Below, piece after piece: positions 1-64,000 of a stretch of DNA of 64,000 nt. The DNA is taken from positions 67,029 through 131,028 of the forward strand of contig JAADHJ010000044.1 of the NCBI GenBank assembly GCA_013151915.1, read 5' to 3'. The stretch comes from Deltaproteobacteria bacterium. GTDB taxonomy: Bacteria > BMS3Abin14. Each line of letters starts with the position of its first letter. Positions within the stretch are counted from its first letter, which is position 1. The position numbers were made by a program, and so were the translations under genes. A model generated the notes under the pieces. It did not search any database. It worked only from the letters and a program-made list of their open reading frames with translations, and was not told the origin of the DNA.

Positions 1-430
1 CGGTCCGGAAAAGGGACGACTTGAGAAGAAGGTAGCCGGGCTCGGCATGGATGACCGGGTTGTTTTTACCGGGAATCTGGCGCCGCATGAGGTTGTCCGG
101 TGTTATCTGGCCGCCGACCTTTTCGTGTTTGCCTCGACCTCCGAGACTCAGGGAATGGTTTTGCTGGAAGCCATGGCCGGTGGCTGTCCGGTAGTGGCGG
201 TGCGAGCCAGCGGGGTCTACGACGTGGTCAAAGACGGCTACAATGGATTCAAGGTGCCGGAAAGCACCGAGAGCTGGGCCGAAGCGGTTGCAAATCTTTT
301 AGAGGACGACCAACGGTTATCGGTCTTGTCTGAGAACAGTCTGGCATTTGCCGAGGACTATTCCATGGAAAAAATCACGGAAAAGGTCTTAAGACTTTAT
401 CGGCGGGTAGTTGTCCTCGCTCAATCATAA
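1..430 (+). CDS. Glycosyltransferase family 4 (GT-B fold), C-terminal fragment; the 5' end lies outside the window
   Basis: ORF 47..430 is open back to position 1. The C-terminal GT1/GT4 signature is present (LAADLFVFAS...E..G.VLLEAMAGGCPVV, E-x7-E motif). Confidence 0.7.
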   Translation, partial: GPEKGRLEKKVAGLGMDDRVVFTGNLAPHEVVRCYLAADLFVFASTSETQGMVLLEAMAGGCPVVAVRASGVYDVVKDGYNGFKVPESTESWAEAVANLLEDDQRLSVLSENSLAFAEDYSMEKITEKVLRLYRRVVVLAQS

Positions 431-550
431 AACGGTTAATATCGCATGTTAACCTGAGCCAGTCGAAGGGTACAGCTCCAGGTACTTATTTGCGGGATGA
501 ACCATAAAACATATTTTTACAGCAGGAACAATTTGTTGGGTGGCGGTGCA

Positions 551-1234
551 ATGAGAATATTGATCGTCGATGATGAGCAGTCCTTATTAGATCAACTCAA
601 GCGCGCACTTGAAGGCCAGCGCTACATGGTTGAGACCGCACCGGATGGCGAAGAGGCTTTGGACAAGCTGTTTGATACCCCGTTCGATTTGATCATTCTG
701 GATATCATGTTGGCGAAACGGGACGGGCTATCTGTCCTGCAGGAAATTCGACAGGCCGGCATAATCACGCCCGTTCTCATGCTGACCGCCAGGGGGGAAG
801 TCGGCGACAGGATCAAGGGGCTTGATCTGGGCGCTGACGACTATCTGGCCAAACCATTTTCGCTGGATGAGTTGCTGGCGCGCATCCGTGCCCTGTTCAG
901 GCGATCCGGCAGCCAGGCTGATTCGGTGCTGCAGGTCCGGGACCTGCAGCTCGATACCGTAAGCCGCGAAGTGACCAAAGGAGGCGAACCCGTGGAACTG
1001 ACCGCCAGGGAGTTCTCCATTCTGGAATTTCTTTTCTACAACAAGAACAGGGCCGTGTCGCGTTTCAGCCTGGCTGAACATGTTTGGGGAGACGCATTTG
1101 ATCCCTTCAGCATGTCGAATTTCATGGATGTCCATATTAAAAACCTGCGGCGTAAGATTGGGGATTCCGGCCCTGGCATCATCATCCGGACCATTCGTGG
1201 TGTAGGGTATATTATCAAGGATGAAGCAGAATGA
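551..1234 (+). CDS. OmpR-family response regulator (receiver + winged-helix DNA-binding domain)
   Basis: MRILIVDDEQ...D receiver motifs and a C-terminal winged helix (TAREFSILEFL...IRTIRGVGY). The start is taken at ATG 551 rather than the extended ORF start at 497. The stop overlaps the downstream kinase start (ATGA). Confidence 0.85.
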   Translation: MRILIVDDEQSLLDQLKRALEGQRYMVETAPDGEEALDKLFDTPFDLIILDIMLAKRDGLSVLQEIRQAGIITPVLMLTARGEVGDRIKGLDLGADDYLAKPFSLDELLARIRALFRRSGSQADSVLQVRDLQLDTVSREVTKGGEPVELTAREFSILEFLFYNKNRAVSRFSLAEHVWGDAFDPFSMSNFMDVHIKNLRRKIGDSGPGIIIRTIRGVGYIIKDEAE

Positions 1235-2667
1235 CCGTTCGTCAAAAAATTTCCCTGTTGATTACAGCAGCCGGTTTTTTATCCAGTCTGGTATTTTCCT
1301 GCATCATATTGTGGGAAACGCTCGAACAGCCATTTAGAATTATTGATTCTGAGCTGGAAACCGCCGCCCAACGGGCTGTCGGTATTGTTTTAAAAAATGA
1401 GAAAAAGAGCTGGGAAAAGGGGTATTCGATTCAGGATAACCCTTTGTTTGTCGGCGATGATCGCTATTGGCTGAAGATTTACGATCAGAACACCGGTCGG
1501 CCGGTTTACCGGTCTCATTTGGCTACACTGATAGACATCCCGGAACCGGCACCAGGCTCCAGTGCTACTGTCAGCGTCATCATCCCCCCGGAAAAAATCC
1601 ATTTAGAGCAGGATCGTCAGAACGAGGTGACCTTCCGGGTCAAGGGTTCCAAAATTGTACTTGATGGGAGGACGTTTCTGGTTTATGTAGGCCGTCCCAT
1701 GGAAAAACTTGAAGAAGAAACATGGGATATCATAATTGGAGTCGTCAGCGGGCTTGCGTTTTCAGTGCTGCTGCTGATGGCTATCAGCTATTTTGTTGCC
1801 GGGTTTATCCTGAAACCCGTCAGGATCATAAACGACCAGGCCCGGGATATCACGGAAAAACACCTGCACCGGCGGATACCGGTAACCGGTGACCGTGATG
1901 AATTCAACGCGTTGGCGCAAACCCTCAACCAGGTCTTTGACCGGCTGCAGCATGCCTTCTTACGGCAAAAGAGGCTGCTTGCCGATGCGTCCCACGAATT
2001 GAAAACCCCACTGACCATGATGCGGTTGGCGCTGGATGAAATACGCTCAGCCCACGGCGAACATCCACCTGGCCTGCAAGCGGAAAACCTTGCGTGGCTG
2101 ACTGAGCAAGTGCTGCGCATGGAGCAGCTCGTGAAAAATCTTTTGGATCTGTCATCGCTTGAAATCGAAGGCACCACAACAGAAGATCCGGTAGATGTGG
2201 TCAAAATGTTGGAATCATTGATAGCTGATTATTGTTTTTTGGCTGATACGCGCAATATTCAAATAAACGCCCGTCTTCCTGAGCAACTTATCGTGAAAGG
2301 AAATGCGGCAAAGTTGAACCGCGCATTTTCCAATATTCTGGACAATGCCGTCAAATATAACGTGAATGGCGGCCGGGTTGAAGTGGTCGGCGACCAATCC
2401 GCTGCTGAACTGACGATAATCGTAACCAACACGGGCCCGGGCGTTGCCGAGGCTGAAATCCATAAGGTCTTTGAACAGTTTTATCGGGTCGAAAAGTCCA
2501 GGTCGCTTCAGCACGGCGGTTCCGGCTTGGGACTGGCAATCGTGAAGAGAATTGTCGAACTTCACGGCGGAAGAGTAAAATTGGAGAGCGAACAAGGGGC
2601 CTGGACCCGGGTAACGGTCTGTCTGCCCTGGGACCGGGAGACGGTCAAGGGCGGAAGTGTCGGGTAA
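1231..2667 (+). CDS. Sensor histidine kinase (2 TM, periplasmic domain, HAMP, HisKA, HATPase_c)
   Basis: H-box LADASHELKTPLT plus N, G1 and G2 boxes (NAVKYN, GGSGLGLAIVKRIVELHGG). There are two hydrophobic segments. The start overlaps the regulator by 4 bp, consistent with an operon. Confidence 0.85.
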   Translation: MTVRQKISLLITAAGFLSSLVFSCIILWETLEQPFRIIDSELETAAQRAVGIVLKNEKKSWEKGYSIQDNPLFVGDDRYWLKIYDQNTGRPVYRSHLATLIDIPEPAPGSSATVSVIIPPEKIHLEQDRQNEVTFRVKGSKIVLDGRTFLVYVGRPMEKLEEETWDIIIGVVSGLAFSVLLLMAISYFVAGFILKPVRIINDQARDITEKHLHRRIPVTGDRDEFNALAQTLNQVFDRLQHAFLRQKRLLADASHELKTPLTMMRLALDEIRSAHGEHPPGLQAENLAWLTEQVLRMEQLVKNLLDLSSLEIEGTTTEDPVDVVKMLESLIADYCFLADTRNIQINARLPEQLIVKGNAAKLNRAFSNILDNAVKYNVNGGRVEVVGDQSAAELTIIVTNTGPGVAEAEIHKVFEQFYRVEKSRSLQHGGSGLGLAIVKRIVELHGGRVKLESEQGAWTRVTVCLPWDRETVKGGSVG

Positions 2668-2690
2668 TTACCATCCCTGTTCATTCTTTG

Positions 2691-3680
2691 CTATATTAAT
2701 TTCCTTCTGCTTAAAAAAAGCAATATTAAAAGATACATACATCCTGTTATGATTATTATATCAATAAAATGGACCACAATAAATGCATAAATAAATATCC
2801 AAGCATCATGAATCAATCTGTCGATTAATTCAAAGTCAGGGCTTTTTAATTTTTTAACTTCATATTTAATTCCTTCTTGAGATATATTGACTTTCATATA
2901 ATGGTAAAAATAATGGGATGGGTCAGTTCCGGCTAATTCACCTCCAGCTCCTCCTGTGATAGTAAAAGGTGTATTCTTCCAATATCCTTTGTAATATCCA
3001 TGAATGTGCGAGCAAAATAACATTGAAACATGATATTTATCAAAAATATCATTTAACTGTCCTGCAAATGTCAAATCTTTCAAGCTGTGACCTTCTTCGT
3101 TTTCTCCTTGGCGTGGATCATATAATGGGACATGCATAAATACAAAGCGGTATTTATACGATTGTGCTTTTTGCAACTCGTTTTCTAACCAATCCAACTG
3201 CCATAAATCCAATCTTTCTTCATTTGCATCATCAAGGATGATGAAGTATGATTCACCAACCTTGAAGGAATAATAGAATCTTCCAAACATTGGATAGTAA
3301 TTAGCTCTTCCATCTTCGCGTAATTCATGATTGCCAATCGCTGTAAGGAAAGGTTTATCGGCTTTTTTAATCTGATTTATAAAAAATCTGAATTTTTCCT
3401 TTTCTCCGTCCTCGACTAAGTCTCCGATGTCGATGGCAAATATTATATCATCATGATTTAATTTGTTTATCAATTCATCAAATGTTGTTATTGAATTCTT
3501 ATTGTCGCCGAACACGGCAAAGCTATATGTATCGTTTGTTTTATCAATTTTTTTAATTTCATGATAATTCCAATCATTAACTTCAGGGAAGGTAAATATT
3601 GAATATAGTTTTATTGTTACTGAGAATATTAAAATCAATATTACAGCATAGCTTATATATTTATTAAAATATTTTTTCAT
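2691..3680 (-). CDS. Membrane-anchored calcineurin-like metallophosphoesterase
   Basis: MPP motifs are present (FAVFGDN, DIGDLVE, GNHE, HVPLY, SHIHGY). There are N- and C-terminal hydrophobic segments. The gene lies in a strongly AT-rich islet. Confidence 0.75.
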   Translation of the reverse strand: MKKYFNKYISYAVILILIFSVTIKLYSIFTFPEVNDWNYHEIKKIDKTNDTYSFAVFGDNKNSITTFDELINKLNHDDIIFAIDIGDLVEDGEKEKFRFFINQIKKADKPFLTAIGNHELREDGRANYYPMFGRFYYSFKVGESYFIILDDANEERLDLWQLDWLENELQKAQSYKYRFVFMHVPLYDPRQGENEEGHSLKDLTFAGQLNDIFDKYHVSMLFCSHIHGYYKGYWKNTPFTITGGAGGELAGTDPSHYFYHYMKVNISQEGIKYEVKKLKSPDFELIDRLIHDAWIFIYAFIVVHFIDIIIITGCMYLLILLFLSRRKLI

Positions 3681-3703
3681 TTATTCATTTCATTTATCAT
3701 TGT

Positions 3704-4300
3704 TTAGTCCTTTGGATAAAACTTTGATACAGTATCTCCAACCTCTTCAAGCCATCGGCTCCGTTGTTCAATTGTGCTTATTATAACCATTTTAAACATC
3801 TTTCGATGGAATCGTGTAACTCCGCAAAGACCAAATATGCAATTCTTCCATATAGTTTCTAAAGGATCACCAAAAACCTTCTCCTCTCTTTCAGGTAAAG
3901 TATTGGATGTATTGAATACAATAGCTGATTGTGCTTTCAATAATCCTTTTGGTACCCCTTCGCCCTCGTCGCCTTCTTGAAATTCGTATGCAACTCCAGG
4001 ACGAATTACTCTATCCATCCATCCTTTCAAGATTGCGGGCGGCTGACCCCACCAGTTTGGATGAACTATTATAATTCCATCAGAATCTTTCAATTCATTA
4101 CAATACTTCTCTATATACGGATGAATATCTGCATCTCTTTCCATCTCATTTGCAGGAAGAATTGGATCAAAACTTTCTTCATATAAATCATGAAAAAATA
4201 TATGATGGCCTTGCGATATAAGTGTCCTTAATGCAATATCGGCAATTGCGTGATTGAAGCTATTGCTGTCTGGATGCGCAAGTATTATTGATAATTTCAT
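3704..4300 (-). CDS. Flavodoxin-like fold NAD(P)H dehydrogenase (quinone) / Flavodoxin_2 family
   Basis: The N-terminus MKLSIILAHPDSNSFNHAIAD and overall length and pattern are typical of MdaB/KefF-like FMN reductases. The gene is AT-rich, like its neighbour. Confidence 0.65.
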   Translation of the reverse strand: MKLSIILAHPDSNSFNHAIADIALRTLISQGHHIFFHDLYEESFDPILPANEMERDADIHPYIEKYCNELKDSDGIIIVHPNWWGQPPAILKGWMDRVIRPGVAYEFQEGDEGEGVPKGLLKAQSAIVFNTSNTLPEREEKVFGDPLETIWKNCIFGLCGVTRFHRKMFKMVIISTIEQRSRWLEEVGDTVSKFYPKD

Positions 4301-4384
4301 CTTGTTTATCTCTAATCAATATTTACGAATCTCTCTTCGCACCGTGCAGCAGTATCCCGCGTCCGCTGCATTTGCCTTGTTCGA

Positions 4385-4999
4385 TCACCTCGATGCAACT
4401 GCCACTTTTATCCCAAAACCAATAAACAGCCATCCGCACACCTTCCGTGTGATTGACTGAATCGTGTGACTTTCTTGAAATGCCACGCCAACTCTGGATG
4501 AGACATGGCTGAGAATGCAGAGATATGTGAAGCTGATCGCCATGAAAACAAAGGTCATGCCGACATATGGAACAAGTAGTCCACCTTGAGCAGATTGAAT
4601 AAATACCGGAAAAAACGCCATAAAGAAAAATACGGCTTTGGGATTGAGCAGCGTAATCGTGAGAGCTCTCCGCAAAGACAAAGCAGAATCCTGAGGAACC
4701 ACTGACTTGTTTTTCCGATTGGCGAAGATTGACTGCAAGCCGAGAAAAATCAGATAGCCGGCACCAATCAGGCGAACAGCGTGAAAAAGTGATGGGTGTG
4801 TCATGAAAAGCGCAGAAATGCCGAGTAGAGAGAGCATGATCAAACATGTGTCACCGAGCATGATGCCGAACATGGCCATGCGTCCTGCTCTCGCACCTAC
4901 AGATCCGGCTGTCTTAGCCACGAAAACAGAGCCGGGACCGGGCGCAAGCACAACGGCTAACGAAGCAACGGTAAATCCTATCCAGTCAACATTTGTCAT
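4385..4999 (-). CDS. LysE/RhtB-family amino-acid exporter
   Basis: Six hydrophobic segments are predicted. The LysE-type N-terminus reads VDWIGFTVASLAVVLAPGPGSVFVA. The start is placed at the internal ATG (MTNVDW), not the extended ORF start. Confidence 0.75.
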   Translation of the reverse strand: MTNVDWIGFTVASLAVVLAPGPGSVFVAKTAGSVGARAGRMAMFGIMLGDTCLIMLSLLGISALFMTHPSLFHAVRLIGAGYLIFLGLQSIFANRKNKSVVPQDSALSLRRALTITLLNPKAVFFFMAFFPVFIQSAQGGLLVPYVGMTFVFMAISFTYLCILSHVSSRVGVAFQESHTIQSITRKVCGWLFIGFGIKVAVASR

Positions 5000-5323
5000 G
5001 TTTGTCTTCCTGATTGAACTGGTTATTCTACACAAAATCTCCGTTTGCCGGGGACGGACCACCTCCACAGCCACACATTATAACGTCCAGTGCCGGGTTA
5101 TCAAGCGGAACATGAAGAATCAGCTGATGATGAAGCTGTCGTACGATGGCGGTTTGTGTCTGATGGAACTGCTGCGAGGATCTCGACCATGAATATTTTT
5201 CAATTTTTCTCCTTGATTTCCTTCCCATTCGCTACTAAATAATTATTGAGGGCCTACTGGTGGGGCACCTTTGGCCATGCCCTGTGTCAGCCTTTAAGCG
5301 GAAAGCCTGGGGTGGAATATTCC

Positions 5324-6055
5324 ATGATGTTCAAGCCGATCAAAAAGACGAGGGTGTACGAGGAGATTGTCGCAAAAGTGACCGAGATGATTAACAATGG
5401 CATTCTCAAGGAGGGTGACCAGCTTCCGGGGGAGCGGGAGTTGGCGGAGACGTTCAGCGTAAGCAGATCGTCCCTTAGGGAAGCTCTCCGAACACTTGAG
5501 AGCCAGGGGTTTCTGGAAAGCCGGCAGGGAAACGGGACATACGTGGCCAGCCAGCCCGTCGAGCTGTTGGTGAAACCCTTTGCCTCTGTAATCCTTTCTG
5601 AAAAGGGTGCGCAGAGTGAACTGTTCGAGATGCGGCGGTTAATAGAACCTCAGGTCGCCTATCTGGCTGCCGAACGGGCCACATCTGAAGAGATTGACCA
5701 GATGGAAAAAATCCTTGCCGATCAGGAATCGCAGGTTGCCGGGGGAGGGACAGGCACGGATGTTGATAAGGCGTTTCATTACGCGTTGGCTGAGGCGACA
5801 AAAAACAGGATTCTTCTGCGTATGATGGACGCCGCCATGGAGTTTTTCAGCGAGAGCCGTGATAACTACCTGCAGATAAAGGGAAGGCCGGAAAAATCCC
5901 TTGTTCGCCACAAAGAGATGCTCAACGCCATTAAAGCGGGGGAGAAGAAGCTCGCGGCCGGTATAATGCGTGAGCACCTCGAGGATATCGAGAGCAGTCT
6001 GTTTGAGGTAAAAGACAGGAAAATCTCGGCGAAGTCCGTCGGTAAAAGCAACTGA
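5324..6055 (+). CDS. GntR-family transcriptional regulator, FadR/FCD subfamily (paralog 1)
   Basis: The N-terminal GntR HTH (ERELAETFSVSRSSLREALRTLESQGFLESRQGNGTYV) is followed by a C-terminal FCD-type helical domain. It is about 93% identical to the paralog at 44831..45565. Confidence 0.8.
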   Translation: MMFKPIKKTRVYEEIVAKVTEMINNGILKEGDQLPGERELAETFSVSRSSLREALRTLESQGFLESRQGNGTYVASQPVELLVKPFASVILSEKGAQSELFEMRRLIEPQVAYLAAERATSEEIDQMEKILADQESQVAGGGTGTDVDKAFHYALAEATKNRILLRMMDAAMEFFSESRDNYLQIKGRPEKSLVRHKEMLNAIKAGEKKLAAGIMREHLEDIESSLFEVKDRKISAKSVGKSN

Positions 6056-6179
6056 TCCAGACCTTTCCATCTTGTCCCCATGCCGCCCCCGGGTCGCGCC
6101 CCCCAGGTCACCCGGTACGCCGGGTCCATTATCCAAGGTAGGCGCCAATATCCTCTTTTCGAGTAGCCCCGCAGTTAAT

Positions 6180-6221
6180 AAAGAACGGTCATTCCCATCT
6201 TAGGGGGAATAACCGTTCTTT
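6180..6221. terminator. Bidirectional stem-loop between convergent genes (gntR paralog 1 and the lipoprotein)
   Basis: A 17-bp perfect inverted repeat AAAGAACGGTCATTCCC...GGGAATAACCGTTCTTT. A T-run lies a few bases downstream on the plus strand. Confidence 0.4.
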
Positions 6222-6260
6222 CAAGGGTACTTTTTTTACCTGTCGAAAATCGATCCGGTG

Positions 6261-7310
6261 TTACTGAATGATGTAAGGCATTCCCCAGGCAGTGGAGTTG
6301 TAGGGCGCTTCAAGCTGGGCGAAGGTTGCCGAGTCGATGACGTCCACGGCCGCGAAATGCCGTCCCTTGCACGGTCCTATTGTGTAGGTCCGGCTGTAAA
6401 TCCCGTCTCCCGCGGTTATGTCTCCATTGGTCCCGTCATCGAACATCACGTCTCTTATTCTTTTCCCAAAGAGCCCGGGTCCCGGGCGGTGAAGAAAGAC
6501 GAACTGCGCCGGGTTGAAACCGGAGGTGGATGAATTTTCCACCTGGACCTCCACCAACACCTCTTCGCCGGTGGAAAATGTGGGAATTTCCCCCGGGACC
6601 TCGAAGAGATTATCGGGGGCGTCGGTTTCCCACACTGTCTCTCCGTTAACCGATGCGCCGAGCCATGTTATCTCGACGGTCTGCTGGTCCATGTTGGTCA
6701 GGTTAATATCCACAGGGGAGATTTCCGTTAATTTCCAACCTGCGGGCGTCCTGGCGAATTGAGCATGACGCACAGCTGTGTCCTCGAAGGGCTTGCCCCA
6801 TAGAACCAGGGTGCCGCCGACATCATCGGCGATAAAGAAGGTCCCCTCGAGGAAGTGGGTGACCGATACGGAGGCCGTGTCGCCGACGATTGAGATGTCG
6901 ATATCTTTTTGCACCAGGTTGACATCCCCCCTCCACCAGAAACGCGGCAGGCTGGCCGCTGTCCCTTCCTCGGCGGAGAGGGATTGAAGGGATACCACCC
7001 CGGTATAAGGAACTGCCTGGGCCTGGGATGCGGCTTCCTCATCTTCGCTGGTGTCCGTAAGATCGGTCCCGAAGAGCCCCGATGATTCCATCTCACCGAC
7101 AATCGCCGCCTGATCGGCCGACATGGGCTGAGTCGATTCGGCCGTGCCGCCGCATCCCGCCGCCAGGAGGCCCAGGAGGCCCAGGAGGGAAATTGACGCC
7201 AGTGTCAGAGACACACACGGTCTTTTGCCATGGAAAACCGCCTTGATACCATCCATCTTTTTCTCCTTTCCCTTTTTGACAACTTTTTTTTCGCGCAGGG
7301 TTCTGAACAT
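6261..7310 (-). CDS. Hypothetical lipoprotein (secreted)
   Basis: Signal peptide with lipobox (LLGLLAAGCGG). There is no recognisable catalytic motif. The start could be the internal Met (MDGIK, about 7256). Confidence 0.5.
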   Translation of the reverse strand: MFRTLREKKVVKKGKEKKMDGIKAVFHGKRPCVSLTLASISLLGLLGLLAAGCGGTAESTQPMSADQAAIVGEMESSGLFGTDLTDTSEDEEAASQAQAVPYTGVVSLQSLSAEEGTAASLPRFWWRGDVNLVQKDIDISIVGDTASVSVTHFLEGTFFIADDVGGTLVLWGKPFEDTAVRHAQFARTPAGWKLTEISPVDINLTNMDQQTVEITWLGASVNGETVWETDAPDNLFEVPGEIPTFSTGEEVLVEVQVENSSTSGFNPAQFVFLHRPGPGLFGKRIRDVMFDDGTNGDITAGDGIYSRTYTIGPCKGRHFAAVDVIDSATFAQLEAPYNSTAWGMPYIIQ

Positions 7311-7447
7311 GAAGACACGCGTGAAAGGAAAAGGTTTAAAAGTAAATTCCCGTTGGATCGTTTCAGGAGGGTCATGGCCCTTGATAATATGCCATGCGAA
7401 AGGATATGTACCTGATTGCGGCCGGGTTGTTATGGGACCCGTCGTTT

Positions 7448-8005
7448 TCAGCCTGTGGTACGCTCTTCGTAGCGTTCCACCATCTGCCGGTAACGGCTCA
7501 CGAAATCGGCAGGCACCGACCCTTCAGCCCGGCGGTAGGCGGTCAGTATCCCCGGCCGCATGTCTTCGGGGAGAATCCGCTCGGAGAGCGGGTAGAGTAT
7601 GTTGTCCTCCTTGTTGATATGATCGCGCAGCAGGGCTGCGTAGCCTCGGGCATTCTCGAGGATTGCCGTCTCCTGCCCTTTATTTCCAGCCAGCGCCTTT
7701 GTGGCTGCCTGTTCCAGACCCCGGACGAAGGCGCGTCCCTGGTCGTGCTCCATGAGCATCGCAGCTACCGGTGAATTATCTTCCGGCATGCCGTTTTCGA
7801 CCAGGGCGGTGAAGAGTGTGTCCTCCTCCTTGGCGTGGTGAAATTGGTCGGCGTAGTGACGGATGAAGTCCACCGCGTAGAGAAAAAACTGCCAGTCGGC
7901 AAAACGTCTCCGCTCCAGAAGTTCACAGTTCTTTTCAAGCAGGGCGATCATACGCAGAATCAGCCGGTGTTCTTCCACCAGCACCTTTGTCACATCTGTT
8001 TTCAC
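7448..8005 (-). CDS. Hemerythrin HHE cation-binding domain protein
   Basis: Paired H/E motifs typical of hemerythrin-like domains (EEHRLI, HHAKEEDTLF, MLMEHDQG, HINKEDNILYP). Confidence 0.65.
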   Translation of the reverse strand: MKTDVTKVLVEEHRLILRMIALLEKNCELLERRRFADWQFFLYAVDFIRHYADQFHHAKEEDTLFTALVENGMPEDNSPVAAMLMEHDQGRAFVRGLEQAATKALAGNKGQETAILENARGYAALLRDHINKEDNILYPLSERILPEDMRPGILTAYRRAEGSVPADFVSRYRQMVERYEERTTG

Positions 8006-8007
8006 GG

Positions 8008-8463
8008 TCAGTTCCTCAACTCACCGTCCACGCCGACGATTACAACCTCCAGGGGGACATCCTTTCCCGAGGCGGAGATCGCCTGCTGGACTACGGCCGC
8101 CAATCCACGACAGCAGGGGACTTCCATGATCGGCACCGTGACCGAACGGATGTTGTTCTGCTGGAACATGGCGGTCAGTTTCTCGATGTAGGGGCCGCAG
8201 TCGTCAAGTTTGGGGCAGGCGTTGACCAGTACCCGTCCCTTTATGAATTCGCGGTGGAAGTCGGCGTAGGCGAAAGGGACGCAGTCGGCGGCGACCAGCA
8301 GATCGGCATCCTGGAGCCAGGGCGCGGTGGGCGGTACCAGGGTCAGTTGGGTCGGCCACTGGCGCAGCTCGGACTGAAGGACGCCGGTTTCCGGTTGTTC
8401 GGTTTCGGGACGGTCGATGGTGCGCAGGTTGGAACCCGGGCATCCACAGGGCAGATCACTCAT
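8008..8463 (-). CDS. Cysteine-rich hypothetical protein, putative metal or Fe-S binding
   Basis: Cysteine motifs CGCPG, ADCVPF, CPKLDDCGPY and a CC pair. It overlaps its upstream and downstream neighbours by 4 and about 3 bp, consistent with an operon with DUF1858-like and hemerythrin genes. Confidence 0.45.
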   Translation of the reverse strand: MSDLPCGCPGSNLRTIDRPETEQPETGVLQSELRQWPTQLTLVPPTAPWLQDADLLVAADCVPFAYADFHREFIKGRVLVNACPKLDDCGPYIEKLTAMFQQNNIRSVTVPIMEVPCCRGLAAVVQQAISASGKDVPLEVVIVGVDGELRN

Positions 8464-8705
8464 AATGTACCTCCTGAAGCGGCGGATGGTTGTCGATTTT
8501 CGAGATAGTCATTGATTTGCTTTTCGATTTTCGCTTCGATCCCCTCGCCGAGGGCGTGGATGGAAACCACGTCCTTGAGCAGACAGATGCCGACGCCGCA
8601 TTCGACACAGCCGATCTCGTAGCCGTTGAGAATCTCCCCGATGCGGGGATAATTCTTGACCACGTTCTGTATCTGTTCTTCGCCGAGATTGTTCGCAAGC
8701 TTCAT
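8460..8705 (-). CDS. Small DUF1858-like redox protein (CxxC)
   Basis: 81 aa. The motif GCVECGVG is flanked by a pattern reminiscent of DUF1858 domains that accompany hemerythrin and hybrid-cluster proteins (IGEILNGYEIGCVECGVGICLLKD). Confidence 0.45.
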   Translation of the reverse strand: MKLANNLGEEQIQNVVKNYPRIGEILNGYEIGCVECGVGICLLKDVVSIHALGEGIEAKIEKQINDYLENRQPSAASGGTL

Positions 8706-8848
8706 CGTCTATCTCCTTATTGTTGTCTACAGCATAGCCGTACCGTGTCAGGGCGAACATGACATAGGTCAAAAACTTGAGGAAAAAATTTGGTTTTTGG
8801 GGGTATCAGGGAGCCTCGATGCGCTGATAAAAGAGGTTAGATGCCGAC

Positions 8849-10027
8849 TTACACGTCCGCGAACGCCCTCGCCAGCCGGTCCAGGGCTTCGTCGAGCATG
8901 GATCGGGGGCATGCGAAATTAAGGCGCATGTGGTTCTCGCCCCCCGGTCCGAAGGTGGGGCCGTGGTTGAGGGCCAGGCGGGCGTCTTGCTGCACGCGGC
9001 GGACGATCTCGTTCATGGGAAGGCCGATGTTCGAAAAATCCAACCAGGACAGGTAGGTACCCTCAAGGGGCATGCAGGTCACCCCCGGCATAAGGTTTTC
9101 CACGACCTCTTCCACGCGGTCCCGGTTGTCCCGCAGGTAGGCGAGCAGTTCCTCGAGCCATGGTTCCCCGTGGGTATAGGCCGCCATGGCCGCCATGGGG
9201 CCGAAGCTGTTGGGTCCGTGGACCCCGCAGCGCGCCATCTGTCCAAGAAATCTCCGGCGCAGACCGACGTTGGGAATAATCACATTGCCGGTCATGGTTC
9301 CCGCCAGGTTGAAAGTCTTGGAGGCTGAGGTGCAGGTGATGACGTGTTGGGCCACATCCGGGCCCAGGGAAGCCAGTACTGTGTGGGTGTGTCCCTCGTA
9401 AACCAGGTCGTTGTGGATCTCGTCGGAAACTATAAGAATGTCCCTGGAGAGACAGAACTCGACCAGCCTTTCCAGCTCGTCCGGTTTCCACACCCTGCCG
9501 CCCGGGTTGTGCGGGCTGCACAGGATGAGCATCCGGGTTCTGCGGTCAACCTGCGTTCCCAGGGTATCGAGATCCATTTCATAGCGGCCGCGGATCTTGA
9601 CCAGGCGGTTGTCAAGTACCTCGCAGCCGTTGCCGGTCACGACTGTAAAGAAGGGATAATAAACCGGTGTCTGGAGAACCACCTTATCCCCCGGTCGGCA
9701 GAATGTCTGCACCAGCAGGTTAACCGCCATAACGGTGCCGTGGGTGGTCAGGATCCATTCGGGGTTGATGTCCCAGTTGTGCCTTCGGGTCATCCATTCC
9801 ACAATGGCCTCATGGTAGGCGCCGAAATCTCCGGGGTAGCCGTGGATGCCGTGGTCGGCAGAGATTCTTATGGCGTCATTCACCTCGGGCGGCGGGAGGA
9901 ACTCCATGTCCGCAACCCACATGGCGATTCCGTCCTCGGGTGAGACCCCGTAGCGATGTTCCATCCCGTCCCACTTCTCGCAGTGGGTACTTCGCCTGTC
10001 AATGAATGTGTCGAAATCGTAGCCCAT
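8849..10027 (-). CDS. PLP-dependent C-S lyase / aminotransferase class I-II (PatB/MalY-type cystathionine beta-lyase family)
   Basis: The N-terminus FDTFIDRRSTHCEKWD is typical of MalY/PatB. The PLP lysine motif SASKTFNLAG is present. Length is 392 aa. Confidence 0.8.
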   Translation of the reverse strand: MGYDFDTFIDRRSTHCEKWDGMEHRYGVSPEDGIAMWVADMEFLPPPEVNDAIRISADHGIHGYPGDFGAYHEAIVEWMTRRHNWDINPEWILTTHGTVMAVNLLVQTFCRPGDKVVLQTPVYYPFFTVVTGNGCEVLDNRLVKIRGRYEMDLDTLGTQVDRRTRMLILCSPHNPGGRVWKPDELERLVEFCLSRDILIVSDEIHNDLVYEGHTHTVLASLGPDVAQHVITCTSASKTFNLAGTMTGNVIIPNVGLRRRFLGQMARCGVHGPNSFGPMAAMAAYTHGEPWLEELLAYLRDNRDRVEEVVENLMPGVTCMPLEGTYLSWLDFSNIGLPMNEIVRRVQQDARLALNHGPTFGPGGENHMRLNFACPRSMLDEALDRLARAFADV

Positions 10028-10290
10028 AGAGGCCTTCTACTTGAGGATCGGCCAAAATGCAAGACGTCACCAGAACTATGATTCCCACAGTCATGTTCGC
10101 GGAGGCCGTCAGGATAGGGGCGGCCGGCTCTCCTTGCGTTCAGAGTCCGTTTTTACGCAGAACTAAAGGCTATTGCCGGAATTTGTGATATATTCGATAT
10201 AGAAACCAAGGTACATCACGATAATGCGTACCTTATTTGCGGTGTCAGAATCGCCCATGTCGTTACCAAGAGACTTTTTACGAGGCCGTC

Positions 10291-10758
10291 ATGATTAGAA
10301 TCAAAATTCCGGGATGGAAAGAAATTTCTCTTTTTCACCTCGTTCTCGACATGAACGGAACCCTGACCCTGGACGGCCGGCTGATTGAAGGGGTAGAGGG
10401 GAACCTGCTGAGTCTTTCCTCCAGTCTCGCAATCCACATTTTGACCGCCGACACTTTCGGGACCGCCCATGAGGTTTTTCGGGATCTCCCCGTGTCCCTC
10501 GACCTGATTCCCGGTAAGGATCAGATTCGGGCCAAGGAGGCGTTTCTCCAGGGTCTGGAGGGGGATGCCGCGGCCATGGGCAACGGAAGGAACGATGCAG
10601 GAATGCTCGGGGTGGCGGCCATCGGTATCGCCGTACTCGGCCCGGAAGGAGCTGCGTCGCAGGTGGTCCAGGCGGCCGACGTGGTGGTCAGGGGCGTTAA
10701 CGACGGGCTTGGCCTGCTGCTGAACCCGAGGAGGCTGGTCGCCACCCTGCGGCGCTAG
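10291..10758 (+). CDS. HAD-superfamily hydrolase (soluble P-type ATPase-like, COG4087-type)
   Basis: HAD motif I DMNGTL and motif IV GNGRNDAGML are present. The start is taken at ATG 10291 (MIRIK). Confidence 0.55.
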   Translation: MIRIKIPGWKEISLFHLVLDMNGTLTLDGRLIEGVEGNLLSLSSSLAIHILTADTFGTAHEVFRDLPVSLDLIPGKDQIRAKEAFLQGLEGDAAAMGNGRNDAGMLGVAAIGIAVLGPEGAASQVVQAADVVVRGVNDGLGLLLNPRRLVATLRR

Positions 10759-10829
10759 GGTTTTTGACCCTGTTCCCCAGCCCTTTCCCCGGTCTATCGA
10801 TGCATGTTCTCACCAGGTTTATCTTATTG

Positions 10830-11414
10830 CTAAGGAATAACAGAGGACACACGGCATGGTATTCCAAGCCATCTCCCGGTTCTTGATTTGTACGAACGGT
10901 ACTCCTCTCCATAAATACGCTCAAGATAAGGCTCCGCCAGCCGAGTAGTATACAAACAGATAACAATAGTGGCCGCTCCAGTAAGCACAAAAGCAAGCCC
11001 TGATCGGCCGGCAAGCGATATACCTGAAAGATAAAGAAGACAGCCGATAAACTGCGGATTTCTACTCCATCTATATATCCCGGTGGTTATGAGTTCTGAA
11101 ATGTCCTGTCCGCAACTTCTGCGCAAGGAGCGGAACTCAATCATCCCTGTTGCCAATACAACAATACCAACCACAATCAAAACCAAACCACCCGTTAAGG
11201 CGAATATCTTGTTAAGCGGTATCAGCCACAACCCATATAGCGACGAGAGGATTATCGCCAGATGGTAAAACCCCCACATAACAAACCAAAGGTTCAAAAG
11301 TTTATTTGTGAAGACCCCATTTCTATCATAGGTCTTCTTAATCTCGGAAAAAACATATATTCCCAATACCACCCATATGCCTATGGAAACACTCAAACCT
11401 ATGTACAACCACAT
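10830..11414 (-). CDS. Isoprenylcysteine carboxyl methyltransferase (ICMT)/PEMT-family membrane methyltransferase
   Basis: The C-terminal signature is RWSRNPQFIG...EP.LE..YGEEY..Y. Several TM helices are predicted. The gene has lower GC. The start is taken at MWLYIG, which has an AGGAAG ribosome-binding site. Confidence 0.65.
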   Translation of the reverse strand: MWLYIGLSVSIGIWVVLGIYVFSEIKKTYDRNGVFTNKLLNLWFVMWGFYHLAIILSSLYGLWLIPLNKIFALTGGLVLIVVGIVVLATGMIEFRSLRRSCGQDISELITTGIYRWSRNPQFIGCLLYLSGISLAGRSGLAFVLTGAATIVICLYTTRLAEPYLERIYGEEYRSYKSRTGRWLGIPCRVSSVIP

Positions 11415-11454
11415 TATTATCTTCCTTCTCTTGTTTGGATCATACTGGAAATGG

Positions 11455-11512
11455 GTGCCTGGAACCCGACGTCCAAAGTTCAACGTTCAAGGTTCAACGT
11501 TCAAGGTTCAAC
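11455..11512 (+). repeat. GTTCAA-hexamer repeat element, copy A1 (CCTGGAACCCGACGTCCAAAGTTCAACGTTCAAGGTTCAACGTTCAAGGTTCAACC)
   Basis: Direct repeats of GTTCAAC/GTTCAAG. A related element occurs at 12964..13010 and in the MITE-like insert at 22840..23073. Confidence 0.6.
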
Positions 11513-11609
11513 CACCACCCGTTCGCGGTGAGCCGCTCCTTAACCCGATAAGGTACGCATTACCCGGAGGACCTCATGCTTTCAATTGTCAATGATCAGA
11601 TTCATGCAC

Positions 11610-12878
11610 TTATTTGTGCGACAATTCAAAAGAAAACTGCTTCTCGTAAAACTCTCTTGCAGCATTTTGTTTGTCAGCTACGTAGGAATAAATTTCTTCA
11701 TAATTCTCGAAAAGCAGGTTGACGATTCTGGTATCCAGAAGGCGATTATCAGAAAGCTGTTTAAGGATTTGAACTACACCGTCTTTGGACATACCTTTTC
11801 TATATGGTCGATCTTCAGTCAGTGCGGTAAATATATCTGCAACCATCATAATTCGCGCCCCTGTGCTCAGGTCGGCTGCCGTGCAGTGAAAAGGATATCC
11901 TGATCCATCAGGTCTTTCATGGTGATAAGCGGCCCATTCGGCAATCTGCTTAAGACCTCCGATGGTATTAATCACAGAATAGGTATAGTAGGTGTGTGAT
12001 TTCATAACCGCCATCTCTTCTTTTGTAAGTTTCCCGGGTTTATCCAGAATGCTGTTAGGAATCGCCAGTTTACCTATATCATGCAAATTCCCTGCAACCT
12101 CCATAAGCCCTATTTCTGTTGCCGTCAGGCCAAAAACTTTTGATAGCATAGAGGCAGACGCGGCAACACCTGAAGAATGTGTTGAAGTAAAACGAGAACG
12201 GAAATCAATTATATTCCGAAAAAGCTCCGATATTAAGGATATATCCGAAAAGTCTATTTCTGTTTTTCTGAAAGGTCCTTCGTTAAGGAGAAAAGAATAT
12301 AACCTGGGAGAAACCAGGTCCAACCAGAATTCTTCGCGATTAGAGATCGCCAGGAAAAGATCTATAGCCTGAGAATGAAAAAGAGAACCAGACAAAGCTT
12401 CTATTTCAAGGATAATATTTTCATGCTGATGAAGAATATAATGATCTCGTTTTATTTCACGCTCAAGATGATCGGCAAGAAATAATAATTGTGAATCGAA
12501 AACAAGAGGAGTTTCAATTGATTCTTTCCAATTTTGCCATTCGTTGTGATGACATCTGATTATTTTTGACGACTCCTTTAACCACGGTATGTTACTGAAC
12601 AAAATTTCACCGCGTATGCAATGACCTTCGGTGTTTTCGACTTCAGAATTTCGAAGGGAGATTTTTTCCTCCAATGAAAGAGCGCCGATATCATGGAGCA
12701 ATGCAGCTATGAAAATATTTTCCAATCTTTCATTTGTGAGACCTGCCGCTTTCCCCATTTCCCACACAACAAATGCCGTCCTTTGTTGATGTTGAATTAA
12801 TGAAGGATCGGCCAAATCCATGGCATCGGAGAGTGAAAGGATAAGATTGCCTAAATTGACTGTAATTTGACGCTGCAT
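11610..12878 (-). CDS. HD-GYP domain c-di-GMP phosphodiesterase-type protein (N-terminal degenerate HD + C-terminal HD-GYP)
   Basis: Motifs LHDIGAL, LHDIGKLAIP and HHERPDGSGYP are present. The gene is low-GC (about 40%) and flanked by direct GTTCAA repeats. Confidence 0.75.
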   Translation of the reverse strand: MQRQITVNLGNLILSLSDAMDLADPSLIQHQQRTAFVVWEMGKAAGLTNERLENIFIAALLHDIGALSLEEKISLRNSEVENTEGHCIRGEILFSNIPWLKESSKIIRCHHNEWQNWKESIETPLVFDSQLLFLADHLEREIKRDHYILHQHENIILEIEALSGSLFHSQAIDLFLAISNREEFWLDLVSPRLYSFLLNEGPFRKTEIDFSDISLISELFRNIIDFRSRFTSTHSSGVAASASMLSKVFGLTATEIGLMEVAGNLHDIGKLAIPNSILDKPGKLTKEEMAVMKSHTYYTYSVINTIGGLKQIAEWAAYHHERPDGSGYPFHCTAADLSTGARIMMVADIFTALTEDRPYRKGMSKDGVVQILKQLSDNRLLDTRIVNLLFENYEEIYSYVADKQNAAREFYEKQFSFELSHK

Positions 12879-12963
12879 ATCGTTTCCCCCAAATTATTTC
12901 AGCTGACCAGCTACGACTTCGTAAAAAAGATATTCTTCCAACTATTTGAAAATATGGTTTATC

Positions 12964-13010
12964 CTGGAACCCAACGTTCAAAGTTCAAATAACAACGTTC
13001 AAAGTTCAAC
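12964..13010 (+). repeat. GTTCAA-hexamer repeat element, copy A2 (CCTGGAACCCAACGTTCAAAGTTCAAATAACAACGTTCAAAGTTCAACAGG)
   Basis: Same orientation and 5' end as copy A1. It is followed at 13040..13090 by an approximately 80%-identical remnant of the 3' end of the ICMT gene. Confidence 0.6.
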
Positions 13011-13282
13011 AGGAAAAAGAAAGTTCAATGCCGATGCCTGTTTTCAGCAGGTTTATCCTACTGCCAAAGAATAGCAGATGGCATCCGGTATGGCAATCTG
13101 ATCACCATTATCGTGGGTATTCGGCCTGGACTGTGGGTGGACTTTCAAAGGGTCCGAACTGTTTGAAAAGAAGGGTGCAAATAGAAGGCAAATAGGACTT
13201 GACCCCATTGGATTGAAGCGTAAAATTAAGACGCCGGAGCGTTTCAAAGATTTTCAATCGTTTAAAGACGGGATTTTTCTCT

Positions 13283-14347
13283 ATGAGAAGATGTTTTTCT
13301 ATAACGATCGTTTTTCTTGTTATCGTTGTCGGAGGGACATTATCTCCCGGCGCCGCGTGGGCGTATGAGATAACGCCCACGTTCGACTGCGAAGCAACGA
13401 TACGTGCATGGAAATTCGATCCCAAATACCGGGAATACGCCGCCACCTGCTCCTGCCCCAACCCCAACCCCCATGCGGCTCCGGTGTGCGATGACAATAC
13501 GCCCGCCTCCAGCGGGCCGGCTGCGCCATATTCCAGCGGGAACCCCAACGATCTTTCTTTCACCCTGATGCAAAGCTTTATGCAAGGCTTCTTCTCCAAC
13601 CTTTTTTCATCCTCCTCAGCCCCCGCTTCCAATGGACTTCCGAAAACGCCGCCGTCATCACTTAAACTTAACCCGCAGTACATGAAAGCCTGGCGGAAGC
13701 TTCAGGAAATGCGGCTCCCACCGGAAAAGGCGAAATTCATCATGGCGGAGGCGCTGAGGAGCCAGCGGCAGGCTCTTCGTCCCTACCGACCGGGTGATGT
13801 ATTACAGCAGGCTGCCTTGAGTCGCTGCCTATCCTTAAAAGCGGCGAAAAGGGCGTCTGGCGGTGGCGGCGGGAGTATGGAGGAGGCTTCATGGCTTCTG
13901 AGACAGGGTGCGTTTGCGCTTTCCGGTGATCTGGTGGAGGCCGCTCCCGGCTCTTGCCCGCCTGTAACTGAACCCCATTCAGGCGCGGTTCACGGTGCGA
14001 ACCATGTGGCGCCGCCTGCAGAACAGTTCAGGGCCGCTGTCCAACTCCTTGACCGGAAGAGGGGGACCTGGGAGAAGGCGAAAAAGTCTATCGGCGAGGC
14101 GAAGAAAAATCTGTCCGAATGGGAAGAAACCAGGGTTCGTATTTCGTCTGAGGTCGATGCTGCCGCGACGGAGGAGGAAAAAAAGGAAAAGAAGGCATCC
14201 CTGGAGGAAGTGATGAAAGCGCTCGCCGAGGCAAAGGAAGAACTCGCTGACGCGAATAACTTCGAGAAGAACAGCAGGAAGGATTTCATGGAAGCGGACA
14301 GGCGGGCTCAGGACACCGGTAATGCCATACTGCGGGAGCAGCGGTGA
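13283..14347 (+). CDS. Secreted hypothetical protein (Cys-rich N-domain, low-complexity linker, coiled-coil C-terminus)
   Basis: Signal peptide with six Cys in the first 70 mature residues, a Ser/Pro-rich linker, a GGGGGS stretch, and an E/K-rich helical tail. It overlaps the next gene. Confidence 0.5.
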   Translation: MRRCFSITIVFLVIVVGGTLSPGAAWAYEITPTFDCEATIRAWKFDPKYREYAATCSCPNPNPHAAPVCDDNTPASSGPAAPYSSGNPNDLSFTLMQSFMQGFFSNLFSSSSAPASNGLPKTPPSSLKLNPQYMKAWRKLQEMRLPPEKAKFIMAEALRSQRQALRPYRPGDVLQQAALSRCLSLKAAKRASGGGGGSMEEASWLLRQGAFALSGDLVEAAPGSCPPVTEPHSGAVHGANHVAPPAEQFRAAVQLLDRKRGTWEKAKKSIGEAKKNLSEWEETRVRISSEVDAAATEEEKKEKKASLEEVMKALAEAKEELADANNFEKNSRKDFMEADRRAQDTGNAILREQR

Positions 14348-15399
14348 GAACCCCAAAGATGATTGGGGAAAGGAGCGTATTTCCCCCCGGACGCGGGTGC
14401 CGGCCGGCCCTTTTCATCCTGGCCGCGTCATTGTCTGTCATCATCCTTCAGACATCCATCGCCTCAGGCGCAAACAACGGCAGGGCTGTCCCTTTCCTCG
14501 ACCTGTACCGCCCCGCCGGGAAACCCGGGATTCAGGTTGCCGCGTTCAAGTCTTTTGGATCCACGCGGATTCCATATGCTGACGCAACGGTGTTCGTCGT
14601 GTTACCTGACGGCGGGGCCTGGTTCGGAAAAGCGGACTTACTCGGCCGCTGCGAGATCCCGGCGCGGGTGATTCTACCCCATATTGAAACGAAGAGCGGC
14701 CCGGCGACCTTGCGGGTTGCCCTGTCGCTTAACGGGACCGTGGATGAGAAGAGGATCACCGTCTCCAAAAGCGAGCTTGTTCAGTATGCTGATAGCGCGG
14801 CCGACAGTAAGGTTGAAGAGGGGAACGCCCTGGCGCGGAAGGGTGGGCTTCGTGAGGCGATCTCCCTTTACAGGGAGGCGCTTGTCTTAAATCCCCTTTC
14901 CTCGCGGGCGGCCTACAACATCGCCTTCGCCTACGAGAAGCTGGGGATGATGCGCATGGCTGTCGCCGCCTACGCGGATTACCTGCTTCAATGCCAGGCA
15001 AAGGCGCAGGATCGGGAGGACGTCAAGAGGAGAGTCATCAATCTTTCCCGGGGGTTGACCCCCCCGCCCCCCGTGCTCGCGCGCATCTTCGGCATGCTTG
15101 ACAAGGCGTCCGCGCTTGCCGTTGGGGGAGATTCTTTTGGGGCCTTGCGGCTCTACGAGATAGCCCAGTCCGTCGCTCCCTGGTGGGCGGAACCCTACTA
15201 CGGTGCGGGAATCGTATACTACCACTTAGCGATCCAGAACTCTTTTTCCTATGCGGACAATGCCATCCGCTGTCTGAAGAATTTTCTGGCCGCCGTCCCC
15301 CCGGAGGACGCCAGGATTGAGGCCGTACGAAAGAGGGTAAAAGATCTGCTGACAATAAAGGAGGGATTAGATGCACCGAAAACAGTTTCTTCATACTAG
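14344..15399 (+). CDS. Secreted TPR-repeat protein
   Basis: Signal peptide plus TPR-like A/Y/L-rich repeats (AISLYREALVLNP, AAYNIAFAYEKLG, AEPYYGAGIVYYHLAI). The start may be GTG 14344 or ATG 14359. Confidence 0.55.
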   Translation: MRTPKMIGERSVFPPGRGCRPALFILAASLSVIILQTSIASGANNGRAVPFLDLYRPAGKPGIQVAAFKSFGSTRIPYADATVFVVLPDGGAWFGKADLLGRCEIPARVILPHIETKSGPATLRVALSLNGTVDEKRITVSKSELVQYADSAADSKVEEGNALARKGGLREAISLYREALVLNPLSSRAAYNIAFAYEKLGMMRMAVAAYADYLLQCQAKAQDREDVKRRVINLSRGLTPPPPVLARIFGMLDKASALAVGGDSFGALRLYEIAQSVAPWWAEPYYGAGIVYYHLAIQNSFSYADNAIRCLKNFLAAVPPEDARIEAVRKRVKDLLTIKEGLDAPKTVSSY

Positions 15400-16918
15400 C
15401 CTTCGGATGAGGACAACGGTTCTTTACGCCTTGACTCTGGCCATGGCGCTGTTTCTTGTCTCCTGCGCCGGGGGGCAGGTCAAGAAAAAGGAGCCGGTCT
15501 ACCGTTTAGGTGTGCAGATCTCTACGTTCGCTCCCCTGGTCGCGCATGATCTCGGTCTGCCCGAGGATATCAAAGGTGTGCTTGTCATGGCTGTGTCCCA
15601 GGGGTCGCCTGCGGCTACGGCGGGGGTCCGGTCCGGGGACGTCATCGCGGGAATAAAGATGCCTGACGGAAAACTGCAGGAAACGCCCGATACCACTGCC
15701 CTTTTAGAACTGCTCAAGAAGATGCCCATAGACCGGTCGGTAGCGCTTTCCATCCTGCGGGACGGAAAAACGATGGATATCTCCAGCATGCGGAGCACCA
15801 GGCAATTTTCCGGGTACGTTCAGCCCGGGTCCCGGCCCGAGCCGAGGACGATCAAGGTGGCGCCGGACGGATCCGGCGACTGCCGCACCATCACCGGGGC
15901 CATGCTTTCCGCCCGTCCGGGCGACACGATCCTGCTCTCTCGTGCTCCCGGTCCCGGCGGGGTGTACGGTTCCTTCCAGCTCTTCCTTGACAACCTGACC
16001 GTTCGCTCGGAAGACCCGGCGAACCGGGCGGTTGTGCAGCAGATCGTTGTGGATGGCCTTTCCGGAGTGAAGCTGGCCGACCTCGAGTTCCAGGTGAGCC
16101 AGCAGGGAAGCTGGCCCGGAGTGCATGTCCAGGGTTCCAAAGAGGTGACGGTGGAAAACTGCACCTTCTCAGGATATGTAAAAGCGGTCACCATCAGCGG
16201 TTCCAGAGAAGTCTTTATCAGTGGCAACCGTATGGAAGAGAATGCCCTGGGAATATTGGTGGATTCCGGTTCGGAATTTAAAATTAAGGATAACCTGATT
16301 ACCGGAACCGGGGTCCGGTGGGCCGACAGTAAGGGGATCTACATCTCAGGTTCCCGTGGAACGGTTTCGAATAATACGATCCTTTACTACAAGGTAGGGA
16401 CCGAAGCGTTTATAAATGACCTGAAGAACGGCGGGTATGGCGGGTATAATGTTACCGGCGTAGGTATCTACGTGGGCCAGGGTTCCAACGTTTCCATCGA
16501 GAACAACATCGTGTATGACAACAGCGCCGGGATATACGTGCAAGCGGGCGAAACAACCCACTACCGCGTCGAGTACAACGATATCTTTCAGAATACCATG
16601 GAGACCGGACAAACTGGAAGTAGAGACTTTGCGGATTACCTTACCGGCTCCGACTGGAACATATCAAAGGGGGTCAAGAAGAGGCATGAGTCGTCGCCCA
16701 TTCTGTCGCTTTCCATATGGGACCACAACTACTACGCGCCAAACCCCATGCCCCTTTCGCGGACTAACCTTTCCCGGGATCCGTTTTTCAACGACCCTGT
16801 GCGCGGCGACTATCGCCTGGCCGCCGACTCGCCGCTCGTCGGAAGGGGCAGAGGCGGAACCTACATCGGAGCTTTCCCGCCGATAGAGCAAAAGGCAGGG
16901 ACCGGGGAGTTCAAGTAA
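15371..16918 (+). CDS. Lipoprotein with PDZ domain and right-handed parallel beta-helix (pectate-lyase/NosD-like) repeats, paralog 1
   Basis: Lipobox LVSCAGG. PDZ region GVLVMAVSQGSPAATAGVRSGDVIAGI. The beta-helix N-cap is DGSGDCRTITGAM...PGDTILL, followed by repeated NNTI/ENNIVYDNSAGIYV-type rungs. Confidence 0.7.
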   Translation: MHRKQFLHTSLRMRTTVLYALTLAMALFLVSCAGGQVKKKEPVYRLGVQISTFAPLVAHDLGLPEDIKGVLVMAVSQGSPAATAGVRSGDVIAGIKMPDGKLQETPDTTALLELLKKMPIDRSVALSILRDGKTMDISSMRSTRQFSGYVQPGSRPEPRTIKVAPDGSGDCRTITGAMLSARPGDTILLSRAPGPGGVYGSFQLFLDNLTVRSEDPANRAVVQQIVVDGLSGVKLADLEFQVSQQGSWPGVHVQGSKEVTVENCTFSGYVKAVTISGSREVFISGNRMEENALGILVDSGSEFKIKDNLITGTGVRWADSKGIYISGSRGTVSNNTILYYKVGTEAFINDLKNGGYGGYNVTGVGIYVGQGSNVSIENNIVYDNSAGIYVQAGETTHYRVEYNDIFQNTMETGQTGSRDFADYLTGSDWNISKGVKKRHESSPILSLSIWDHNYYAPNPMPLSRTNLSRDPFFNDPVRGDYRLAADSPLVGRGRGGTYIGAFPPIEQKAGTGEFK

Positions 16919-17832
16919 TGACGGACGGAATGCAGGGGCGACCGCCGGGAACGCGGCGGATTGCCACTTCTGCAGCGCTTATTCTGATACTGGCGTTCTT
17001 CCTGCCGGCGGTTTCCTTCGCCGGGACGCAGGAAGGGTGGATCTCCGATTACATTGCGCGGCTGGTCAGGACACGGGATGAGGCCGGCCGGAAGGTCAGG
17101 GACACGGAACGAACAGTATCAAAGACGGACCGGCTCCTTTCCCTCGCCAGGGAAGCGAACAATACTCAGGCCGAAGCGTTGGCCGGAGAGGCCCGGACCA
17201 TTGCTCTCGCCGCCAGGGAGAAGTACAGGCGTGCCCTGGACAGGTCTGAAGCGGGCATCAGGATGGCCCGTTCTTATTTGGAGAAGTCCGACGCCGATGC
17301 CGGCTATGCTCGGAATACGGGAGTATTTTTTCGTATGGGTACAGTGGATGTTCGACGGGGCGGCACACAGGTCTGGAACCCACCCGGAGAAGGCGCGGTG
17401 GTCCTGGCCCCCGGCGACTCGGTGCGTACCGGTTCCGACGGTCGGGTCGAGCTGCGGGTGATGGCCGACGGCTCACGGATAGATGTGGCTCCAAGCACCA
17501 CCTTGAAAGTGATTAAGGACGCTATAAGGCTTGATCTGGGAAAGGTTCTTCTCAGGATCGCAAAGGGTATTAACCGAAAATTGATACGCTTCAGGGTGAA
17601 AACCCCCGTGGCGGTGTGCGGGGTGCGGGGGACCGAGTTCGCCGTCCATACGGAGCCTGACGGCCGGACGGTGGTTTCCGTTCTCGAAGGGAACGTTGAG
17701 ATAACCAGTCTGAATGGCGGAGAGCCGGTTATCCTCAAAGCGGGGCAGGAATTGGTCATTTCCTCGGACCACCGCCCCTTGGTCCCCCGGAAATTCGACC
17801 TCGCAGAAATCAGACGCGGTTTTGAAATGTGA
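16918..17832 (+). CDS. Secreted FecR-domain protein
   Basis: Signal peptide plus a FecR-like beta-sandwich region (LAPGDSVRTGSDGRVELRV.DGSRIDVAPST.LKV...VKTPVAVCGVRGTEFAV). The start overlaps the upstream stop (TAATG). Confidence 0.65.
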   Translation: MTDGMQGRPPGTRRIATSAALILILAFFLPAVSFAGTQEGWISDYIARLVRTRDEAGRKVRDTERTVSKTDRLLSLAREANNTQAEALAGEARTIALAAREKYRRALDRSEAGIRMARSYLEKSDADAGYARNTGVFFRMGTVDVRRGGTQVWNPPGEGAVVLAPGDSVRTGSDGRVELRVMADGSRIDVAPSTTLKVIKDAIRLDLGKVLLRIAKGINRKLIRFRVKTPVAVCGVRGTEFAVHTEPDGRTVVSVLEGNVEITSLNGGEPVILKAGQELVISSDHRPLVPRKFDLAEIRRGFEM

Positions 17833-17966
17833 AAATAAGGGGACCTTTGAAAGCAACGGCGGGCGCCGGGACTGGAATGTGAAACCCTTGTGAAACATGT
17901 ATGTAAGTATGGGAATATAGGTGTAGGAACGCAGCACAATAACCGTGCTAACCATAAGGGAGGGTA

Positions 17967-19478
17967 TTGATGGGTCGAAAACAGTATTTTCATACCAGTC
18001 TTCGGATGAGGACAATGGTTCTTTACGCCGTGGTTCCGGCCATGGCGCTGTTTCTTGTCTCCTGCGCCGGGGGGCAGGTCAAGAAAAAGGAAGCGGGTTA
18101 TCGTATCGGCGTGAACATGGGTACCCTCAATCCCGCATTGGCGCAGGATCTCGGTTTGCCGGGGAACCTGAAAGGTGTGGTTGTCGTGGCGGTGTCCCAG
18201 GGGTCGCCCGCGGCTGCGGCGGGGATCAGACCAGGGGATGTTGTCCTGGGGATAAAAACGGCGGACGGAAAGCTGCAGGAAACGCCCGACACCAATGTAT
18301 TCGTAGAGTTATTGAAAAAGATGCCGATAGATCGCCCGGTGAAATTCTCCGTGCTCCGCGGCGGAAAAACGATGGATATTTCCAGCACGCAGGGCACCGG
18401 GCAATTTTCCGGGTACGTTCAGCCCGGGTCCCGGCCCGAGCCGAGGACCATCAAGGTGTCGCCGGACGGATCCGGCGACTGCCGCACCATCACCGGGGCC
18501 ATGCTTTCCGCCCGCCCGGGCGACACGATCCTGCTCTCTCGTGCTCCCGGTCCCGGCGGGGTGTACGGTCCCTTCCATGTTTTCCTGGACAACCTGACCG
18601 TTCGCTCGGAAGACTTGGCGAACCGGGCGGTTCTGCAGCAGATTCTTTTAAAGGGTCTTACCGGTGTGAAATTGAGCGGCCTCGATTTTAGGGGGAGTCC
18701 GCAGGGAAGTTGGCCGGGGGTGCATATCAACAACTGCAACAGGGTCACGGTGGAAAACTGCACCTTCTCCGGGTACTTCAGGGCGGTGGGCATCCGCGCC
18801 TCCCAGGGGGTTTCCGTTACGGGCAGCCGTATGAAGAAAAACGCTCAGGGGATCGTTGCTTCTCAAACGGATTTTAAAATTAACGGCAATCTTATTGTCG
18901 GGGCACAAAGCGGGGGGCACGACAAGCAGGGGATCTGGATCTCAGGTTCCCGTGGAACGGTTTCGAATAATACGATCCTTTACTACAAGGTAGGGACCGA
19001 AACGTTTATAAATGGCCTGAAGAACAGCAGGTATAATATTACCGGCGTAGGTATCTACGTGGGCCAGGGTTCCAACGTTTCCATCGAGAACAATATCGTG
19101 TATGACAACAGCGCCGGGATATACGTGCAAGCGGGCGAAACAACCCACTACCGCGTCGAGTACAACGACATCTTTCAGAATACCACTAAGACCGGACAGA
19201 CGGAAGATGGAGATTACGCGGATTACCTTACCGGGTCGAACTGGAACTTCTCCAAGGGGACCAGGGTCATAAAGAAATCGTCTCCCCTCCTTACGGTTTA
19301 CGGATGGGAGCATAACTACTTTGCTCCCATCCCCGTGCCCCGCTCACGGACCAACCTTTCCCAGGCTCCGTTCTTCAACGACCCGACCCTGGACGATTAT
19401 CGGCTGGCCGCCGACTCTCCCCTCGTCGGGAGGGGCAGAGGCGGGACCTATATTGGAGCTTTGCTTTCCCGCCGATAG
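17967..19478 (+). CDS. Lipoprotein with PDZ domain and beta-helix repeats, paralog 2
   Basis: Same architecture as 15371..16918. The 5' roughly 300 bp and 3' roughly 500 bp are nearly identical in nucleotides to paralog 1, and the middle has diverged. The C-terminus is truncated by a 5-bp GCTTT duplication relative to paralog 1. Confidence 0.7.
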   Translation: MMGRKQYFHTSLRMRTMVLYAVVPAMALFLVSCAGGQVKKKEAGYRIGVNMGTLNPALAQDLGLPGNLKGVVVVAVSQGSPAAAAGIRPGDVVLGIKTADGKLQETPDTNVFVELLKKMPIDRPVKFSVLRGGKTMDISSTQGTGQFSGYVQPGSRPEPRTIKVSPDGSGDCRTITGAMLSARPGDTILLSRAPGPGGVYGPFHVFLDNLTVRSEDLANRAVLQQILLKGLTGVKLSGLDFRGSPQGSWPGVHINNCNRVTVENCTFSGYFRAVGIRASQGVSVTGSRMKKNAQGIVASQTDFKINGNLIVGAQSGGHDKQGIWISGSRGTVSNNTILYYKVGTETFINGLKNSRYNITGVGIYVGQGSNVSIENNIVYDNSAGIYVQAGETTHYRVEYNDIFQNTTKTGQTEDGDYADYLTGSNWNFSKGTRVIKKSSPLLTVYGWEHNYFAPIPVPRSRTNLSQAPFFNDPTLDDYRLAADSPLVGRGRGGTYIGALLSRR

Positions 19479-19527
19479 AGCAAAAGGCAGGGACCGGGGA
19501 GTTCAAGTAATGACGAACGGGATGCGC

Positions 19528-19610
19528 GACTCTGGACCCTTCGACAGGCTCAGGGCAGGCTCTGGACTCTGGACTCAGGACACTGGACTCTGGACTTCAG
19601 GTTCCGTACC
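19528..19610. repeat. CTGGACT heptamer tract plus GGTTCCG...CGGAACC hairpin, copy D1
   Basis: Reads ctggact ctggact caggaca ctggact ctggact then GGTTCCGtacccCGGAACC. It lies exactly at the break of homology with the paralog 1 locus. Confidence 0.5.
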
Positions 19611-19623
19611 CCGGAACCTGAAC

Positions 19624-20490
19624 CTACCCTCCGAAGACCACCGTTTTCCCATTGTGGATCAGCACTCTGTTTTCAACGTGCATTCCAACCGCCCTGGCCA
19701 GCACCATCTTCTCGATGTCCAGGCCTTTCCTCTTCAGCGTGATCACGCTGTCGCGGTGGGTCACAGGGACAACGTCCTGAAAGATGATGGGACCTTGGTC
19801 CAGCTTCTCGGTAATGTAGTGGCTCGTAGCGCCGATGATCTTGACCCCCCGCATGAATGCCTGCCTGTAGGGATCGGCCCCGACAAAGGCGGGAAGGAAG
19901 GAGTGGTGAATATTGATGATACTGTTGCGGTAGCCGTTGACGAACTTGGATGACAGGATCTGCATGTACCGCGCGAGGACGATGGTATCGATATTTTCTT
20001 TCCTGAGAAGCTCCATCACCTGTTGTTCCTGATCCTTTTTATTGTCCTTCGTGACCGGGAAGCAGTGGAATGGAACGTGGTAGTATCCGGCGATGTCCCT
20101 CTGGTCCTCGTGGTTGCTGATGATGCAGGGGATATCCACCTGGAGGTGGCCGCTCCGCCACCTGTACAGGAGATCAAGGAGGCAATGGCCCTGCCTGGAG
20201 ACCATGATGGCTATCCGTTGTTTCCGGTCTGAGAAGAAAAGTCTGTGGGCCATTCCCAGACGCCAACAGACCTTGCTGAACTCATCATCCAGGTCCTCCC
20301 GCGGGATCTCGAAGCCGTCCATGTCCCAGCGGATCCTCATGAAGAACATGCTCTCCACGGGATCGGTGTGCTGGTCGAGGTAGACGATGTTCCCGCCGTG
20401 ATCGAAGATCCAGTTGGTAATTGTGGCGATGATCCCCTTTGTATCCTTACCCTGGATCAGCGCGGTTACTATGGGGGCCTTGTCACCCAT
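19624..20490 (-). CDS. purU: Formyltetrahydrofolate deformylase
   Basis: N-terminal ACT domain plus formyltransferase core (HHSFLPAF, SHYITE.LD.GPII motifs). The start is taken at ATG 20488-90 (GGGGA ribosome-binding site) rather than TTG 20496. Confidence 0.85.
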   Translation of the reverse strand: MGDKAPIVTALIQGKDTKGIIATITNWIFDHGGNIVYLDQHTDPVESMFFMRIRWDMDGFEIPREDLDDEFSKVCWRLGMAHRLFFSDRKQRIAIMVSRQGHCLLDLLYRWRSGHLQVDIPCIISNHEDQRDIAGYYHVPFHCFPVTKDNKKDQEQQVMELLRKENIDTIVLARYMQILSSKFVNGYRNSIINIHHSFLPAFVGADPYRQAFMRGVKIIGATSHYITEKLDQGPIIFQDVVPVTHRDSVITLKRKGLDIEKMVLARAVGMHVENRVLIHNGKTVVFGG

Positions 20491-20513
20491 GCTCAATCAT
20501 CCCCTTTACTGTT

Positions 20514-20693
20514 GGTAGGGTCGTAAAAAGTCCATGAATGGCTTTTTACTCCACGGAAAGCGAAAAGTGTCATTTTCACTTTCCTTACAAATCAACAACC
20601 TGTCCCGTAAATCGATGACCTGCGGGACAAGTCATTGATTTGGGCGCCCCTTAATGGGCGCGATGATGATTTCTTACGAAGTCATCATCTTTA
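20514..20693 (+). repeat. 180-bp multi-hairpin intergenic repeat, unit B copy 1
   Basis: Five consecutive imperfect palindromes: AAAAAGTCCAT/ATGGCTTTTT, GGAAAG..CTTTCC, CAAATCAACAACCTGTCCCG..CGGGACAAGTCATTGATTTG, GCGCCC..GGGCGC and GATGA...TCATC. It is tandem with copy 2. Confidence 0.7.
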
Positions 20694-20880
20694 GGTAGGG
20701 TCGTAAAAAGTCCGTTAATGGCCTTTTTTCTCAACGGAAAGCGAAAAGTGTCATTTTCACTTTCCTCACAAATCAAGAACCTGTCCCGCAAATCGATGAC
20801 CTGCGGGACAAGTCATTGATTTGGGCGCCCCTTAGCGGGCGCATTGATGACTTTTTACCAAGTCATACGAAGTCATCAAT
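20694..20880 (+). repeat. 180-bp multi-hairpin intergenic repeat, unit B copy 2 (about 90% identical to copy 1)
   Basis: Direct tandem duplicate of 20514..20693. It ends in GTTGATGACTTTTTACC..AAGTCATCAAT. Confidence 0.7.
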
Positions 20881-21072
20881 ATTCATTGTAATGAATATTC
20901 GTTGTCGATGCTGGATGATATTATAACGTGCTGTATTTTAAAGAAAAGATAATAAAGGTCAACATGTATTAGGGCTGAGACTTCCACCCTCTTCATTATT
21001 CCTCTCGACTGTGCTAATTTTCTTCCTTTCGGATCAACCTGAAACAGATATTACGTGCGGAGGAAAGCTCCC

Positions 21073-21363
21073 GTGAAAATTACCCCCGAGCTGGTGGAAC
21101 ACGTGGCCGACCTGGCCCGCCTGAAACTGTCCGGCGATGAACAGAAGAGGATGGAGATCCAACTGGGTGACATCCTTGCCTATATCGGTCTTCTGGACGA
21201 ACTGGACACGTCCGGTGTTTCCCCGACCTCCCACGTCATCGAGGTATTCAATGTCTTTCGGGATGACGAGGTGAGGCCGTCTTTTCCGGTGGAAAAGAGT
21301 CTGGCCAACGCTCCAGATAGATCCGGCACCGCCTTTAAAGTCCCGCGAATCATTGAAGACTAG
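21073..21363 (+). CDS. gatC: Asp/Glu-tRNA amidotransferase subunit C
   Basis: Typical GatC start ([21 protein letters not shown]) and length. The GTG start has a GGAGGAAAG ribosome-binding site. The ORF-track start at 21055 probably over-extends it. Confidence 0.8.
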
Positions 21364-21376
21364 GAAAAAGAGCCCC

Positions 21377-22834
21377 ATGAAACTTTACAGCAAGACCATA
21401 CATGAGCTGCATGAGGAAATGAAAGAGGGCCGCCTCACCTCAACGCAGATTACAAAGAGTGTTTTTTCCCGCATTGCCGAGGTGGACGACCGGATCGGTG
21501 CCTATCTGACCCTCACTGAGGAGTCGGCCATGGAAGCGGCGGAGAGGGCTGACGGCCGGTTTGGCAAAGGTGATTTTCTGGGCCCTCTGGATGGAATACC
21601 CATAGGATTAAAGGATATCTTCCTTACCGAGGGGGTCAGGACAACCTGCGGCTCGAAAATTCTGGAAAACTTCATCTCACCCTATGATGGGACAGTGGTT
21701 GCGCGGCTTAAACAGGCCGGCGCAGTGATTTCCGGCAAACTCAATATGGACGAGTTTGCCATGGGATCGTCCAGCGAGAATTCCGGGTTCTTCCCGGTTC
21801 ACAACCCGTGGAATATCGGCCGGGTTCCGGGAGGGTCATCGGGCGGGTCCGCCGCCTCCATCGCCGCGGGCGAGGCCATCGGTGCGCTGGGAACCGACAC
21901 GGGAGGCTCCATCCGTCAGCCCGCTTCGCACTGCGGCGTCGTGGGCATGAAGCCTACCTATGGCAGGGTGAGCCGCTATGGGGTCATCGCTTTCGCCTCG
22001 TCCCTAGACCAGGTCGGCCCCTTGGCAAAGGACGTTACCGATTGCGCTATTCTCCTGAAGGCCATCGCCGGTCATGATCCGGCCGACTCCACATCCGCGA
22101 AGCTCCATGTCCCTGACTATCCCTCCCTTCTCACAGGGGATGTTGAAGGTATGAAGGTGGGAATTCCGGATGAATATTTCGGGGAGGGGCTTGACCCTGG
22201 AGTAGAGGACCTGGTCCAGAAGGCGGCGGCGGCCCTTGAAGACAGGGGGATGGAACTTGTTCCTGTCACGCTTCCCAGCACTCGTTACGCGGTGGCCACA
22301 TACTACATCATCGCCCCGGCGGAGGCGTCATCTAATCTCGCGCGCTATGATGGGGTCCGCTTCGGTGCCCGTTATCCCGATGCCGGGGGACTCATGGAGA
22401 TGTACAAGGAAACCCGCAGCAGGGGATTCGGGCCCGAGGTGAAGCGCCGGATCATGCTCGGCACCTTCGCCCTGTCGTCCGGGTATTACGATGCCTACTA
22501 CGGGAAGGCTCAGAGGGTTCGCACCATGATTCGCAGAGAGATGGATGAGGCGTTTTCAAAGGTGGACGTGCTTCTCTCTCCCACCGCCCCGACACCGGCG
22601 TTTCCCATCGGGGATAAGATCGACGATCCCCTGAAAATGTACCTTTCGGATATTTTTACGATCCCGGTGAATATCGCCGGGGTTGCCGCTCTGTCGTTGC
22701 CCTGCGGCCTGTCGGTGGATGGCATGCCTGTGGGTGTGCAGCTCACCTCCCCCGCCTTCAAGGAGGAGGTCCTGCTCAATGTGGCCTTCGCCTACGAAAA
22801 GGAGAGAGGAAAGTTCCCGGAGTGCCCATTGTAA
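21377..22834 (+). CDS. gatA: Asp/Glu-tRNA amidotransferase subunit A (amidase signature)
   Basis: Amidase signature [14 protein letters not shown] and a GatA-type N-terminus. The ATG at 21377 lies just after the gatC stop. Confidence 0.9.
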
Positions 22835-22839
22835 ATACG

Positions 22840-23073
22840 TTCCACGTTCAAGGTTTAACGCCCAACGGGGAAAGCACCTTCAACGTTCAACAATGATAGG
22901 GTCGCAAAAAGTCCATTTATGGCTTTTTGCTCTACCCATCAGTGGGCGCATTGATGACTTTTTGCGATGGTGTCAACCATTGAACTCTTGAACCTTTGAA
23001 CCATTGAACCTTTGAACCATTGAACTCTTGAACCATTGAACTCTTGAACCATTGAACCTTGAACGTGGAACTC
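22840..23073. mobile_element. MITE-like element with about 20-bp terminal inverted repeats (TTCCACGTTCAAGGTT / AACCTTGAACGTGGAA)
   Basis: Perfect terminal inverted repeats lie at 22840-22859 and 23054-23073. The interior carries GTTCAA hexamer arrays (about 14 copies) and a deletion derivative of unit B (GGGTCGCAAAAAGTCCATTTATGGCTTTTTGC...GGGCGCATTGATGACTTTTTGCGATGGTGTCAACC). It is inserted between gatA and gatB. Confidence 0.6.
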
Positions 23074-23110
23074 GAAATCTGATTCAGAGACTGTTGCGGA
23101 GAGAAAAACA

Positions 23111-24544
23111 ATGGACTACGAAGCGGTTATAGGGCTGGAGATTCACGCCCAGCTTAAAACGAATACCAAAATCTTCTGCGGCTGCAGTACCAGGTTTGGC
23201 GAGAAACCCAACGCCAACACCTGCCCGGTGTGCCTTGGAATGCCCGGCGTCCTGCCGGTTCTCAACCGCAAGGTGGTGGAATATGCCATCATGATGGGGC
23301 TGGCTACGCACTGCCGCATCGCGGAAGAGAGCGTATTCGCCCGGAAGAACTACTTCTATCCGGACCTGCCCAAGGGGTACCAGATCAGCCAGTATGAACA
23401 CCCATTGTGCGAGAAGGGGTGGGTCGATATCAGCACCAACGGCGAGTCCAGACGGATAGGGATTACCCGGATTCACATGGAAGAGGATGCCGGCAAGCTT
23501 GTACACGAGGGAGCCATGGGGTCGGCTTCGTTCAGCCTGGTTGACCTGAACAGATCCTGCGTCCCCCTGATCGAGATTGTCAGCGAACCGGACATCCGAT
23601 CCCCCGAGGAGGCCAGGGGATACGTTCAGGCCCTCCGGGACATCGTGGTCTACCTGGGCATATGTGATGGAAATATGGAGGAAGGCTCTCTTCGGTGCGA
23701 CGCCAACATCTCCATCAGGCCCAGGGGATCGGATACCTTTGGCACAAGGGCTGAGATCAAGAACATGAACTCCTTCCGGTTTCTCCATGCCGCCCTTGAA
23801 TACGAGATCGAACGGCAGATCGAAATCGTGGAAAACGGCGGTCATGTTGTCCAGGAGACCCGCCTTTTTGACTCCACCAGAGGGATGACGTCCTCCATGA
23901 GAGGTAAGGAGGATGCCCACGATTATCGATATTTCCCGGAGCCCGACCTGGTCCCGATCAAAATCGATGAGGACTGGATCAAGAATGCCGAGGGAGCCAT
24001 GCCCGAGTTGAGGGCCGCCAAGATGAAAAGGTTTGCGGCGGAACTGGGGCTTCCCGAATACGACGCCGAGGTCCTGACTTCGGATCCTGAGGTCGCCGCG
24101 TTCTTCGAATCCGTGGTGAACGCCGGCGCCGGGGCCAAGGCAGCCAGCAACTGGATTATGGGTGAGTTCATGCGTCTTGCCAAGGACAGCGGGGTCGGGG
24201 CTGCTCGCGTCACTCCCGCTCAGATGGCTCGCATTATCACCCTGGTGGAGACTCAGACCATATCAGGGTCCGCGGCGAAGGCGGTCTTCGAGGAGGTGTT
24301 CACTACGGGCGGTGACCCTGACAGGATCGTGGATGAACGGGGACTCGCCCAGGTTTCAGAGGACGGCGCCATCAGGGGTGAGGTCCGGAAGGTCCTTGAG
24401 GCCTACCCGGCCGAGGTGGAACAATTCAGGGCCGGCAAGGATAAGGTTCTCGGCTTCTTCGTGGGTCAGGTCATGAGGGCGATGAAGGGTAAGGCGAATC
24501 CCAAAATTGTCAACGAGATATTAAGGGAATTACTGTCGGAATAG
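23111..24544 (+). CDS. gatB: Asp/Glu-tRNA amidotransferase subunit B
   Basis: Canonical GatB N-terminus ([23 protein letters not shown]) and a C-terminal YqeY-like tail. Confidence 0.9.
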
Positions 24545-24608
24545 AAGCGCTTCTGACGTCCCTGACGGGGCGTGTATGGGAGTAGGGGAGCATGGGAGTA
24601 TCGATGTA

Positions 24609-24648
24609 TTCTGGACTCTGGACCTTGGACTCTGGACTTTGGGTTCCG
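24609..24648. repeat. CTGGACT heptamer tract, copy D2
   Basis: Reads ctggact ctggacc ttggact ctggact ttgGGTTCCGgcatCGGAAAC. It has the same composition as 19528..19610. Confidence 0.5.
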
Positions 24649-24670
24649 GCATCGGAAACGTGAAGTGAAA

Positions 24671-25723
24671 ATGAGTGAGATCAGGCCCATATTCTGGGAT
24701 CCATCAAAAAAGGTTCTGACCCTTCTTGACCAGTCCCTCCTCCCCGCTGAGCGGGTCTATCGCGGGTACTCCGACCCCCATGGGGTTACCGAGGCTATCA
24801 GGTCCATGGTGGTACGCGGCGCCCCGGCGATAGGGTGTGCGGCCGCCTTCGCTCTGGTCATGGCCGCGGCCAATTATTCCGGCGCGGACCCCGCTGAACT
24901 CGGGGTTCAGGTGAAAGCCGCCTCTGTGGAGATGGCGTCTGCCCGTCCCACCGCGGTCAACCTCTTTTGGGCCATAGAGCGTATGGGACGCCTGCTGTCC
25001 GAGACTGAGGATCGGGACTGTTCCTGGGTCAAGGAGGCACTGGAAGCCGAGGCCATGGCCATTTTCAGGGAGGACCTGGCCGCATGCCGCCGCATTGGGG
25101 ACCTGGGGGCACGGCTGGTTCCCGATAATGCAAGAATCCTCACCCACTGCAACGCCGGAGCCCTGGCCACCGCCGGGTACGGGACCGCCCTTGGTGTTAT
25201 CCGTTCGGCGGCCGGTGACGGCAGGGTTTCCATGGTCTGGGTGGACGAAACCCGTCCGGTTCTGCAGGGGGCACGGTTGACGGCGTGGGAGATGGTGGAA
25301 GATGGAATCCCCGCTACCCTTATCACCGACAATGTGGCCGGCTCTCTAATGGCCTCAGGCAGGGTGGATTTCGTAATCGTGGGTGCGGACCGTATCGCGG
25401 CCAATGGGGATGTCGCCAACAAGATCGGGACCTACAGCCTGGCTGTTCTGGCTCACTATCACCGGATTCCCTTCGTGGTGGCGGCTCCAACGTCCACGGT
25501 TGATCTCTCAATAGCATCCGGTGCGTCTATCCCCATCGAGGAACGTTCTCCGGCCGAGGTTACCGGATATGGGAACCTGTCATGGGCCCCCGATGGGATC
25601 GCCGTATTCAATCCTGCCTTCGATGTGACCCCGGCGAATCTGGTTACCGCCATCATCACGGAGCGTGGAATCATGACACCGCCCCTCGACCAGGGCCTGT
25701 CAGGGCTTCTGGAGTCCGGGTAA
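24671..25723 (+). CDS. mtnA: S-methyl-5-thioribose-1-phosphate isomerase (eIF-2B alpha/beta/delta-like family)
   Basis: Family signatures VRGAPAIGCAAA and GADRIAANGDVANKIGTY. The start is at ATG 24671 (MSEIRP). Confidence 0.8.
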   Translation: MSEIRPIFWDPSKKVLTLLDQSLLPAERVYRGYSDPHGVTEAIRSMVVRGAPAIGCAAAFALVMAAANYSGADPAELGVQVKAASVEMASARPTAVNLFWAIERMGRLLSETEDRDCSWVKEALEAEAMAIFREDLAACRRIGDLGARLVPDNARILTHCNAGALATAGYGTALGVIRSAAGDGRVSMVWVDETRPVLQGARLTAWEMVEDGIPATLITDNVAGSLMASGRVDFVIVGADRIAANGDVANKIGTYSLAVLAHYHRIPFVVAAPTSTVDLSIASGASIPIEERSPAEVTGYGNLSWAPDGIAVFNPAFDVTPANLVTAIITERGIMTPPLDQGLSGLLESG

Positions 25724-25729
25724 CAGCCT

Positions 25730-28700
25730 ATGTCCAAGGGAGACGGCAGGTCCCTCATCTCTCTCGTAAAGCACAGCGGCAGGATCGCCGACGCCGCTTC
25801 TCTGGCCCCTCTTTTTCAATCTCTCACGGATATGGCCGCTTCCAAAGGCCTGTCGGAAGGCTTTGTCCACCGGGCCGTGAGCAGCGTCCTGGAAACAGCG
25901 GATCCCCCGGCCGCCCTCAATCGGCTGGCCAGAGTTCTGTCCATAACCGACGATCCCAACTTCCTCTCCCTTATGGAAGACCCCGACGGTCTCAGGTCCC
26001 TTCTGTCGATTTTCGGATACAGTAACTTCCTGTCCTCATTGATTATCCGATCCCCGGAGAATTATGTCTGGCTCATGCGGGAGGTGGGATTAGCCGGGAC
26101 CAGGTACTCCTCGTCCATGCGGGAGGAGCTGGAGGGTAAAATCAGGGGTGATGTCTCCATAGAAGATGCCTCGTTGATACTCCGGGCCAACAAGTACAGG
26201 GAGATGCTCCGGATCGGTGCCAGAGACCTGTTGGGGGTCGCGACCCTGGAGGAAACCGTCCACGACATTTCCAACCTCGCCGAGGCCTCAATAGATGTGT
26301 CGGTCCAGGTGGCCACGACCCATCTGAAGGCGAGGCATGGTATCCCCCTGCATGTGAGCAGCCTGCAAACTACCCGGCCGGGAAAATTCTGTGTACTTGG
26401 AATGGGAAAACTCGGAGGGGAAGAGCTTAACTACAGTTCAGACGTGGACCTCTTTTATCTCTATTCGTCTCATGAGGGGATGACCACCGGAAGGCGGTCC
26501 GCTTCCGGCGGCTACCGCGATGCTATCGACAACCACAGGTTCTACGTCAAGCTGGGGGAAACCGTCACGCATCTCCTTAACGAACGAACCGCCGAAGGAA
26601 TGGTGTTCCGCGTGGACCTTCGTCTCCGGCCCGAAGGGGAGGCCGGCGAGATCGCCTATTCCCTCTCCAGCCTGGAGGTGTACTACCAGTCGTGGGGAAG
26701 GACCACCGACAGGCTTGCCCTGCTGAAGGCCAGACCGGTAGGCGGCGACCAGCGGCTTGGGGAGGATTTTCTTGACCTGATGACCCCCTTTATTTATCGG
26801 AGGCATCTTGATTATACGGCCATTGAGGAGATCGGCCTTCTGAAGGAGAAGATCGATCGGCAGGTTAGCAGGGCTCCGCCCGGGGTCACAGACATCAAGC
26901 TGGGCCGCGGCGGGATCAGGGAGATCGAGTTTCTGGTCCAGAGCCTGCAGCTTATCCACGGCGGTCGAAACCCCGCTATCCGGGAGAAAAACACTCTGAG
27001 AGCCCTTGACCGGCTGATGAGAAACGGGTTCCTGACCGAGAGGGACGCGAGTACCCTGCGGGATGCCTACATCTTCCTTCGAACGGTGGAACACCGGGTT
27101 CAACTGGTGGAGGAACGCCAGATCCACACTTTGCCGCGGGATCCGGAGGGGCTTGAAAGGCTGGCCTATGTCATGGGCTTTTTTCGGGATGGCCGGGGCG
27201 ATCCGGATGCGTTTGACGGAACATTGAGCAGGGTTGCCGGAAATGTGCGGACCTGTTATGAACGTCTGTTCTTCACCGAAAAGGGCCACGGGGCCACGGA
27301 GGGGACGTGTGAATCGAACCTGTTGAGGGAAAATCTGACCCGGGAAGAGGCCGTAAACGAACTGAAGACGGCCGGTTTTTCCGACCCGGAGGAGGGGTAT
27401 CGAAACCTCCTCCTCCTCAGGGACGGCCCCGCGTATGGCCATTTTTCAGATGTCTGTCGGAACCTTTTAAGACGCATTGCTCCACGTCTTCTCGATGAAC
27501 TAAAGTCGGTGCCGAATCCGGATGCTGTTCTTGTCAATCTGAACCGGTTCATCGGCAGGGTAGGGGCGAGAGCCTCCTACTATTCCATGCTGGCCGGCAA
27601 TCCCGAATCAATCCGTTTGCTGGCTGTTCTCTTCGGTTCCAGTCCATTCCTTTCCAGCCTTCTCATCCGCCAGCCTGACCTGCTTGACCTGATGGTGATG
27701 GGGACCGATCTTTCCGCCTCCAAGCCGGCTGAGATCATGGAGGATGAGGTAAGGGGAGTGCTGCTTTCAAGCCCTTCCTTCGAGGACGAGCTGGTCATGC
27801 TGAGGAGATATCGCAACGGGGAGATCTTTCGCATCGGTCTGGGCGACCTGCTTGGATTAAGGGACCTGCCCGGTATCAACGGGGAGCTGACTCTCCTTGC
27901 CGAAACCCTTCTTCAGACCTCCTTCGACCTGGCCGTCAGGCACGTGGTCGCCCGGGGTGAAAAACCATCCGGCTCTTTTGGAGTAGTAGCCATGGGAAAG
28001 ATGGGCGGGGGGGAGATGAACTACAGCTCCGACCTGGACCTGATTTTCCTGTTCGAGGGGGCAGAAAAGGAAAGGGAGGATTACACCCGGGTAGCGCAGC
28101 GGATGATTACCATCCTCACCAGCCCCACAGGGGAGGGTGTGCTGTACCGTATTGACATGAGGCTCAGACCTTCCGGTCACTCTGGACCCCTGGTGACAAC
28201 CCTCGAGGCATTCAGGCGCTATCACCTCGAGGAGGCAATGGTGTGGGAGCGCCAGGCGTTGATCAAGGCCCGCTGGGTGGCCGGGAACCGGGAGCTCTCC
28301 CATGAGATAGAAAAGACCTTGGACGAACTTATATATACCCGCCCTGCCGGCAGGCAGGATCTTTCCGAAATCATGCGCGTCAGGCAGAGAATGGAAAATG
28401 AAATTGCAGATGAGGGCAAAGGGGATTACCTTGACATCAAAGCCGGACGGGGAGGGTTGGTGGACATTGAATTCGCGGTCCAGGCGCTCCAGTTGACCTA
28501 TGGCAAAAGGTATCCTCGGATCCGTTCCACCTCGACCTTCCATGCCCTGGATTCCATTCGTGAAACTGGACTTGTGGATGAAAAACAGTATAATATCCTG
28601 CGCCGCTCGTATCTCTTTTACAGAGAAATCGAGGATCGTTCCCACCTCCACAGCGACCGACCCGACCATCGGGTACCCCTGGATGAGGAAAAGGTCAAAC

Positions 28701-28843
28701 CACTTGCCAGGACGCTCGGGTATACCGGGAAAGGTGAAAAAGCGGGGGAGTTTCTCCATGATGTACAGGACACCAGGGAGCAGGTCAGGAAGGCTTACCA
28801 GGATATTTTAGGGAGGATTATTCATGGTTGTACCGGTGGCTAA
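25730..28843 (+). CDS. glnE: Bifunctional glutamine synthetase adenylyltransferase/adenylyl-removing enzyme
   Basis: Two nucleotidyltransferase cores (GMGKLGGEELNYSSDVDLFYLY and AMGKMGGGEMNYSSDLDLIFLF). Length is 1037 aa. Confidence 0.85.
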   Translation: MSKGDGRSLISLVKHSGRIADAASLAPLFQSLTDMAASKGLSEGFVHRAVSSVLETADPPAALNRLARVLSITDDPNFLSLMEDPDGLRSLLSIFGYSNFLSSLIIRSPENYVWLMREVGLAGTRYSSSMREELEGKIRGDVSIEDASLILRANKYREMLRIGARDLLGVATLEETVHDISNLAEASIDVSVQVATTHLKARHGIPLHVSSLQTTRPGKFCVLGMGKLGGEELNYSSDVDLFYLYSSHEGMTTGRRSASGGYRDAIDNHRFYVKLGETVTHLLNERTAEGMVFRVDLRLRPEGEAGEIAYSLSSLEVYYQSWGRTTDRLALLKARPVGGDQRLGEDFLDLMTPFIYRRHLDYTAIEEIGLLKEKIDRQVSRAPPGVTDIKLGRGGIREIEFLVQSLQLIHGGRNPAIREKNTLRALDRLMRNGFLTERDASTLRDAYIFLRTVEHRVQLVEERQIHTLPRDPEGLERLAYVMGFFRDGRGDPDAFDGTLSRVAGNVRTCYERLFFTEKGHGATEGTCESNLLRENLTREEAVNELKTAGFSDPEEGYRNLLLLRDGPAYGHFSDVCRNLLRRIAPRLLDELKSVPNPDAVLVNLNRFIGRVGARASYYSMLAGNPESIRLLAVLFGSSPFLSSLLIRQPDLLDLMVMGTDLSASKPAEIMEDEVRGVLLSSPSFEDELVMLRRYRNGEIFRIGLGDLLGLRDLPGINGELTLLAETLLQTSFDLAVRHVVARGEKPSGSFGVVAMGKMGGGEMNYSSDLDLIFLFEGAEKEREDYTRVAQRMITILTSPTGEGVLYRIDMRLRPSGHSGPLVTTLEAFRRYHLEEAMVWERQALIKARWVAGNRELSHEIEKTLDELIYTRPAGRQDLSEIMRVRQRMENEIADEGKGDYLDIKAGRGGLVDIEFAVQALQLTYGKRYPRIRSTSTFHALDSIRETGLVDEKQYNILRRSYLFYREIEDRSHLHSDRPDHRVPLDEEKVKPLARTLGYTGKGEKAGEFLHDVQDTREQVRKAYQDILGRIIHGCTGG

Positions 28844-29741
28844 AATCTGGATGAACGGTGGGATGGTTGACTGGGCCGACGCCCAGGTACATGTACTGAC
28901 CCACACCCTGCACTACGGCATGGGGTTCTTTGAGGGTATCCGTTTCTACAAAACACCGGAGGGCCCCGGGATATTTCGTCTCGAAGACCATGTAAGGAGG
29001 CTCTACGATTCCTGTAAAATATGCAGGATAGAGATCCCCTATGACTGGGATACCATCTGGAATGCCCACCTTGATGTCGTAAAGGTCAATGGGCTCGAGG
29101 ACGGTTATATCAGACCCGTGGTCTACCTGAAGGACGGCCCCATGGGTCTCCTGGTCCAACAGGACCATCCGGTGGGTGTCTTCATCGCGACCTGGTCCTG
29201 GGGGGCCTACCTGGGCGAGGATGGGCTGGAAAATGGTATCCGGACGAAGATCTCCTCTTTCGCGCGCAACCACGTCAACAGCCAGATGACAAAGGCCAAG
29301 GTCAACGGGGCCTACGTCAACTCCATCCTCTCCAAGATGGAGGCCCACCAGGCCGGTTACGACGAGACGATCATGCTCGATACCGATGGGTACGTCAGCG
29401 AGGGGAGCGGGGAAAACCTGTTTATCGTCCGGGACGGGGAGGTCAGGACAACATCCCTGACCTCCATTCTCAAGGGGATCACCAGGGATACGGTCTTTGT
29501 CCTCGCGAAGGAGTTGGGATACCGGGTTACGGAGGCCAGGTTCACCAGGGACGAGCTGTACGTGGCGGACGAGGCATTCTTCACCGGTACGGCCGCCGAG
29601 GTTACCCCCATACGGGAGGTGGATGACAGATCCATTGGAAAAGGCAGACCGGGACCTGTGACCCGGGCCATTCAGGAGGCCTACTTCAAGGCTGTCCACG
29701 GGAAGGACCCGAACCACAGGGCCTGGGTAACTGTTGTCTAG
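28824..29741 (+). CDS. ilvE: Branched-chain-amino-acid aminotransferase (class IV PLP)
   Basis: IlvE-type N-terminus KIWMNGGMVDW. Class IV motifs are present (EGIRFY, catalytic lysine region NVNSQMTKAKV..NGAY) and the tail reads EAFFTGTAAEVTPI. It overlaps the glnE 3' end by 20 bp. Confidence 0.85.
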   Translation: MVVPVAKIWMNGGMVDWADAQVHVLTHTLHYGMGFFEGIRFYKTPEGPGIFRLEDHVRRLYDSCKICRIEIPYDWDTIWNAHLDVVKVNGLEDGYIRPVVYLKDGPMGLLVQQDHPVGVFIATWSWGAYLGEDGLENGIRTKISSFARNHVNSQMTKAKVNGAYVNSILSKMEAHQAGYDETIMLDTDGYVSEGSGENLFIVRDGEVRTTSLTSILKGITRDTVFVLAKELGYRVTEARFTRDELYVADEAFFTGTAAEVTPIREVDDRSIGKGRPGPVTRAIQEAYFKAVHGKDPNHRAWVTVV

Positions 29742-32391
29742 TCTCTATCTTATTGACGGCAGTTCCTATATCTATCGCGCTTATCACGCCATACGCGGCC
29801 TGTCCACAAGGGATGGTTTTCCCACAAATGCCGTGTTCGGCTTTGCCAATATGCTGCTGAAGATTCTGCGGGATCATCAGCCGACCTACGTTGCCATAGT
29901 CCTGGATTCCAAAGGGCCCACATTCCGCCACGAACGATACCCGCAATACAAGGCCAACCGCCCCCCCATGCCCGAAGATCTCAGGGTTCAGCTGCCGCGC
30001 ATTGAAGAACTCATTGATGCGTTCAATATCCCGGCCCTGCAAAAGGAGGGGTTCGAGGCCGACGACATCATTGCCACCCTCGTAAAACGTTGGTCCGGGA
30101 AGGTGGACAGTACCGTCGTCGTTTCGTCGGACAAGGATCTCATGCAGTTGGTCTCCGGGCGTGTCCGCATGCTCGATACCATGAAGGAAAAGTGGATCGG
30201 GGTTGAGGAGGTCCGGGAACGCTTTGGCGTGGACCCTGAGCGGGTCCCGGATGCCCTCGCCCTGGCGGGCGACACAAGCGACAATGTTCCGGGACTGCCG
30301 GGCGTTGGTCCAAAAACCGCGGGGAAGCTCATATCCGCCTACGGTACCCTGGAGGGCCTCATCGAAAGAAAAGATGAGATTGATGGTAAGGTCGGCCGGA
30401 ATCTTGCTTCCGGGGTAGACGCTGTCCGACTGGCCCTATCGCTGGTAACCCTCGACAGGGATGTTGATCTTCGTATTACCATGGACGATCTTACGGCCTG
30501 CGGGCCTGATGTGGAGTCCCTCCGGACGATCTTCCAGGAACTTGGTTTTACCAGCCTTATCAGGGGACTGACGCCGCAGACAAGCCTTGGCCGCGAGGGT
30601 TACCATATCATCGGCAGCGAGGAGGAATTGATAGATCTGGCCGGGCGTCTTCGGGGTGTCGATATTCTGGCGGTGGACACGGAGACAACCGACAGAGATG
30701 CCATGAAAGCCCGCCTGGTGGGCATCTCCCTTTCATGGGAACCGGGCCGGGCTGCCTATGTACCCCTGACACACAGCTACCTCGGGGTTCCCCGGCAGAT
30801 ACCTGAACCACGGGCCAGGGAGATTCTCGGCCCCGTTCTCGGTGACCCGTCCATCCACAAGGTCGGACAGAACGTCAAGTACGACATGAAGGTGCTTGCG
30901 CGTTCCGGCTGGGCGCTTGAAGGCGTTCGATGGGACACGATGATCGCTTCCTACCTGGTTAACCCTTCCAGACGGTCCCACAGCCTTTCGGAGATCTCCG
31001 CGGAGCGGCTCAACCACACCATGATCTCCTACGATGAGGTCACCAAGAAGGGGAAAAAGCGGATACTGTTTTCCGATGTCCCGGTGGAAGAAGCAGGGAT
31101 ATACTCGTGCGAGGACGCCGACGTAACTTTCAGGGCACTGAAGCCCCTGCTGGAGGACCTCGAGAGGATGGAGCTTCTCGATCTGTTCCAGAATGTGGAG
31201 ATGCCGTTGGTTCGGGTTCTCAAGGAGATGGAGATGGTCGGGGTGCTGCTGGATATCCGGCCTCTTCTGGATCTATCCTCGGAGCTTTTGGACAGGCTCA
31301 AGGAGCTGGAGGCAAAAATTCACATGGAGGTCGGCAGACCCTTCAACGTCGGTTCTCCCAAACAGCTTTCCCATGTTCTGTTCGAGGTCCTGAAGCTCCC
31401 CGCGCTCAAGAAAACCAAGACAGGATACTCCACCAGCAGTGATGTCCTTATCGAACTTTCCTCAAAACATCACCTGCCGGCCATGGTGCTCGAGTACAGG
31501 AGCATGGCGAAGCTCAAATCCACCTACCTTGATGCCCTTCCCGCCCTCATCAACCCGGAGACCGGGAGGATCCACACCTCGTTCAACCAGACCGCCACTG
31601 CCACAGGCAGGCTTTCGAGCTCCAATCCCAACCTGCAGAACATCCCGATCCGGACCGAGCTTGGCAGAAGGATACGCGGGGCGTTTGTCGCGCCGGAGGG
31701 AAGTGTCCTGTTGTCGGCGGACTACTCCCAGATCGAGCTGAGAATCCTTGCCCACCTTTCCGGGGACACGGAGCTGTTGGAGGCGTTTCGCAAGGGCGAG
31801 GACGTCCATGCCAGAACCGCCCGGCAGGTGCTCGGTGCCGGCGAGGATGTGGAACCTGAGCTGAGAAGGCGGGCCAAAGTCATAAATTTCGGCATCATCT
31901 ACGGGATGAGCGCTTTCGGGCTGTCAAAGGAGCTTGGAGTCCATCCGAAAGAGGCCGCGGAGATCATCGATGGATACTTTGACGTCTATTCGGGGGTAAA
32001 GGCCTATATTGATCGGACGCTGGAAGAAGCCAGGACGAACGGATACGTCATGACGCTCATGAACCGGCGACGCTACCTCCCGGAGCTCACGAGTGCCAAT
32101 CCAAACCAGAGGCAGCTCGGGGAGCGTATGGCGGTAAACACTCCCATTCAGGGGACGGCGGCGGATCTCATCAAGGTGGCCATGATCGCGATCCACGGGG
32201 AACTGGGGGAACGGGTCCCGGAGGCGAGGATGATACTTCAGGTTCACGATGAACTTGTTTTCGAGGTACCCGAGGATCATCTCGCCCGGACCTGTGAGAT
32301 CGTCAGGGATGGCATGGAGAAGGTTGCAGCGCTGCAGGTCCCGCTTGTTGTTGATTTGGGAACAGGCGCGAACTGGGCGGAGGCCCATTGA
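29734..32391 (+). CDS. polA: DNA polymerase I (5'-3' exonuclease, 3'-5' exonuclease, polymerase domains)
   Basis: N-terminus LYLIDGSSYIYRAYHA and polymerase motifs DYSQIELRILAHLS, RRRAKVINFGIIYG and QVHDELVFE are present. Length is 885 aa with an apparent TTG start. Confidence 0.9.
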   Translation: MSSLYLIDGSSYIYRAYHAIRGLSTRDGFPTNAVFGFANMLLKILRDHQPTYVAIVLDSKGPTFRHERYPQYKANRPPMPEDLRVQLPRIEELIDAFNIPALQKEGFEADDIIATLVKRWSGKVDSTVVVSSDKDLMQLVSGRVRMLDTMKEKWIGVEEVRERFGVDPERVPDALALAGDTSDNVPGLPGVGPKTAGKLISAYGTLEGLIERKDEIDGKVGRNLASGVDAVRLALSLVTLDRDVDLRITMDDLTACGPDVESLRTIFQELGFTSLIRGLTPQTSLGREGYHIIGSEEELIDLAGRLRGVDILAVDTETTDRDAMKARLVGISLSWEPGRAAYVPLTHSYLGVPRQIPEPRAREILGPVLGDPSIHKVGQNVKYDMKVLARSGWALEGVRWDTMIASYLVNPSRRSHSLSEISAERLNHTMISYDEVTKKGKKRILFSDVPVEEAGIYSCEDADVTFRALKPLLEDLERMELLDLFQNVEMPLVRVLKEMEMVGVLLDIRPLLDLSSELLDRLKELEAKIHMEVGRPFNVGSPKQLSHVLFEVLKLPALKKTKTGYSTSSDVLIELSSKHHLPAMVLEYRSMAKLKSTYLDALPALINPETGRIHTSFNQTATATGRLSSSNPNLQNIPIRTELGRRIRGAFVAPEGSVLLSADYSQIELRILAHLSGDTELLEAFRKGEDVHARTARQVLGAGEDVEPELRRRAKVINFGIIYGMSAFGLSKELGVHPKEAAEIIDGYFDVYSGVKAYIDRTLEEARTNGYVMTLMNRRRYLPELTSANPNQRQLGERMAVNTPIQGTAADLIKVAMIAIHGELGERVPEARMILQVHDELVFEVPEDHLARTCEIVRDGMEKVAALQVPLVVDLGTGANWAEAH

Positions 32392-32421
32392 TGTTGATGA
32401 CTTTTGCAAAGTCATCAACAT
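32391..32421. repeat. Short palindrome ATGTTGATGACTTTTGCAAAGTCATCAACAT (repeat C) overlapping the polA stop codon
   Basis: A near-perfect 31-bp palindrome. The same GTTGATGACTTTTTGC...AAGTCATCAAC motif recurs at 37451, 42193, 22942, 20861 and 59479. Confidence 0.55.
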
Positions 32422-32455
32422 TGACCGTTCTTCTACCGATGTGGTACGTTTTTTC

Positions 32456-33448
32456 ATGATTGACCGGGATATCCGTTCCTGCTTCGTAACCGGTGGAACA
32501 GGATTTATCGGAAGCCACCTGGTGGACCATCTTCTTAAGCAGGGGGTGAAGGTACGCTGCCTGGTCAGGAGGCCGTCCAAGCTCAGGTGGCTGGCGGGGC
32601 GGCCTGTTCAGATTATACAGGGTGATCTGGCCTCTGACGAGGCTCTTGCGGCCGGCGTCGCCGGTGTCGACGCGGTATTTCACCTTGCCGGCCTCGTTGC
32701 AGCGGGAAGCCGGGAGGAATACTTCAGGGTTAACGCGGACGGGTGCCGGAGCCTTGTGAAGGCGGTTGGTCTAAGTGGGGGAAAAACCACCGTTTTGGTC
32801 TACGTTTCAAGCCTGGCGGCTTCCGGGCCCAGTGAAGCGGATGGGGAGGTTACAGAGGAGGATTCTCCGGCGCCCATTACCTCTTACGGGATGAGCAAGC
32901 TTGAGGGGGAAAGAGCTCTGGAGGCCGCCTCGGGCCGGCCGATCGTGATTGTCAGACCCCCCGCCGTGTACGGCCCGAGGGACAGGGAGATTCTCCCCTT
33001 CTTTCGCATGGGAAACAGGGGATTCTTTCCCATCATTAACAGCGGAGCGCGTATCAGTCTCGTTCATGTGGAGGACCTGGCAAAGGGAATCTATCGCGCC
33101 GCGTGTTACGGCGGTCCCGGTGAAGCCTACTTCATCACCGGGCATGAGACAGTCAGGATCTCCGATATGCCTCGGTTCCTTTCGGAGGCTCTCGGAAAAA
33201 AGGTAAGGGGGGTGAGGATTTCACCAGCCCTTGTGAGCGTGGCGGCGGGTCTTTCCGAGGCATGGGGAAGGATCCGTGGCCGGATGCCCGTTTTTAACAG
33301 GGACAAGGCCAGGGAGCTGGCCGCGCCCGGTTGGGTGTGCAGTTCCGCCAAAGCGTTGAGGGATCTTTCGTTCCAGGCTGAGATCAGCATCAAGGATGGT
33401 TTTTCGCAGACAGCTCGATGGTACAGGGAGAACAACTGGATCAGGTAA
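32456..33448 (+). CDS. NAD-dependent epimerase/dehydratase-fold reductase (NDUFA9/3beta-HSD-like; candidate 3-ketosphinganine/ceramide reductase, CerR-like)
   Basis: Rossmann motif TGGTGFIGSHL and catalytic YGMSK are present. The start is taken at ATG 32456, after the polA stop. It lies adjacent to spt. Confidence 0.65.
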   Translation: MIDRDIRSCFVTGGTGFIGSHLVDHLLKQGVKVRCLVRRPSKLRWLAGRPVQIIQGDLASDEALAAGVAGVDAVFHLAGLVAAGSREEYFRVNADGCRSLVKAVGLSGGKTTVLVYVSSLAASGPSEADGEVTEEDSPAPITSYGMSKLEGERALEAASGRPIVIVRPPAVYGPRDREILPFFRMGNRGFFPIINSGARISLVHVEDLAKGIYRAACYGGPGEAYFITGHETVRISDMPRFLSEALGKKVRGVRISPALVSVAAGLSEAWGRIRGRMPVFNRDKARELAAPGWVCSSAKALRDLSFQAEISIKDGFSQTARWYRENNWIR

Positions 33449-33462
33449 GACCAACGAGGAGG

Positions 33463-34650
33463 ATGAAAGTGGGAATTTTCGACAAGTGTTGTCAGCTCGA
33501 ACGGCTCCAACAGGTGCGCGAGGCTGGTCTGTACCCCTATTTCAGGGTTATCGAGTCACAGCAGGATCCGGAAGTGATTATAAACGGGAAAAAGATAATC
33601 ATGTGCGGTTCCAACAACTATCTGGGTCTTACCTCTCATCCCAAGGTCAAGGAGGCCGCCGTTGAGGCAACCCGGAAGTATGGCACGGGGTGTGCCGGCT
33701 CGCGTTTTCTCAACGGGACACTGGATATCCATGTAAAGCTGGAGGAAAAACTGGCAAGGTTTTTCCGCAAGGAAGCCGCGCTGGTTTTTGCAACCGGTTA
33801 TCAGACCAACCTCGGTGTTATATCAGCTCTTGTGGGCAGGGGGGATGTTGCCGTCAGCGACCGTCAGAATCACGCCTCTATCGTGGATGGATGCAAGTTG
33901 AGTTATGGGGAGATAAGGAAGTTCCGCCACAACGACGTGGAGGATCTGGACCGGCTTCTGGATAGCGAGCGGGATCGGAACAAGCTGATCATCGTGGACG
34001 GTGTTTTTTCCATGGAGGGCGATATCGCTCCCCTGTCCGAGATTATTGCCCTGAGGGGGAAACACGATTTCGGGATCATGGTGGACGACGCGCACGGTGT
34101 GGGCGTCCTGGGTGAATCGGGAAGAGGGACCAGTGAGCATTTCGGCATGGAGGATGAGGTGGACGTCATTATGGGGACCTACAGCAAATCCCTGGCGACC
34201 ATCGGCGGGTTTGTGGCGGCCTCTCAGAAAATAGTGGATTATCTGAAACACTCCAGCCGCTCCATGATCTTTTCCGCCAGTCTGAGTCCGGGCAGTGTCG
34301 CTGCGGTAAGCGTGGCCCTGGACATTATTGAGGATGAACCCGAGCGTCGGGAAAGGTTGTGGAATCATACGAACTGGATGCTGGAGGAATTCCGGTCCCG
34401 CGGTTTTGACGTGGGCCACGCCGCCACTCCCATTATCCCTATCGTGGTGGGAGACGATTTGCTCGCTTTCAGAATGAGCCTCATGCTGCTCGAGGAAGGC
34501 GTCTTCACCAATCCGGTGGTCAGCCCGGCCACTCCGGCGGACAGGGCACTCATCCGCACCAGCTACATGGCCACCCACACCGAGGAGCACCTCAACAGGG
34601 TCATGGACGCTTTCGTGAAGGTGGGGCGGGACGTCGGGCTGATAGGGTGA
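33463..34650 (+). CDS. spt: Serine palmitoyltransferase-type alpha-oxoamine synthase
   Basis: PLP-dependent alpha-oxoamine synthase fold. The residues match SPT rather than Kbl or BioF at diagnostic positions (SRFLNGT, FRHNDVEDLDRLL, TYSKSLATIGGFVAAS versus Sphingomonas SPT SRMLNGT, FRHNSVEDLDKRL, TFSKSVGTVGGFV). A GAGGAGG ribosome-binding site lies upstream. Confidence 0.75.
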   Translation: MKVGIFDKCCQLERLQQVREAGLYPYFRVIESQQDPEVIINGKKIIMCGSNNYLGLTSHPKVKEAAVEATRKYGTGCAGSRFLNGTLDIHVKLEEKLARFFRKEAALVFATGYQTNLGVISALVGRGDVAVSDRQNHASIVDGCKLSYGEIRKFRHNDVEDLDRLLDSERDRNKLIIVDGVFSMEGDIAPLSEIIALRGKHDFGIMVDDAHGVGVLGESGRGTSEHFGMEDEVDVIMGTYSKSLATIGGFVAASQKIVDYLKHSSRSMIFSASLSPGSVAAVSVALDIIEDEPERRERLWNHTNWMLEEFRSRGFDVGHAATPIIPIVVGDDLLAFRMSLMLLEEGVFTNPVVSPATPADRALIRTSYMATHTEEHLNRVMDAFVKVGRDVGLIG

Positions 34651-34656
34651 CAATCC

Positions 34657-35778
34657 ATGATGAGTCTTAAAGTAGTTGACGCCGAAAGCGGAAGCGCCCA
34701 TCGCGACTTCATCGGGCTTCCCTGGGCCATCAATCGGGATGACCCCTACTGGGTCCCGCCCTTAAGGAGGGAGGTCGCGAAACTCCTTTCCCTTAAACAC
34801 CCCTTTTTCCAGCACGCCGAACGAAAACTTTTCCTTGTAAAGGACGGTGAACAGCCCGTTGGCCGTATAGCGGCCATTATCAACCACAACCACAACAGGT
34901 TTCACGACGAGAAAGCGGGGTTTTTCGGGTTTTTCGAGGCGTTTCCCGATCCGGGCATATCCTCGGTGCTGTTTGCTGCGGCGGAGGGGTGGCTCCGGGG
35001 AAAGGGCGCTGAATTCGTCATGGGACCCATGAACCCCAGCACCAATGAGGAGTGCGGCCTGCTGGTGGACAACTTTATGTCTTCACCCTTGGTGATGATG
35101 ACCTACAACCCCCCCTACTACATGGATCTGATCGAGGACGCAGGGTACGCAAAGGCCAAGGACCTTTATGCCTATTCCTTCAATACCCCCCGGACCATCC
35201 CTCCCAGGCTGGAGAAGCTTACAAAACGGATCGAGAAACGAGAAAAAGACCTTGTAACCCGGCCGGTGGACATGAAGCGTTTTGCCCGGGAGATCGAGGT
35301 GGTAAAAGCCATCTATAACGATGCGTGGGAAAAGAACTGGGGGTTCGTTCCCATGACCGATGCCGAGATGGATCAGATGGCCAAGGATCTTAAACCGATC
35401 ATCGTTCCGGAACTTACCATCCTTGCATTCATCGGTGACGAACCGGCGGGCTTTATCATGAGCCTTCCGGACTACAACCAGGTCCTGAAGGTACTCGATG
35501 GCCGGATGACTCCATGGGGTGTTTTCCGGGCAATAAGGGCGGCGAAGAGGATACGGACGGGTAGGTGTATAACTCTGGGTGTGAGGGAGAAGTTCCGAAA
35601 ACGTGGGCTCGAAGCGCCCCTGTTCGCGGCCACTCTGCGCGCCGGTATTGAGAAGGGATATCGGTACGGGGAATTTTCATGGATTCTCGAGGACAACACC
35701 CTGGTAAACGAAACTATCAACAAGGTATTCTCCGCTACTCATTACAAGACCTACCGGATTTACCGCAAAGACCTGTAG
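34657..35778 (+). CDS. GNAT/FemAB-like N-acyltransferase-fold protein (candidate bacterial ceramide synthase, bCerS-like)
   Basis: No hit to classical enzymes. Length (373 aa) and secondary-structure pattern fit acyl-CoA N-acyltransferase-like folds. It is genetically coupled to spt (7-bp gap). Confidence 0.5.
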   Translation: MMSLKVVDAESGSAHRDFIGLPWAINRDDPYWVPPLRREVAKLLSLKHPFFQHAERKLFLVKDGEQPVGRIAAIINHNHNRFHDEKAGFFGFFEAFPDPGISSVLFAAAEGWLRGKGAEFVMGPMNPSTNEECGLLVDNFMSSPLVMMTYNPPYYMDLIEDAGYAKAKDLYAYSFNTPRTIPPRLEKLTKRIEKREKDLVTRPVDMKRFAREIEVVKAIYNDAWEKNWGFVPMTDAEMDQMAKDLKPIIVPELTILAFIGDEPAGFIMSLPDYNQVLKVLDGRMTPWGVFRAIRAAKRIRTGRCITLGVREKFRKRGLEAPLFAATLRAGIEKGYRYGEFSWILEDNTLVNETINKVFSATHYKTYRIYRKDL

Positions 35779-35787
35779 GCGGATAGT

Positions 35788-36390
35788 GTGGCGCTCCGTG
35801 AATTACGGGCCGAGATTCCCAGGACCATACTCCACGTGGGCGGCGGTGCCCTGCTCGCCATCCTGGGGTATGGACTGCCGGTCCCGTCCAACCGGGTCGT
35901 ACTGGGAATAATCTTCCTTGCCGCCGTCGCAGTGGAGGCGGGGCGGAAGACATCCCCCGTTGTCGACGGTCTTACAGCAACGTGGCTCGGGGTGTTCATG
36001 CGTCCGTCCGAGCGATTCCGTGTGACCGGAGCACTTCCCTTCACAGGGGGAATATTCCTTACTTTTCTCCTTTTTCAAAAAGAGGTCGCCCTCCTGGCGG
36101 TAATTCCCCTGGTCGTCGGTGATAGAGCGGCCATCCTTGTCGGAAAGTGGATAGGGCGGGTCAGGTTCGGGAAAAAGTCCCTGGAGGGAAGCCTGGCCTG
36201 TTTTATTGTGAGTTTCCTGACCATTTTTTGTGTTGCCGGATTTGCCCCCGGTGCCTTTCCTTACCCGGCGTGGATTCTGTTGGGCGCCTCGGTTGTGGGG
36301 ACGGTGGCCGAAGCCCTGCCTAGCCCATTCGATGACAACCTGACCATTCCTTTGGCTGTGGCCGTGTTTATATACTGGGTCGGTGCGTGA
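35788..36390 (+). CDS. CTP-transferase-1-like / dolichol-kinase-like integral membrane protein
   Basis: The C-terminal motif KSLEGSLA between TM helices is characteristic of the CdsA/dolichol kinase/DUF92 superfamily. It has a GTG start. Confidence 0.5.
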   Translation: MALRELRAEIPRTILHVGGGALLAILGYGLPVPSNRVVLGIIFLAAVAVEAGRKTSPVVDGLTATWLGVFMRPSERFRVTGALPFTGGIFLTFLLFQKEVALLAVIPLVVGDRAAILVGKWIGRVRFGKKSLEGSLACFIVSFLTIFCVAGFAPGAFPYPAWILLGASVVGTVAEALPSPFDDNLTIPLAVAVFIYWVGA

Positions 36391-37118
36391 ATTCCGGCGT
36401 CTCCGAGAAGGACCGTGATGCACCCTCGGTCCCCTTTCGAAGGGCTCTGACCGATGCCACGCCCATTATTCTCGGGTACATTCCAATGGGAGCCGCCTAT
36501 GGCATTATCGCCCGCCAGAGCGGCATGGGGCTTTTCGCCGCTGTCTTCATGTCTCTTGTGGTTTTTGCGGGGGCGAGCCAGTTCATCGCGGTTGGCCTGC
36601 TGGCGGGAGGCGCCACACCCTTCGAGGTTGTTCTTACCACATTCTTTGTCAATCTGAGGCACGTGCTCATGAGCGCCTCCCTGTCGCCTTACTTCACGAA
36701 GGTCAGGCGTCTGGTCATCCCCCTGATTGCGTGGGGCGTGACGGATGAGACCTTCGCCATATCCATCGGAAGGTTTCAGCGTAAGGAGGCGGATTGCCGA
36801 TACAGTCTGGCCCTGAACTACATTGCCTATGCGAGTTGGGTCACAGGCACCGTTGCGGGCGCCTACGCCGGATACCTGGTCCCCGGGGTTCTCCAGAACA
36901 GCCTGGGTTTTGCCCTTTACTCCATGTTCGTGGGCCTGCTGGTCCTCCAGATTTCCGACAGGCTCCAACTTGTGGTCGCTGTCGGGGCCGCGGCCCTCTC
37001 CGTGTTTTTTTCAACCTTCATGGGAGGCACGTGGCATATTATTACCGCTTCCATAGTGGCCGCGACGGTGGGCCTGGTACTGGAGACCGTTGGTGGGGGT
37101 GTGGCGGAGCTGAATTGA
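36387..37118 (+). CDS. azlC: AzlC-family branched-chain amino-acid permease component
   Basis: AzlC signature ILGYIPMGAAYGI...AGASQF. It has a GTG start overlapping the upstream stop. Confidence 0.75.
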   Translation: MNSGVSEKDRDAPSVPFRRALTDATPIILGYIPMGAAYGIIARQSGMGLFAAVFMSLVVFAGASQFIAVGLLAGGATPFEVVLTTFFVNLRHVLMSASLSPYFTKVRRLVIPLIAWGVTDETFAISIGRFQRKEADCRYSLALNYIAYASWVTGTVAGAYAGYLVPGVLQNSLGFALYSMFVGLLVLQISDRLQLVVAVGAAALSVFFSTFMGGTWHIITASIVAATVGLVLETVGGGVAELN

Positions 37119-37122
37119 CCAT

Positions 37123-37447
37123 GGAAACCAGACGACTCATATTTATTTTCCTGGGCATGGGCGCCGTTACCTACCTACCCAGACTTATCCCCCTCGCCGC
37201 CCTGTCCCAGGCCGCCCTCCCGGACCGTCTGATGAGGTGGCTTCGCTACCTGCCCCCGGCCATCCTCTCCGCCCTTATCCTCCCTGGGGCTGTCACCTCC
37301 GGCGGCGCCATGGACCTGACTCCGGCGAACCCATCGGTCTGGGCTCTCCTGCTTAGTTTCGCCGTAGCGGTTAAAACCAGGAGTTTGATCCTGACCATGG
37401 TTGTGGGCGGCATCGTGATGTACCTCGGTCAGGTCCTGTTGGGCTGA
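37123..37447 (+). CDS. azlD: AzlD-family small membrane protein
   Basis: 108 aa with three hydrophobic segments (TYLPRLIPL....LRYLPPAILSALI). It sits immediately after azlC. Confidence 0.65.
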
Positions 37448-37450
37448 ATA

Positions 37451-37477
37451 ATGACGACTTTTTAGGAAGTCATCAAC
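37451..37477. repeat. Repeat-C palindrome ATGACGACTTTTTAGGAAGTCATCAAC immediately after the azlD stop
   Basis: Same motif as 32391..32421 and the 3' module of unit B. It is followed by GCGCCCACTTAA, which resembles the GGGCGC module. Confidence 0.5.
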
Positions 37478-37485
37478 GCGCCCAC

Positions 37486-38205
37486 TTAACAGGCCGGTTT
37501 TTCCCCAACGTGAAGAAAGGCGATGCCGAAAGTGAGGGGGCGGAACCTTACCTGCTCGAAGCCGGTCTCGGACATCTTTTCACTCAGGTCTCCGGGGTTT
37601 GGAAAGGAGTCCACCGAGCTGGGAAGATAACGGTATGCCCCTGATCTGCCGGAAATCATGCCTCCCAGAACGGGGAGGACATGGTGGAAGTAGAATCGAA
37701 AGAGGGGACCTAAGAGTCGATGGTCCATTGGGGAGAACTCCAGGACGATGACACGGCCCCCCGGCTTGAGCACCCGGAACATTTCATTTAGCCCTGTCGG
37801 CCTGTCGGGTAGGTTACGGAGACCGAAGGCGATGGTGACGGCGCTGAAGGTGCAGTCCGGAAATGGCAGGGCCATGGCGTCACCTGCCGTAAGGGTGATC
37901 CTTCCCTTTCCTCCCGTGCGAACCTTCGCCGCAGCCTGGTCGAGCATGGGAATGGTGAAATCCACGCCCACGATTTTTATTTCTCCCGGGATGTTTCTGA
38001 CCAGAGTCAAAGCCACATCGCCGGTCCCGGTTGCAAGGTCCAGGATGGGGGCTTTGCCCTGTCCATGCACCTCCTTGACCATATCCTTCCGCCAGCGGAT
38101 ATCCGCTCCCAGGCTCAGAATGTGGTTGAGCAGATCATAGTGCCCGGCTATGGATGAGAACATCCCCCTGATCGACTGGGATTCCTGTTTATGTTTTTGG
38201 GCCAT
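37486..38205 (-). CDS. ubiE: Demethylmenaquinone/ubiquinone C-methyltransferase
   Basis: UbiE/MenG N-terminus (VRGMFSSIAGHYDLLNHILSLG) and SAM motifs (ILDLATGTGD, VLKPGGRVIVLEFS). The start is taken at the internal ATG (MAQKHK). Confidence 0.8.
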   Translation of the reverse strand: MAQKHKQESQSIRGMFSSIAGHYDLLNHILSLGADIRWRKDMVKEVHGQGKAPILDLATGTGDVALTLVRNIPGEIKIVGVDFTIPMLDQAAAKVRTGGKGRITLTAGDAMALPFPDCTFSAVTIAFGLRNLPDRPTGLNEMFRVLKPGGRVIVLEFSPMDHRLLGPLFRFYFHHVLPVLGGMISGRSGAYRYLPSSVDSFPNPGDLSEKMSETGFEQVRFRPLTFGIAFLHVGEKPAC

Positions 38206-38531
38206 ATTCACCTTTCGGTCAGGCTTGATGACCTCGTAAAAAGTCTCTTCGCCAGGTTCCACCCCCACCTCTGGTCCTCCCCCTCAAGGGGGAGGAAGAA
38301 TACGGAAGGTGGCTTATTTTATGCCCACTCCAGGATGTGAAGGCCATGGCGGCGCCATGGCACAGAACGAGACTATATCTCAAAAAGAGGGGAATGTTAA
38401 CGGCACGGTTCCGGAGGGATAGAAAGGTGCTGCAAGGGGTCGTGACAGAGGGTTTTATTAGTGAAAGTTCTTTCTTGTTATATGTTTTGGCCTAATTATA
38501 AGCGATTGTGGAAAAGATCACAAAAAAAAGC

Positions 38532-38560
38532 TTGACATGTACCGGGTAGCTTGTTAAATT
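38532..38560 (+). promoter_or_regulatory. Sigma70-type promoter TTGACA-N17-TAAATT driving the small-protein pair
   Basis: A perfect -35 hexamer, a 17-bp spacer and a 4/6 -10 hexamer lie about 45 nt upstream of ATG 38606. Confidence 0.45.
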
Positions 38561-38605
38561 ATACACAAGCTTAGAAGTAATAGTTACCTGAAGGAGGTGT
38601 TTAAA

Positions 38606-38743
38606 ATGTTGGAGTTCCTGATGATGCTGGTAATAATGGCCCTGGTGTTTGGCGTTGTTTCCGGCCTGGTCGCTCTTGTAATAGGCGGTATTTTCAAGCT
38701 CAGCCGCTCCAGGTCCAAAAGCACGGTTTCTGAGGTTCTTTAA
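38606..38743 (+). CDS. Small single-TM protein, 45 aa (MLEFLMMLVIMALVFGVVSGLVALVIGGIFKLSRSRSKSTVSEVL)
   Basis: Strong ribosome-binding site AAGGAGGTG 7 nt upstream. It has a hydrophobic core and a basic C-tail. It is below the ORF-track length cutoff. Confidence 0.5.
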   Translation: MLEFLMMLVIMALVFGVVSGLVALVIGGIFKLSRSRSKSTVSEVL

Positions 38744-38777
38744 GACTTCAGATTAATTTCGAAGGGAGGAACCTGAA

Positions 38778-38915
38778 ATGTTGGAATTTATCACCACAAT
38801 GGCAGTGATCGCCCTGATATTTTGTGCCGCAACCGTTTTTGTAGCCCTGATCGCCGGCAGCCTGTTGAAAGCCCGGAATTATTTTCTCAGGAGAGCTAAG
38901 TCCGAAGTAGAGTAA
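38778..38915 (+). CDS. Small single-TM protein, 45 aa, paralog of the preceding gene (MLEFITTMAVIALIFCAATVFVALIAGSLLKARNYFLRRAKSEVE)
   Basis: Ribosome-binding site GGGAGGAAC. It has the same length, topology and MLEF start as its neighbour. Confidence 0.5.
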   Translation: MLEFITTMAVIALIFCAATVFVALIAGSLLKARNYFLRRAKSEVE

Positions 38916-38943
38916 GATGGACAGGAAAGATCCGGCAGGGAAA

Positions 38944-38968
38944 GGGGGAGCGTCGGCTCCCCCTTTTT
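38944..38968. terminator. Rho-independent terminator GGGGGAGC-gtcg-GCTCCCCC-TTTTT, shared by the convergent small-protein pair and the NapH-like gene
   Basis: A perfect 8-bp GC-rich stem with a T5 run on the plus strand and an A/T-rich flank on the other. Confidence 0.55.
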
Positions 38969-39986
38969 AATGGGAAAGCCCGGCGGCCAGGGGGATAAGG
39001 GTTCTATAGTCCGCGGGGGTAAGGGATGTCTGCCAATGTCCCGCCATCATTCCCCATCCCACCCCCAGGGTGAAAAGAAACAGGACAAAGGAGGGGAAGC
39101 CCCAGACCGGCAGAGGTTTTTTCCAGAAGGGCAGGGACATGGACAGGGCTTTATCTTCCGGACAATTGCTGACACAGGTCAGACAGCCGGTGCATTCGAC
39201 CGACCGAACCACAGTTTTCCTGTTCACAGGGAGGTAGGATGGGCATGACCGGGCGCATGATCCGCACTCCGTGCAGTTTTCCCCGTTGCGACGTATTTTC
39301 CAGGGACTGAGCAGGGAAAAAAGCCCCACCAGAGCGCCGTAGGGGCACAGATAGCGGCACCAGAAATTTTTCAACGGGAGGGAAAGAACAGCGAGGGCCA
39401 GAATGATTCCAGCGGCAAAAGGGGAGATGTGCACGAAAAAATCGAACATCTTGACGTCGGCCACTGCCCAATAGGGCCCATTGAGAAAGGGGAGAATCCC
39501 GGCAGCCGGCATTTTGAAGAAGATAATATTGATAAAGAGGTAAAGAAGAAGGTATTTGGCTGATCTCAGGGGAATGTCAACCGGCTTTGGCGGATGCCAG
39601 GTGCGGCCGAACAGTTTTTCTCCCCCCTTCCAGAGCCGCTCGGACAAAGTGCCCACCGGGCAGATGAAGGAACAAAAGGATTTCTTGGCGGCGAGGCTCA
39701 TTCCGAAAAAGGTCATGAGGAGGATAATACCCGCGGGATGAACGGGGTGAATCACTCCGGTCGAAAAAAGATGCCTGAGACCGACAAGTGACCCGATGGG
39801 GAGGAAAGCCTCCACTGATGGAGGTCTCGGAAATCCCGGCGTACCCCCCAGACGGTACCGATGGACGAAAATCCCGAAACGCACCCCGATAAAAATACAC
39901 CAGAGCAGGAAGCCCCACTGACTGATCTTCCGAAAGAAAATGCCCCGGGAAGCTAAAACCTTGAGATTCGGGAGATGGTGCATCAC
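38967..39986 (-). CDS. NapH/MauN-like membrane polyferredoxin (4Fe-4S binding)
   Basis: Multiple TM segments plus C..C..C...CP motifs (CTECGSCARSCP, CTGCLTCVSNCP) and the extra CPVG / CPYG cysteines typical of the family. Confidence 0.7.
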   Translation of the reverse strand: MMHHLPNLKVLASRGIFFRKISQWGFLLWCIFIGVRFGIFVHRYRLGGTPGFPRPPSVEAFLPIGSLVGLRHLFSTGVIHPVHPAGIILLMTFFGMSLAAKKSFCSFICPVGTLSERLWKGGEKLFGRTWHPPKPVDIPLRSAKYLLLYLFINIIFFKMPAAGILPFLNGPYWAVADVKMFDFFVHISPFAAGIILALAVLSLPLKNFWCRYLCPYGALVGLFSLLSPWKIRRNGENCTECGSCARSCPSYLPVNRKTVVRSVECTGCLTCVSNCPEDKALSMSLPFWKKPLPVWGFPSFVLFLFTLGVGWGMMAGHWQTSLTPADYRTLIPLAAGLSH

Positions 39987-40606
39987 GGTGGGGAAGGCGT
40001 GGCCGAACCCCAGTAGTTAAAACTCGCGGGTTTCCAGCCGGGTATATACATGGATTCAATCATCTCAATTCTGAACCCCGACCGTTCAATGAGCGATGGG
40101 ATAGGACGGTCAAGGTGGCAGCCGCCGCTGACCATTTTCCAGAGAGGATTTATCCGTTTCTGCCACCGCAAGACCCCTTGATCGGGCGCTGATCCGTGCT
40201 CACAGAATATGAGCTTTCCGCGAGGCTTCAGAACACGGCGCATTTCCCCAAGGGCCGGAAGGATATTCGGAATCGTACAGAGGGCATATGTTACTAATAT
40301 CGTGTCCATACTGGCGTCATCAAGCGGAATTTTTTCGGCTGACCCCTGGATGAACTGAACATCAAAACCGGCGGTCTCCACGCTTTTTTCCGCCATGGCC
40401 CATAACTCACGGGATGGATCCAGACCCCATAATCGGCGGACACGGTCGCTTGAGTAAAAAGGAATATTGAGCCCGGACCCTATCCCGATCTCCAGCACCA
40501 GGCCTTCCGCCATCGGAACGACTTTTTTCCGCTGTTTCATAAGCGGCGCTCCTCCGCAGGTGAGGTGCACTAATCTTGGGAGAAAATATTTTCCATAAAT
40601 ACCCAT
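39983..40606 (-). CDS. Class I SAM-dependent methyltransferase
   Basis: Motif I LVLEIGIGSG and post-I and motif II regions (VLKPRGKLIFCEH) are present. It overlaps the NapH-like gene by 4 bp. The start is uncertain (40606 or 40657). Confidence 0.65.
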   Translation of the reverse strand: MGIYGKYFLPRLVHLTCGGAPLMKQRKKVVPMAEGLVLEIGIGSGLNIPFYSSDRVRRLWGLDPSRELWAMAEKSVETAGFDVQFIQGSAEKIPLDDASMDTILVTYALCTIPNILPALGEMRRVLKPRGKLIFCEHGSAPDQGVLRWQKRINPLWKMVSGGCHLDRPIPSLIERSGFRIEMIESMYIPGWKPASFNYWGSATPSPP

Positions 40607-40815
40607 GTATCCTCCGGTATGGTTGTCGATTCTCCTCCCTGCAACACGGGCCGACACTTCTCATATTATGGCGTTTAAGGGAAGAGACAAAACCCCCGTG
40701 AGAGCTTTGCCCATGAGGTGAACAACCGAAAAACAATCCTTCATTATTCTTTTCAACTGTGTTACCTTCCCCGCTTTCTGATAGAATAATAGCTATCATA
40801 GGGGCTGTATTTTAT

Positions 40816-40907
40816 GGGGGGCATAGTTAAGTTGTTAAGTCAGGATTCAAAATCTCTTTAAAAAAACAGCCCTCAACCGGACAACTTAACAACTTAACTA
40901 CGTCCCC
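40816..40907 (+). promoter_or_regulatory. Long near-perfect hairpin in the thiC 5' leader (about 22-bp stem, about 40-nt loop)
   Basis: GGGGGGCATAGTTAAGTTGTTAAGTC ... GACAACTTAACAACTTAACTACGTCCCC. It ends 20 nt before the thiC ATG. No canonical TPP-riboswitch motifs were found. Confidence 0.4.
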
Positions 40908-40927
40908 TGGGAACTGGAGATTAATCG

Positions 40928-42196
40928 ATGAGCACCCAGAGAATAGCCGCCCTTGAAGGGCGCACCACGGAGATAATGAGGCAGGTCGCGGAGGACGAGG
41001 AAGTCTCCACGGACCAGGTGATTGAGGTTCTTGCCGCCGGGACGGCCGCCATTCCGGCCAACCCTGCCCACACGTCCCTGAAGCCCAAAGGAATAGGGGG
41101 CCCGTTTACCGTCAAGGTCAACGCCAACTTTGGAACCAGTCTGGCATGCAACGATCCGGACCAGGAGCTCGCCAAGCTGGAGGCGGCTATTGACGCCGGT
41201 GCCGACGCCATTATGGATCTTTCCACGGGCGGTGACATGGAGGGATTGCGGAAGGAGATCATCAAGCGTTCCACCGTTCCGGTGGGAACGGTTCCTATCT
41301 ATGACGCGGCAGTGAGCGCCTACGAAAGAAACGGAGACCCATCCTGTATTACTCCCGACGATCTTTTCGATGCCGTAAGGAAACACGCGGAAGCCGGGGT
41401 GGATTTCGTAACCCTGCACTGCGGCGTCACCAGGTCGGCGGTGGCGAAGGTTCGCAGTTCAGCCCGGGTGACCCGCATAGTCAGCCGTGGGGGATCGCTT
41501 CTTGCCGCATGGATGGAGAGGGAAGGGAAGGAGAATCCGCTTTACACGTATTACGACGACCTGCTGACGATCCTGAAGGAACACGATGTCACGATCAGCC
41601 TTGGTGATGGGCTGCGCCCTGGAAGCCTTGCGGACGCCACCGACCCCGCCCAGATAGAGGAACTCGTCACGCTGGGAGAACTGACTATCAGGGCCTGGGA
41701 TGCCGGTGTCCAGGTGATAGTGGAGGGGCCCGGTCACATTCCTCTGCATCAGATTGAGACCAACGTCGTGCTCCAGAAGAGGTTGTGCCACGGGGCTCCC
41801 TTTTACGTCCTTGGACCGCTCGTGACCGATGTTGGAGCGGGGTATGATCATATTACCGGGGCCATCGGCGGCGCCATCGCAGGGATGGCGGGAGCCGATT
41901 TTCTCTGCTATGTCACTCCCGCCGAGCATCTCGGCCTACCCAATGTGGACGACGTCAGGCACGGAGTCATGGCCTCGCGTATAGCCGCCCATGCCGTGGA
42001 TATTGCAAGGGGAAACCGGAGAGCCATAGACCGGGACGCTGCCATGTCGCGATGCCGGGTGACACTGGACTGGCAGGGACAAATGGACCACGCACTCGAT
42101 CCGGTGGAGTTTAAACGGAGGTTTGCCGATCACCCGGTTCTCGAAGACGTATGTTCTATGTGCGGCAAGCTTTGCGCCATGAAGATTTTCAGTTGA
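40928..42196 (+). CDS. thiC: Phosphomethylpyrimidine synthase, short anaerobe-type
   Basis: The ThiC core is conserved throughout and the C-terminal cluster ligands are C-x2-C-x4-C (CSMCGKLC). Confidence 0.9.
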   Translation: MSTQRIAALEGRTTEIMRQVAEDEEVSTDQVIEVLAAGTAAIPANPAHTSLKPKGIGGPFTVKVNANFGTSLACNDPDQELAKLEAAIDAGADAIMDLSTGGDMEGLRKEIIKRSTVPVGTVPIYDAAVSAYERNGDPSCITPDDLFDAVRKHAEAGVDFVTLHCGVTRSAVAKVRSSARVTRIVSRGGSLLAAWMEREGKENPLYTYYDDLLTILKEHDVTISLGDGLRPGSLADATDPAQIEELVTLGELTIRAWDAGVQVIVEGPGHIPLHQIETNVVLQKRLCHGAPFYVLGPLVTDVGAGYDHITGAIGGAIAGMAGADFLCYVTPAEHLGLPNVDDVRHGVMASRIAAHAVDIARGNRRAIDRDAAMSRCRVTLDWQGQMDHALDPVEFKRRFADHPVLEDVCSMCGKLCAMKIFS

Positions 42197-42240
42197 CGAC
42201 TTTTTGCGGCGAGATCCTTTTGTGGAGAATTTTTTTACCC

Positions 42241-42264
42241 TGAGCCCCCAACCGGGGGCTCAGT
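42241..42264 (+). terminator. Putative terminator hairpin CTGAGCCCCC-aacc-GGGGGCTCAG after thiC
   Basis: A perfect 10-bp stem with only a weak T-tract (TTATT). It is preceded by a partial repeat-C motif. Confidence 0.4.
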
Positions 42265-42519
42265 TATTCAGTTGAATCCTCTGTTCCACTTTTCCCACTT
42301 TCGACAATGTTCCGATTTCTCCCGCCAGGTCCCACGCTGTGTGTGCAGAATTATGCGTGGGCAACCCGGCAGGGCGGGATCGCCGTTCCAGGAAAAATTG
42401 CGATAATAGTTGCGGGATCCGCCGGGCGCAGGTAATATTTAACTATGCCTGTTTAGGAGCGGAACGGATCGATTTCCGCCGGGCTGTTTTTGCCCGGCGA
42501 ACACTGTTTGATTTTTTAT

Positions 42520-42548
42520 TTGACAAACAGCGCGTCTTTCTTTAAGTA
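42520..42548 (+). promoter_or_regulatory. Candidate sigma70 promoter TTGACA-N17-TAAGTA upstream of the Cdc48-like gene
   Basis: A perfect -35 hexamer with an A/T-rich UP-like stretch upstream. It is followed by four TACCATCR octamer repeats in the leader (42567-42600). Confidence 0.3.
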
Positions 42549-42635
42549 TTGGTCTGACCACAGTGGTCGTACCATCATACCATCGTACCATCATACCACT
42601 ATGGAACGGTAACAACCGGGGGGTGTCAGAGGAAA

Positions 42636-44816
42636 GTGAAAGTTGAAGCTAAAATCAGGCCAAGGGAAGAACTCTCTCTTCGGGTAGCCGAAGCGTTCAT
42701 CGAGGACGTGGGCAAGGGGTTTGCCCGCGTGGATACCGAGGAGTTGAAGAGCATAAGAGCCGTTCCCGGCGATCTACTCATGATTTCCGGCCGCGGGTCT
42801 ACGGTGGCTCGCACGGCGCAGGCTACCCCTGAGTATTCCGGACAAAGCCTGATTCAGATAGACGGTATTACGCGGGAAAATGCCAACGTTTCGGTTGATG
42901 AATGGTGTACAATTCGGAAAGTCCCCTTCAAACCGGCTGAGAGCATCCTGCTCTCACCTATGGAAACCGCCAGTATAATTCCGAAAGATTCCGAAATCCC
43001 CCATATACTTCAGATGCTTTCAGGGCGGTACGTGGTGCTTGGCGACAAAATCCAGGTCACCCTCTTCGGTACGCGGCCCCAATTCTTTATTGTTGATGGC
43101 GCGAGTCCGCGAGGGGCGCTCCTGATAACTTCCAATACCTCCATCTCCTTTAAAACTCCCGATGTCTTGCACGAAAAGGCTGCCAGAATTTCCTACGAGG
43201 ATATTGGAGGGCTGGAAAAGGAGTTAAGCCGTGTCAAGGAGATGATAGAGCTTCCGTTGAGATTTCCGGACCTCTTTACCAAGCTTGGCATTGATCCCCC
43301 AAAAGGTGTCCTCCTCTCAGGGCCTCCGGGCACAGGAAAAACCCTTGTGGCCCGCACCATCTCCAGTGAGGTCAGGGCGCATTTTATCCACGTGAATGGT
43401 CCCGAGGTCATCCATAAGTATTACGGGGAAAGCGAGGCTAAGCTAAGGGAGGTATTTGAAGAGGCACGAAGAAACGCTCCCAGTATCATTTTCCTCGACG
43501 AGATCGATGCTCTCGCCCCGAGGAGGGCCAAGGTTATCGGGGACGTTGAAAAACGTGTTGTCGCCCAGCTGCTTGCCCTGATGGACGGCCTGGTTTCCAG
43601 GGGGGATGTGGTGATTATCGGCGCCACCAATCTTCCTGAGCTGGTCGATCCGGCACTTCGGCGTCCCGGACGTTTCGATCGTGAGATCAGCATCGGCGTT
43701 CCCAATAGACCGGGCCGTCTCCAGATTCTGAAGATCCATTCCCGCAAGATGCCGCTTGCAGCCGATGTCGATCTGGACCGCCTTGCAGAAATCACCCATG
43801 GGTACGTGGGAGCCGATATTGCCGCCCTTTGTAAGGAGGCAGGCATGGCGACCCTGCGGCGAATCATGCCGGAGATCAAGTTCGAGGTGGACAAAAAGCC
43901 GGTGCTGAAAAATGGTTTAAGCATTGAGGTTACCGCCGAAGATTTCCTGACGGCCTTCAAGGGAGTCGAGCCGACCTCCACCCGGGAGTTCATGGTTGAA
44001 CGGCCTCGTCTTTCCTTTAACGACATCGGGGGATTGAAAGAGATCAAGCGGAAACTTCGTTCGATCGTACAGCTTCCCCTGCAGGGATTGTCTCTCTTTG
44101 CCAATTCCCGCCTGGGTCCGCCCAAGGGGGTTCTTTTCTCCGGTCCGTCCGGGACCGGGAAGACCCTGATGGCCAGGTCCCTTGCGGGGGAAATGGGCAT
44201 GACCCTGATAGTCGTTGATCCTCCGACCCTTCTGTCGAAGTGGGTTGGCGAGTCTGAAAAGGGACTCAGGGAGGTATTCAAACGGGCAAAGCAGGCTTCG
44301 CCCTGCATCCTGTTTTTTGACGAGATCGAAACCATCGCCTCGGCGCGTTCCGCTGATGATGCGGGTAATGTATCCCAGAGAATGGTCAGCCAGCTTTTCA
44401 GGGAACTGGATGGCCTTCACGGTTCTCTCGGGGTTGTCGTCATTGCCGCAACGAATCGAATTGACCTGATGGAGCCGGCCCTGCTCAGAGCCGGACGTTT
44501 TGACTATGTCGTTGAATTTCCCCTTCCGGATCGTGAGGAAAGGCAGGAGATCCTTGAGACCTATTTGCGGTCCCTGCCGTTGGATACCGATGTGGATATC
44601 GATACCCTGGCGGATGCGAGTGAGGGATGGACCGGAGCCGACCTGGAGGCTTCATGTAAGAGGGCCATCATGTTGGGGCTGGAAGAATGTTCGAAAGGCG
44701 ATGGGGAGGCTGATTTTTCACGCTGTGTATTGACCTCCCATCATTTCGCTGAAGCGGCCCGGCAGCATGCCGCTTTGTCTAATATTTCGTCGTCAGCCTT
44801 TAAGCGGAAAGGTTGA
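42636..44816 (+). CDS. Cdc48/p97/VAT-like double AAA+ ATPase (N-domain + D1 + D2)
   Basis: The Cdc48-N-like double-psi barrel start is followed by two Walker A motifs (GPPGTGKTLVA, GPSGTGKTLMA), two Walker B motifs (IIFLDEID, ILFFDEIE) and second-region-of-homology arginines. It has a GTG start. Confidence 0.8.
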   Translation: MKVEAKIRPREELSLRVAEAFIEDVGKGFARVDTEELKSIRAVPGDLLMISGRGSTVARTAQATPEYSGQSLIQIDGITRENANVSVDEWCTIRKVPFKPAESILLSPMETASIIPKDSEIPHILQMLSGRYVVLGDKIQVTLFGTRPQFFIVDGASPRGALLITSNTSISFKTPDVLHEKAARISYEDIGGLEKELSRVKEMIELPLRFPDLFTKLGIDPPKGVLLSGPPGTGKTLVARTISSEVRAHFIHVNGPEVIHKYYGESEAKLREVFEEARRNAPSIIFLDEIDALAPRRAKVIGDVEKRVVAQLLALMDGLVSRGDVVIIGATNLPELVDPALRRPGRFDREISIGVPNRPGRLQILKIHSRKMPLAADVDLDRLAEITHGYVGADIAALCKEAGMATLRRIMPEIKFEVDKKPVLKNGLSIEVTAEDFLTAFKGVEPTSTREFMVERPRLSFNDIGGLKEIKRKLRSIVQLPLQGLSLFANSRLGPPKGVLFSGPSGTGKTLMARSLAGEMGMTLIVVDPPTLLSKWVGESEKGLREVFKRAKQASPCILFFDEIETIASARSADDAGNVSQRMVSQLFRELDGLHGSLGVVVIAATNRIDLMEPALLRAGRFDYVVEFPLPDREERQEILETYLRSLPLDTDVDIDTLADASEGWTGADLEASCKRAIMLGLEECSKGDGEADFSRCVLTSHHFAEAARQHAALSNISSSAFKRKG

Positions 44817-44830
44817 GGGAAGAATATTCC

Positions 44831-45565
44831 ATGTTGGTCAAACCCATTAAGAAGACGAAGGTGTACGAGGAGATCGTCGCAAAAGTGACCGAGATGATCA
44901 GCAGCGGCACCCTCAAGGAGGGTGATCAGCTTCCGGGGGAACGGGAGTTGGCGGAGACGTTCAGCGTAAGCAGATCGTCCCTTCGGGAGGCTCTCCGAAC
45001 GCTTGAGAGCCAGGGGTTTCTGGAAAGCCGGCGGGGAAACGGGACATACGTGGCCAGCCAGCCCGTCGAGCTGCTGGTGAAGCCCTTTGCATCTGTAATC
45101 CTTTCCGAAAAGGATGTGCAGAGTGAACTGTTCGAGGTACGGAGGTTAATAGAACCTCAGGTCGCCTATCTGGCTGCCGAACGGGCCACATCTGAAGAGA
45201 TTGACCAGATGGAAGAGATCCTTGCCGATCAGGAATCGCAGGTTGCCGGGGGAGGGACAGGCACGGATGTTGATAGGGCGTTTCATTACGCGTTGGCTGA
45301 GGCGACAAAAAACAGGATTCTTCTGCGTATGATGGACGCCGCCATGGAGTTTTTCAGCGAGAGTCGTGATAACTACCTGCAGATAAAGGGAAGGCCGGAA
45401 AAATCCCTTGTTCGCCACAAAGAGATGGTCAATGCCATGAAAGCGGGGAATAAGGAGCTTGCGGCCGGCATAATGCGTGAGCATCTGGAAGATATTGAAA
45501 ACAGTCTGATCTCGGTCAACAGAAAGGAGGAACTTGATAAAACCGAACAGAAAGGGGGGATATAG
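44831..45565 (+). CDS. GntR-family transcriptional regulator, FadR/FCD subfamily (paralog 2)
   Basis: About 93% amino-acid and nucleotide identity to 5324..6055 over roughly 715 bp. It lies directly upstream of the por operon. Confidence 0.8.
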   Translation: MLVKPIKKTKVYEEIVAKVTEMISSGTLKEGDQLPGERELAETFSVSRSSLREALRTLESQGFLESRRGNGTYVASQPVELLVKPFASVILSEKDVQSELFEVRRLIEPQVAYLAAERATSEEIDQMEEILADQESQVAGGGTGTDVDRAFHYALAEATKNRILLRMMDAAMEFFSESRDNYLQIKGRPEKSLVRHKEMVNAMKAGNKELAAGIMREHLEDIENSLISVNRKEELDKTEQKGGI

Positions 45566-45623
45566 TGAGACCACCCTGTTAGGGAACCCAGAGTTTTTTA
45601 CTGAATAAAGGAGGTAATACATT

Positions 45624-46229
45624 ATGGGCGAAGTATATGAAGTTACTATTTGGGCGCGAGGGGTGACCCAGGATATGGAGGGGCGGCATCTGTCACTCCT
45701 GATTGCCAACTCAGCGGATAAAGACGGTAAATTCGTCCAGGCGTGGGACGACTACGCGGATCTGCCCGACAGGGTCCAGGTTCCTCTGCGGAAGTATGCC
45801 CGCATCAGCGATGAAGACCTCGAAATGCGCTATGACTACGAAAACGACCATCCCAACATGTCAGTGATCATGGATGACACCATTGTCAAGGGGATAAACG
45901 TGCTCAGGGGCATGCCGAAGGGCGGAGTCCTCGTGGTCAACACCAAGAGATCACCGGAGGAAATCCTCAAGTTTATTCCCAACAAGGACCTGCTCGATGC
46001 CATCGTGTGTGTTGACGCCAATTCGATCGCGGGTGCTGTTGACCTGGATTTCATGGGATCTGAAGGAGGCGTGGAAACCGTATCCGTTGGGGCGGGAATC
46101 TCCGCGCCGATAGTTGGGGCGGCGGCGAAGGCAACAGACCGCCTGACACTGGAGAGTCTCGTTGCGGTAGCTGCAAATAAGGATGGTGTGAAAAAGGGCT
46201 ACGAGACAGCACAGGTAAAATCTCTTTAA
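45624..46229 (+). CDS. porG: 2-oxoacid:ferredoxin oxidoreductase, gamma subunit
   Basis: POR-gamma-like pattern (GKFVQAWDDY...PLRKYARISDE). It is first in a gamma-delta-alpha-beta gene order. Confidence 0.7.
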   Translation: MGEVYEVTIWARGVTQDMEGRHLSLLIANSADKDGKFVQAWDDYADLPDRVQVPLRKYARISDEDLEMRYDYENDHPNMSVIMDDTIVKGINVLRGMPKGGVLVVNTKRSPEEILKFIPNKDLLDAIVCVDANSIAGAVDLDFMGSEGGVETVSVGAGISAPIVGAAAKATDRLTLESLVAVAANKDGVKKGYETAQVKSL

Positions 46230-46243
46230 AAAAGGAGAAGATC

Positions 46244-46576
46244 ATGTCTGATTTTAAGTTTCCGGAAGGAAAAGAGGTCCCGAGGGGTGCGGTTCTCCCC
46301 GCCCCGGTAAAGGAAAACAGGATGATGATTACGGGCAACTGGCGAACCGACCGTCCGGTCATTGACCACGAGAAGTGCACCCTCTGTCTGAACTGCTTCA
46401 TTTATTGTCCCGACGCCTGTTGGCATCTGGACGAAGAAGAGGAAAAGATGGTCTGGAACGCGGACTTCTGTAAGGGTTGCCTCATCTGTGCAGTTGAGTG
46501 TCCTGCATTTGCTCTCACCGCGGTTAATGAGCTGGAATTTGAGGATGGTGTCGTCCGTCTGGAGAAACCATTCTAG
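46244..46576 (+). CDS. porD: 2-oxoacid:ferredoxin oxidoreductase, delta subunit (2x[4Fe-4S] ferredoxin)
   Basis: Two C-x2-C-x2-C-x3-CP motifs (CTLCLNCFIYCP, CKGCLICAVECP). Confidence 0.8.
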   Translation: MSDFKFPEGKEVPRGAVLPAPVKENRMMITGNWRTDRPVIDHEKCTLCLNCFIYCPDACWHLDEEEEKMVWNADFCKGCLICAVECPAFALTAVNELEFEDGVVRLEKPF

Positions 46577-46591
46577 GAGGAGGTGTTGAAA

Positions 46592-48834
<2,243 letters not shown>

Positions 48835-48858
48835 TTTAAGGCCGGGATTGTTTGGTCA

Positions 48859-48914
48859 GGGTCCTGGGGGCCCTTGCGCAATTAAGCCGGTGGGCTTACC
48901 CAGGACCCTTTTTT
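48859..48914 (+). terminator. Rho-independent terminator after porB (GGGTCCTGGG...CCCAGGACCC-TTTTTT)
   Basis: A 10-bp perfect stem and a T6 run 25 nt after the porB stop. Confidence 0.6.
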
Positions 48915-49051
48915 ACCGGACATTGTCAGGCCGGATTCTTAACCCTATTTGAAGAAAAGGGGGTGCCGATGGAAGGAGATGTCTGATGTTGGAGTTTAGA
49001 GAAATGAAGCTTGCGGGGGGAATTTAAGGTTTTTTTTAGGAGGGAAAAGTT

Positions 49052-50032
49052 ATGCGAAGCATGAAAAAGCGCTATACATTTCTGCTTGTCGCCGTCATTG
49101 CGGTCGCTTCCATCGCTCTTTTCGGTGGAGTGGCAAAGGCGGCATGGCCGACGCGGCCGATCAGTTTTGTTATCCCGGCGGGCGCTGGTGGTGGGGCGGA
49201 TAAATACGTCCGATTCCTGGTGGGCCTTAACGTGAAGGGTCATTACGTTGATCAGGCCATAATCCCTGTCAACAAAGCGGGTGGCGCCGGGGCCGTTGCC
49301 ATGAATTATGTCCTCAACCAGAAGGGTGACGGCTACACGATGATGATCACCCTGAATTCCTTTATCACCACACCCCTGTTCCAGAGTCTGCCTTTTACTT
49401 TCCGAAACTTTACACCAATCTATCTACTGGCACTGGACAACTTCCCCCTCTGGGTCCCAAAGGACAGCCCCTTTAAGACCTTCGAGGATTTTCTGACAGA
49501 GGCACGCAAGCGCAGCCTCACGGTTGGGGGAACGGGATCCAAGCAGGAAGATGAGATCGTCTTCAGGGCCATCGAGACTATCGGCAAGACCAAGCCTTTC
49601 AGGTATGTGCCCTTCAAGGGCGGTGGGTCCGTGGCCAAGGCCCTGGTGGGCAAGCACATTGAAGCGTCGGTGAACCAGGTCAGCGAAGCCGGGCCCTTCT
49701 TCCCGGAATTTGTCAGGCCGCTGGTTGTATTTCAGGATAAACGGCTGGACGTCAAAGGCCTTGAGAATGTTCCCACGGCCAAGGAGCTGGGTTTCGATTT
49801 CAGCTACAACATGATGCGGGCGGTCTTCGCCCCTCCGGGGATCTCAAAAGAGGCACAGGACGGAATGATAGAGCTTTTCAGGAAGATTTCCGACGACCCG
49901 GCCTGGGTGACATTCGCGGCTAAGTTCGGTCTGCAGCGGACCTCGATATCGGGCAAGGCCCTTTACAAGTTCTGCGAGAAATATGAGAAGCTGCACAAAA
50001 AAATCATGAAGGCTCAAGGCTGGATCAAATAG
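49052..50032 (+). CDS. tctC: Tripartite tricarboxylate transporter substrate-binding protein (Bug/TctC family)
   Basis: Signal peptide plus the TctC family core (PTRPISFVIPAGAGGGAD, KPFRYVPFKGGGSVAKALVGKHIEASV). Confidence 0.8.
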   Translation: MRSMKKRYTFLLVAVIAVASIALFGGVAKAAWPTRPISFVIPAGAGGGADKYVRFLVGLNVKGHYVDQAIIPVNKAGGAGAVAMNYVLNQKGDGYTMMITLNSFITTPLFQSLPFTFRNFTPIYLLALDNFPLWVPKDSPFKTFEDFLTEARKRSLTVGGTGSKQEDEIVFRAIETIGKTKPFRYVPFKGGGSVAKALVGKHIEASVNQVSEAGPFFPEFVRPLVVFQDKRLDVKGLENVPTAKELGFDFSYNMMRAVFAPPGISKEAQDGMIELFRKISDDPAWVTFAAKFGLQRTSISGKALYKFCEKYEKLHKKIMKAQGWIK

Positions 50033-50151
50033 CCTTCGAATAACGAACGTTTAAATATCGTTTATGGGCAAACTGTGATCAAAGGGGGTGGCGGGTTCCA
50101 TGGGTAAGGGACCTGCGCCCCCGATTATCAGGACATCCAGGGGAGGGTATT

Positions 50152-50628
50152 TTGAAAAAAGGTGAGTTGATTACCGCGCTGGGTTTTATAATTATATCTA
50201 TCGTGACACTCCGTGAGGCTTTCCGGCTTGGCTTCGGGTGGGTGGAGCAGCAGGGGCCTGCGGCTGGTTTTACCCTCTTCTGGCTGGGATTGTTGATGCT
50301 CCTGTGTTCCGTCATGATTCTCGTCATCGGCCTGAGAAAAAAAGATGATGGCGAACCGTTTTTCGTTAACAAGCAGGGGCTATGGGAGGCTGTCCGAATC
50401 TTTTTTACTGCGGCGCTGCTTACCGTAGGCATCATCTACACAGGGATCTACTGGGCCACTCTCGGCTACTGTATTCTTTTCACCCGGTGGCTGGGAAAAC
50501 ACCGTTGGCGAACGGTGATCCTCTTTAGCGTCGTCATGACGGTGGCAGTCTATTTCGGAATGGAGAAAGGGCTGCAACTTCCCTTGCCGAAGAGTTTTCT
50601 GTACAAGAGGGGTCTTTTCCCGTTTTAA
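50152..50628 (+). CDS. tctB: Tripartite tricarboxylate transporter small membrane subunit
   Basis: 158 aa, four TM segments, between tctC and tctA. It has a TTG start with an AGGGGAGGG ribosome-binding site. Confidence 0.6.
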   Translation: MKKGELITALGFIIISIVTLREAFRLGFGWVEQQGPAAGFTLFWLGLLMLLCSVMILVIGLRKKDDGEPFFVNKQGLWEAVRIFFTAALLTVGIIYTGIYWATLGYCILFTRWLGKHRWRTVILFSVVMTVAVYFGMEKGLQLPLPKSFLYKRGLFPF

Positions 50629-50822
50629 CCAAAAATCAAGGTCCGAGATACAGTCAAACCGGGCTGAAAAATATCATGGTTGAATCTCCCGTGGAATTAA
50701 GACACCTCATCGCTCTACGGGACTTGGCAGCCTCCGGATAACCGTTTGAAGGTTTTCTGCAGGAAACTGCAAAGGTAAAAACCGAACGGTTTGAAGAAAG
50801 GCCTTCAGATCAGGAGGAATAG

Positions 50823-52346
50823 ATGGAAACACTGGCTCACCTGATGACTGGATTTGGGGTGGCTCTACAACCACTCTCTTTACTTATGATGACCCTGGGC
50901 CTTCTGCTGGGCCTTGCGGTTGGCGTCCTGCCGGGACTCGGCGGAACCGCAGGGGTGGCCCTGCTGCTCCCGGTGACCGTCCTGGTACCACCTACGGTCG
51001 CCATTATTTTTCTGGCCGCCATATACTGGGGCGCCCTTTATGGAGGGGTTATCACCTCCGTTCTTTTCGCCATCCCCGGGGAGCCATGGTCGGTGGCCCT
51101 TATTTTTGATGGGTATCCCATGGCTAAAAAGGGGCAAGCCGGCCTGGCTCTGGCCGCCGCTTTCCTGTCCTCCTTCGTGGGAATTTTTGTTGCGGCCATC
51201 TTTTTCGTGGCCTTTGCCATGCCGCTGGCCCTGTTCGCACTCAAGTTCGGTCCCCCGGAGATGTTCGGAATCATGTTGCTCGCTTTCAGCACCTTCGTTG
51301 GGCTTGGCAGGGGGTCCGCCACGAAGACTCTTGTAAGCACATGCTTCGGGTTGATCCTGACGATGGTTGGACTAGACATAGTTACGGGCCATCCGAGGTT
51401 GACATTCGGCACAATGGCCTTTCTCAGCGGTTTTCATTTCGTTCCTGTGACCATCGGGCTTTTCGGTCTGGGCGAGATAATGATCGATGGGGAAGAACGG
51501 TTCTCAACCGAGATCAAGGAGGTAATCCATGCCAAGCTGGGGTGGCAGGATATCAAGGCAGGCTTCAAGGCGACGAAAGAGCATTTCGGCCTGACGTTTT
51601 TCAGCGCCGTTCTTGGTTTTTTCGTTGGGATCCTGCCTGGAACCGGGGCTACCCCGGCATCCTTCCTTGGCTACGGCATTGCCAAACAGTACTCCAAGCA
51701 TCCCGAGAAATATGGCCAGGGTGCAATCGAGGGGGTGCTGGCGCCCCAGGCCGCGGCCAACGCGGCCGGGACGGGGGCCCTGCTCCCCATGATCTCCCTG
51801 GGGATTCCCGGTTCTCCCACTGCGGCTGTTCTCCTTGCCGGCCTTTATATGTGGGGTCTCTGGCCGGGTCCGAGGCTGTTTATCGAGCAGCCGGTGTTCG
51901 TCTGGGGTCTCATCGCCAGCCTTTTCCTTTCCGGAATGGTCTGCCTGCTCATCTGTCTCCTGGGCACGCCGATGCTGGCCTCCATCATGAGGGTCCCCTG
52001 GGGGCTTCTTACACCGACCATCGTCATTGCCTGCTTTATCGGCAGCTATGTGATGCGTAACCTGATGTTCGACGTCTGGTGTACCCTGATCTTCGGTCTG
52101 GTCGGATACGTCATGAAGAAGCTGGACTATCCCCTGGCCCCGCTCGCTGTTGCTCTGGTTCTGGGAGGCATGACCGAGAGGTTCCTGCGCCAGAGCCTGA
52201 TCATAGGAGATGGGTCCTTCTCGGTTTTCTTCAGTACGACCATCTCCACGGTTTTCATGTCTATCGCTTTTTTCCTGTTCCTTCTGCCGGCGGTAAAGTT
52301 GGTCAGGGACAAGATAAAGGCCGGCAACAAGATTGCGGAGGCCTGA
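50823..52346 (+). CDS. tctA: Tripartite tricarboxylate transporter large permease
   Basis: 507 aa polytopic protein. The TctA-type N-terminus reads GFGVALQPLSLLMMTLGLLLGLAVGVLPGLGG. Confidence 0.85.
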   Translation: METLAHLMTGFGVALQPLSLLMMTLGLLLGLAVGVLPGLGGTAGVALLLPVTVLVPPTVAIIFLAAIYWGALYGGVITSVLFAIPGEPWSVALIFDGYPMAKKGQAGLALAAAFLSSFVGIFVAAIFFVAFAMPLALFALKFGPPEMFGIMLLAFSTFVGLGRGSATKTLVSTCFGLILTMVGLDIVTGHPRLTFGTMAFLSGFHFVPVTIGLFGLGEIMIDGEERFSTEIKEVIHAKLGWQDIKAGFKATKEHFGLTFFSAVLGFFVGILPGTGATPASFLGYGIAKQYSKHPEKYGQGAIEGVLAPQAAANAAGTGALLPMISLGIPGSPTAAVLLAGLYMWGLWPGPRLFIEQPVFVWGLIASLFLSGMVCLLICLLGTPMLASIMRVPWGLLTPTIVIACFIGSYVMRNLMFDVWCTLIFGLVGYVMKKLDYPLAPLAVALVLGGMTERFLRQSLIIGDGSFSVFFSTTISTVFMSIAFFLFLLPAVKLVRDKIKAGNKIAEA

Positions 52347-52406
52347 TTTAAATGTCCTGGTGGCAGGGGCCCTTTCCTCCGGCCCCTGCCCGTTCTTCTT
52401 AAAGGG

Positions 52407-53363
52407 TTGTCTTCTTTAACTATGGGCCGTTCGAATACAACGATCCTCATTACCGGCGGCGCCGGGTCCGTGGGCAGATATCTGACTTTGTCCCTCCTTG
52501 AAAGGGGTTATAAAGTCAGGGTCTTTGACAGGGATGTAGAGCCTCTCAACTTCATTCACAACGCCAATCTAACCAGATTCCATGGTAACCTTGGGGACAG
52601 AGAGTTGCTCCGATCCGCCGTTGAAGAGGTTGATGCGGTTCTTCATCTTGCATGGTCGTTCTCAAACGACCCCCTGGAGGTTTTCGATGGTGACATTAAA
52701 GACCATCTCTATCTTCTGGAGGAAATGGCGTCCCGGCGGGTCAGGCACCTGGTTTATGCCAGTACCGCCGTAGTATACGGCAAACCACGGTATTACCCCA
52801 TTGATGAAGGACACCCATTGGTGGTGGAAGAGGCGAGAAAGCCGCTTTATGGAATTGCCAAAGCGGCTGCGGAAAAGCTGTGTCTTTTATACGAAAAGGA
52901 AAAAGGAATACCGGCCACCATATTTCGGTTCTGGTGGGCTTACGGGGAGGAAATAGGAGGCAGGCACCTGCGGGAAATGCTGAGGACCGCGGCTGAGGGC
53001 GAACTCCTGGAGGTTCCAGCGGACGCCGGGGGGAGTTTCCTCCATTTGGCTGATATGGTCCAGGCATTGGACCTTACCCTCTTTAATCCCAAGGCTTATG
53101 GTCGAACATTTAATTTTTCCACTATCTATATGACCTGGGAGGAAGTGGCGGAGATGGTTCGGGAGGTCACCGGATCATCCTCTGAAATCAGGTGTGTTCC
53201 TAAAGGAGAATGGAGGGGCAGCGCCTTTTTGGCAGATCCCTGGGAATTGTCGTACGCCCTGTCCAGGAATCTTCTGGGGTTCGGACCCATGGATGCCGCC
53301 ATGGCAAAGGCTTCGCTGAAAACGGCCATCTCAAATTGCTGGAAGGCGATGAAAGGCGGGTAA
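52407..53363 (+). CDS. NAD-dependent epimerase/dehydratase family protein (extended SDR)
   Basis: Rossmann motif ITGGAGSVGRYL and catalytic YGIAK are present. The start is uncertain (TTG 52407 or ATG 52422). Confidence 0.7.
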   Translation: MSSLTMGRSNTTILITGGAGSVGRYLTLSLLERGYKVRVFDRDVEPLNFIHNANLTRFHGNLGDRELLRSAVEEVDAVLHLAWSFSNDPLEVFDGDIKDHLYLLEEMASRRVRHLVYASTAVVYGKPRYYPIDEGHPLVVEEARKPLYGIAKAAAEKLCLLYEKEKGIPATIFRFWWAYGEEIGGRHLREMLRTAAEGELLEVPADAGGSFLHLADMVQALDLTLFNPKAYGRTFNFSTIYMTWEEVAEMVREVTGSSSEIRCVPKGEWRGSAFLADPWELSYALSRNLLGFGPMDAAMAKASLKTAISNCWKAMKGG

Positions 53364-53396
53364 AAACCGCTTAATAAGGATGAGAAAGGGAGGACG

Positions 53397-54740
53397 ATGG
53401 AACCAACTCAGATCATTACCGTTCTGATCTTCGCGGTTACGATTGTTCTGATCATCACGCGAAAAATCGACCCCGTGGTAGCTGCCCTGCTCGGCGTAGT
53501 TGCCATGGTGGCGGTGGGAAGTATAACGGAGATTCAGGCTTTTACTTTTGTTGACTGGGACGTCATCATGATCCTGATCAGCGTATGGCTGATCGCCGGC
53601 TATTTCGGGAAAACGGGCATTCCCGAAAAGCTCGGGGACCTCACCCTCCGTCTTTCCAAGGGGAACATCCCCCTTTTCGTGACCCTCCTCGGTGTGCTCG
53701 CCGGCTTTATCTCCATGTTCATAGACAATGTAGTTGTGGTGCTGATGCTGGCTCCCATTGTCTTCCATATCAGGAAAATTTATAATTTCAAGGCAACCGG
53801 ACCTATCCTTTTCATCGGGCTATGTTCAAATTTCATGGGTACGGCTCTCCTCCTTGGGGATCTCCCTCCACAGATGCTTCACAGTGTATCCGGCATCGAG
53901 TTCCTCGGATTTATCTGGCATTCCGGGAGACCGTCTTCATTTCTTATCCTGACCGTTACCTATTTACTGGTTTGCCTGGTTTTCTATTTCAAGTTCAAAA
54001 GGTCAGAGTTGGCGATGTGTACCCTGGATGAGAAGGCCGCCCACGCTGACGCCGGAGAAACGATGGTGCATATCAAGGATAAGCGGTTTGCTTTCCTTGT
54101 CTGTGCCGGTTTTATCTGGACGGTCATCGGGATGTCGTTGAGACAATTTCTCGGTTTCAAGCTTGGGTTCATCGCTTTCGCCGGTACCCTTATAATGGTA
54201 CTTGTCTTTGAACTGTTGAAAAAACCACTAAAAATGGATGTTCCGGATCTCGAGGGAATGCTGGGGGAGATCGAATGGTCAGCCATCGGGTTTTACGTGG
54301 CCCTTTTTGCTCTCGTGGGTGCCCTCGAGTATACCCATGTTCTTAAAATTGTGGCGAACTGGCTCATTCCCTTTATCAAATCCGGCCTGCTTACAGGGAC
54401 ATCGGTCCTTTACTGGGTAACATCCCCCATCGTCGCATTCGTGGAACACGACGCGTATATCCTGACCATCCTCTATGTGATTCGGGATCTGCATCAGAGC
54501 TTGAACATCAACGCCTGGCCATATTACTGGGCGCTTGTCTGGGCAGGCACGCTGGGAAGCAACCTCACTATCGCCGGGGCTCCTGCTCTTTACGTCGCCC
54601 TGACAATGGGCGAAAAGGAAGACGGGGAAAAGATGCCCCTGAAGAAATTCTTTTCCTACACCGTGCCCTACGTTCTCCTTTCCCTCGTGATATGCTATGT
54701 TTTTCTGGTGCTGATCTGGGTCCTTCCTTTTATGAAGTAG
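53397..54740 (+). CDS. ArsB/NhaD-superfamily anion permease (CitMHS-like), substrate unknown
   Basis: 447 aa with 10-12 TM segments and internal duplication. There is a GGGAGGA ribosome-binding site. Confidence 0.55.
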   Translation: MEPTQIITVLIFAVTIVLIITRKIDPVVAALLGVVAMVAVGSITEIQAFTFVDWDVIMILISVWLIAGYFGKTGIPEKLGDLTLRLSKGNIPLFVTLLGVLAGFISMFIDNVVVVLMLAPIVFHIRKIYNFKATGPILFIGLCSNFMGTALLLGDLPPQMLHSVSGIEFLGFIWHSGRPSSFLILTVTYLLVCLVFYFKFKRSELAMCTLDEKAAHADAGETMVHIKDKRFAFLVCAGFIWTVIGMSLRQFLGFKLGFIAFAGTLIMVLVFELLKKPLKMDVPDLEGMLGEIEWSAIGFYVALFALVGALEYTHVLKIVANWLIPFIKSGLLTGTSVLYWVTSPIVAFVEHDAYILTILYVIRDLHQSLNINAWPYYWALVWAGTLGSNLTIAGAPALYVALTMGEKEDGEKMPLKKFFSYTVPYVLLSLVICYVFLVLIWVLPFMK

Positions 54741-54764
54741 AGGTATGGAGCTGAAGGGAGTCAT

Positions 54765-56555
54765 ATGAGTACCGGTAAATCCCGGAACATGCTTAGCGTC
54801 CTGGCCCCTTCCCGACCCGAGGATTTCACCACCCGCCCTGTCATAATGGGCACCCACGGAATGGTCACGAGCGGGCATTACCTGGCCGGCAGGATAGGGG
54901 TCCGCATCCTCGAGGACGGTGGTAATGCCATTGATGCCGGGGTTGCGATGGGTTTTGCCCTGGCCGTGCTGGAACCTTACATCTACGGAATCGGTGGCGA
55001 GGTGCCCATACTGATTTATCTGGCCGACGAGAAACGGGTCGTGAGCCTTTGTGGACAGGGACCGGCCCCCGGGAAGGCTACCATCGAATGGTTTAAAAGA
55101 AACGGGTTCGATGCGGTTCCGGGGGATGGTCTGCCGGCTGCCGTGGTGCCGGATGCCTTGTCCACCTGGATCGCGGCCCTTTCCAGATTCGGAACAATGA
55201 GGCTTTCGCAGGTCCTCGAGGCTGCCATTGACCTGGCGGAGTGCGGGTTTCCCATGTATGGAGTCCTCCAGGCCGCCCTGGAACAGAATTCCCAACGGTT
55301 TAATGATTCATGGCCTACTTCGGCGGATGCATTTCTCCCCAATGGTCGGATCCCGGCGATAGGAGAGCTGTATAGGCAGGCTGATATAGCTGAAATGTTC
55401 AAGAGACTTGCAGCGGCGGAATATCGGGAGAAGAAAAGGGGACGCAGGGCCGGTCTTCAGGCTGCGCACGACCTGTTTTATAAGGGTGAAATCGCGGAAC
55501 GGATAGTGAGATTTGCCCAGGAAAGCAGGTCTCCTGATTCCATGGGCAACAGATTCAGCGGGCTTTTGACAAAGGAGGATCTGTTTAATCACGCTGCCCG
55601 GGTCGAGGAACCCGTTTCCACAACCTATAGGGGATATGAGGTCTTCAAGTGCGGTCCATGGACCCAGGGGCCGGTTTTTTTACAGCAGTTAAACCTCCTG
55701 GAAGGATATGACCTGTGTTCGATGGGACATAATTCGCCCGAATACATTCACCTCCTGACAGAGGTTGCCAAACTGGCGTTTGCGGATCGGGAAGAGTATT
55801 ATGGCGATCCCGACTTTGTTCACGTACCTCTCGATATTCTTTTAGATAAAGGGTATTCAACCGAACGGCGCAAGTTGATCGACCCGGATCATGCCTCAAT
55901 GGACCTCCGTCCCGGCAATGCGGCTTCAAGCCGGCCCCGGCGAAAAAAGGGAAATCCGAACGTATTCAAAGGGGACACTACCCATCTTGACGCTGTAGAT
56001 CAATGGGGGAACATGATTGCCGCCACTCCATCCGGAGGGTGGTTTTCCAGCTCCCCCGTCGTTGCGGGGCTGGGCTTTCCCCTGGGGTCGCGCATGCAGA
56101 TGTTTTCCCTCGATCCCGACCATGCCAATGCCCTTGTCCCGGGTAAGCGGCCGAGAACAACTCTCACCCCCTCCCTTGTCTTGCGGGAAGGGCAGCCGTT
56201 CATGGTGTTCGGAACTCCGGGTGGGGATCAGCAGGACCAATGGACCCTGCAGTTTTTCCTGAACTGTGTGGATTTTGACATGAATATGCAGGCCGCTGTG
56301 GATGCCCCAACCTTCCACTCGAGCCATTTTCCCGCATCCTTCTACCCCCATAGCGCAAACCCCGGCAGACTGACGGTTGAGGGCCGTATTCCGGATGCCG
56401 CCATCGCCGTTCTCCGGGAAAAGGGGCACGATGTGGAGGTGGCCGGAGACTGGAACCATGGGCGGGTTCTGGGTATCAGATTCAATGCCGGCAGCGGTGT
56501 CATGTCCGGAGTGGCGACCGCCCGATTGGAAACCGGCTACGCCCTGGGATGGTAA
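54765..56555 (+). CDS. ggt: Gamma-glutamyltransferase family protein (Ntn hydrolase)
   Basis: Autoprocessing/catalytic threonine context GDTTHLDAVDQWGNMIAATPSGG and the C-terminal GGDQQ region are present. Confidence 0.85.
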   Translation: MSTGKSRNMLSVLAPSRPEDFTTRPVIMGTHGMVTSGHYLAGRIGVRILEDGGNAIDAGVAMGFALAVLEPYIYGIGGEVPILIYLADEKRVVSLCGQGPAPGKATIEWFKRNGFDAVPGDGLPAAVVPDALSTWIAALSRFGTMRLSQVLEAAIDLAECGFPMYGVLQAALEQNSQRFNDSWPTSADAFLPNGRIPAIGELYRQADIAEMFKRLAAAEYREKKRGRRAGLQAAHDLFYKGEIAERIVRFAQESRSPDSMGNRFSGLLTKEDLFNHAARVEEPVSTTYRGYEVFKCGPWTQGPVFLQQLNLLEGYDLCSMGHNSPEYIHLLTEVAKLAFADREEYYGDPDFVHVPLDILLDKGYSTERRKLIDPDHASMDLRPGNAASSRPRRKKGNPNVFKGDTTHLDAVDQWGNMIAATPSGGWFSSSPVVAGLGFPLGSRMQMFSLDPDHANALVPGKRPRTTLTPSLVLREGQPFMVFGTPGGDQQDQWTLQFFLNCVDFDMNMQAAVDAPTFHSSHFPASFYPHSANPGRLTVEGRIPDAAIAVLREKGHDVEVAGDWNHGRVLGIRFNAGSGVMSGVATARLETGYALGW

Positions 56556-56624
56556 TTACCCTTTCAGCGAAAAAAAGCTCCCGCCTTTTGCGACGGGAGC
56601 TTTTTTTCGCTCTTTACGCCTGCT

Positions 56625-59294
56625 TTATACCGAGGCTTTTGACATGCCTTTTTTCATCTTTTTTCTCAATGTTGCCTGTGCCGCCGCGAGGCGGGCCGCA
56701 GGCAGCCTGAACGGCGAGGCGCTGACATAGGTGAGTCCGATCTCGTAGCAGAATTCCACCGAGTCGGGATCCACCTGTTCCCCGCAGATCCCCATCTTCA
56801 TGCCCTTTTTAATCTTCCTGCTGCTGTCGATGGCCATCCTCATGAGCAGGCCCACACCCTTGCGGTCGATGGTCATAAACGGATCACTCTCAAATATCCC
56901 GTGTTCGACGTAATAGGGCAGGAAACTTCCAGCGTCATCCCTCGACAGCCCGTATGTGGTCTGAGTCAGGTCGTTTGTGCCAAAGGAGTAGAAGTCCGCC
57001 TCCGGGGCTATTTCATGGGCAAGCAGGGCTGCCCGGGCGATCTCAATCATGGTTCCGACATCGTAGGGAATCTTCACATTGTAGTGTTTTTCCACCTCTT
57101 CGGCCACTCTCACCGTCATCTCACGCATCACGCTAAACTCTTTTACATCGGCGATGAGGGGGATCATAATCTCGGGAATAGCCTTGATGTTCTTTTTGGA
57201 GACCTGACAGGCGGCTTCTATAATAGCCCGAACCTGCATCTCGGCAATTTCGGGATAGGTAATGGCAAGCCTGCATCCTCTGTGGCCAAGCATGGGGTTG
57301 AATTCACGCAGCGACTTGTTCCTCGCCCTGAGTTTCTCCAGGGGTACACCCATCTCATCGGCCAGAGACTTGAGATCCTTCTCGGTTTTGGGAAGAAACT
57401 CGTGCAGGGGCGGATCAAGGAGCCTTATGGTCACCGGCAGGCCGTCCATCACCTTGAAGATGTTGATAAAGTCTTTCCTCTGCATGGGAAGGATCTTTTT
57501 GAGGGCTTTTTTTCTGCCCGCCGTGTCGTCCGCCAGAATCATCTCACGCACCGCCTTGATCTTTTTGGCATCGAAGAACATATGCTCGGTGCGTACAAGT
57601 CCGATCCCTTCAGCACCAAACTTTAATGCCATACGGGCGTCGGCGGGGGTATCGGCATTTGCCCTGACACCCAGCTTTCTTATTTCGTCGGACCACTTCA
57701 TGATGGTGTTGAAATCCCCTGTGAGCTCGGGTGAAACCAGGGGGACCTGTCCGAGCATCACCTCCCCGGTTGAACCGTTAAGGGTGATGTAATCCCCTTC
57801 CTTGATGACATGGGGTTCGACAATAAAGGATTTCTTCTTTTCGTTGATGTCAAGAGCAGTGCAGCCGGCGACACAGCACTTGCCCATTCCCCTGGCCACC
57901 ACGGCCGCGTGGGATGTCATGCCACCTCTGGCGGTGAGAATTCCCTGGGCGGCATCCATGCCTCCAATATCCTCAGGGGAGGTCTCAGGCCTAACCAGAA
58001 TCACCTTTTCGCCATGCGATGCGGCGTTTTCGGCATCCGCTGCGGAAAACACGACCTTTCCCACAGCGGCGCCGGGGGAGGCAGGGAGTCCCTTGGCAAT
58101 GATGTCAACGGATGCCTTGGGATCAATGGTCGGGTGAAGAAGCTGATCAATCTGATCGGCGTCGATTCTCATTATCGCGGTCTTTTTGTTGATCAGTTTT
58201 TCCTTAACCAACTGAATGGCGATTTTGATGGATGCCGCCGCCGTTCGTTTTCCAATCCTGGTCTGGAGCATGTATAGTTTGCCGTCCTGCACCGTGAACT
58301 CCAGGTCCAACATGTCCTTGTAGTGTTTTTCCAGCTTTTTATATATTCGATCCAACTCTTTATATGTGGCCGGCAGCTTCTTCTTCATTTCGTTGATGTG
58401 AAGAGGCGTCCTTATTCCAGCAACAACATCCTCCCCTTGTGCGTCGATGAGGTACTCGGCAAAAAATTTCTTCCGGCCGGTGGATGGATCCCTTGTAAAG
58501 CCGACGCCCGTACCTGAATTTTCGCCCATGTTTCCAAAAACCATGGCCTGTACGTTGCACGCCGTGCCGAGATCATCGGGTATTCCGTTCAGCCTTCTGT
58601 AGGTTCCGGCCCTTTCCCCGAACCAGGATTCAAAAACAGCGTTGATGGCAAGCTTGACCTGCTGCAGGGGATCTCTGGGAAAAGCTTTGCCTGTCTCAGA
58701 TCGGTAAATGCCCTTGAATTCCTTCACAAGTTCCCTGAGATCCTCGGCGGTCAGTTCCGTATCATTCTTTATGCCCCTGTCGCTCTTCATCTTTTCCAGT
58801 GCGTTTTCAAAAAGCTGTCTGTCCAACCCCATGACGGTACTCCCGAACATGGAAACAAGCCTTCTGAAGGTGTCCAGGGCAAAACGCTCGTTGTCTGTCT
58901 TCTTGATGAGGGCCTTTAAAGTGGTCTCATTGAGTCCAAGGTTCAAGACAGTGTCCATCATTCCCGGCATGGAAAACTTGGCGCCTGAACGAACGGAGAG
59001 AAGAAGAGGATTTTTTGAATCCCCGAGCTTCATGCCCATCGCCTTCTCAATCTTTTTCAGGTTATCAAGCACCTGGTCCCACATGCCTGCAGGGTACTTC
59101 CTGTTATCGGCAAAGTAGGCGTTACAAGCCTCAGTCGTGATGGTAAAGCCGGCGGGAACGGGGATCTTGAGTCTGGTCATTTCTGCCAGGCCGGCGCCTT
59201 TTCCGCCAAGCAGATCCTTCATTTTTCCGCTTCCGTCAGCCTTCCCATCTCCAAAAAAATAGACAAACTTTGTTGCTTTACCTGCCATAATCAA
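56625..59294 (-). CDS. ppdK: Pyruvate, phosphate dikinase
   Basis: 889 aa. The phospho-His domain GGMTSHAAVVARGMGKCCVAG is present, with an N-terminal ATP-grasp and C-terminal PEP-utilising TIM barrel. Confidence 0.9.
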   Translation of the reverse strand: MIMAGKATKFVYFFGDGKADGSGKMKDLLGGKGAGLAEMTRLKIPVPAGFTITTEACNAYFADNRKYPAGMWDQVLDNLKKIEKAMGMKLGDSKNPLLLSVRSGAKFSMPGMMDTVLNLGLNETTLKALIKKTDNERFALDTFRRLVSMFGSTVMGLDRQLFENALEKMKSDRGIKNDTELTAEDLRELVKEFKGIYRSETGKAFPRDPLQQVKLAINAVFESWFGERAGTYRRLNGIPDDLGTACNVQAMVFGNMGENSGTGVGFTRDPSTGRKKFFAEYLIDAQGEDVVAGIRTPLHINEMKKKLPATYKELDRIYKKLEKHYKDMLDLEFTVQDGKLYMLQTRIGKRTAAASIKIAIQLVKEKLINKKTAIMRIDADQIDQLLHPTIDPKASVDIIAKGLPASPGAAVGKVVFSAADAENAASHGEKVILVRPETSPEDIGGMDAAQGILTARGGMTSHAAVVARGMGKCCVAGCTALDINEKKKSFIVEPHVIKEGDYITLNGSTGEVMLGQVPLVSPELTGDFNTIMKWSDEIRKLGVRANADTPADARMALKFGAEGIGLVRTEHMFFDAKKIKAVREMILADDTAGRKKALKKILPMQRKDFINIFKVMDGLPVTIRLLDPPLHEFLPKTEKDLKSLADEMGVPLEKLRARNKSLREFNPMLGHRGCRLAITYPEIAEMQVRAIIEAACQVSKKNIKAIPEIMIPLIADVKEFSVMREMTVRVAEEVEKHYNVKIPYDVGTMIEIARAALLAHEIAPEADFYSFGTNDLTQTTYGLSRDDAGSFLPYYVEHGIFESDPFMTIDRKGVGLLMRMAIDSSRKIKKGMKMGICGEQVDPDSVEFCYEIGLTYVSASPFRLPAARLAAAQATLRKKMKKGMSKASV

Positions 59295-59347
59295 CCTCCC
59301 TGAAACATTGTTGAGCGGTGATAAACCACGAAAAGCTCCATTATTGA

Positions 59348-59506
59348 TATGGTCGTAAAAAGTCCATTAATGGCTTTTTACTTTACGGAAAGCGAAAAGT
59401 GTCATTTTCACTTTCCTCACAAATCAACAACTTGAACTTGCGCTGCAAGTCATTGATTTGCGCGCCCCGGAAGTGGGCGCGTTGACGACTTCGTAAAAAG
59501 TCATCA
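59348..59506 (+). repeat. 180-bp multi-hairpin repeat, unit B copy 3, immediately 5' of ppdK
   Basis: Matches copies 1 and 2 except that the central hairpin is replaced by a shorter one with compensatory changes (CAAATCAACAACTTG..CAAGTCATTGATTTG). It ends in the repeat-C palindrome. Confidence 0.7.
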
Positions 59507-60025
59507 ACATTGAATCGGAAATTAAAACCATCGATAAGGAGGAAAAAACATCGATATCCGGTACAATTTATCAGCCAAATGATGGCCCGTCAATGGGGTT
59601 TACCTCTTTCTGAGCACCAGTTTATCCAGGAGAAAAACGCCCCCTGTAATCAGGTAAATCAGGATTATTCTCATGACAGAGTTCTTCATCCCGTAGGTGA
59701 GTCCAAAGCCAAGCAGGAGCCCTATAAAGATCGAAACATTTTTGCGCCTTTTGTTGGGAAACCATTCCACTCTTTTCATTGTTGAGATCCCATCCTTTCC
59801 CTGGACTTTCCTTTCGATTCAATCCGTTTTCGCCATCCGGCCGGATGCCTTGTCAGGTTGTAACTTCCTGCGTGCGGTGAGGTCAAGCCCCATCGACGGG
59901 CCCGGATCATTCCGCGGCAAATCCGCCTCCAGGAAGGATAATACCACTGGAAATACCCCCCCAACACTTCCTTTTGAACCGGGAAAGTAGTAAAATTTCA
60001 GGCAAATTGGAAGGGACCTGAGACA

Positions 60026-61843
60026 TTGAAAATTACTCCGCCTGAAAAAACCGATTTCTATTTGAGCAACCTGTCCTATCATGGGAAACAGGTCGTCCTT
60101 TACTCCGGCGGTATCCTGTGTTCAACTACCCACGAACTGGTTCACAGCTGGGCGTTCGCGACTGTTTTTAAACTGTTTGTTGATCACCTCTTCGAAAACC
60201 AGGACTCCGTCCTGAACGGCATGACGTCCGATCTGGGAACGGAAGAGGGGAGACAACGGATGTTGTCCCTTCTCTGGACCGTGGCCGAAACGCCCATTGA
60301 AAACGCTGTCAGGGTTATCCCGGGAGCGGATCACTATCAGTCCAACCCCAGGGCGCTCTACCTGTTTGTCGAGGCTTTCTACGATTTCTGGCGCTCCCAC
60401 GACCGTTATCTTGTCTGCTACTCCGAGCAGGGGCCAAGAAGCCACGACAGGAGACCGTACAGGACCTTCAATGTAACCATCGAAAGGCTGACAGACCTGA
60501 TCCGTTCCCTCTACCGGGATATGTGCGAGAATATTACGGGGGATCACTCCCGCATCTACAGGCAGGTCGCGGCCGGATGCAATCTTGGTGTCATCGCCAC
60601 CCGGAAGGAGTGGAACCCGCCCAGCCCGGGCACCCTTGCTCTTGCGGACATACCCTTCATAAGGCAGGTCCTCATTAATCCTCCTCTCATTATCGATCCA
60701 CCCGAGAACCGGCGGACGGGTCAATTCCTCAAGGTGGATCGTGATCCCCTCGAGGGGCTTGAACTGGAATCCGATGAGTGGCTTTGCTATCCCGCCCAGG
60801 TAGGTCCCCTTTCCATATTCATCTACTTCCATCAGGTTTTCATGGGGCTGGGATGTTCCCTTGCCAACCTGTTCGAACTGGCTTCCGACGATATGATTGC
60901 TTCGGGCCCCGACGCCGTTTTTCTGTACGGGGTTCCGGCCGGACACCTCTCGGAATATGGAGATGTGCCCACCGTCTTTTACGATGACGAGGTTAACGGC
61001 ATTATCACGGGGGCCATTCCCGGAGAAGACAGGTTCGGATATTTCGGTTACCTCAAGAAGATGGCTCTGACTTTGCACAACATAAAGATGATGAAGAGGG
61101 GACGGATGCCCTTTCATGGGGCAATGGCGCGGATCATGCTTAGAAACGGTAAGGAGTCGACAGTCCTTGTCATGGGTGAGACTGCCACCGGCAAGTCGGA
61201 GACCCTGGAGGCCTTGCGCGTCATCGGTCGGGAGTTCATCAGGAACATATCCATTATCTCGGACGACATGGGGTCGTTGGGGATCGACGATGAGGGACGG
61301 GTCCTGGGATATGGGACCGAGACGGGGGCCTTTATCCGGCTGGACGATCTTCAGCGCGGATACGCTTTGAAACAGGTGAACAGGGCCATCATCATGAGTC
61401 CCCAGAAGGCAAACGCGAGGGTGCTCATTCCCGTGAACTTCATCGAAGAGATCCTCAAAGGTTACCCCATCGGCTATATCCTTTATGCCAACAACTACGA
61501 ACAGGTGGACGAGGACCATCCCGTTATCCAGACCTTCCCCACAGCGGAGATCGCCATGACGGTTTTTCGGGAGGGGGCGGCAATGTCCAAGGGCACCACC
61601 ACGTCCACAGGCCTGACCCACAGTTATTTCGCTAATATCTTCGGGCCGCCCCAGTATCGAGAGGTGCACGAGGAACTGGCGGTCAGGACCTTTGATGCCG
61701 CCTTTACCTCCGGGATATTTGTGGGCCAAATGAGAACACGTCTGGCCGTCCCGGGTTTTGAGACGGAAGGTCCCAGGCTGGTGGCAAAGGCATTACTTGA
61801 ACTGATCACTGAAAAAGAGGACGGGAAGAAGGTGAAGGTGTAG
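60026..61843 (+). CDS. Hypothetical 605-aa protein with HprK/PEPCK-like P-loop domain
   Basis: Walker A in HPr-kinase-like context VLVMGETATGKSETLEALRVIG....ISDDMGSL (compare HprK GDSGVGKSETALEL...VADD). The N-terminal roughly 400 aa has no recognisable motifs. Apparent TTG start. Confidence 0.5.
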   Translation: MKITPPEKTDFYLSNLSYHGKQVVLYSGGILCSTTHELVHSWAFATVFKLFVDHLFENQDSVLNGMTSDLGTEEGRQRMLSLLWTVAETPIENAVRVIPGADHYQSNPRALYLFVEAFYDFWRSHDRYLVCYSEQGPRSHDRRPYRTFNVTIERLTDLIRSLYRDMCENITGDHSRIYRQVAAGCNLGVIATRKEWNPPSPGTLALADIPFIRQVLINPPLIIDPPENRRTGQFLKVDRDPLEGLELESDEWLCYPAQVGPLSIFIYFHQVFMGLGCSLANLFELASDDMIASGPDAVFLYGVPAGHLSEYGDVPTVFYDDEVNGIITGAIPGEDRFGYFGYLKKMALTLHNIKMMKRGRMPFHGAMARIMLRNGKESTVLVMGETATGKSETLEALRVIGREFIRNISIISDDMGSLGIDDEGRVLGYGTETGAFIRLDDLQRGYALKQVNRAIIMSPQKANARVLIPVNFIEEILKGYPIGYILYANNYEQVDEDHPVIQTFPTAEIAMTVFREGAAMSKGTTTSTGLTHSYFANIFGPPQYREVHEELAVRTFDAAFTSGIFVGQMRTRLAVPGFETEGPRLVAKALLELITEKEDGKKVKV

Positions 61844-61863
61844 AGATCCTTTCCGGGACAGGT

Positions 61864-62016
61864 CTATTTTTTTTTTGACGGTGAAGCGCATTTCGGGCAC
61901 TCGATTGCTGATTTTAACACCCATGTCCTGCAGACCGGGCACCTTTTTGACCTCCCCAGGGTCATTAAGCCAACAACGAACAAAATGCCGAAAAATGTAC
62001 CAAACGCCAGGATCAT
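61864..62016 (-). CDS. Small TM + zinc-ribbon protein, 50 aa (MILAFGTFFGILFVVGLMTLGRSKRCPVCRTWVLKSAIECPKCASPSKKK)
   Basis: GGGAG ribosome-binding site 8 nt upstream. It has a hydrophobic N-terminus, CPxC-x12-CPxC and a KKK tail. It is below the ORF-track cutoff and lies downstream of the MBL hydrolase on the same strand. Confidence 0.4.
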   Translation of the reverse strand: MILAFGTFFGILFVVGLMTLGRSKRCPVCRTWVLKSAIECPKCASPSKKK

Positions 62017-62147
62017 TGCATTATCTCCCTTCCAATCTCACTGGATTACCGTCAACAGATTTTTCTGTTTCCATGATCAAGAGGTCAAATAAAGCTACCG
62101 CGGAATTATAGCATTTCCGGCAGGCTTTTGAGAAGTATCAGGTGTTC

Positions 62148-63233
62148 TTAATCCTTATGGAGGCTGGAAAATGTGTAGACGTTCCCGACCGGGGCCAGAT
62201 GGTTTTTCGTGAGCATAAACGGTTTTTTTGATTTCCTGTTCTCCTGCCAGAGAAGATTGACCAGGGCCAACGGGGAACAATGGGTGGGGATTATATAGCG
62301 GATATTCTGGGAGAGCAGGTCCCTTCCGGTTGTATCCACGTCGGAATTTGGATGAAAGCCGCCATAGTAACAGTGGACATTAACCTCTTTCGTCAAGGTC
62401 TTTGCGTAGATGAGAGAGGTATTAACACCGGCGTGGGAGCATCCGCTGATGACGACAAGTCCCTTGTTTTTTACATTAAAGACGATGGAGGTGTCCTCGT
62501 CAGCGGAATCTTCTATATTTCTGTCGATAACATTCCCGTTGTTGCCGCATTTAAAGAACTTCGGCCAGGGACGGGGCTTCATCTCGTAATCCTTCGCAAT
62601 CCCCATTTTTCCGGCTGCCGGCCGGATACTTCCAAGATAGAGTATCATGTTGTCCATGACCAAAGCGGGGCGTCGTGAAATGATCCATTTTCCACCGCGT
62701 TTTTCGGCCCCCTGTTTGTCGGGGGCGAGGACGATATATTCTCCGGCGTTGAGGAACGCTCTCCCGGATACCTTGGCCCTCGGCAAAAAGAAGCTCTCCC
62801 CACCGACATATAGGGGGATTTCCCTTCTCGCACCGGGATTAACAATTTCGAGTGCCCTGTTAAGATTGTAATAGTGATCCGAATGACCGTGGCTTAAAAG
62901 GATCATCTCCACTTTTTGCGGGTCAAATTCCCTGTCCAGAGCACTGAACACTTTAATGTTATGCTCAAGCGCCGTTTCGTTCTGGCCTACATCGAAGAGA
63001 AGATACCGGGATTTTCCGTCTTTTGTGACCCTGATGTAATTCGCAAAGGCATGAGCCCCGTGAAAACTGTGTTCAGGACCGTCGTATAAGTCGTAGTTAC
63101 CCAATGAATTCAGGATAACGTTGCCGCTTTTGTCCTCAATACGGCTTCCCTGAACTCCGGCGTAATCCCCCATAAGTTCGTAAACCCTGACCTCGTCCAC
63201 GGGCTCAATGTCAAATGTCTTGATTCCATTCAT
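62148..63233 (-). CDS. MBL-fold metallo-hydrolase
   Basis: HxHxDH motif LSHGHSDHY plus downstream His/Asp ligands. Length is 361 aa. Confidence 0.75.
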   Translation of the reverse strand: MNGIKTFDIEPVDEVRVYELMGDYAGVQGSRIEDKSGNVILNSLGNYDLYDGPEHSFHGAHAFANYIRVTKDGKSRYLLFDVGQNETALEHNIKVFSALDREFDPQKVEMILLSHGHSDHYYNLNRALEIVNPGARREIPLYVGGESFFLPRAKVSGRAFLNAGEYIVLAPDKQGAEKRGGKWIISRRPALVMDNMILYLGSIRPAAGKMGIAKDYEMKPRPWPKFFKCGNNGNVIDRNIEDSADEDTSIVFNVKNKGLVVISGCSHAGVNTSLIYAKTLTKEVNVHCYYGGFHPNSDVDTTGRDLLSQNIRYIIPTHCSPLALVNLLWQENRKSKKPFMLTKNHLAPVGNVYTFSSLHKD

Positions 63234-63262
63234 GCGAGTACTCTCTTCCCCTTCGCAGTTCG

Positions 63263-63994
63263 CTACCAGCTCCAGCTCAATCGCAGTCCATACCCTTCAT
63301 TCAACACGAGGGGGCTTATCCGGAAGTCCCGGCCGGCTTTCTCGCTTTCGGTTACGGCGCCGACTGCCTCCCAGCCCATATACCATCCCAATAGAGCCTG
63401 GGAGGCAAAATGAGCATCGTCGTTGATCCTGGACCAGCCTGCCGCGGTGGATGCGGTGAAGAAGAGATAGCGCAGAAACCGGGATTCGCTCATGCGTCCG
63501 GCAGTGAGAAATGGTATTGCCCCGATAAGAGCATGGCCGCTGACGCCGTTGGAATCTTTCAATGGGTTCCAGTGCGAGGCGTTATGACTTTCGCCCGGAC
63601 GGGAACCCCCGGTTACGACCTGCATAAGGAGAAGAGCCGGGCCGCCGACCAGGTAGGCGCGGGCGGACCTCCATCCCCATTCGCCAATACCTGAAGCTTC
63701 CGGGTTGGTGGAATACAGTGAACCCACGCCGGCGGCCAGCAGGGAAAGCGGTATGAGGTATTTACCCTCGCCGAGCAGCTTGGCGTTTTTTGAAATGTCA
63801 TCCGTTCCGGAGCTGCGGAAGTCTTTCTGAAACCGCTCCCGAATGTTCTCATCGAGGTCGGTGTTTGCCATGACTCCGCCGACGCCGAAGGCGATGCCAA
63901 GGTGAGTCAGATGTTCGGGAGAATAGAAATGTTGATAATCCTGTTTGACCTTCGCCCACGTTTTGTCCACGGCGGTATCGTGATATCCATTCAC
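63263..63994 (-). CDS. Hypothetical protein, possibly outer-membrane beta-barrel (ends ...GYGLRLSWSW); the N-terminus may extend beyond the window
   Basis: C-terminal aromatic residue, alternating hydrophobic pattern, conserved His/Ser. No confident family assignment. Confidence 0.35.
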   Translation of the reverse strand: MNGYHDTAVDKTWAKVKQDYQHFYSPEHLTHLGIAFGVGGVMANTDLDENIRERFQKDFRSSGTDDISKNAKLLGEGKYLIPLSLLAAGVGSLYSTNPEASGIGEWGWRSARAYLVGGPALLLMQVVTGGSRPGESHNASHWNPLKDSNGVSGHALIGAIPFLTAGRMSESRFLRYLFFTASTAAGWSRINDDAHFASQALLGWYMGWEAVGAVTESEKAGRDFRISPLVLNEGYGLRLSWSW

Positions 63995-64000
63995 ACCCCT

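Follow-up and report, generated by a model that had tools for sequence, protein, structure and literature searches.

Positions 32456-35778 of the window (the whole 64,000-nucleotide stretch of DNA that was analysed) probably encode a three-gene (dihydro)ceramide module of the Bacteroidota/delta-proteobacterial type, a reading to which we assign a probability of about 80% on the basis of sequence comparison. The module is followed by a gene for a 200-aa putative enzyme of the CTP-dependent lipid-kinase/CdsA superfamily. All three proteins of the module are homologous to genetically defined enzymes, the synthase keeps the catalytic residues of serine palmitoyltransferase (Spt), and the genes are linked across phyla and found in natural fusions.

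Table 1. The cluster and its flanking features, in window positions.
Feature	Position	Strand	Description
Palindrome	32391..32421	.	Perfect 14+3+14 palindrome between polA and the SDR gene
Extended SDR reductase	32456..33448	+	CerR-like 3-keto reductase candidate; 330 aa; NAD(P)-dependent epimerase/dehydratase fold
Alpha-oxoamine synthase	33463..34650	+	Serine palmitoyltransferase clade; 395 aa from ATG 33463
Tandem-GNAT acyltransferase	34657..35778	+	bCerS (CC_1154/YghO) family; 373 aa
Polytopic membrane protein	35788..36390	+	Remote CdsA / Sec59-VTE5-Dgk1 superfamily (COG0170); 200 aa
azlC	36387-37118	+	Pfam AzlC E=4e-44
azlD	37115-37447	+	Pfam AzlD E=1.8e-25

Four tightly packed genes on the + strand occupy positions 32456-36390, as the original prediction had stated, and all four open reading frames were confirmed (Table 1). 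The intergenic gaps, in cluster order, are 14-20, 6 and 9 nt. The synthase may alternatively start at GTG 33469, giving 393 aa; this start is better spaced from the AGGAGG site than ATG 33463 and is the one chosen in the gene calls of relatives, while the longest open reading frame extends upstream to 33418, into the SDR gene. At the 3' end, azlC and the membrane-protein gene overlap by 4 nt, and azlC and azlD are probably co-transcribed with the cluster; no evidence was found that ties their function to it, and outside the closest relatives, which also keep the polA synteny, AzlC does not lie 3' of the cluster. At the 5' end, the palindrome lies in the 64-nt gap between polA and the SDR gene and begins on position 32391, the final base of polA and its stop codon. 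It could be the polA terminator and mark the boundary of the transcription unit; its sequence is not conserved in loci L001, L004 and L029.

The synthase is a member of the Pfam family Aminotran_1_2. Its best NCBIfam model is NF047600, serine palmitoyltransferase (SerpalmtaseCFB), at 558.9 bits, a score below the curated equivalog cut-off of 640 bits, and the ranking of NCBIfam models is the same as for the Parabacteroides Spt. The CFB type is named for the Bacteroidota, formerly Cytophaga-Flavobacteria-Bacteroides. Against the PDB, the Sphingobacterium multivorum Spt (3a2b/8guh) scores 441 bits and the Sphingomonas Spt 300 bits, and identity is 50-52% to Bacteroidales/Bacteroidota Spt and 39% to Sphingomonas Spt. 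Conserved catalytic residues are H137, D208, H211, T239, K242 and R365; the motifs GSRFLNGT and GTYSKSLATIGGF agree with those of Spts, and the strings originally singled out as diagnostic (SRFLNGT, FRHNDVEDLDRLL and TYSKSLATIGGFV) are all found in the translation. The enzyme belongs to the Bacteroidota/delta-proteobacterial subgroup of Spt.

The reductase has an Epimerase/3Beta_HSD fold (Pfam Epimerase, E=1.9e-34) and contains both the GxxGxxG (GGTGFIGS) and YxxxK (YGMSK) motifs. By blastp it is 39% identical to a Streptomyces cluster SDR (171 bits), 32.5% identical to the Sphingomonas SDR adjoining ACP-Spt (139 bits) and 29% identical to the E. coli ECD_02852-type epimerase (117 bits); these homologies bear out the proposed epimerase-fold, CerR-like reductase. 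Its top three tblastn matches in the plasmid collection all lie within synthase/GNAT/SDR clusters.

The third protein has a weak Pfam match to Acetyltransf_1, and the top PDB folds found with its AF2 model (pLDDT 92.9) are tandem GNATs. Full-length homology extends to a Streptomyces cluster GNAT (38% identity, 261 bits), to E. coli YghO (33%, 222 bits) and to the Sphingomonas N-acetyltransferase encoded 3' of lptF/lptG (33%, 214 bits), and of 48 residues that are invariant in the family these references retain 36-40. Since yghO (ECD_02850) is listed as the counterpart of CC_1154 (bCerS), and ECD_02852 as that of CC_1164 (PMC9386255), the 373-aa protein stands as the bCerS candidate it had been taken for. 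Natural fusions join the GNAT to the synthase (P0219, P0268 and P0345) and to an acyl-AMP ligase (P0319).

Genomic linkage provides further evidence. Across 80 GNAT-carrying genomes at species level, drawn from many phyla, a synthase gene was found within 8 kb in 62, an SDR gene in 48 and both in 44, and 24 genomes share the SDR>synthase>GNAT order of the window. This arrangement is far beyond chance. Aureispira, Rubrobacter and Streptomyces also have replicons with the trio. As possible head-group context, 23 of the 80 genomes have a PAP2_3 transferase-like gene beside the trio; none lies within the window. The cluster had been considered notable on the grounds that sphingolipid genes are patchy in bacteria, which proved overstated: the GNAT family comprises 2,960 clusters at 50% identity (E<=1e-30) and matches at least 598 GTDB species across many phyla, and 40 phyla are reported to have Spt-like genes (PMC11334938). 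Though genuine and well conserved, the cluster is a typical example of a known, widespread type, and with a GNAT family this common it is not rare.

The trio could in principle serve threonine catabolism or biotin synthesis, with a Kbl or BioF synthase and an SDR-type threonine dehydrogenase (TDH), but the probability of this is negligible. The Kbl and BioF models still score high (415 and 397 bits), as expected within one enzyme family; the Spt HMM and the PDB Spt entries are higher by 120-165 bits, Kbl reaching 275 bits in the PDB comparison. In a neighbour-joining tree with a sparse outgroup of four Bacillota sequences, two Kbl and two BioF, 100% bootstrap parts the Spt-like sequences, the window synthase included, from Kbl+BioF. 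The reductase shares only 21% identity with the B. thuringiensis TDH and 33-39% with cluster reductases. There is conserved linkage to a bCerS-family GNAT, and no adjacent bioA, bioD or tdh. The tree split, score gaps, low SDR identity and GNAT linkage refute the combined Kbl/BioF and TDH identity at the sequence level; the original prediction had called the synthase Spt, and the tree and TDH comparisons that it proposed both came out on its side. A hopanoid-associated, HpnA-like reductase that would tie the cluster to hopanoid modification is also very improbable. HpnA is the best NCBIfam match of the reductase, a C-terminal fragment of squalene-hopene cyclase adjoins the SDR in locus L008, and in a small SDR tree the cluster-linked reductases and HpnA-type epimerases do not form distinct groups, HpnA nesting among the cluster SDRs. 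However, the match of 173 bits is less than half of the HpnA cut-off (367), and the E. coli, Sphingomonas and Streptomyces counterparts of CerR share the same sub-threshold match. With the reductase as tblastn query, true HpnA reaches 115 bits and cluster SDRs 157-206 bits, and no hpn or shc genes are present in the window.

A weightier, though still unlikely, alternative is that the trio makes a related non-canonical sphingoid lipid, the synthase using another amino acid while the pathway logic is unchanged; examples are 1-deoxyceramide (alanine), a glycine-derived base and sulfonolipid (cysteate). The amino-acid substrate could differ because the synthase scores below the NF047600 equivalog cut-off. 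In addition, N100 and R378 of the Sphingomonas Spt are unconserved in the synthase, as they are in the Bacteroidales and Sphingobacterium Spts, and 1-deoxyceramides and sulfono-1-deoxyceramides of euxinic waters have been attributed to Desulfobacterota and/or Bacteroidota (PMC11334938). Pointing instead to serine, the active-site motifs are identical to those of the serine-using S. multivorum and Bacteroides Spts, and characterised cysteate acyltransferases score far lower (264 and 243 bits) than Spt (441 bits).

The membrane protein, identical to JGI gene call P0121, is a remote member of the CdsA/Sec59 superfamily, in line with the CdsA/dolichol-kinase-like enzyme originally proposed. The protein itself has no Pfam match, lying below every Pfam threshold, and JGI names its homologues 'dolichol kinase'. 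Its family profile matches T. maritima CdsA (4q2e, E=0.0045) over the region in which the GDxxAxxxGxxxGR and KSLEGS motifs align to CdsA, and PF01148 is matched weakly by 7 of 43 relatives. The AF2 model (pLDDT 96.5) has eight helices, and its sole high-probability PDB fold match is CdsA 4q2g (prob 0.96, TM 0.40). The protein is polytopic like Sec59 dolichol kinase, VTE5 phytol kinase, yeast Dgk1 and CdsA (CTP_transf_1; COG0170), and far shorter than CdsA. We know of no characterised member of its subfamily.

At slightly better than even odds, the membrane protein is a housekeeping polyprenol/phytol-type kinase or another CdsA-like enzyme that follows the trio by inherited synteny and has no sphingolipid role. 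Most of its relatives are unlinked to the cluster: of 42 family-anchored loci with a length of at least 6 kb, only 4 contain the trio, and members are found in unrelated contexts, beside PhyH genes (L010) or among housekeeping genes (L012, L110 and L111). The gene lies directly 3' of the GNAT gene throughout the window clade, which is weak evidence because the whole neighbourhood, polA and azlC included, is syntenic there. Against a purely housekeeping role, only 9 nt separate the GNAT stop from the membrane-protein gene, and a divergent member lies 6-49 nt 3' of the GNAT gene in the Nitrospirota loci L044 and L035, where it follows directly, and in L113-L115, all without polA/azlC synteny. 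In its best tblastn segment the L044 member shows 42% identity to the window protein, and the family profile gives it 170 bits. Next in these loci comes a convergent PAP2_3 gene, and PAP2_3-membrane-protein pairs occur without the trio in L109, L133 and L188. Any link of the membrane protein to the pathway would be limited to a few lineages.

For a (dihydro)ceramide module, we infer substrates, product and reaction order as follows. Spt, a PLP enzyme, would form a 3-keto long-chain base by condensation of a long-chain acyl thioester with serine or a closely similar amino acid. Acyl-CoA is the presumed thioester, since the neighbourhood has no gene for a dedicated ACP or acyl-ACP synthetase. 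The tandem GNAT of the bCerS family would N-acylate the amino group and the CerR-like extended SDR would use NAD(P)H to reduce the 3-keto group, in the order set by whichever of the two published models holds. The membrane protein may add a phosphate to a pathway-related lipid alcohol, and in such a head-group role its candidate substrates would be ceramide or the diacylglycerol freed on transfer of a phospho-head group to ceramide.

The window holds the same three protein families as the Spt/bCerS/CerR set of Caulobacter crescentus (CC_1162/CC_1154/CC_1164), a ceramide pathway reportedly described by Stankeviciute et al. in 2022 and Olea-Ozuna et al. in 2021. The homology of each window protein to what corresponds to the Caulobacter genes in E. 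coli and Sphingomonas extends over the full length, and ceramide genes are often reported clustered, as here. The original prediction of an exact Caulobacter-type trio holds for the three families and fails for the arrangement. The Caulobacter type comprises five genes, including those for AcpR and AasR, and the search for an ACP and an acyl-ACP synthetase that had been proposed found neither AcpR nor AasR in the 64 kb window, nor LptF2/G2 (LptFG). In Caulobacter, lptF2/lptG2 adjoin cerS (PMC11324152), a layout mirrored by the Sphingomonas locus (L013/L016). Because AcpR, AasR and LptFG are absent, the window cluster is not of the Caulobacter five-gene type but of a Bacteroidota/delta type that presumably uses acyl-CoA. 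The proteins differ as well: the window Spt is closer to the Bacteroidota than to the Sphingomonas enzyme, and the window GNAT has a canonical CoA-type motif A (RKRGLE), absent from YghO and the Sphingomonas bCerS.

The closest characterised Spt is that of the Bacteroidota (S. multivorum; Bacteroides/Parabacteroides; NF047600). In Bacteroidales, however, the three ceramide genes are dispersed (PMC11334938) and the Spt gene adjoins a soluble DAG-kinase-family gene, whereas the window genes form a contiguous trio. The same minimal trio without ACP or AasR is found in Streptomyces sp. NBC_01001, Rubrobacter radiotolerans and Aureispira anguillae. These Actinomycetota/Saprospiria trios have another gene order (synthase-GNAT-SDR, or a divergent SDR) and no CdsA/Sec59-like membrane gene downstream, and their replicons provide the closest annotated matches for the window SDR and GNAT.

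The four co-directional, nearly contiguous ORFs of the original prediction are present in the window, and the peptide strings quoted with them are found in the translation (see table). They encode an SDR reductase, an alpha-oxoamine synthase (AOS), a tandem-GNAT protein and a small membrane protein, with intergenic gaps of 14-20, 6 and 9 nt. An alternative GTG start of the AOS gene at 33469, six bases past an AGGAGG site, would give a protein of 393 aa, the length called in its relatives. The start of azlC overlaps the end of the membrane-protein gene by 4 nt, azlD comes next, and glnE, ilvE and polA are the upstream neighbours of the SDR gene. The perfect palindrome on the polA side was considered as an operator and set aside because its sequence shows no conservation in three close relatives (loci L001, L004 and L029).

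Coordinates of the features discussed (window positions unless a locus of a relative or reference replicon, L number, is named)
Feature	Position or locus	Strand	Remark
SDR gene	32456-33448	+	330 aa
Alpha-oxoamine synthase (AOS) gene	33463-34650	+	395 aa
GNAT-like gene	34657-35778	+	373 aa
Membrane-protein gene	35788-36390	+	200 aa
Perfect palindrome 14+3+14, ATGTTGATGACTTT/AAAGTCATCAACAT	32391-32421		AT-rich; starts at last base of polA stop codon (32391), before SDR gene
thiC gene	40928-42196		ThiC_Rad_SAM, E=7e-184
Low-GC stretches	2001-4300; 10800-12900		GC 0.39 vs ~0.55 for window
ORFs in low-GC stretches	2691-3680; 3704-4300; 10830-11483; 11610-12878		GC3 0.28-0.47
ORFs with common leader	15371-16918; 17967-19478		~500 aa each
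PAP2_3 gene, convergent after GNAT	L034, L035, L037, L040, L042-L045, L047, L051, L055, L074, L093
PAP2_3 gene, between SDR and GNAT	L065, L068, L075, L091, L095, L098, L103, L108
PAP2_3 gene, ~1.2 kb downstream of GNAT	L033, L053		same strand as GNAT
Membrane-protein relative paired with PAP2_3	L109 4258-5621; L133; L188; L044 9074-10522; L035 9144-10625; L112-L115
Squalene-hopene-cyclase C-terminal-domain gene directly adjoining cluster SDR	L008 4634-6602		distant relative
Bacteroidales Spt divergently adjoining soluble diacylglycerol-kinase-family gene	L019 3816-6173		Parabacteroides distasonis

Elsewhere in the window, tRNA and Rfam scans gave no matches; a thiC gene is present, with no TPP riboswitch window-wide at the Rfam gathering threshold. 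The composition of the two low-GC stretches suggests foreign or recently acquired DNA. Two further ORFs carry a near-identical N-terminal lipoprotein-like leader (…QFLHTSLRMRT.VLYA…LFLVSCAGGQVKKK) and are thus taken as paralogues, ~1 kb apart.

Judged by its sequence, the synthase is an enzyme of the serine palmitoyltransferase (Spt) clade, as had been predicted, and not Kbl or BioF. Its best NCBIfam model is the CFB-type serine palmitoyltransferase (NF047600), at 558.9 bits against a curated equivalog cut-off of 640 bits and 683.8 bits for a Parabacteroides Spt. This model leads the next by 122 bits (TIGR01825, 437; Kbl, 415; BioF, 397; ALAS, 264 bits). Among PDB sequences, Sphingobacterium multivorum Spt scored 441 bits and Sphingomonas Spt 300, followed by Kbl (275), cysteate acyltransferase (264), BioF (<=224) and ALAS (198 bits). 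The top matches in the annotated plasmid collection are Bacteroidales Spt, at 50-52% identity, and AOS genes within trio clusters, and genes annotated as kbl or bioF there share ~40-42% identity with the window synthase. A neighbor-joining tree of 17 sequences, 13 Spt-like plus a small outgroup of two Kbl and two BioF, split the window synthase, the Sphingomonas, S. multivorum and Bacteroidales Spts and all cluster-linked AOS from Kbl and BioF with 100% bootstrap (300 replicates, bipartition counting). Identity as Kbl or BioF was rejected on these PDB scores and this split, and identity as cysteate acyltransferase on its 264 bits against the 441 of S. multivorum Spt. The catalytic residues, including the PLP-binding lysine, are kept (H137, D208, H211, T239, K242 and R365, aligned with H159, D231, H234, T262, K265 and R390 of Sphingomonas Spt), and the motifs GSRFLNGT and GTYSKSLATIGGF are as in Spts and different in Kbl and BioF.

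The reductase is an extended SDR (Pfam Epimerase, E=1.9e-34), with its GxxGxxG motif present as GGTGFIGS (residues 13-20) and YxxxK as YGMSK. Membership of the ceramide reductase (CerR, CC_1164) and bacterial ceramide synthase (bCerS, CC_1154) families was judged via counterparts of the E. coli YghO/ECD_02852 type and from Sphingomonas, tied to the Caulobacter genes by PMC9386255 and PMC11324152; the former pairs yghO/ECD_02850 with CC_1154, ECD_02852 with CC_1164 and ECD_02854 with CC_1162. By blastp the reductase matches a Streptomyces cluster SDR (171 bits), the Sphingomonas SDR beside acpR-spt (139) and the E. coli counterpart (117), and its best three tblastn matches in the plasmid collection, from Aureispira (206), Streptomyces (158) and Rubrobacter (157 bits), all lie within AOS/GNAT/SDR clusters. 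This homology supports the predicted CerR-like assignment. The competing possibility named with that prediction, an SDR-type threonine dehydrogenase beside Kbl, was rejected because the reductase is only 21% identical to such an enzyme. A reading as HpnA, likewise rejected, draws on a model match of 173 bits, but the cut-off is 367, the reference CerR counterparts show the same sub-threshold pattern, and a genuine hpnA scores lower by tblastn (115 bits) than the cluster SDRs. In a neighbor-joining tree of 13 SDRs, the cluster SDRs are interspersed with HpnA and a haloarchaeal epimerase, at weak support. As that tree does not separate cluster SDRs from HpnA-type enzymes, orthology of the reductase rests on similarity ranking and linkage, on which it is classed as CerR-like. 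Caulobacter CerR has been reported as periplasmic and peripherally membrane-associated (PMC11087976). The Rossmann motif of the window reductase begins at residue 13, which leaves no obvious signal peptide, and the same applies to the Sphingomonas and E. coli counterparts.

The GNAT protein, put forward originally as a bCerS candidate, belongs by homology to the bCerS family. It has a weak Pfam Acetyltransf_1 match (E=3.3e-5, residues 217-336) and gave no match in NCBIfam and PDB sequence searches, a pattern common to the reference proteins. Full-length homologues were found in annotated replicons by tblastn, including E. coli YghO (33% identity, 222 bits by blastp) and an N-acetyltransferase of Sphingomonas parapaucimobilis (33%, 214 bits); a Streptomyces cluster GNAT scored 261 bits. 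Of 48 residues invariant in the window GNAT family, 40 recur in YghO and 36 in the Sphingomonas protein. The AlphaFold (AF2) model (pLDDT 92.9) shows a tandem-GNAT architecture and matches tandem-GNAT structures at E=2e-14 and below. The E. coli homologue lies in a locus encoding an acyl-AMP ligase, epimerase, ACP, AOS and YghO; strain K-12 is missing the synthase, reductase and acyl-ACP genes that the B-strain cluster has. In S. parapaucimobilis the gene order is NAD(P)H-binding protein, ACP, Spt, ATP-binding protein, LptF, LptG, desaturase and N-acetyltransferase. The same arrangement has been described for the sphingolipid region of Caulobacter, in which lptF2/lptG2 (CC_1156/CC_1155) adjoin cerS (CC_1154) (PMC11324152). 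The window protein has a canonical CoA-type GNAT motif A (R/Q-x-x-G-x-G/A; RKRGLE, residues ~303-310), in common with the Streptomyces, Rubrobacter and Aureispira proteins, whereas E. coli YghO and the Sphingomonas bCerS, whose clusters encode a dedicated ACP, are without it. The contrast in motif A may point to different acyl donors.

GNATs of the YghO family in linkage with Spt and SDR genes are extremely widespread. With each GTDB species represented by one genome, a GNAT-profile scan gave at least 598 relatives, and 80 loci among those listed were examined. They come from Nitrospirota, Desulfobacterota, 'delta proteobacteria', Planctomycetota, Acidobacteriota, Zixibacteria, Eisenbacteria, Elusimicrobiota, Spirochaetota, Ignavibacteria, Calditrichota, Gemmatimonadota, Bdellovibrionales, Chloroflexota and others. 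Of these 80 loci, 62 have an Spt-like AOS no more than 8 kb from the GNAT gene, 48 an SDR and 44 both; the window order SDR>AOS>GNAT occurs in 24, and several of the loci with neither partner are on truncated contigs. The nearest genomes among the matches listed, including GCA_020350725.1 and 'Proteobacteria bacterium SZUA-204', share 65-79% identity for the cluster proteins. Natural fusions tie the GNAT independently to Spt and to fatty-acyl activation: three proteins of 777-780 aa join an Spt-like AOS to a bCerS-like GNAT (P0219, P0268 and P0345), and one of 940 aa joins a GNAT to an acyl-AMP ligase (P0319). A tandem GNAT-GNAT duplication of 784 aa is also found among the fusion proteins (these four and P0208).

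The cluster had been considered notable because sphingolipid synthesis is patchily distributed among bacteria, a view that proved overstated. An HMM search of 1.84 billion representatives gave 2,960 clusters of the GNAT family at E<=1e-30, the AOS and acyl-AMP-ligase fusions among them, and PMC11334938 reports Spt-like genes sharing a location with bCerS and CerR in MAGs from as many as 40 phyla, Desulfobacterota included. Since the Spt/bCerS/CerR trio is already established, as is its frequent occurrence in clusters, the window cluster is one more case of a known type. It adds one uncultured lineage to the many bacteria with the genetic capacity for ceramide-type lipids, which is of use in interpreting environmental sphingolipid signatures and leaves existing knowledge unchanged. 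The potentially new element is only what the Sec59/CdsA-like membrane protein and the PAP2_3 neighbours of the trio do.

The membrane protein had been called CdsA/dolichol-kinase-like, a label that would fit it as a probable remote member of that superfamily, as profile, PF01148 and fold matches suggest. The protein itself has no match to Pfam PF01148 even at E<=10, and 7 of 43 relatives match that family weakly (best E=2.5e-4). Homologues carry the JGI label 'dolichol kinase', and the invariants of the family are the motifs GD..A...G...GR, KSLEGS, E and DDN. The family profile matches Thermotoga maritima CdsA (4q2e) at E=0.0045 over ~65 residues. The AlphaFold model (pLDDT 96.5) has eight helices, and CdsA (4q2g) is its only high-probability PDB match in Foldseek (probability 0.96, but E=0.095 and TM 0.40).

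Linkage of this protein to the trio is confined to a few lineages. Among the 80 listed GNAT-anchored loci, it follows the GNAT gene only in the three closest relatives, which also retain the polA and azlC synteny, and in two Nitrospirota loci, whose proteins score 170 bits (L044) and 158 bits (L035) against the family profile and share 61% identity. With the membrane protein as the anchor, 4 of the 42 loci of at least 6 kb contained the trio and 4 of the 42 a PAP2_3 gene; other relatives have unrelated gene contexts. Three linked sublineages can be distinguished: the window clade, with the trio followed by the membrane protein; the Nitrospirota type, in which the trio stands together with a pair of membrane protein and convergent PAP2_3; and PAP2_3-membrane-protein pairs (L109, L133 and L188), of which that in L109 overlaps by 4 nt and has no trio nearby.

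The PAP2_3 neighbour is a ~300-aa protein matching PAP2_3 (PF14378) and PAP2_C, with PSGHT...HYxxD motifs. It adjoins the trio in 23 of the 80 listed GNAT-anchored genomes, in three arrangements (see table), and no homologue was found in the window. Both the Aur1 IPC synthase and the sphingomyelin synthases belong to these Pfam families, which makes the PAP2_3 neighbours plausible candidates for phospho-head-group transferases. The literature yielded nothing usable on a described PAP2-Spt link or on a bacterial ceramide-phosphoethanolamine synthase.

The PAP2_3 pattern motivates, without establishing, a possible role for the membrane protein as a CTP-dependent kinase for ceramide or for released diacylglycerol. 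We put at about 0.2 the probability that this protein and its relatives adjoining bCerS and/or PAP2_3 are a CTP-dependent lipid kinase, so far undescribed, that serves bacterial phosphosphingolipid synthesis. It might be a membrane ceramide kinase with no relation to the CpgB-type enzyme of Caulobacter, which is soluble and depends on ATP. Alternatively, it might resemble yeast Dgk1, a CTP-dependent kinase acting on diacylglycerol, and would then recycle the diacylglycerol freed when the PAP2_3 (IPC/SM-synthase-like) enzyme moves a phospho-head group onto ceramide. PAP2_3 and the Sec59/CdsA-like protein, the latter in few lineages, recur beside the trio and are candidates for the head-group chemistry of environmental bacterial sphingolipids. 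Separately, a Bacteroidales Spt in P. distasonis stands beside a soluble diacylglycerol-kinase-family gene, so that a lipid kinase next to Spt recurs there, from a different and unrelated protein family.

The ceramide-cluster interpretation is supported, with the qualifications that the cluster is not rare and is of the Bacteroidota/delta type. A window-wide search for homologues of the specialised ACP, acyl-AMP ligase (acyl-ACP synthetase/FAAL), LptF/G and desaturase of proteobacterial clusters, which took in the ACP and acyl-ACP synthetase genes that the original prediction had proposed seeking nearby, found none; the sole match at E<1e-3 was to the Sphingomonas ATP-binding protein, over 69 residues (2422-2628) within a sensor-kinase-like ORF. 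This absence, together with the affinity of the synthase to the Bacteroidota/delta-proteobacterial Spt subgroup described in PMC9386255, points to the minimal, three-gene version of the pathway, presumably dependent on acyl-CoA. The predicted Spt/CerR/bCerS set thus stands as to its three families, but not as to its Caulobacter type: the Caulobacter version is a five-gene one, and that of the window is of the Bacteroidota/delta-proteobacterial type instead.

What the first reader, a model, noticed from the sequence alone, without database searches (positions are those of the whole stretch)
38532..38968. Tandem pair of 45-aa single-TM proteins (both starting MLEF) with promoter, strong ribosome-binding sites and terminator, invisible to the 60-aa ORF track
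The cassette runs in this order:
- a consensus-like sigma70 promoter (TTGACA-17-TAAATT);
- two paralogous 45-codon ORFs, each with a strong Shine-Dalgarno site at optimal spacing (AAGGAGGTG, GGGAGGAAC), each encoding a hydrophobic helix plus a basic tail;
- a GC-rich stem with a T5 terminator.

This compact, highly expressed-looking cassette sits in an otherwise gene-free roughly 700 bp. The duplicated small hydrophobic-plus-basic-tail design resembles small membrane toxins or regulators (Hok, Ldr, TisB-like or KdpF-like), but there is no sequence similarity I can assert.
Basis: seen in the sequence. Interest (0 to 1): 0.65.

Follow-up and report, generated by a model that had tools for sequence, protein, structure and literature searches.

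The report
Conserved tandem pair of membrane microproteins
Two real, strongly conserved 45-residue single-helix membrane proteins are made from their own tightly built, repressor-type promoter in an uncultured sediment bacterium; they belong to a small uncharacterised family whose job is unknown, and they do not look like a classic toxin.

Summary
ORF A (38606-38743) and ORF B (38778-38915) each encode 45 aa starting MLEF. Each has a GGAGG 8 nt before the ATG. Upstream is TTGACA-17-TGnTAAATT; downstream is a strong hairpin plus T5.

Both are real genes. The A-then-B pair recurs in 41 distinct metagenomic loci. dN/dS is 0.05-0.17 for B and 0.1-0.5 for A, while synonymous sites are saturated. 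GenBank already lists them as hypothetical proteins (GXP52_08710 and GXP52_08715).

There is no Pfam, NCBIfam, PDB, Rfam or viral match. Only 34 representatives turned up among 1.84 billion proteins. All are from uncultured lineages; the nearest named one is candidate phylum BMS3Abin14.

B's helix core (FCAATVFVAL) is almost invariant. Both proteins share a small-xxx-small stripe (T/S19, A23, G27) and a basic tail, which suggests an N-out/C-in heteromer.

The promoter shows a clean phylogenetic footprint. Two 18-bp palindromes, always 44-45 bp apart, match the Rex/CRP-type box; one covers the -10 and the start site.

Type I toxin features are absent: no antisense promoter and no structured leader. 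Partner-operon placement is also absent.

My best reading is a highly expressed, repressor-gated heteromeric membrane microprotein pair, possibly linked to redox or energy metabolism. The function is unproven.

The parts
38458..38469 (+). Distal conserved box O3 (TTAGTGAAAGTT; the core GTGAAAGT resembles one Rex/CRP-type half-site), about 100 bp upstream of the predicted transcription start
   Evidence: 7 of 12 positions are invariant in 8 diverged loci, while the flanking DNA has 0 of 28 and 1 of 36 invariant positions. GTGAAAGT lies at the same relative position in nearly all loci.
38506..38523 (+). Operator-like palindrome O2, TTGTGGAAAAGATCACAA (TTGTG-N8-CACAA), centred near -52.5. It overlaps the position of an UP element.
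   Evidence: It is the only exact TTGTG-N8-CACAA in 64 kb. It has 2 mismatches to the Rex box TTGTKAANNNNTTMACAA. It is present 44-45 bp upstream of O1 in essentially all loci.
38522..38529 (+). A-tract directly upstream of the -35, in the position of a proximal UP-element subsite (-45 to -38)
   Evidence: The A run is conserved in all 8 aligned loci. Reading it as an UP element rests on the known E. coli consensus and is an inference.
38532..38537 (+). -35 hexamer TTGACA
   Evidence: It is 6 of 6 invariant in 8 diverged loci and present in 38 of 38 distinct upstream regions.
38549..38570 (+). Operator palindrome O1, GCTTGT-N10-ACAAGC. It contains the extended -10 (TGTTAAATT, 38552-38560) and the predicted start site (about 38567). 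The Rex-box-like 18-mer TTGTTAAATTATACACAA is at 38551-38568.
   Evidence: It has 1 mismatch to the Rex box. It is a perfect TTGTTAAAATTTTAACAA in at least 9 distinct loci. 15 of 22 positions are invariant in 8 loci, against 0 of 11 and 0 of 20 in the adjacent spacer and leader. CTTGT-N10-ACAAG occurs only once elsewhere (L016) in the 258 kb scanned.
38591..38599 (+). Shine-Dalgarno site of ORF A (AAGGAGGTG; GGAGG ends 8 nt before the ATG)
   Evidence: It is conserved (6 of 9 invariant). The leader has no more structure than shuffled sequence.
38606..38743 (+). ORF A: the 45-aa A-type microprotein (more variable, G/V/I at position 16). It has one transmembrane helix and a basic tail. GenBank GXP52_08710.
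   Evidence: dN/dS is 0.1-0.5. It is always the first gene of the pair in 41 distinct pairs. The Kyte-Doolittle 19-residue maximum is 2.95.
38764..38769 (+). Shine-Dalgarno site of ORF B (GGGAGG; 8-nt spacer)
   Evidence: GGAGG or GGGAG is conserved in the aligned loci.
38778..38915 (+). ORF B: the 45-aa B-type microprotein with a near-invariant core F15-C16-A-A-T-V-F-V-A-L24. It has one transmembrane helix and a basic tail. GenBank GXP52_08715.
   Evidence: dN/dS is 0.05-0.17 with dS saturated. Mean entropy is 0.47 bit per position against 0.88 for A. AlphaFold2 gives one helix over residues 2-44 with pLDDT 88.
38941..38968 (+). Intrinsic terminator (11-bp G+C-rich stem, 4-nt loop, T5). Its T-run overlaps the stop codon of the convergent NapH-like gene.
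   Evidence: z = -3.8. An equivalent hairpin plus U-run, with a different sequence, follows ORF B in 8 of 8 loci folded.

Best explanation
This is an autonomous two-gene operon for a pair of paralogous single-pass membrane microproteins.

**Shown**
- Both frames are genuine genes under purifying selection.
- They are always arranged A then B, behind one promoter and before one terminator.
- Each peptide is one long hydrophobic helix: residues about 5-30, acidic MLEF at the N-terminus, Lys/Arg-rich C-tail.

**Inferred**
- By the positive-inside rule the proteins insert N-out/C-in.
- The two helices pack against each other, and probably against further copies or another membrane protein. The contact would run through the shared small-xxx-small stripe (T/S19, A23, G27).
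- B's helix is constrained on all faces, so it is buried in a protein assembly rather than serving as a mere anchor.
- Expression is built to be very high: a consensus -35, an extended -10, an A-tract/UP-like element, open consensus Shine-Dalgarno sites and an unstructured leader.
- Expression is gated by a dimeric repressor that binds two conserved 18-bp palindromes a fixed 44-45 bp apart. One covers -16 to +2 and would block RNA polymerase.
- These boxes match the Rex (NADH/NAD+-sensing) operator, which cannot be told apart by sequence from CRP/FNR-type HcpR sites.

**Proposal**
The pair is switched on by a redox or energy signal. It then acts inside the membrane as a heteromeric structural or regulatory module of energy metabolism. 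It is not a suicide toxin.
For: **Coding**
- 41 distinct A-then-B pairs were found.
- Nei-Gojobori dN/dS is 0.05-0.17 for B and 0.1-0.5 for A, with pS up to 0.7-0.86.

**Paralogy and family**
- The two peptides align with E = 6e-8.
- A profile built mainly on B retrieves A-type proteins at about 1e-10 in 1.84e9 sequences.

**Membrane helix**
- Hydropathy and charge distribution fit a transmembrane helix with a basic tail.
- AlphaFold2 gives a single helix with pLDDT 88.

**Packing motif and all-round constraint of B**
- Per-position table.

**Own transcription unit**
- Promoter.
- Terminator in 8 of 8 loci.
- The neighbouring genes differ between lineages.

**Operators**
- The only two Rex-box matches with 2 or fewer mismatches in 64 kb are both here.
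- O1 is a perfect box in at least 9 distinct loci, and the spacing is fixed.
- The footprint shows conserved islands between fully diverged spacers.
- Rex consensus sequences come from PMC5355995 and PMC5367854.
- In Desulfovibrio, Rex and HcpR1 sites are identical (PMC5701242).

**Open leader**
-.
Against: - No experiment or expression data exist; everything about function is inference.
- No rex or crp/fnr gene was found in the 374 kb of DNA I could read.
- O2 sits where an UP element would be and is centred at about -52.5. Part of its conservation may therefore reflect promoter strength rather than a regulator.
- The -10 hexamer lies inside O1, so part of O1's conservation is promoter sequence too.
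- No partner complex is identified. The ubiE (quinone methyltransferase) neighbourhood is confined to closely related genomes (UbiE 64-77% identical), so it may be inherited synteny only.
- Two loci carry B alone (L051, L052), so a strict 1:1 heteromer is not obligatory.
Confidence: 0.5

Rival explanations
1. A repressor-controlled membrane toxin pair of the TisB/DinQ type. On a stress signal the repressor leaves, the peptides flood the membrane, dissipate the proton motive force and cause growth arrest or persistence.
For: - The peptides are small hydrophobic helices with basic tails.
- An operator overlaps the -10 and start site, as the LexA box does at tisB (the tisB comparison is from my own knowledge).
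- Glycine-zipper-like small-xxx-small stripes are typical of pore-forming helices (the general knowledge is mine).
Against: - No antisense promoter lies across the ORFs and no sRNA family matches.
- Synonymous sites are unconstrained.
- The leader is short and unstructured, with an exposed consensus Shine-Dalgarno site. Type I toxin mRNAs are the opposite.
- The helix sequence is very strongly and deeply conserved (dN/dS about 0.05), and pairing is obligatory across lineages. Type I toxins are usually fast-evolving and narrowly distributed.
- The locus is chromosomal and single-copy, and the family is absent from viral contigs.
Confidence: 0.13
2. Dedicated small subunits (like CydX, KdpF or AcrZ) of one particular membrane complex. 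The candidate would be a quinone-dependent redox complex, suggested by the ubiE/ubiD/ubiA/ubiX neighbours and the NapH-like polyferredoxin next door.
For: - The pair is divergent from ubiE in the window, L002, L010, L012 and L019. In L012 and L019 ubiE is followed by ubiD-ubiA-ubiX.
- A convergent NapH-like Fer4_5 membrane protein lies at 38967-39986.
- All-face conservation of B fits a helix enclosed by a partner.
- Rex-type control is typical of respiratory genes (PMC5355995).
Against: - The pair always has its own promoter and terminator and is never co-transcribed with a partner.
- In other lineages the neighbours are tauE/mraZ-dcw, or pcnB/spoU/glyoxalase.
- The ubiE linkage is limited to close relatives.
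- No PDB chain of any solved complex matches the family profile.
Confidence: 0.2
3. Exported or leaderless two-peptide bacteriocin, or a signalling peptide pair.
For: - Two adjacent small cationic or hydrophobic peptides carry GxxxG-like motifs behind a strong promoter.
Against: - There is no double-glycine leader.
- No ABC transporter, immunity or modification gene lies nearby in any context.
- A 26-27-residue uninterrupted hydrophobic helix with a positive-inside tail predicts retention in the producer's membrane.
- Deep sequence conservation is unlike bacteriocins.
Confidence: 0.03
4. Chance ORFs in an intergenic region, with no gene present.
For: - The ORFs are short, lie below usual ORF cut-offs, and match no known domain.
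Against: - The frames are conserved in 41 distinct loci with dN/dS well below 1 and saturated synonymous sites.
- The Shine-Dalgarno sites, promoter and terminator are conserved.
Confidence: 0.01

Closest known systems
TisB/IstR-1 and DinQ/AgrB (repressor-controlled type I membrane toxins of E. coli)
   Same: - A small single-helix hydrophobic peptide.
- A promoter shut by a dimeric repressor whose palindromic box overlaps the core promoter.
   Different: - No antisense or sRNA partner is detectable.
- The leader is unstructured and has a consensus Shine-Dalgarno site.
- There are two obligatorily paired paralogues.
- The transmembrane sequence is extremely conserved.
- The operator resembles Rex/CRP boxes, not a LexA box.
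- There is no sequence similarity.
Small accessory membrane subunits (CydX/CydH of cytochrome bd, KdpF, AcrZ, MgtS)
   Same: - Proteins under 50 aa with one transmembrane helix.
- They act by helix-helix contact inside a larger membrane assembly.
- Rex controls cyd operons in several bacteria (PMC5355995).
   Different: - Those genes sit inside or next to their partner's operon.
- This pair is a stand-alone bicistron in changing neighbourhoods.
- There is no Pfam, NCBIfam or PDB similarity.
Light-harvesting alpha/beta polypeptides (pufBA, pucBA)
   Same: - A tandem pair of paralogous single-helix proteins of about 45-55 aa.
- They are translated from one abundant bicistronic mRNA ending in a strong hairpin.
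- They form heterodimers that oligomerise.
   Different: - There is no conserved histidine (bacteriochlorophyll ligand) in either helix.
- There is no LHC Pfam match.
- There are no photosynthesis genes nearby.
- The hosts are dark sediment and vent lineages.
Rex regulon operators (ROP boxes TTGTGAANNNNTTCACAA and TTGTTAANNNNTTAACAA)
   Same: - The operators are 18-bp palindromes. One has 0-2 mismatches to the box and overlaps the -10 and start site, the classic repressor position.
- A second box and a half-site lie upstream.
   Different: - The regulator is not identified in this organism.
- The same sequence is bound by CRP/FNR-type HcpR1 in Desulfovibrio (PMC5701242).
- Known Rex targets are enzymes and respiratory complexes, not microprotein pairs.
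Class IIb two-peptide bacteriocins
   Same: - Two adjacent genes encode small helical peptides with GxxxG-like motifs that function as a pair.
   Different: - There is no leader, transporter or immunity gene.
- The predicted topology keeps the peptides in the producer's own membrane.
- The pair is conserved across deep lineages.

Membership tests
Type I toxin-antitoxin (Hok/Sok, Ldr/Rdl, TisB/IstR-1) | Small (under 60 aa) hydrophobic single-helix peptide | tested here: met
   Each peptide is 45 aa. The Kyte-Doolittle 19-residue maximum is 2.8-2.95, and AlphaFold2 gives a single helix.
Type I toxin-antitoxin (Hok/Sok, Ldr/Rdl, TisB/IstR-1) | Antisense or adjacent sRNA antitoxin | tested here: not met
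   No minus-strand promoter-like site lies in 38600-38920. No Rfam sRNA matches at gathering score or at E <= 1. Synonymous sites are saturated, so no overlapping RNA constrains them. A novel trans-acting sRNA encoded elsewhere cannot be excluded.
Type I toxin-antitoxin (Hok/Sok, Ldr/Rdl, TisB/IstR-1) | Structured, translationally inert toxin mRNA with a sequestered ribosome-binding site | tested here: not met
   In 6 loci the leader plus the first codons fold no better than shuffles (z = -0.26 to +1.49), and there is no conserved pairing of the Shine-Dalgarno site.
Type I toxin-antitoxin (Hok/Sok, Ldr/Rdl, TisB/IstR-1) | Sequence membership in a described toxin family | tested here: not met
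   No Pfam family matches at E <= 0.01. In NCBIfam only chance-level hits appear.
Type I toxin-antitoxin (Hok/Sok, Ldr/Rdl, TisB/IstR-1) | Toxicity or membrane depolarisation on overexpression | not testable with these tools
   This needs an induction experiment.
Small accessory subunits of membrane complexes (KdpF, CydX, AcrZ type) | Gene lies inside or beside the partner complex's operon | tested here: not met
   The pair has its own promoter and terminator. Its neighbours differ between lineages: ubiE; tauE and mraZ; pcnB, spoU and glyoxalase.
Small accessory subunits of membrane complexes (KdpF, CydX, AcrZ type) | Physical association with a larger complex | not testable with these tools
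   The profile finds no chain in any solved structure. Co-purification would be needed.
Rex (NADH/NAD+-sensing repressor) regulon | 18-bp ROP box (TTGTKAANNNNTTMACAA) in the promoter | tested here: met
   O1 has 1 mismatch and O2 has 2. They are the only such hits in 64 kb, where 0.51 are expected by chance. O1 is perfect in at least 9 distinct loci, and the spacing is a constant 44-45 bp.
Rex (NADH/NAD+-sensing repressor) regulon | A rex gene in the same genome | tested here: inconclusive
The complete genomes were not available.
Rex (NADH/NAD+-sensing repressor) regulon | NADH-relieved binding and derepression | not testable with these tools
   This needs EMSA with and without NADH, or expression data. 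CRP/FNR-type HcpR binds identical sites (PMC5701242).
Light-harvesting alpha/beta polypeptides | Conserved intramembrane histidine ligand and an LHC domain | tested here: not met
   There is no His within residues 1-31 of any A or B sequence. There is no Pfam hit.
Class IIb or leaderless two-peptide bacteriocins | Leader peptide and/or an adjacent transporter and immunity gene | tested here: not met
   The proteins begin directly with MLEF followed by the helix. No such genes appear in any of the contexts read.
Flp / type IV pilins | Cleavable leader ending in Gly, followed by a hydrophobic helix with the E5 (EY) motif | tested here: not met
   There is no leader: Met1 is followed by L-E-F and then the helix. 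There is no Flp_Fap Pfam hit.

The most novel reading that the evidence does not exclude
The pair forms a hetero-oligomeric, glycine-zipper-type pore or leak in the cytoplasmic membrane. Its synthesis is gated by the NADH/NAD+ ratio through Rex. It would act as a regulated uncoupler or ion valve: when the cell becomes over-reduced, it lowers the membrane potential so that respiration can re-oxidise NADH. That would be a new physiological use of microproteins, found in an uncultured candidate phylum.
Probability: 0.07. Interest if true: 0.75.

Novelty: new member of a known kind. Interest (0 to 1): 0.4.

Why it matters
Bacterial microproteins are systematically under-annotated, and few have deep comparative support.

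This pair is unusually well supported. It has 41 independent paired loci and very low dN/dS. Its transmembrane core is nearly invariant. Its promoter shows a clean phylogenetic footprint with three operator-like boxes.

It comes from lineages with no cultured member; the nearest is candidate phylum BMS3Abin14 (Ca. Hudomiota). If the Rex-type control holds, the pair would link redox sensing to a membrane microprotein module. It would also give a tractable entry point, two 45-residue peptides and a 110-bp promoter, into the physiology of an uncultured phylum.

If it does not hold, this is simply a new family of small membrane proteins of unknown function.

Tried and rejected
- **Domain and structure libraries.** Pfam and NCBIfam scans of both peptides and of relatives gave nothing meaningful. 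A profile search against all PDB chain sequences gave 0 hits at E <= 10.
- **RNA families.** Rfam found none over the whole window at gathering score. At E <= 1 over 38200-41000 it gave only noise.
- **Viral contigs.** No family member was found.
- **Intercistronic hairpin at 38729-38752 (flagged).** It is not better than shuffles and is not conserved, so I dropped it as a feature.
- **5' leader structure that might hide the Shine-Dalgarno site.** None was found.
- **A second promoter with the same two boxes in L045.** This turned out to be an inverted-duplication assembly artefact of the same locus.
- **A 721-aa member (P0102) in a cluster listing.** It is an unrelated transposase and I ignored it.
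- **Search for rex or crp genes in all fetched DNA.** None was found, but only 374 kb could be searched.
- **Taxonomy of the second clade via its RsmH.** The nearest named relatives are only labelled '[bacterium]'.
- **ubiE adjacency as a functional clue.** I downgraded it because the genomes sharing it are close relatives (UbiE 64-77% identical, PPDK about 80%).
- **Light-harvesting, pilin, TatA, RiPP-precursor and bacteriocin readings.** I rejected them for lack of their defining residues or neighbouring genes.
Full report
**1. Observation**

- ORF A is ATG 38606 to 38743. ORF B is ATG 38778 to 38915. Each encodes 45 residues beginning MLEF.
- Each ORF is preceded by GGAGG ending 8 nt before its ATG.
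- Upstream lies TTGACA, then 17 nt, then TAAATT with a TG extension.
- Downstream lies an 11-bp G+C-rich hairpin followed by T5, at 38941-38968. Its free energy is -27.2 kcal/mol and 0 of 200 shuffles fold as well.
- The flanking genes are a ubiE/menG-type methyltransferase on the minus strand and a NapH-like polyferredoxin membrane protein, also on the minus strand.
  - The ubiE ORF runs 37486-38268. Alignment with homologues puts its real start at 38205.
  - The NapH-like gene runs 38967-39986.
- The cassette therefore sits alone in 700-760 bp. It is divergent from ubiE and convergent with the polyferredoxin gene.
- The two peptides align without internal gaps over residues 1-34 (36% identity, E = 6e-8).

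**2. Are they genes?**

Yes.

- A search of 5.8 billion proteins found peptide A itself plus two relatives (73-78% identical). It found 62 relatives of peptide B.
- Both window ORFs already exist in GenBank as hypothetical proteins GXP52_08710 and GXP52_08715. The record is a MAG labelled Deltaproteobacteria bacterium.
- I fetched the encoding contigs and scanned metagenome contigs. This gave 41 distinct pairs.
  - In every pair an A-type gene comes first and a B-type gene follows after 31-67 nt.
  - Only L051 and L052 show B alone behind the same promoter.
- Nei-Gojobori estimates over the ungapped first 33 codons give dN/dS of 0.05-0.17 for B and 0.1-0.5 for A. Synonymous differences reach saturation (pS 0.7-0.86) between the window and the more distant loci.
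That condition is clearly not met.

**3. The family**

- Neither peptide matches Pfam or NCBIfam.
- A profile of 66 members matches no chain of any solved structure.
- An exhaustive HMMER pass over 1.84 billion cluster representatives finds only 34 proteins at E <= 0.001.
  - All are about 40-50 aa, or longer only through mis-called upstream starts or short C-terminal extensions.
- None is on a viral contig.
- The closest named genome is 'bacterium BMS3Abin14'. It gives its name to a GTDB candidate phylum, proposed name Ca. Hudomiota, known only from freshwater, hydrothermal-sediment and sub-seafloor MAGs (PMC11382960; PMC12400630).
- A second clade, with B starting MLEFITMLSV, sits in genomes whose nearest named relatives are merely '[bacterium]'.

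**4. The proteins**

- Each peptide has an acidic four-residue N-terminus (M-L/M-E-F).
- That is followed by 26-27 uninterrupted apolar residues. The Kyte-Doolittle 19-residue maxima are 2.8-2.95.
- The tail carries on average about four Lys/Arg and almost no acidic residues in its first ten positions.
- AlphaFold2, run with the family alignment, gives one continuous helix over residues 2-44 with mean pLDDT 88.
- By the positive-inside rule (established knowledge) this predicts an N-out/C-in signal anchor with only about 3 residues outside.
- B is far more constrained than A: mean entropy is 0.47 against 0.88 bit per position.
  - F15, C16, A18, T19 and V20 are invariant.
  - F21, V22, A23 and L24 are conserved in at least 95% of 38 distinct sequences.
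  - Consecutive residues cover every face of a helix, so B is probably enclosed by protein rather than lipid (inference).
- A and B share M1, E3, F4, F15, T/S19, V22, A23, G27, G28 and K/R31.
- The stripe T/S19-A23-G27 is a small-xxx-small-xxx-small motif. Motifs of this kind mediate tight helix packing (general knowledge).
- The invariant mid-membrane Cys16 is specific to B.
- The constant A-then-B order, the shared packing stripe and the unequal constraint all fit a heteromer. This is inference, not demonstration.

**5. The transcription unit and its control**

*The footprint.* I aligned the upstream regions of eight loci whose coding synonymous sites are saturated. The result is a clean phylogenetic footprint.

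| Element | Window coordinates | Invariant in all 8 loci |
|---|---|---|
| Far upstream | 38430-38457 | 0/28 |
| O3 box | 38458-38469 | 7/12 |
| Between O3 and O2 | 38470-38505 | 1/36 |
| O2 plus A-tract | 38506-38531 | 15/26 |
| -35 hexamer | 38532-38537 | 6/6 |
| Promoter spacer | 38538-38548 | 0/11 |
| O1 palindrome | 38549-38570 | 15/22 |
| Leader | 38571-38590 | 0/20 |
| Shine-Dalgarno site | 38591-38599 | 6/9 |

*O1.* O1 is GCTTGT-N10-ACAAGC.
- It contains the extended -10 and the predicted start site (about 38567).
- Its downstream arm has no promoter function, yet it is invariant.
- In L022 and others the whole 22 bp is a perfect palindrome, GCTTGTTAAAATTTTAACAAGC.
- The 18-mer inside it matches the Rex operator as used for clostridia, TTGTTAANNNNTTAACAA (PMC5367854). 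It is one base per half-site away from the general ROP box TTGTGAANNNNTTCACAA (PMC5355995).
- The window copy has 1 mismatch. At least 9 distinct loci have none.

*O2.* O2 is TTGTG-N8-CACAA.
- It has 2 mismatches to the Rex box.
- It lies a constant 44-45 bp upstream of O1 in every locus.

*Specificity.* In the whole 64-kb window these two are the only matches with 2 or fewer mismatches, where 0.51 are expected by chance.

*Inferred mechanism.* An operator spanning -16 to +2 implies repression by occlusion of RNA polymerase.

*Caveats.*
- In Desulfovibrio, Rex and the CRP/FNR-type HcpR1 recognise identical sites (PMC5701242).
- O2 and the A-tract occupy the position of an UP element.
- I found no rex or crp gene in the 374 kb I could read.

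I therefore treat 'a Rex-type or CRP/FNR-type dimeric repressor' as likely, and 'Rex' specifically as a hypothesis.

*The rest of the unit.*
- The leader of about 39 nt is no more structured than shuffled sequence in six loci, so the consensus Shine-Dalgarno site is exposed.
- A strong terminator follows B in 8 of 8 loci, although its sequence differs between loci.
- The stem-loop between A and B that the scan flagged is neither significant nor conserved.

**6. Genomic context**

The neighbours change between lineages.

| Loci | Neighbouring genes |
|---|---|
| Window, L002, L010 | ubiE and the NapH-like gene |
| L012, L019 | ubiX-ubiA-ubiD-ubiE plus a Sel1 protein |
| L022, L024, L026 | tauE upstream, the mraZ-dcw cluster downstream |
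| L016 | pcnB, spoU and a glyoxalase |

- The ubiE-linked genomes are close relatives. Their UbiE proteins are 64-77% identical and their PPDK about 80%.
- That linkage may therefore be inherited synteny rather than a functional signal.
- The one constant is the bicistron itself with its promoter and terminator.

**7. Interpretation**

*Best-supported reading.* This is a stand-alone operon for two paralogous N-out/C-in microproteins that assemble in the cytoplasmic membrane.
- They are produced in quantity when a palindrome-binding repressor releases the promoter.
- The resemblance to Rex boxes and the quinone-biosynthesis neighbourhood in one clade hint at a role in redox or energy metabolism.

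*Toxin reading.*
- The cassette lacks an antisense partner, a structured inert mRNA and family similarity.
- Its sequence conservation is the opposite of what type I toxins usually show.
- A TisB-like, repressor-gated depolarising peptide cannot be excluded without an induction experiment.

*Accessory-subunit reading.* This is compatible with how the proteins might work. It fails the usual genomic criterion of residing in the partner's operon.

*Other readings.* The light-harvesting, pilin and bacteriocin readings each fail a defining feature.

**8. Novelty and score**

- The genes are already deposited as hypothetical proteins, but the family is undescribed.
- It is a new member of the broad, known class of bacterial single-pass membrane microproteins.
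- It is made more attractive by its obligate pairing, its near-invariant helix and its conserved triple-box promoter.
- Nothing found demands a new mechanism.
- I score interest at 0.4.
- The most novel reading that remains open is an NADH-gated membrane leak or pore. I give it about 7% probability.

Noticed in passing
window 38276-38295: A perfect 8-bp inverted repeat with a 4-nt loop (CCTCCCCC-TCAA-GGGGGAGG) lies just upstream of ubiE. It sits inside a segment that is absent from the orthologous intergenic regions of L002, L004 and L010 (gaps in alignment A1). It gave only a noise-level Rfam hit. Its role is unknown.
   Followed up: partly
window 38343-38361: A 19-bp palindrome, GCCATGGCG-G-CGCCATGGC (9-bp arms), lies in the same window-specific stretch of the intergenic region. 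It is not present in the related loci aligned.
   Followed up: no
window 40658-40927 (upstream of thiC, 40928-42196): thiC has an A+T-rich 270-bp upstream region. No TPP riboswitch was detected there at Rfam gathering score or at E <= 1. That is unusual for thiC.
   Followed up: partly
window 42636-44816: A Cdc48/VAT-like ATPase (CDC48_N domain plus two AAA domains, 726 aa) is encoded here. It is conserved at the same position in the BMS3Abin14-like loci L002-L004.
   Followed up: no
window 37486-38268 (minus strand): The mechanical ORF for ubiE starts at GTG 38268 (260 aa). Homologues are 224-240 aa and align from MAQKHKQ onward. The true start is therefore probably ATG 38205, and the intergenic region is about 760 bp.
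   Followed up: partly
Logan ERR13166146 contig (no DNA held); proteins P0085, P0086, P0097: Some family members occur as three consecutive small ORFs (75 + 46 + 45 aa). Three longer variants share a conserved C-terminal extension ending in (I/R)CARN(T/V)PWP. Its meaning is unknown.
   Followed up: no
L051 1595-1840 and L052 76-320: The same O2/-35/O1 promoter drives a B-type gene alone, with no A-type gene. This shows that B can exist without A.
   Followed up: partly
L028 35-293: A distant single-copy family member (MFEFLLTLSVMALAFCVATVFVALIAGVGL...) overlaps the end of a 46-aa Cys-rich (CxxC...CxxC) ORF. It lacks the conserved promoter, so its context is different.
   Followed up: no
L045 1-4860: This metagenome contig is an inverted duplication of itself, an assembly palindrome. 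That is why the microprotein locus appears twice in opposite orientation. It is an artefact, not biology.
   Followed up: yes
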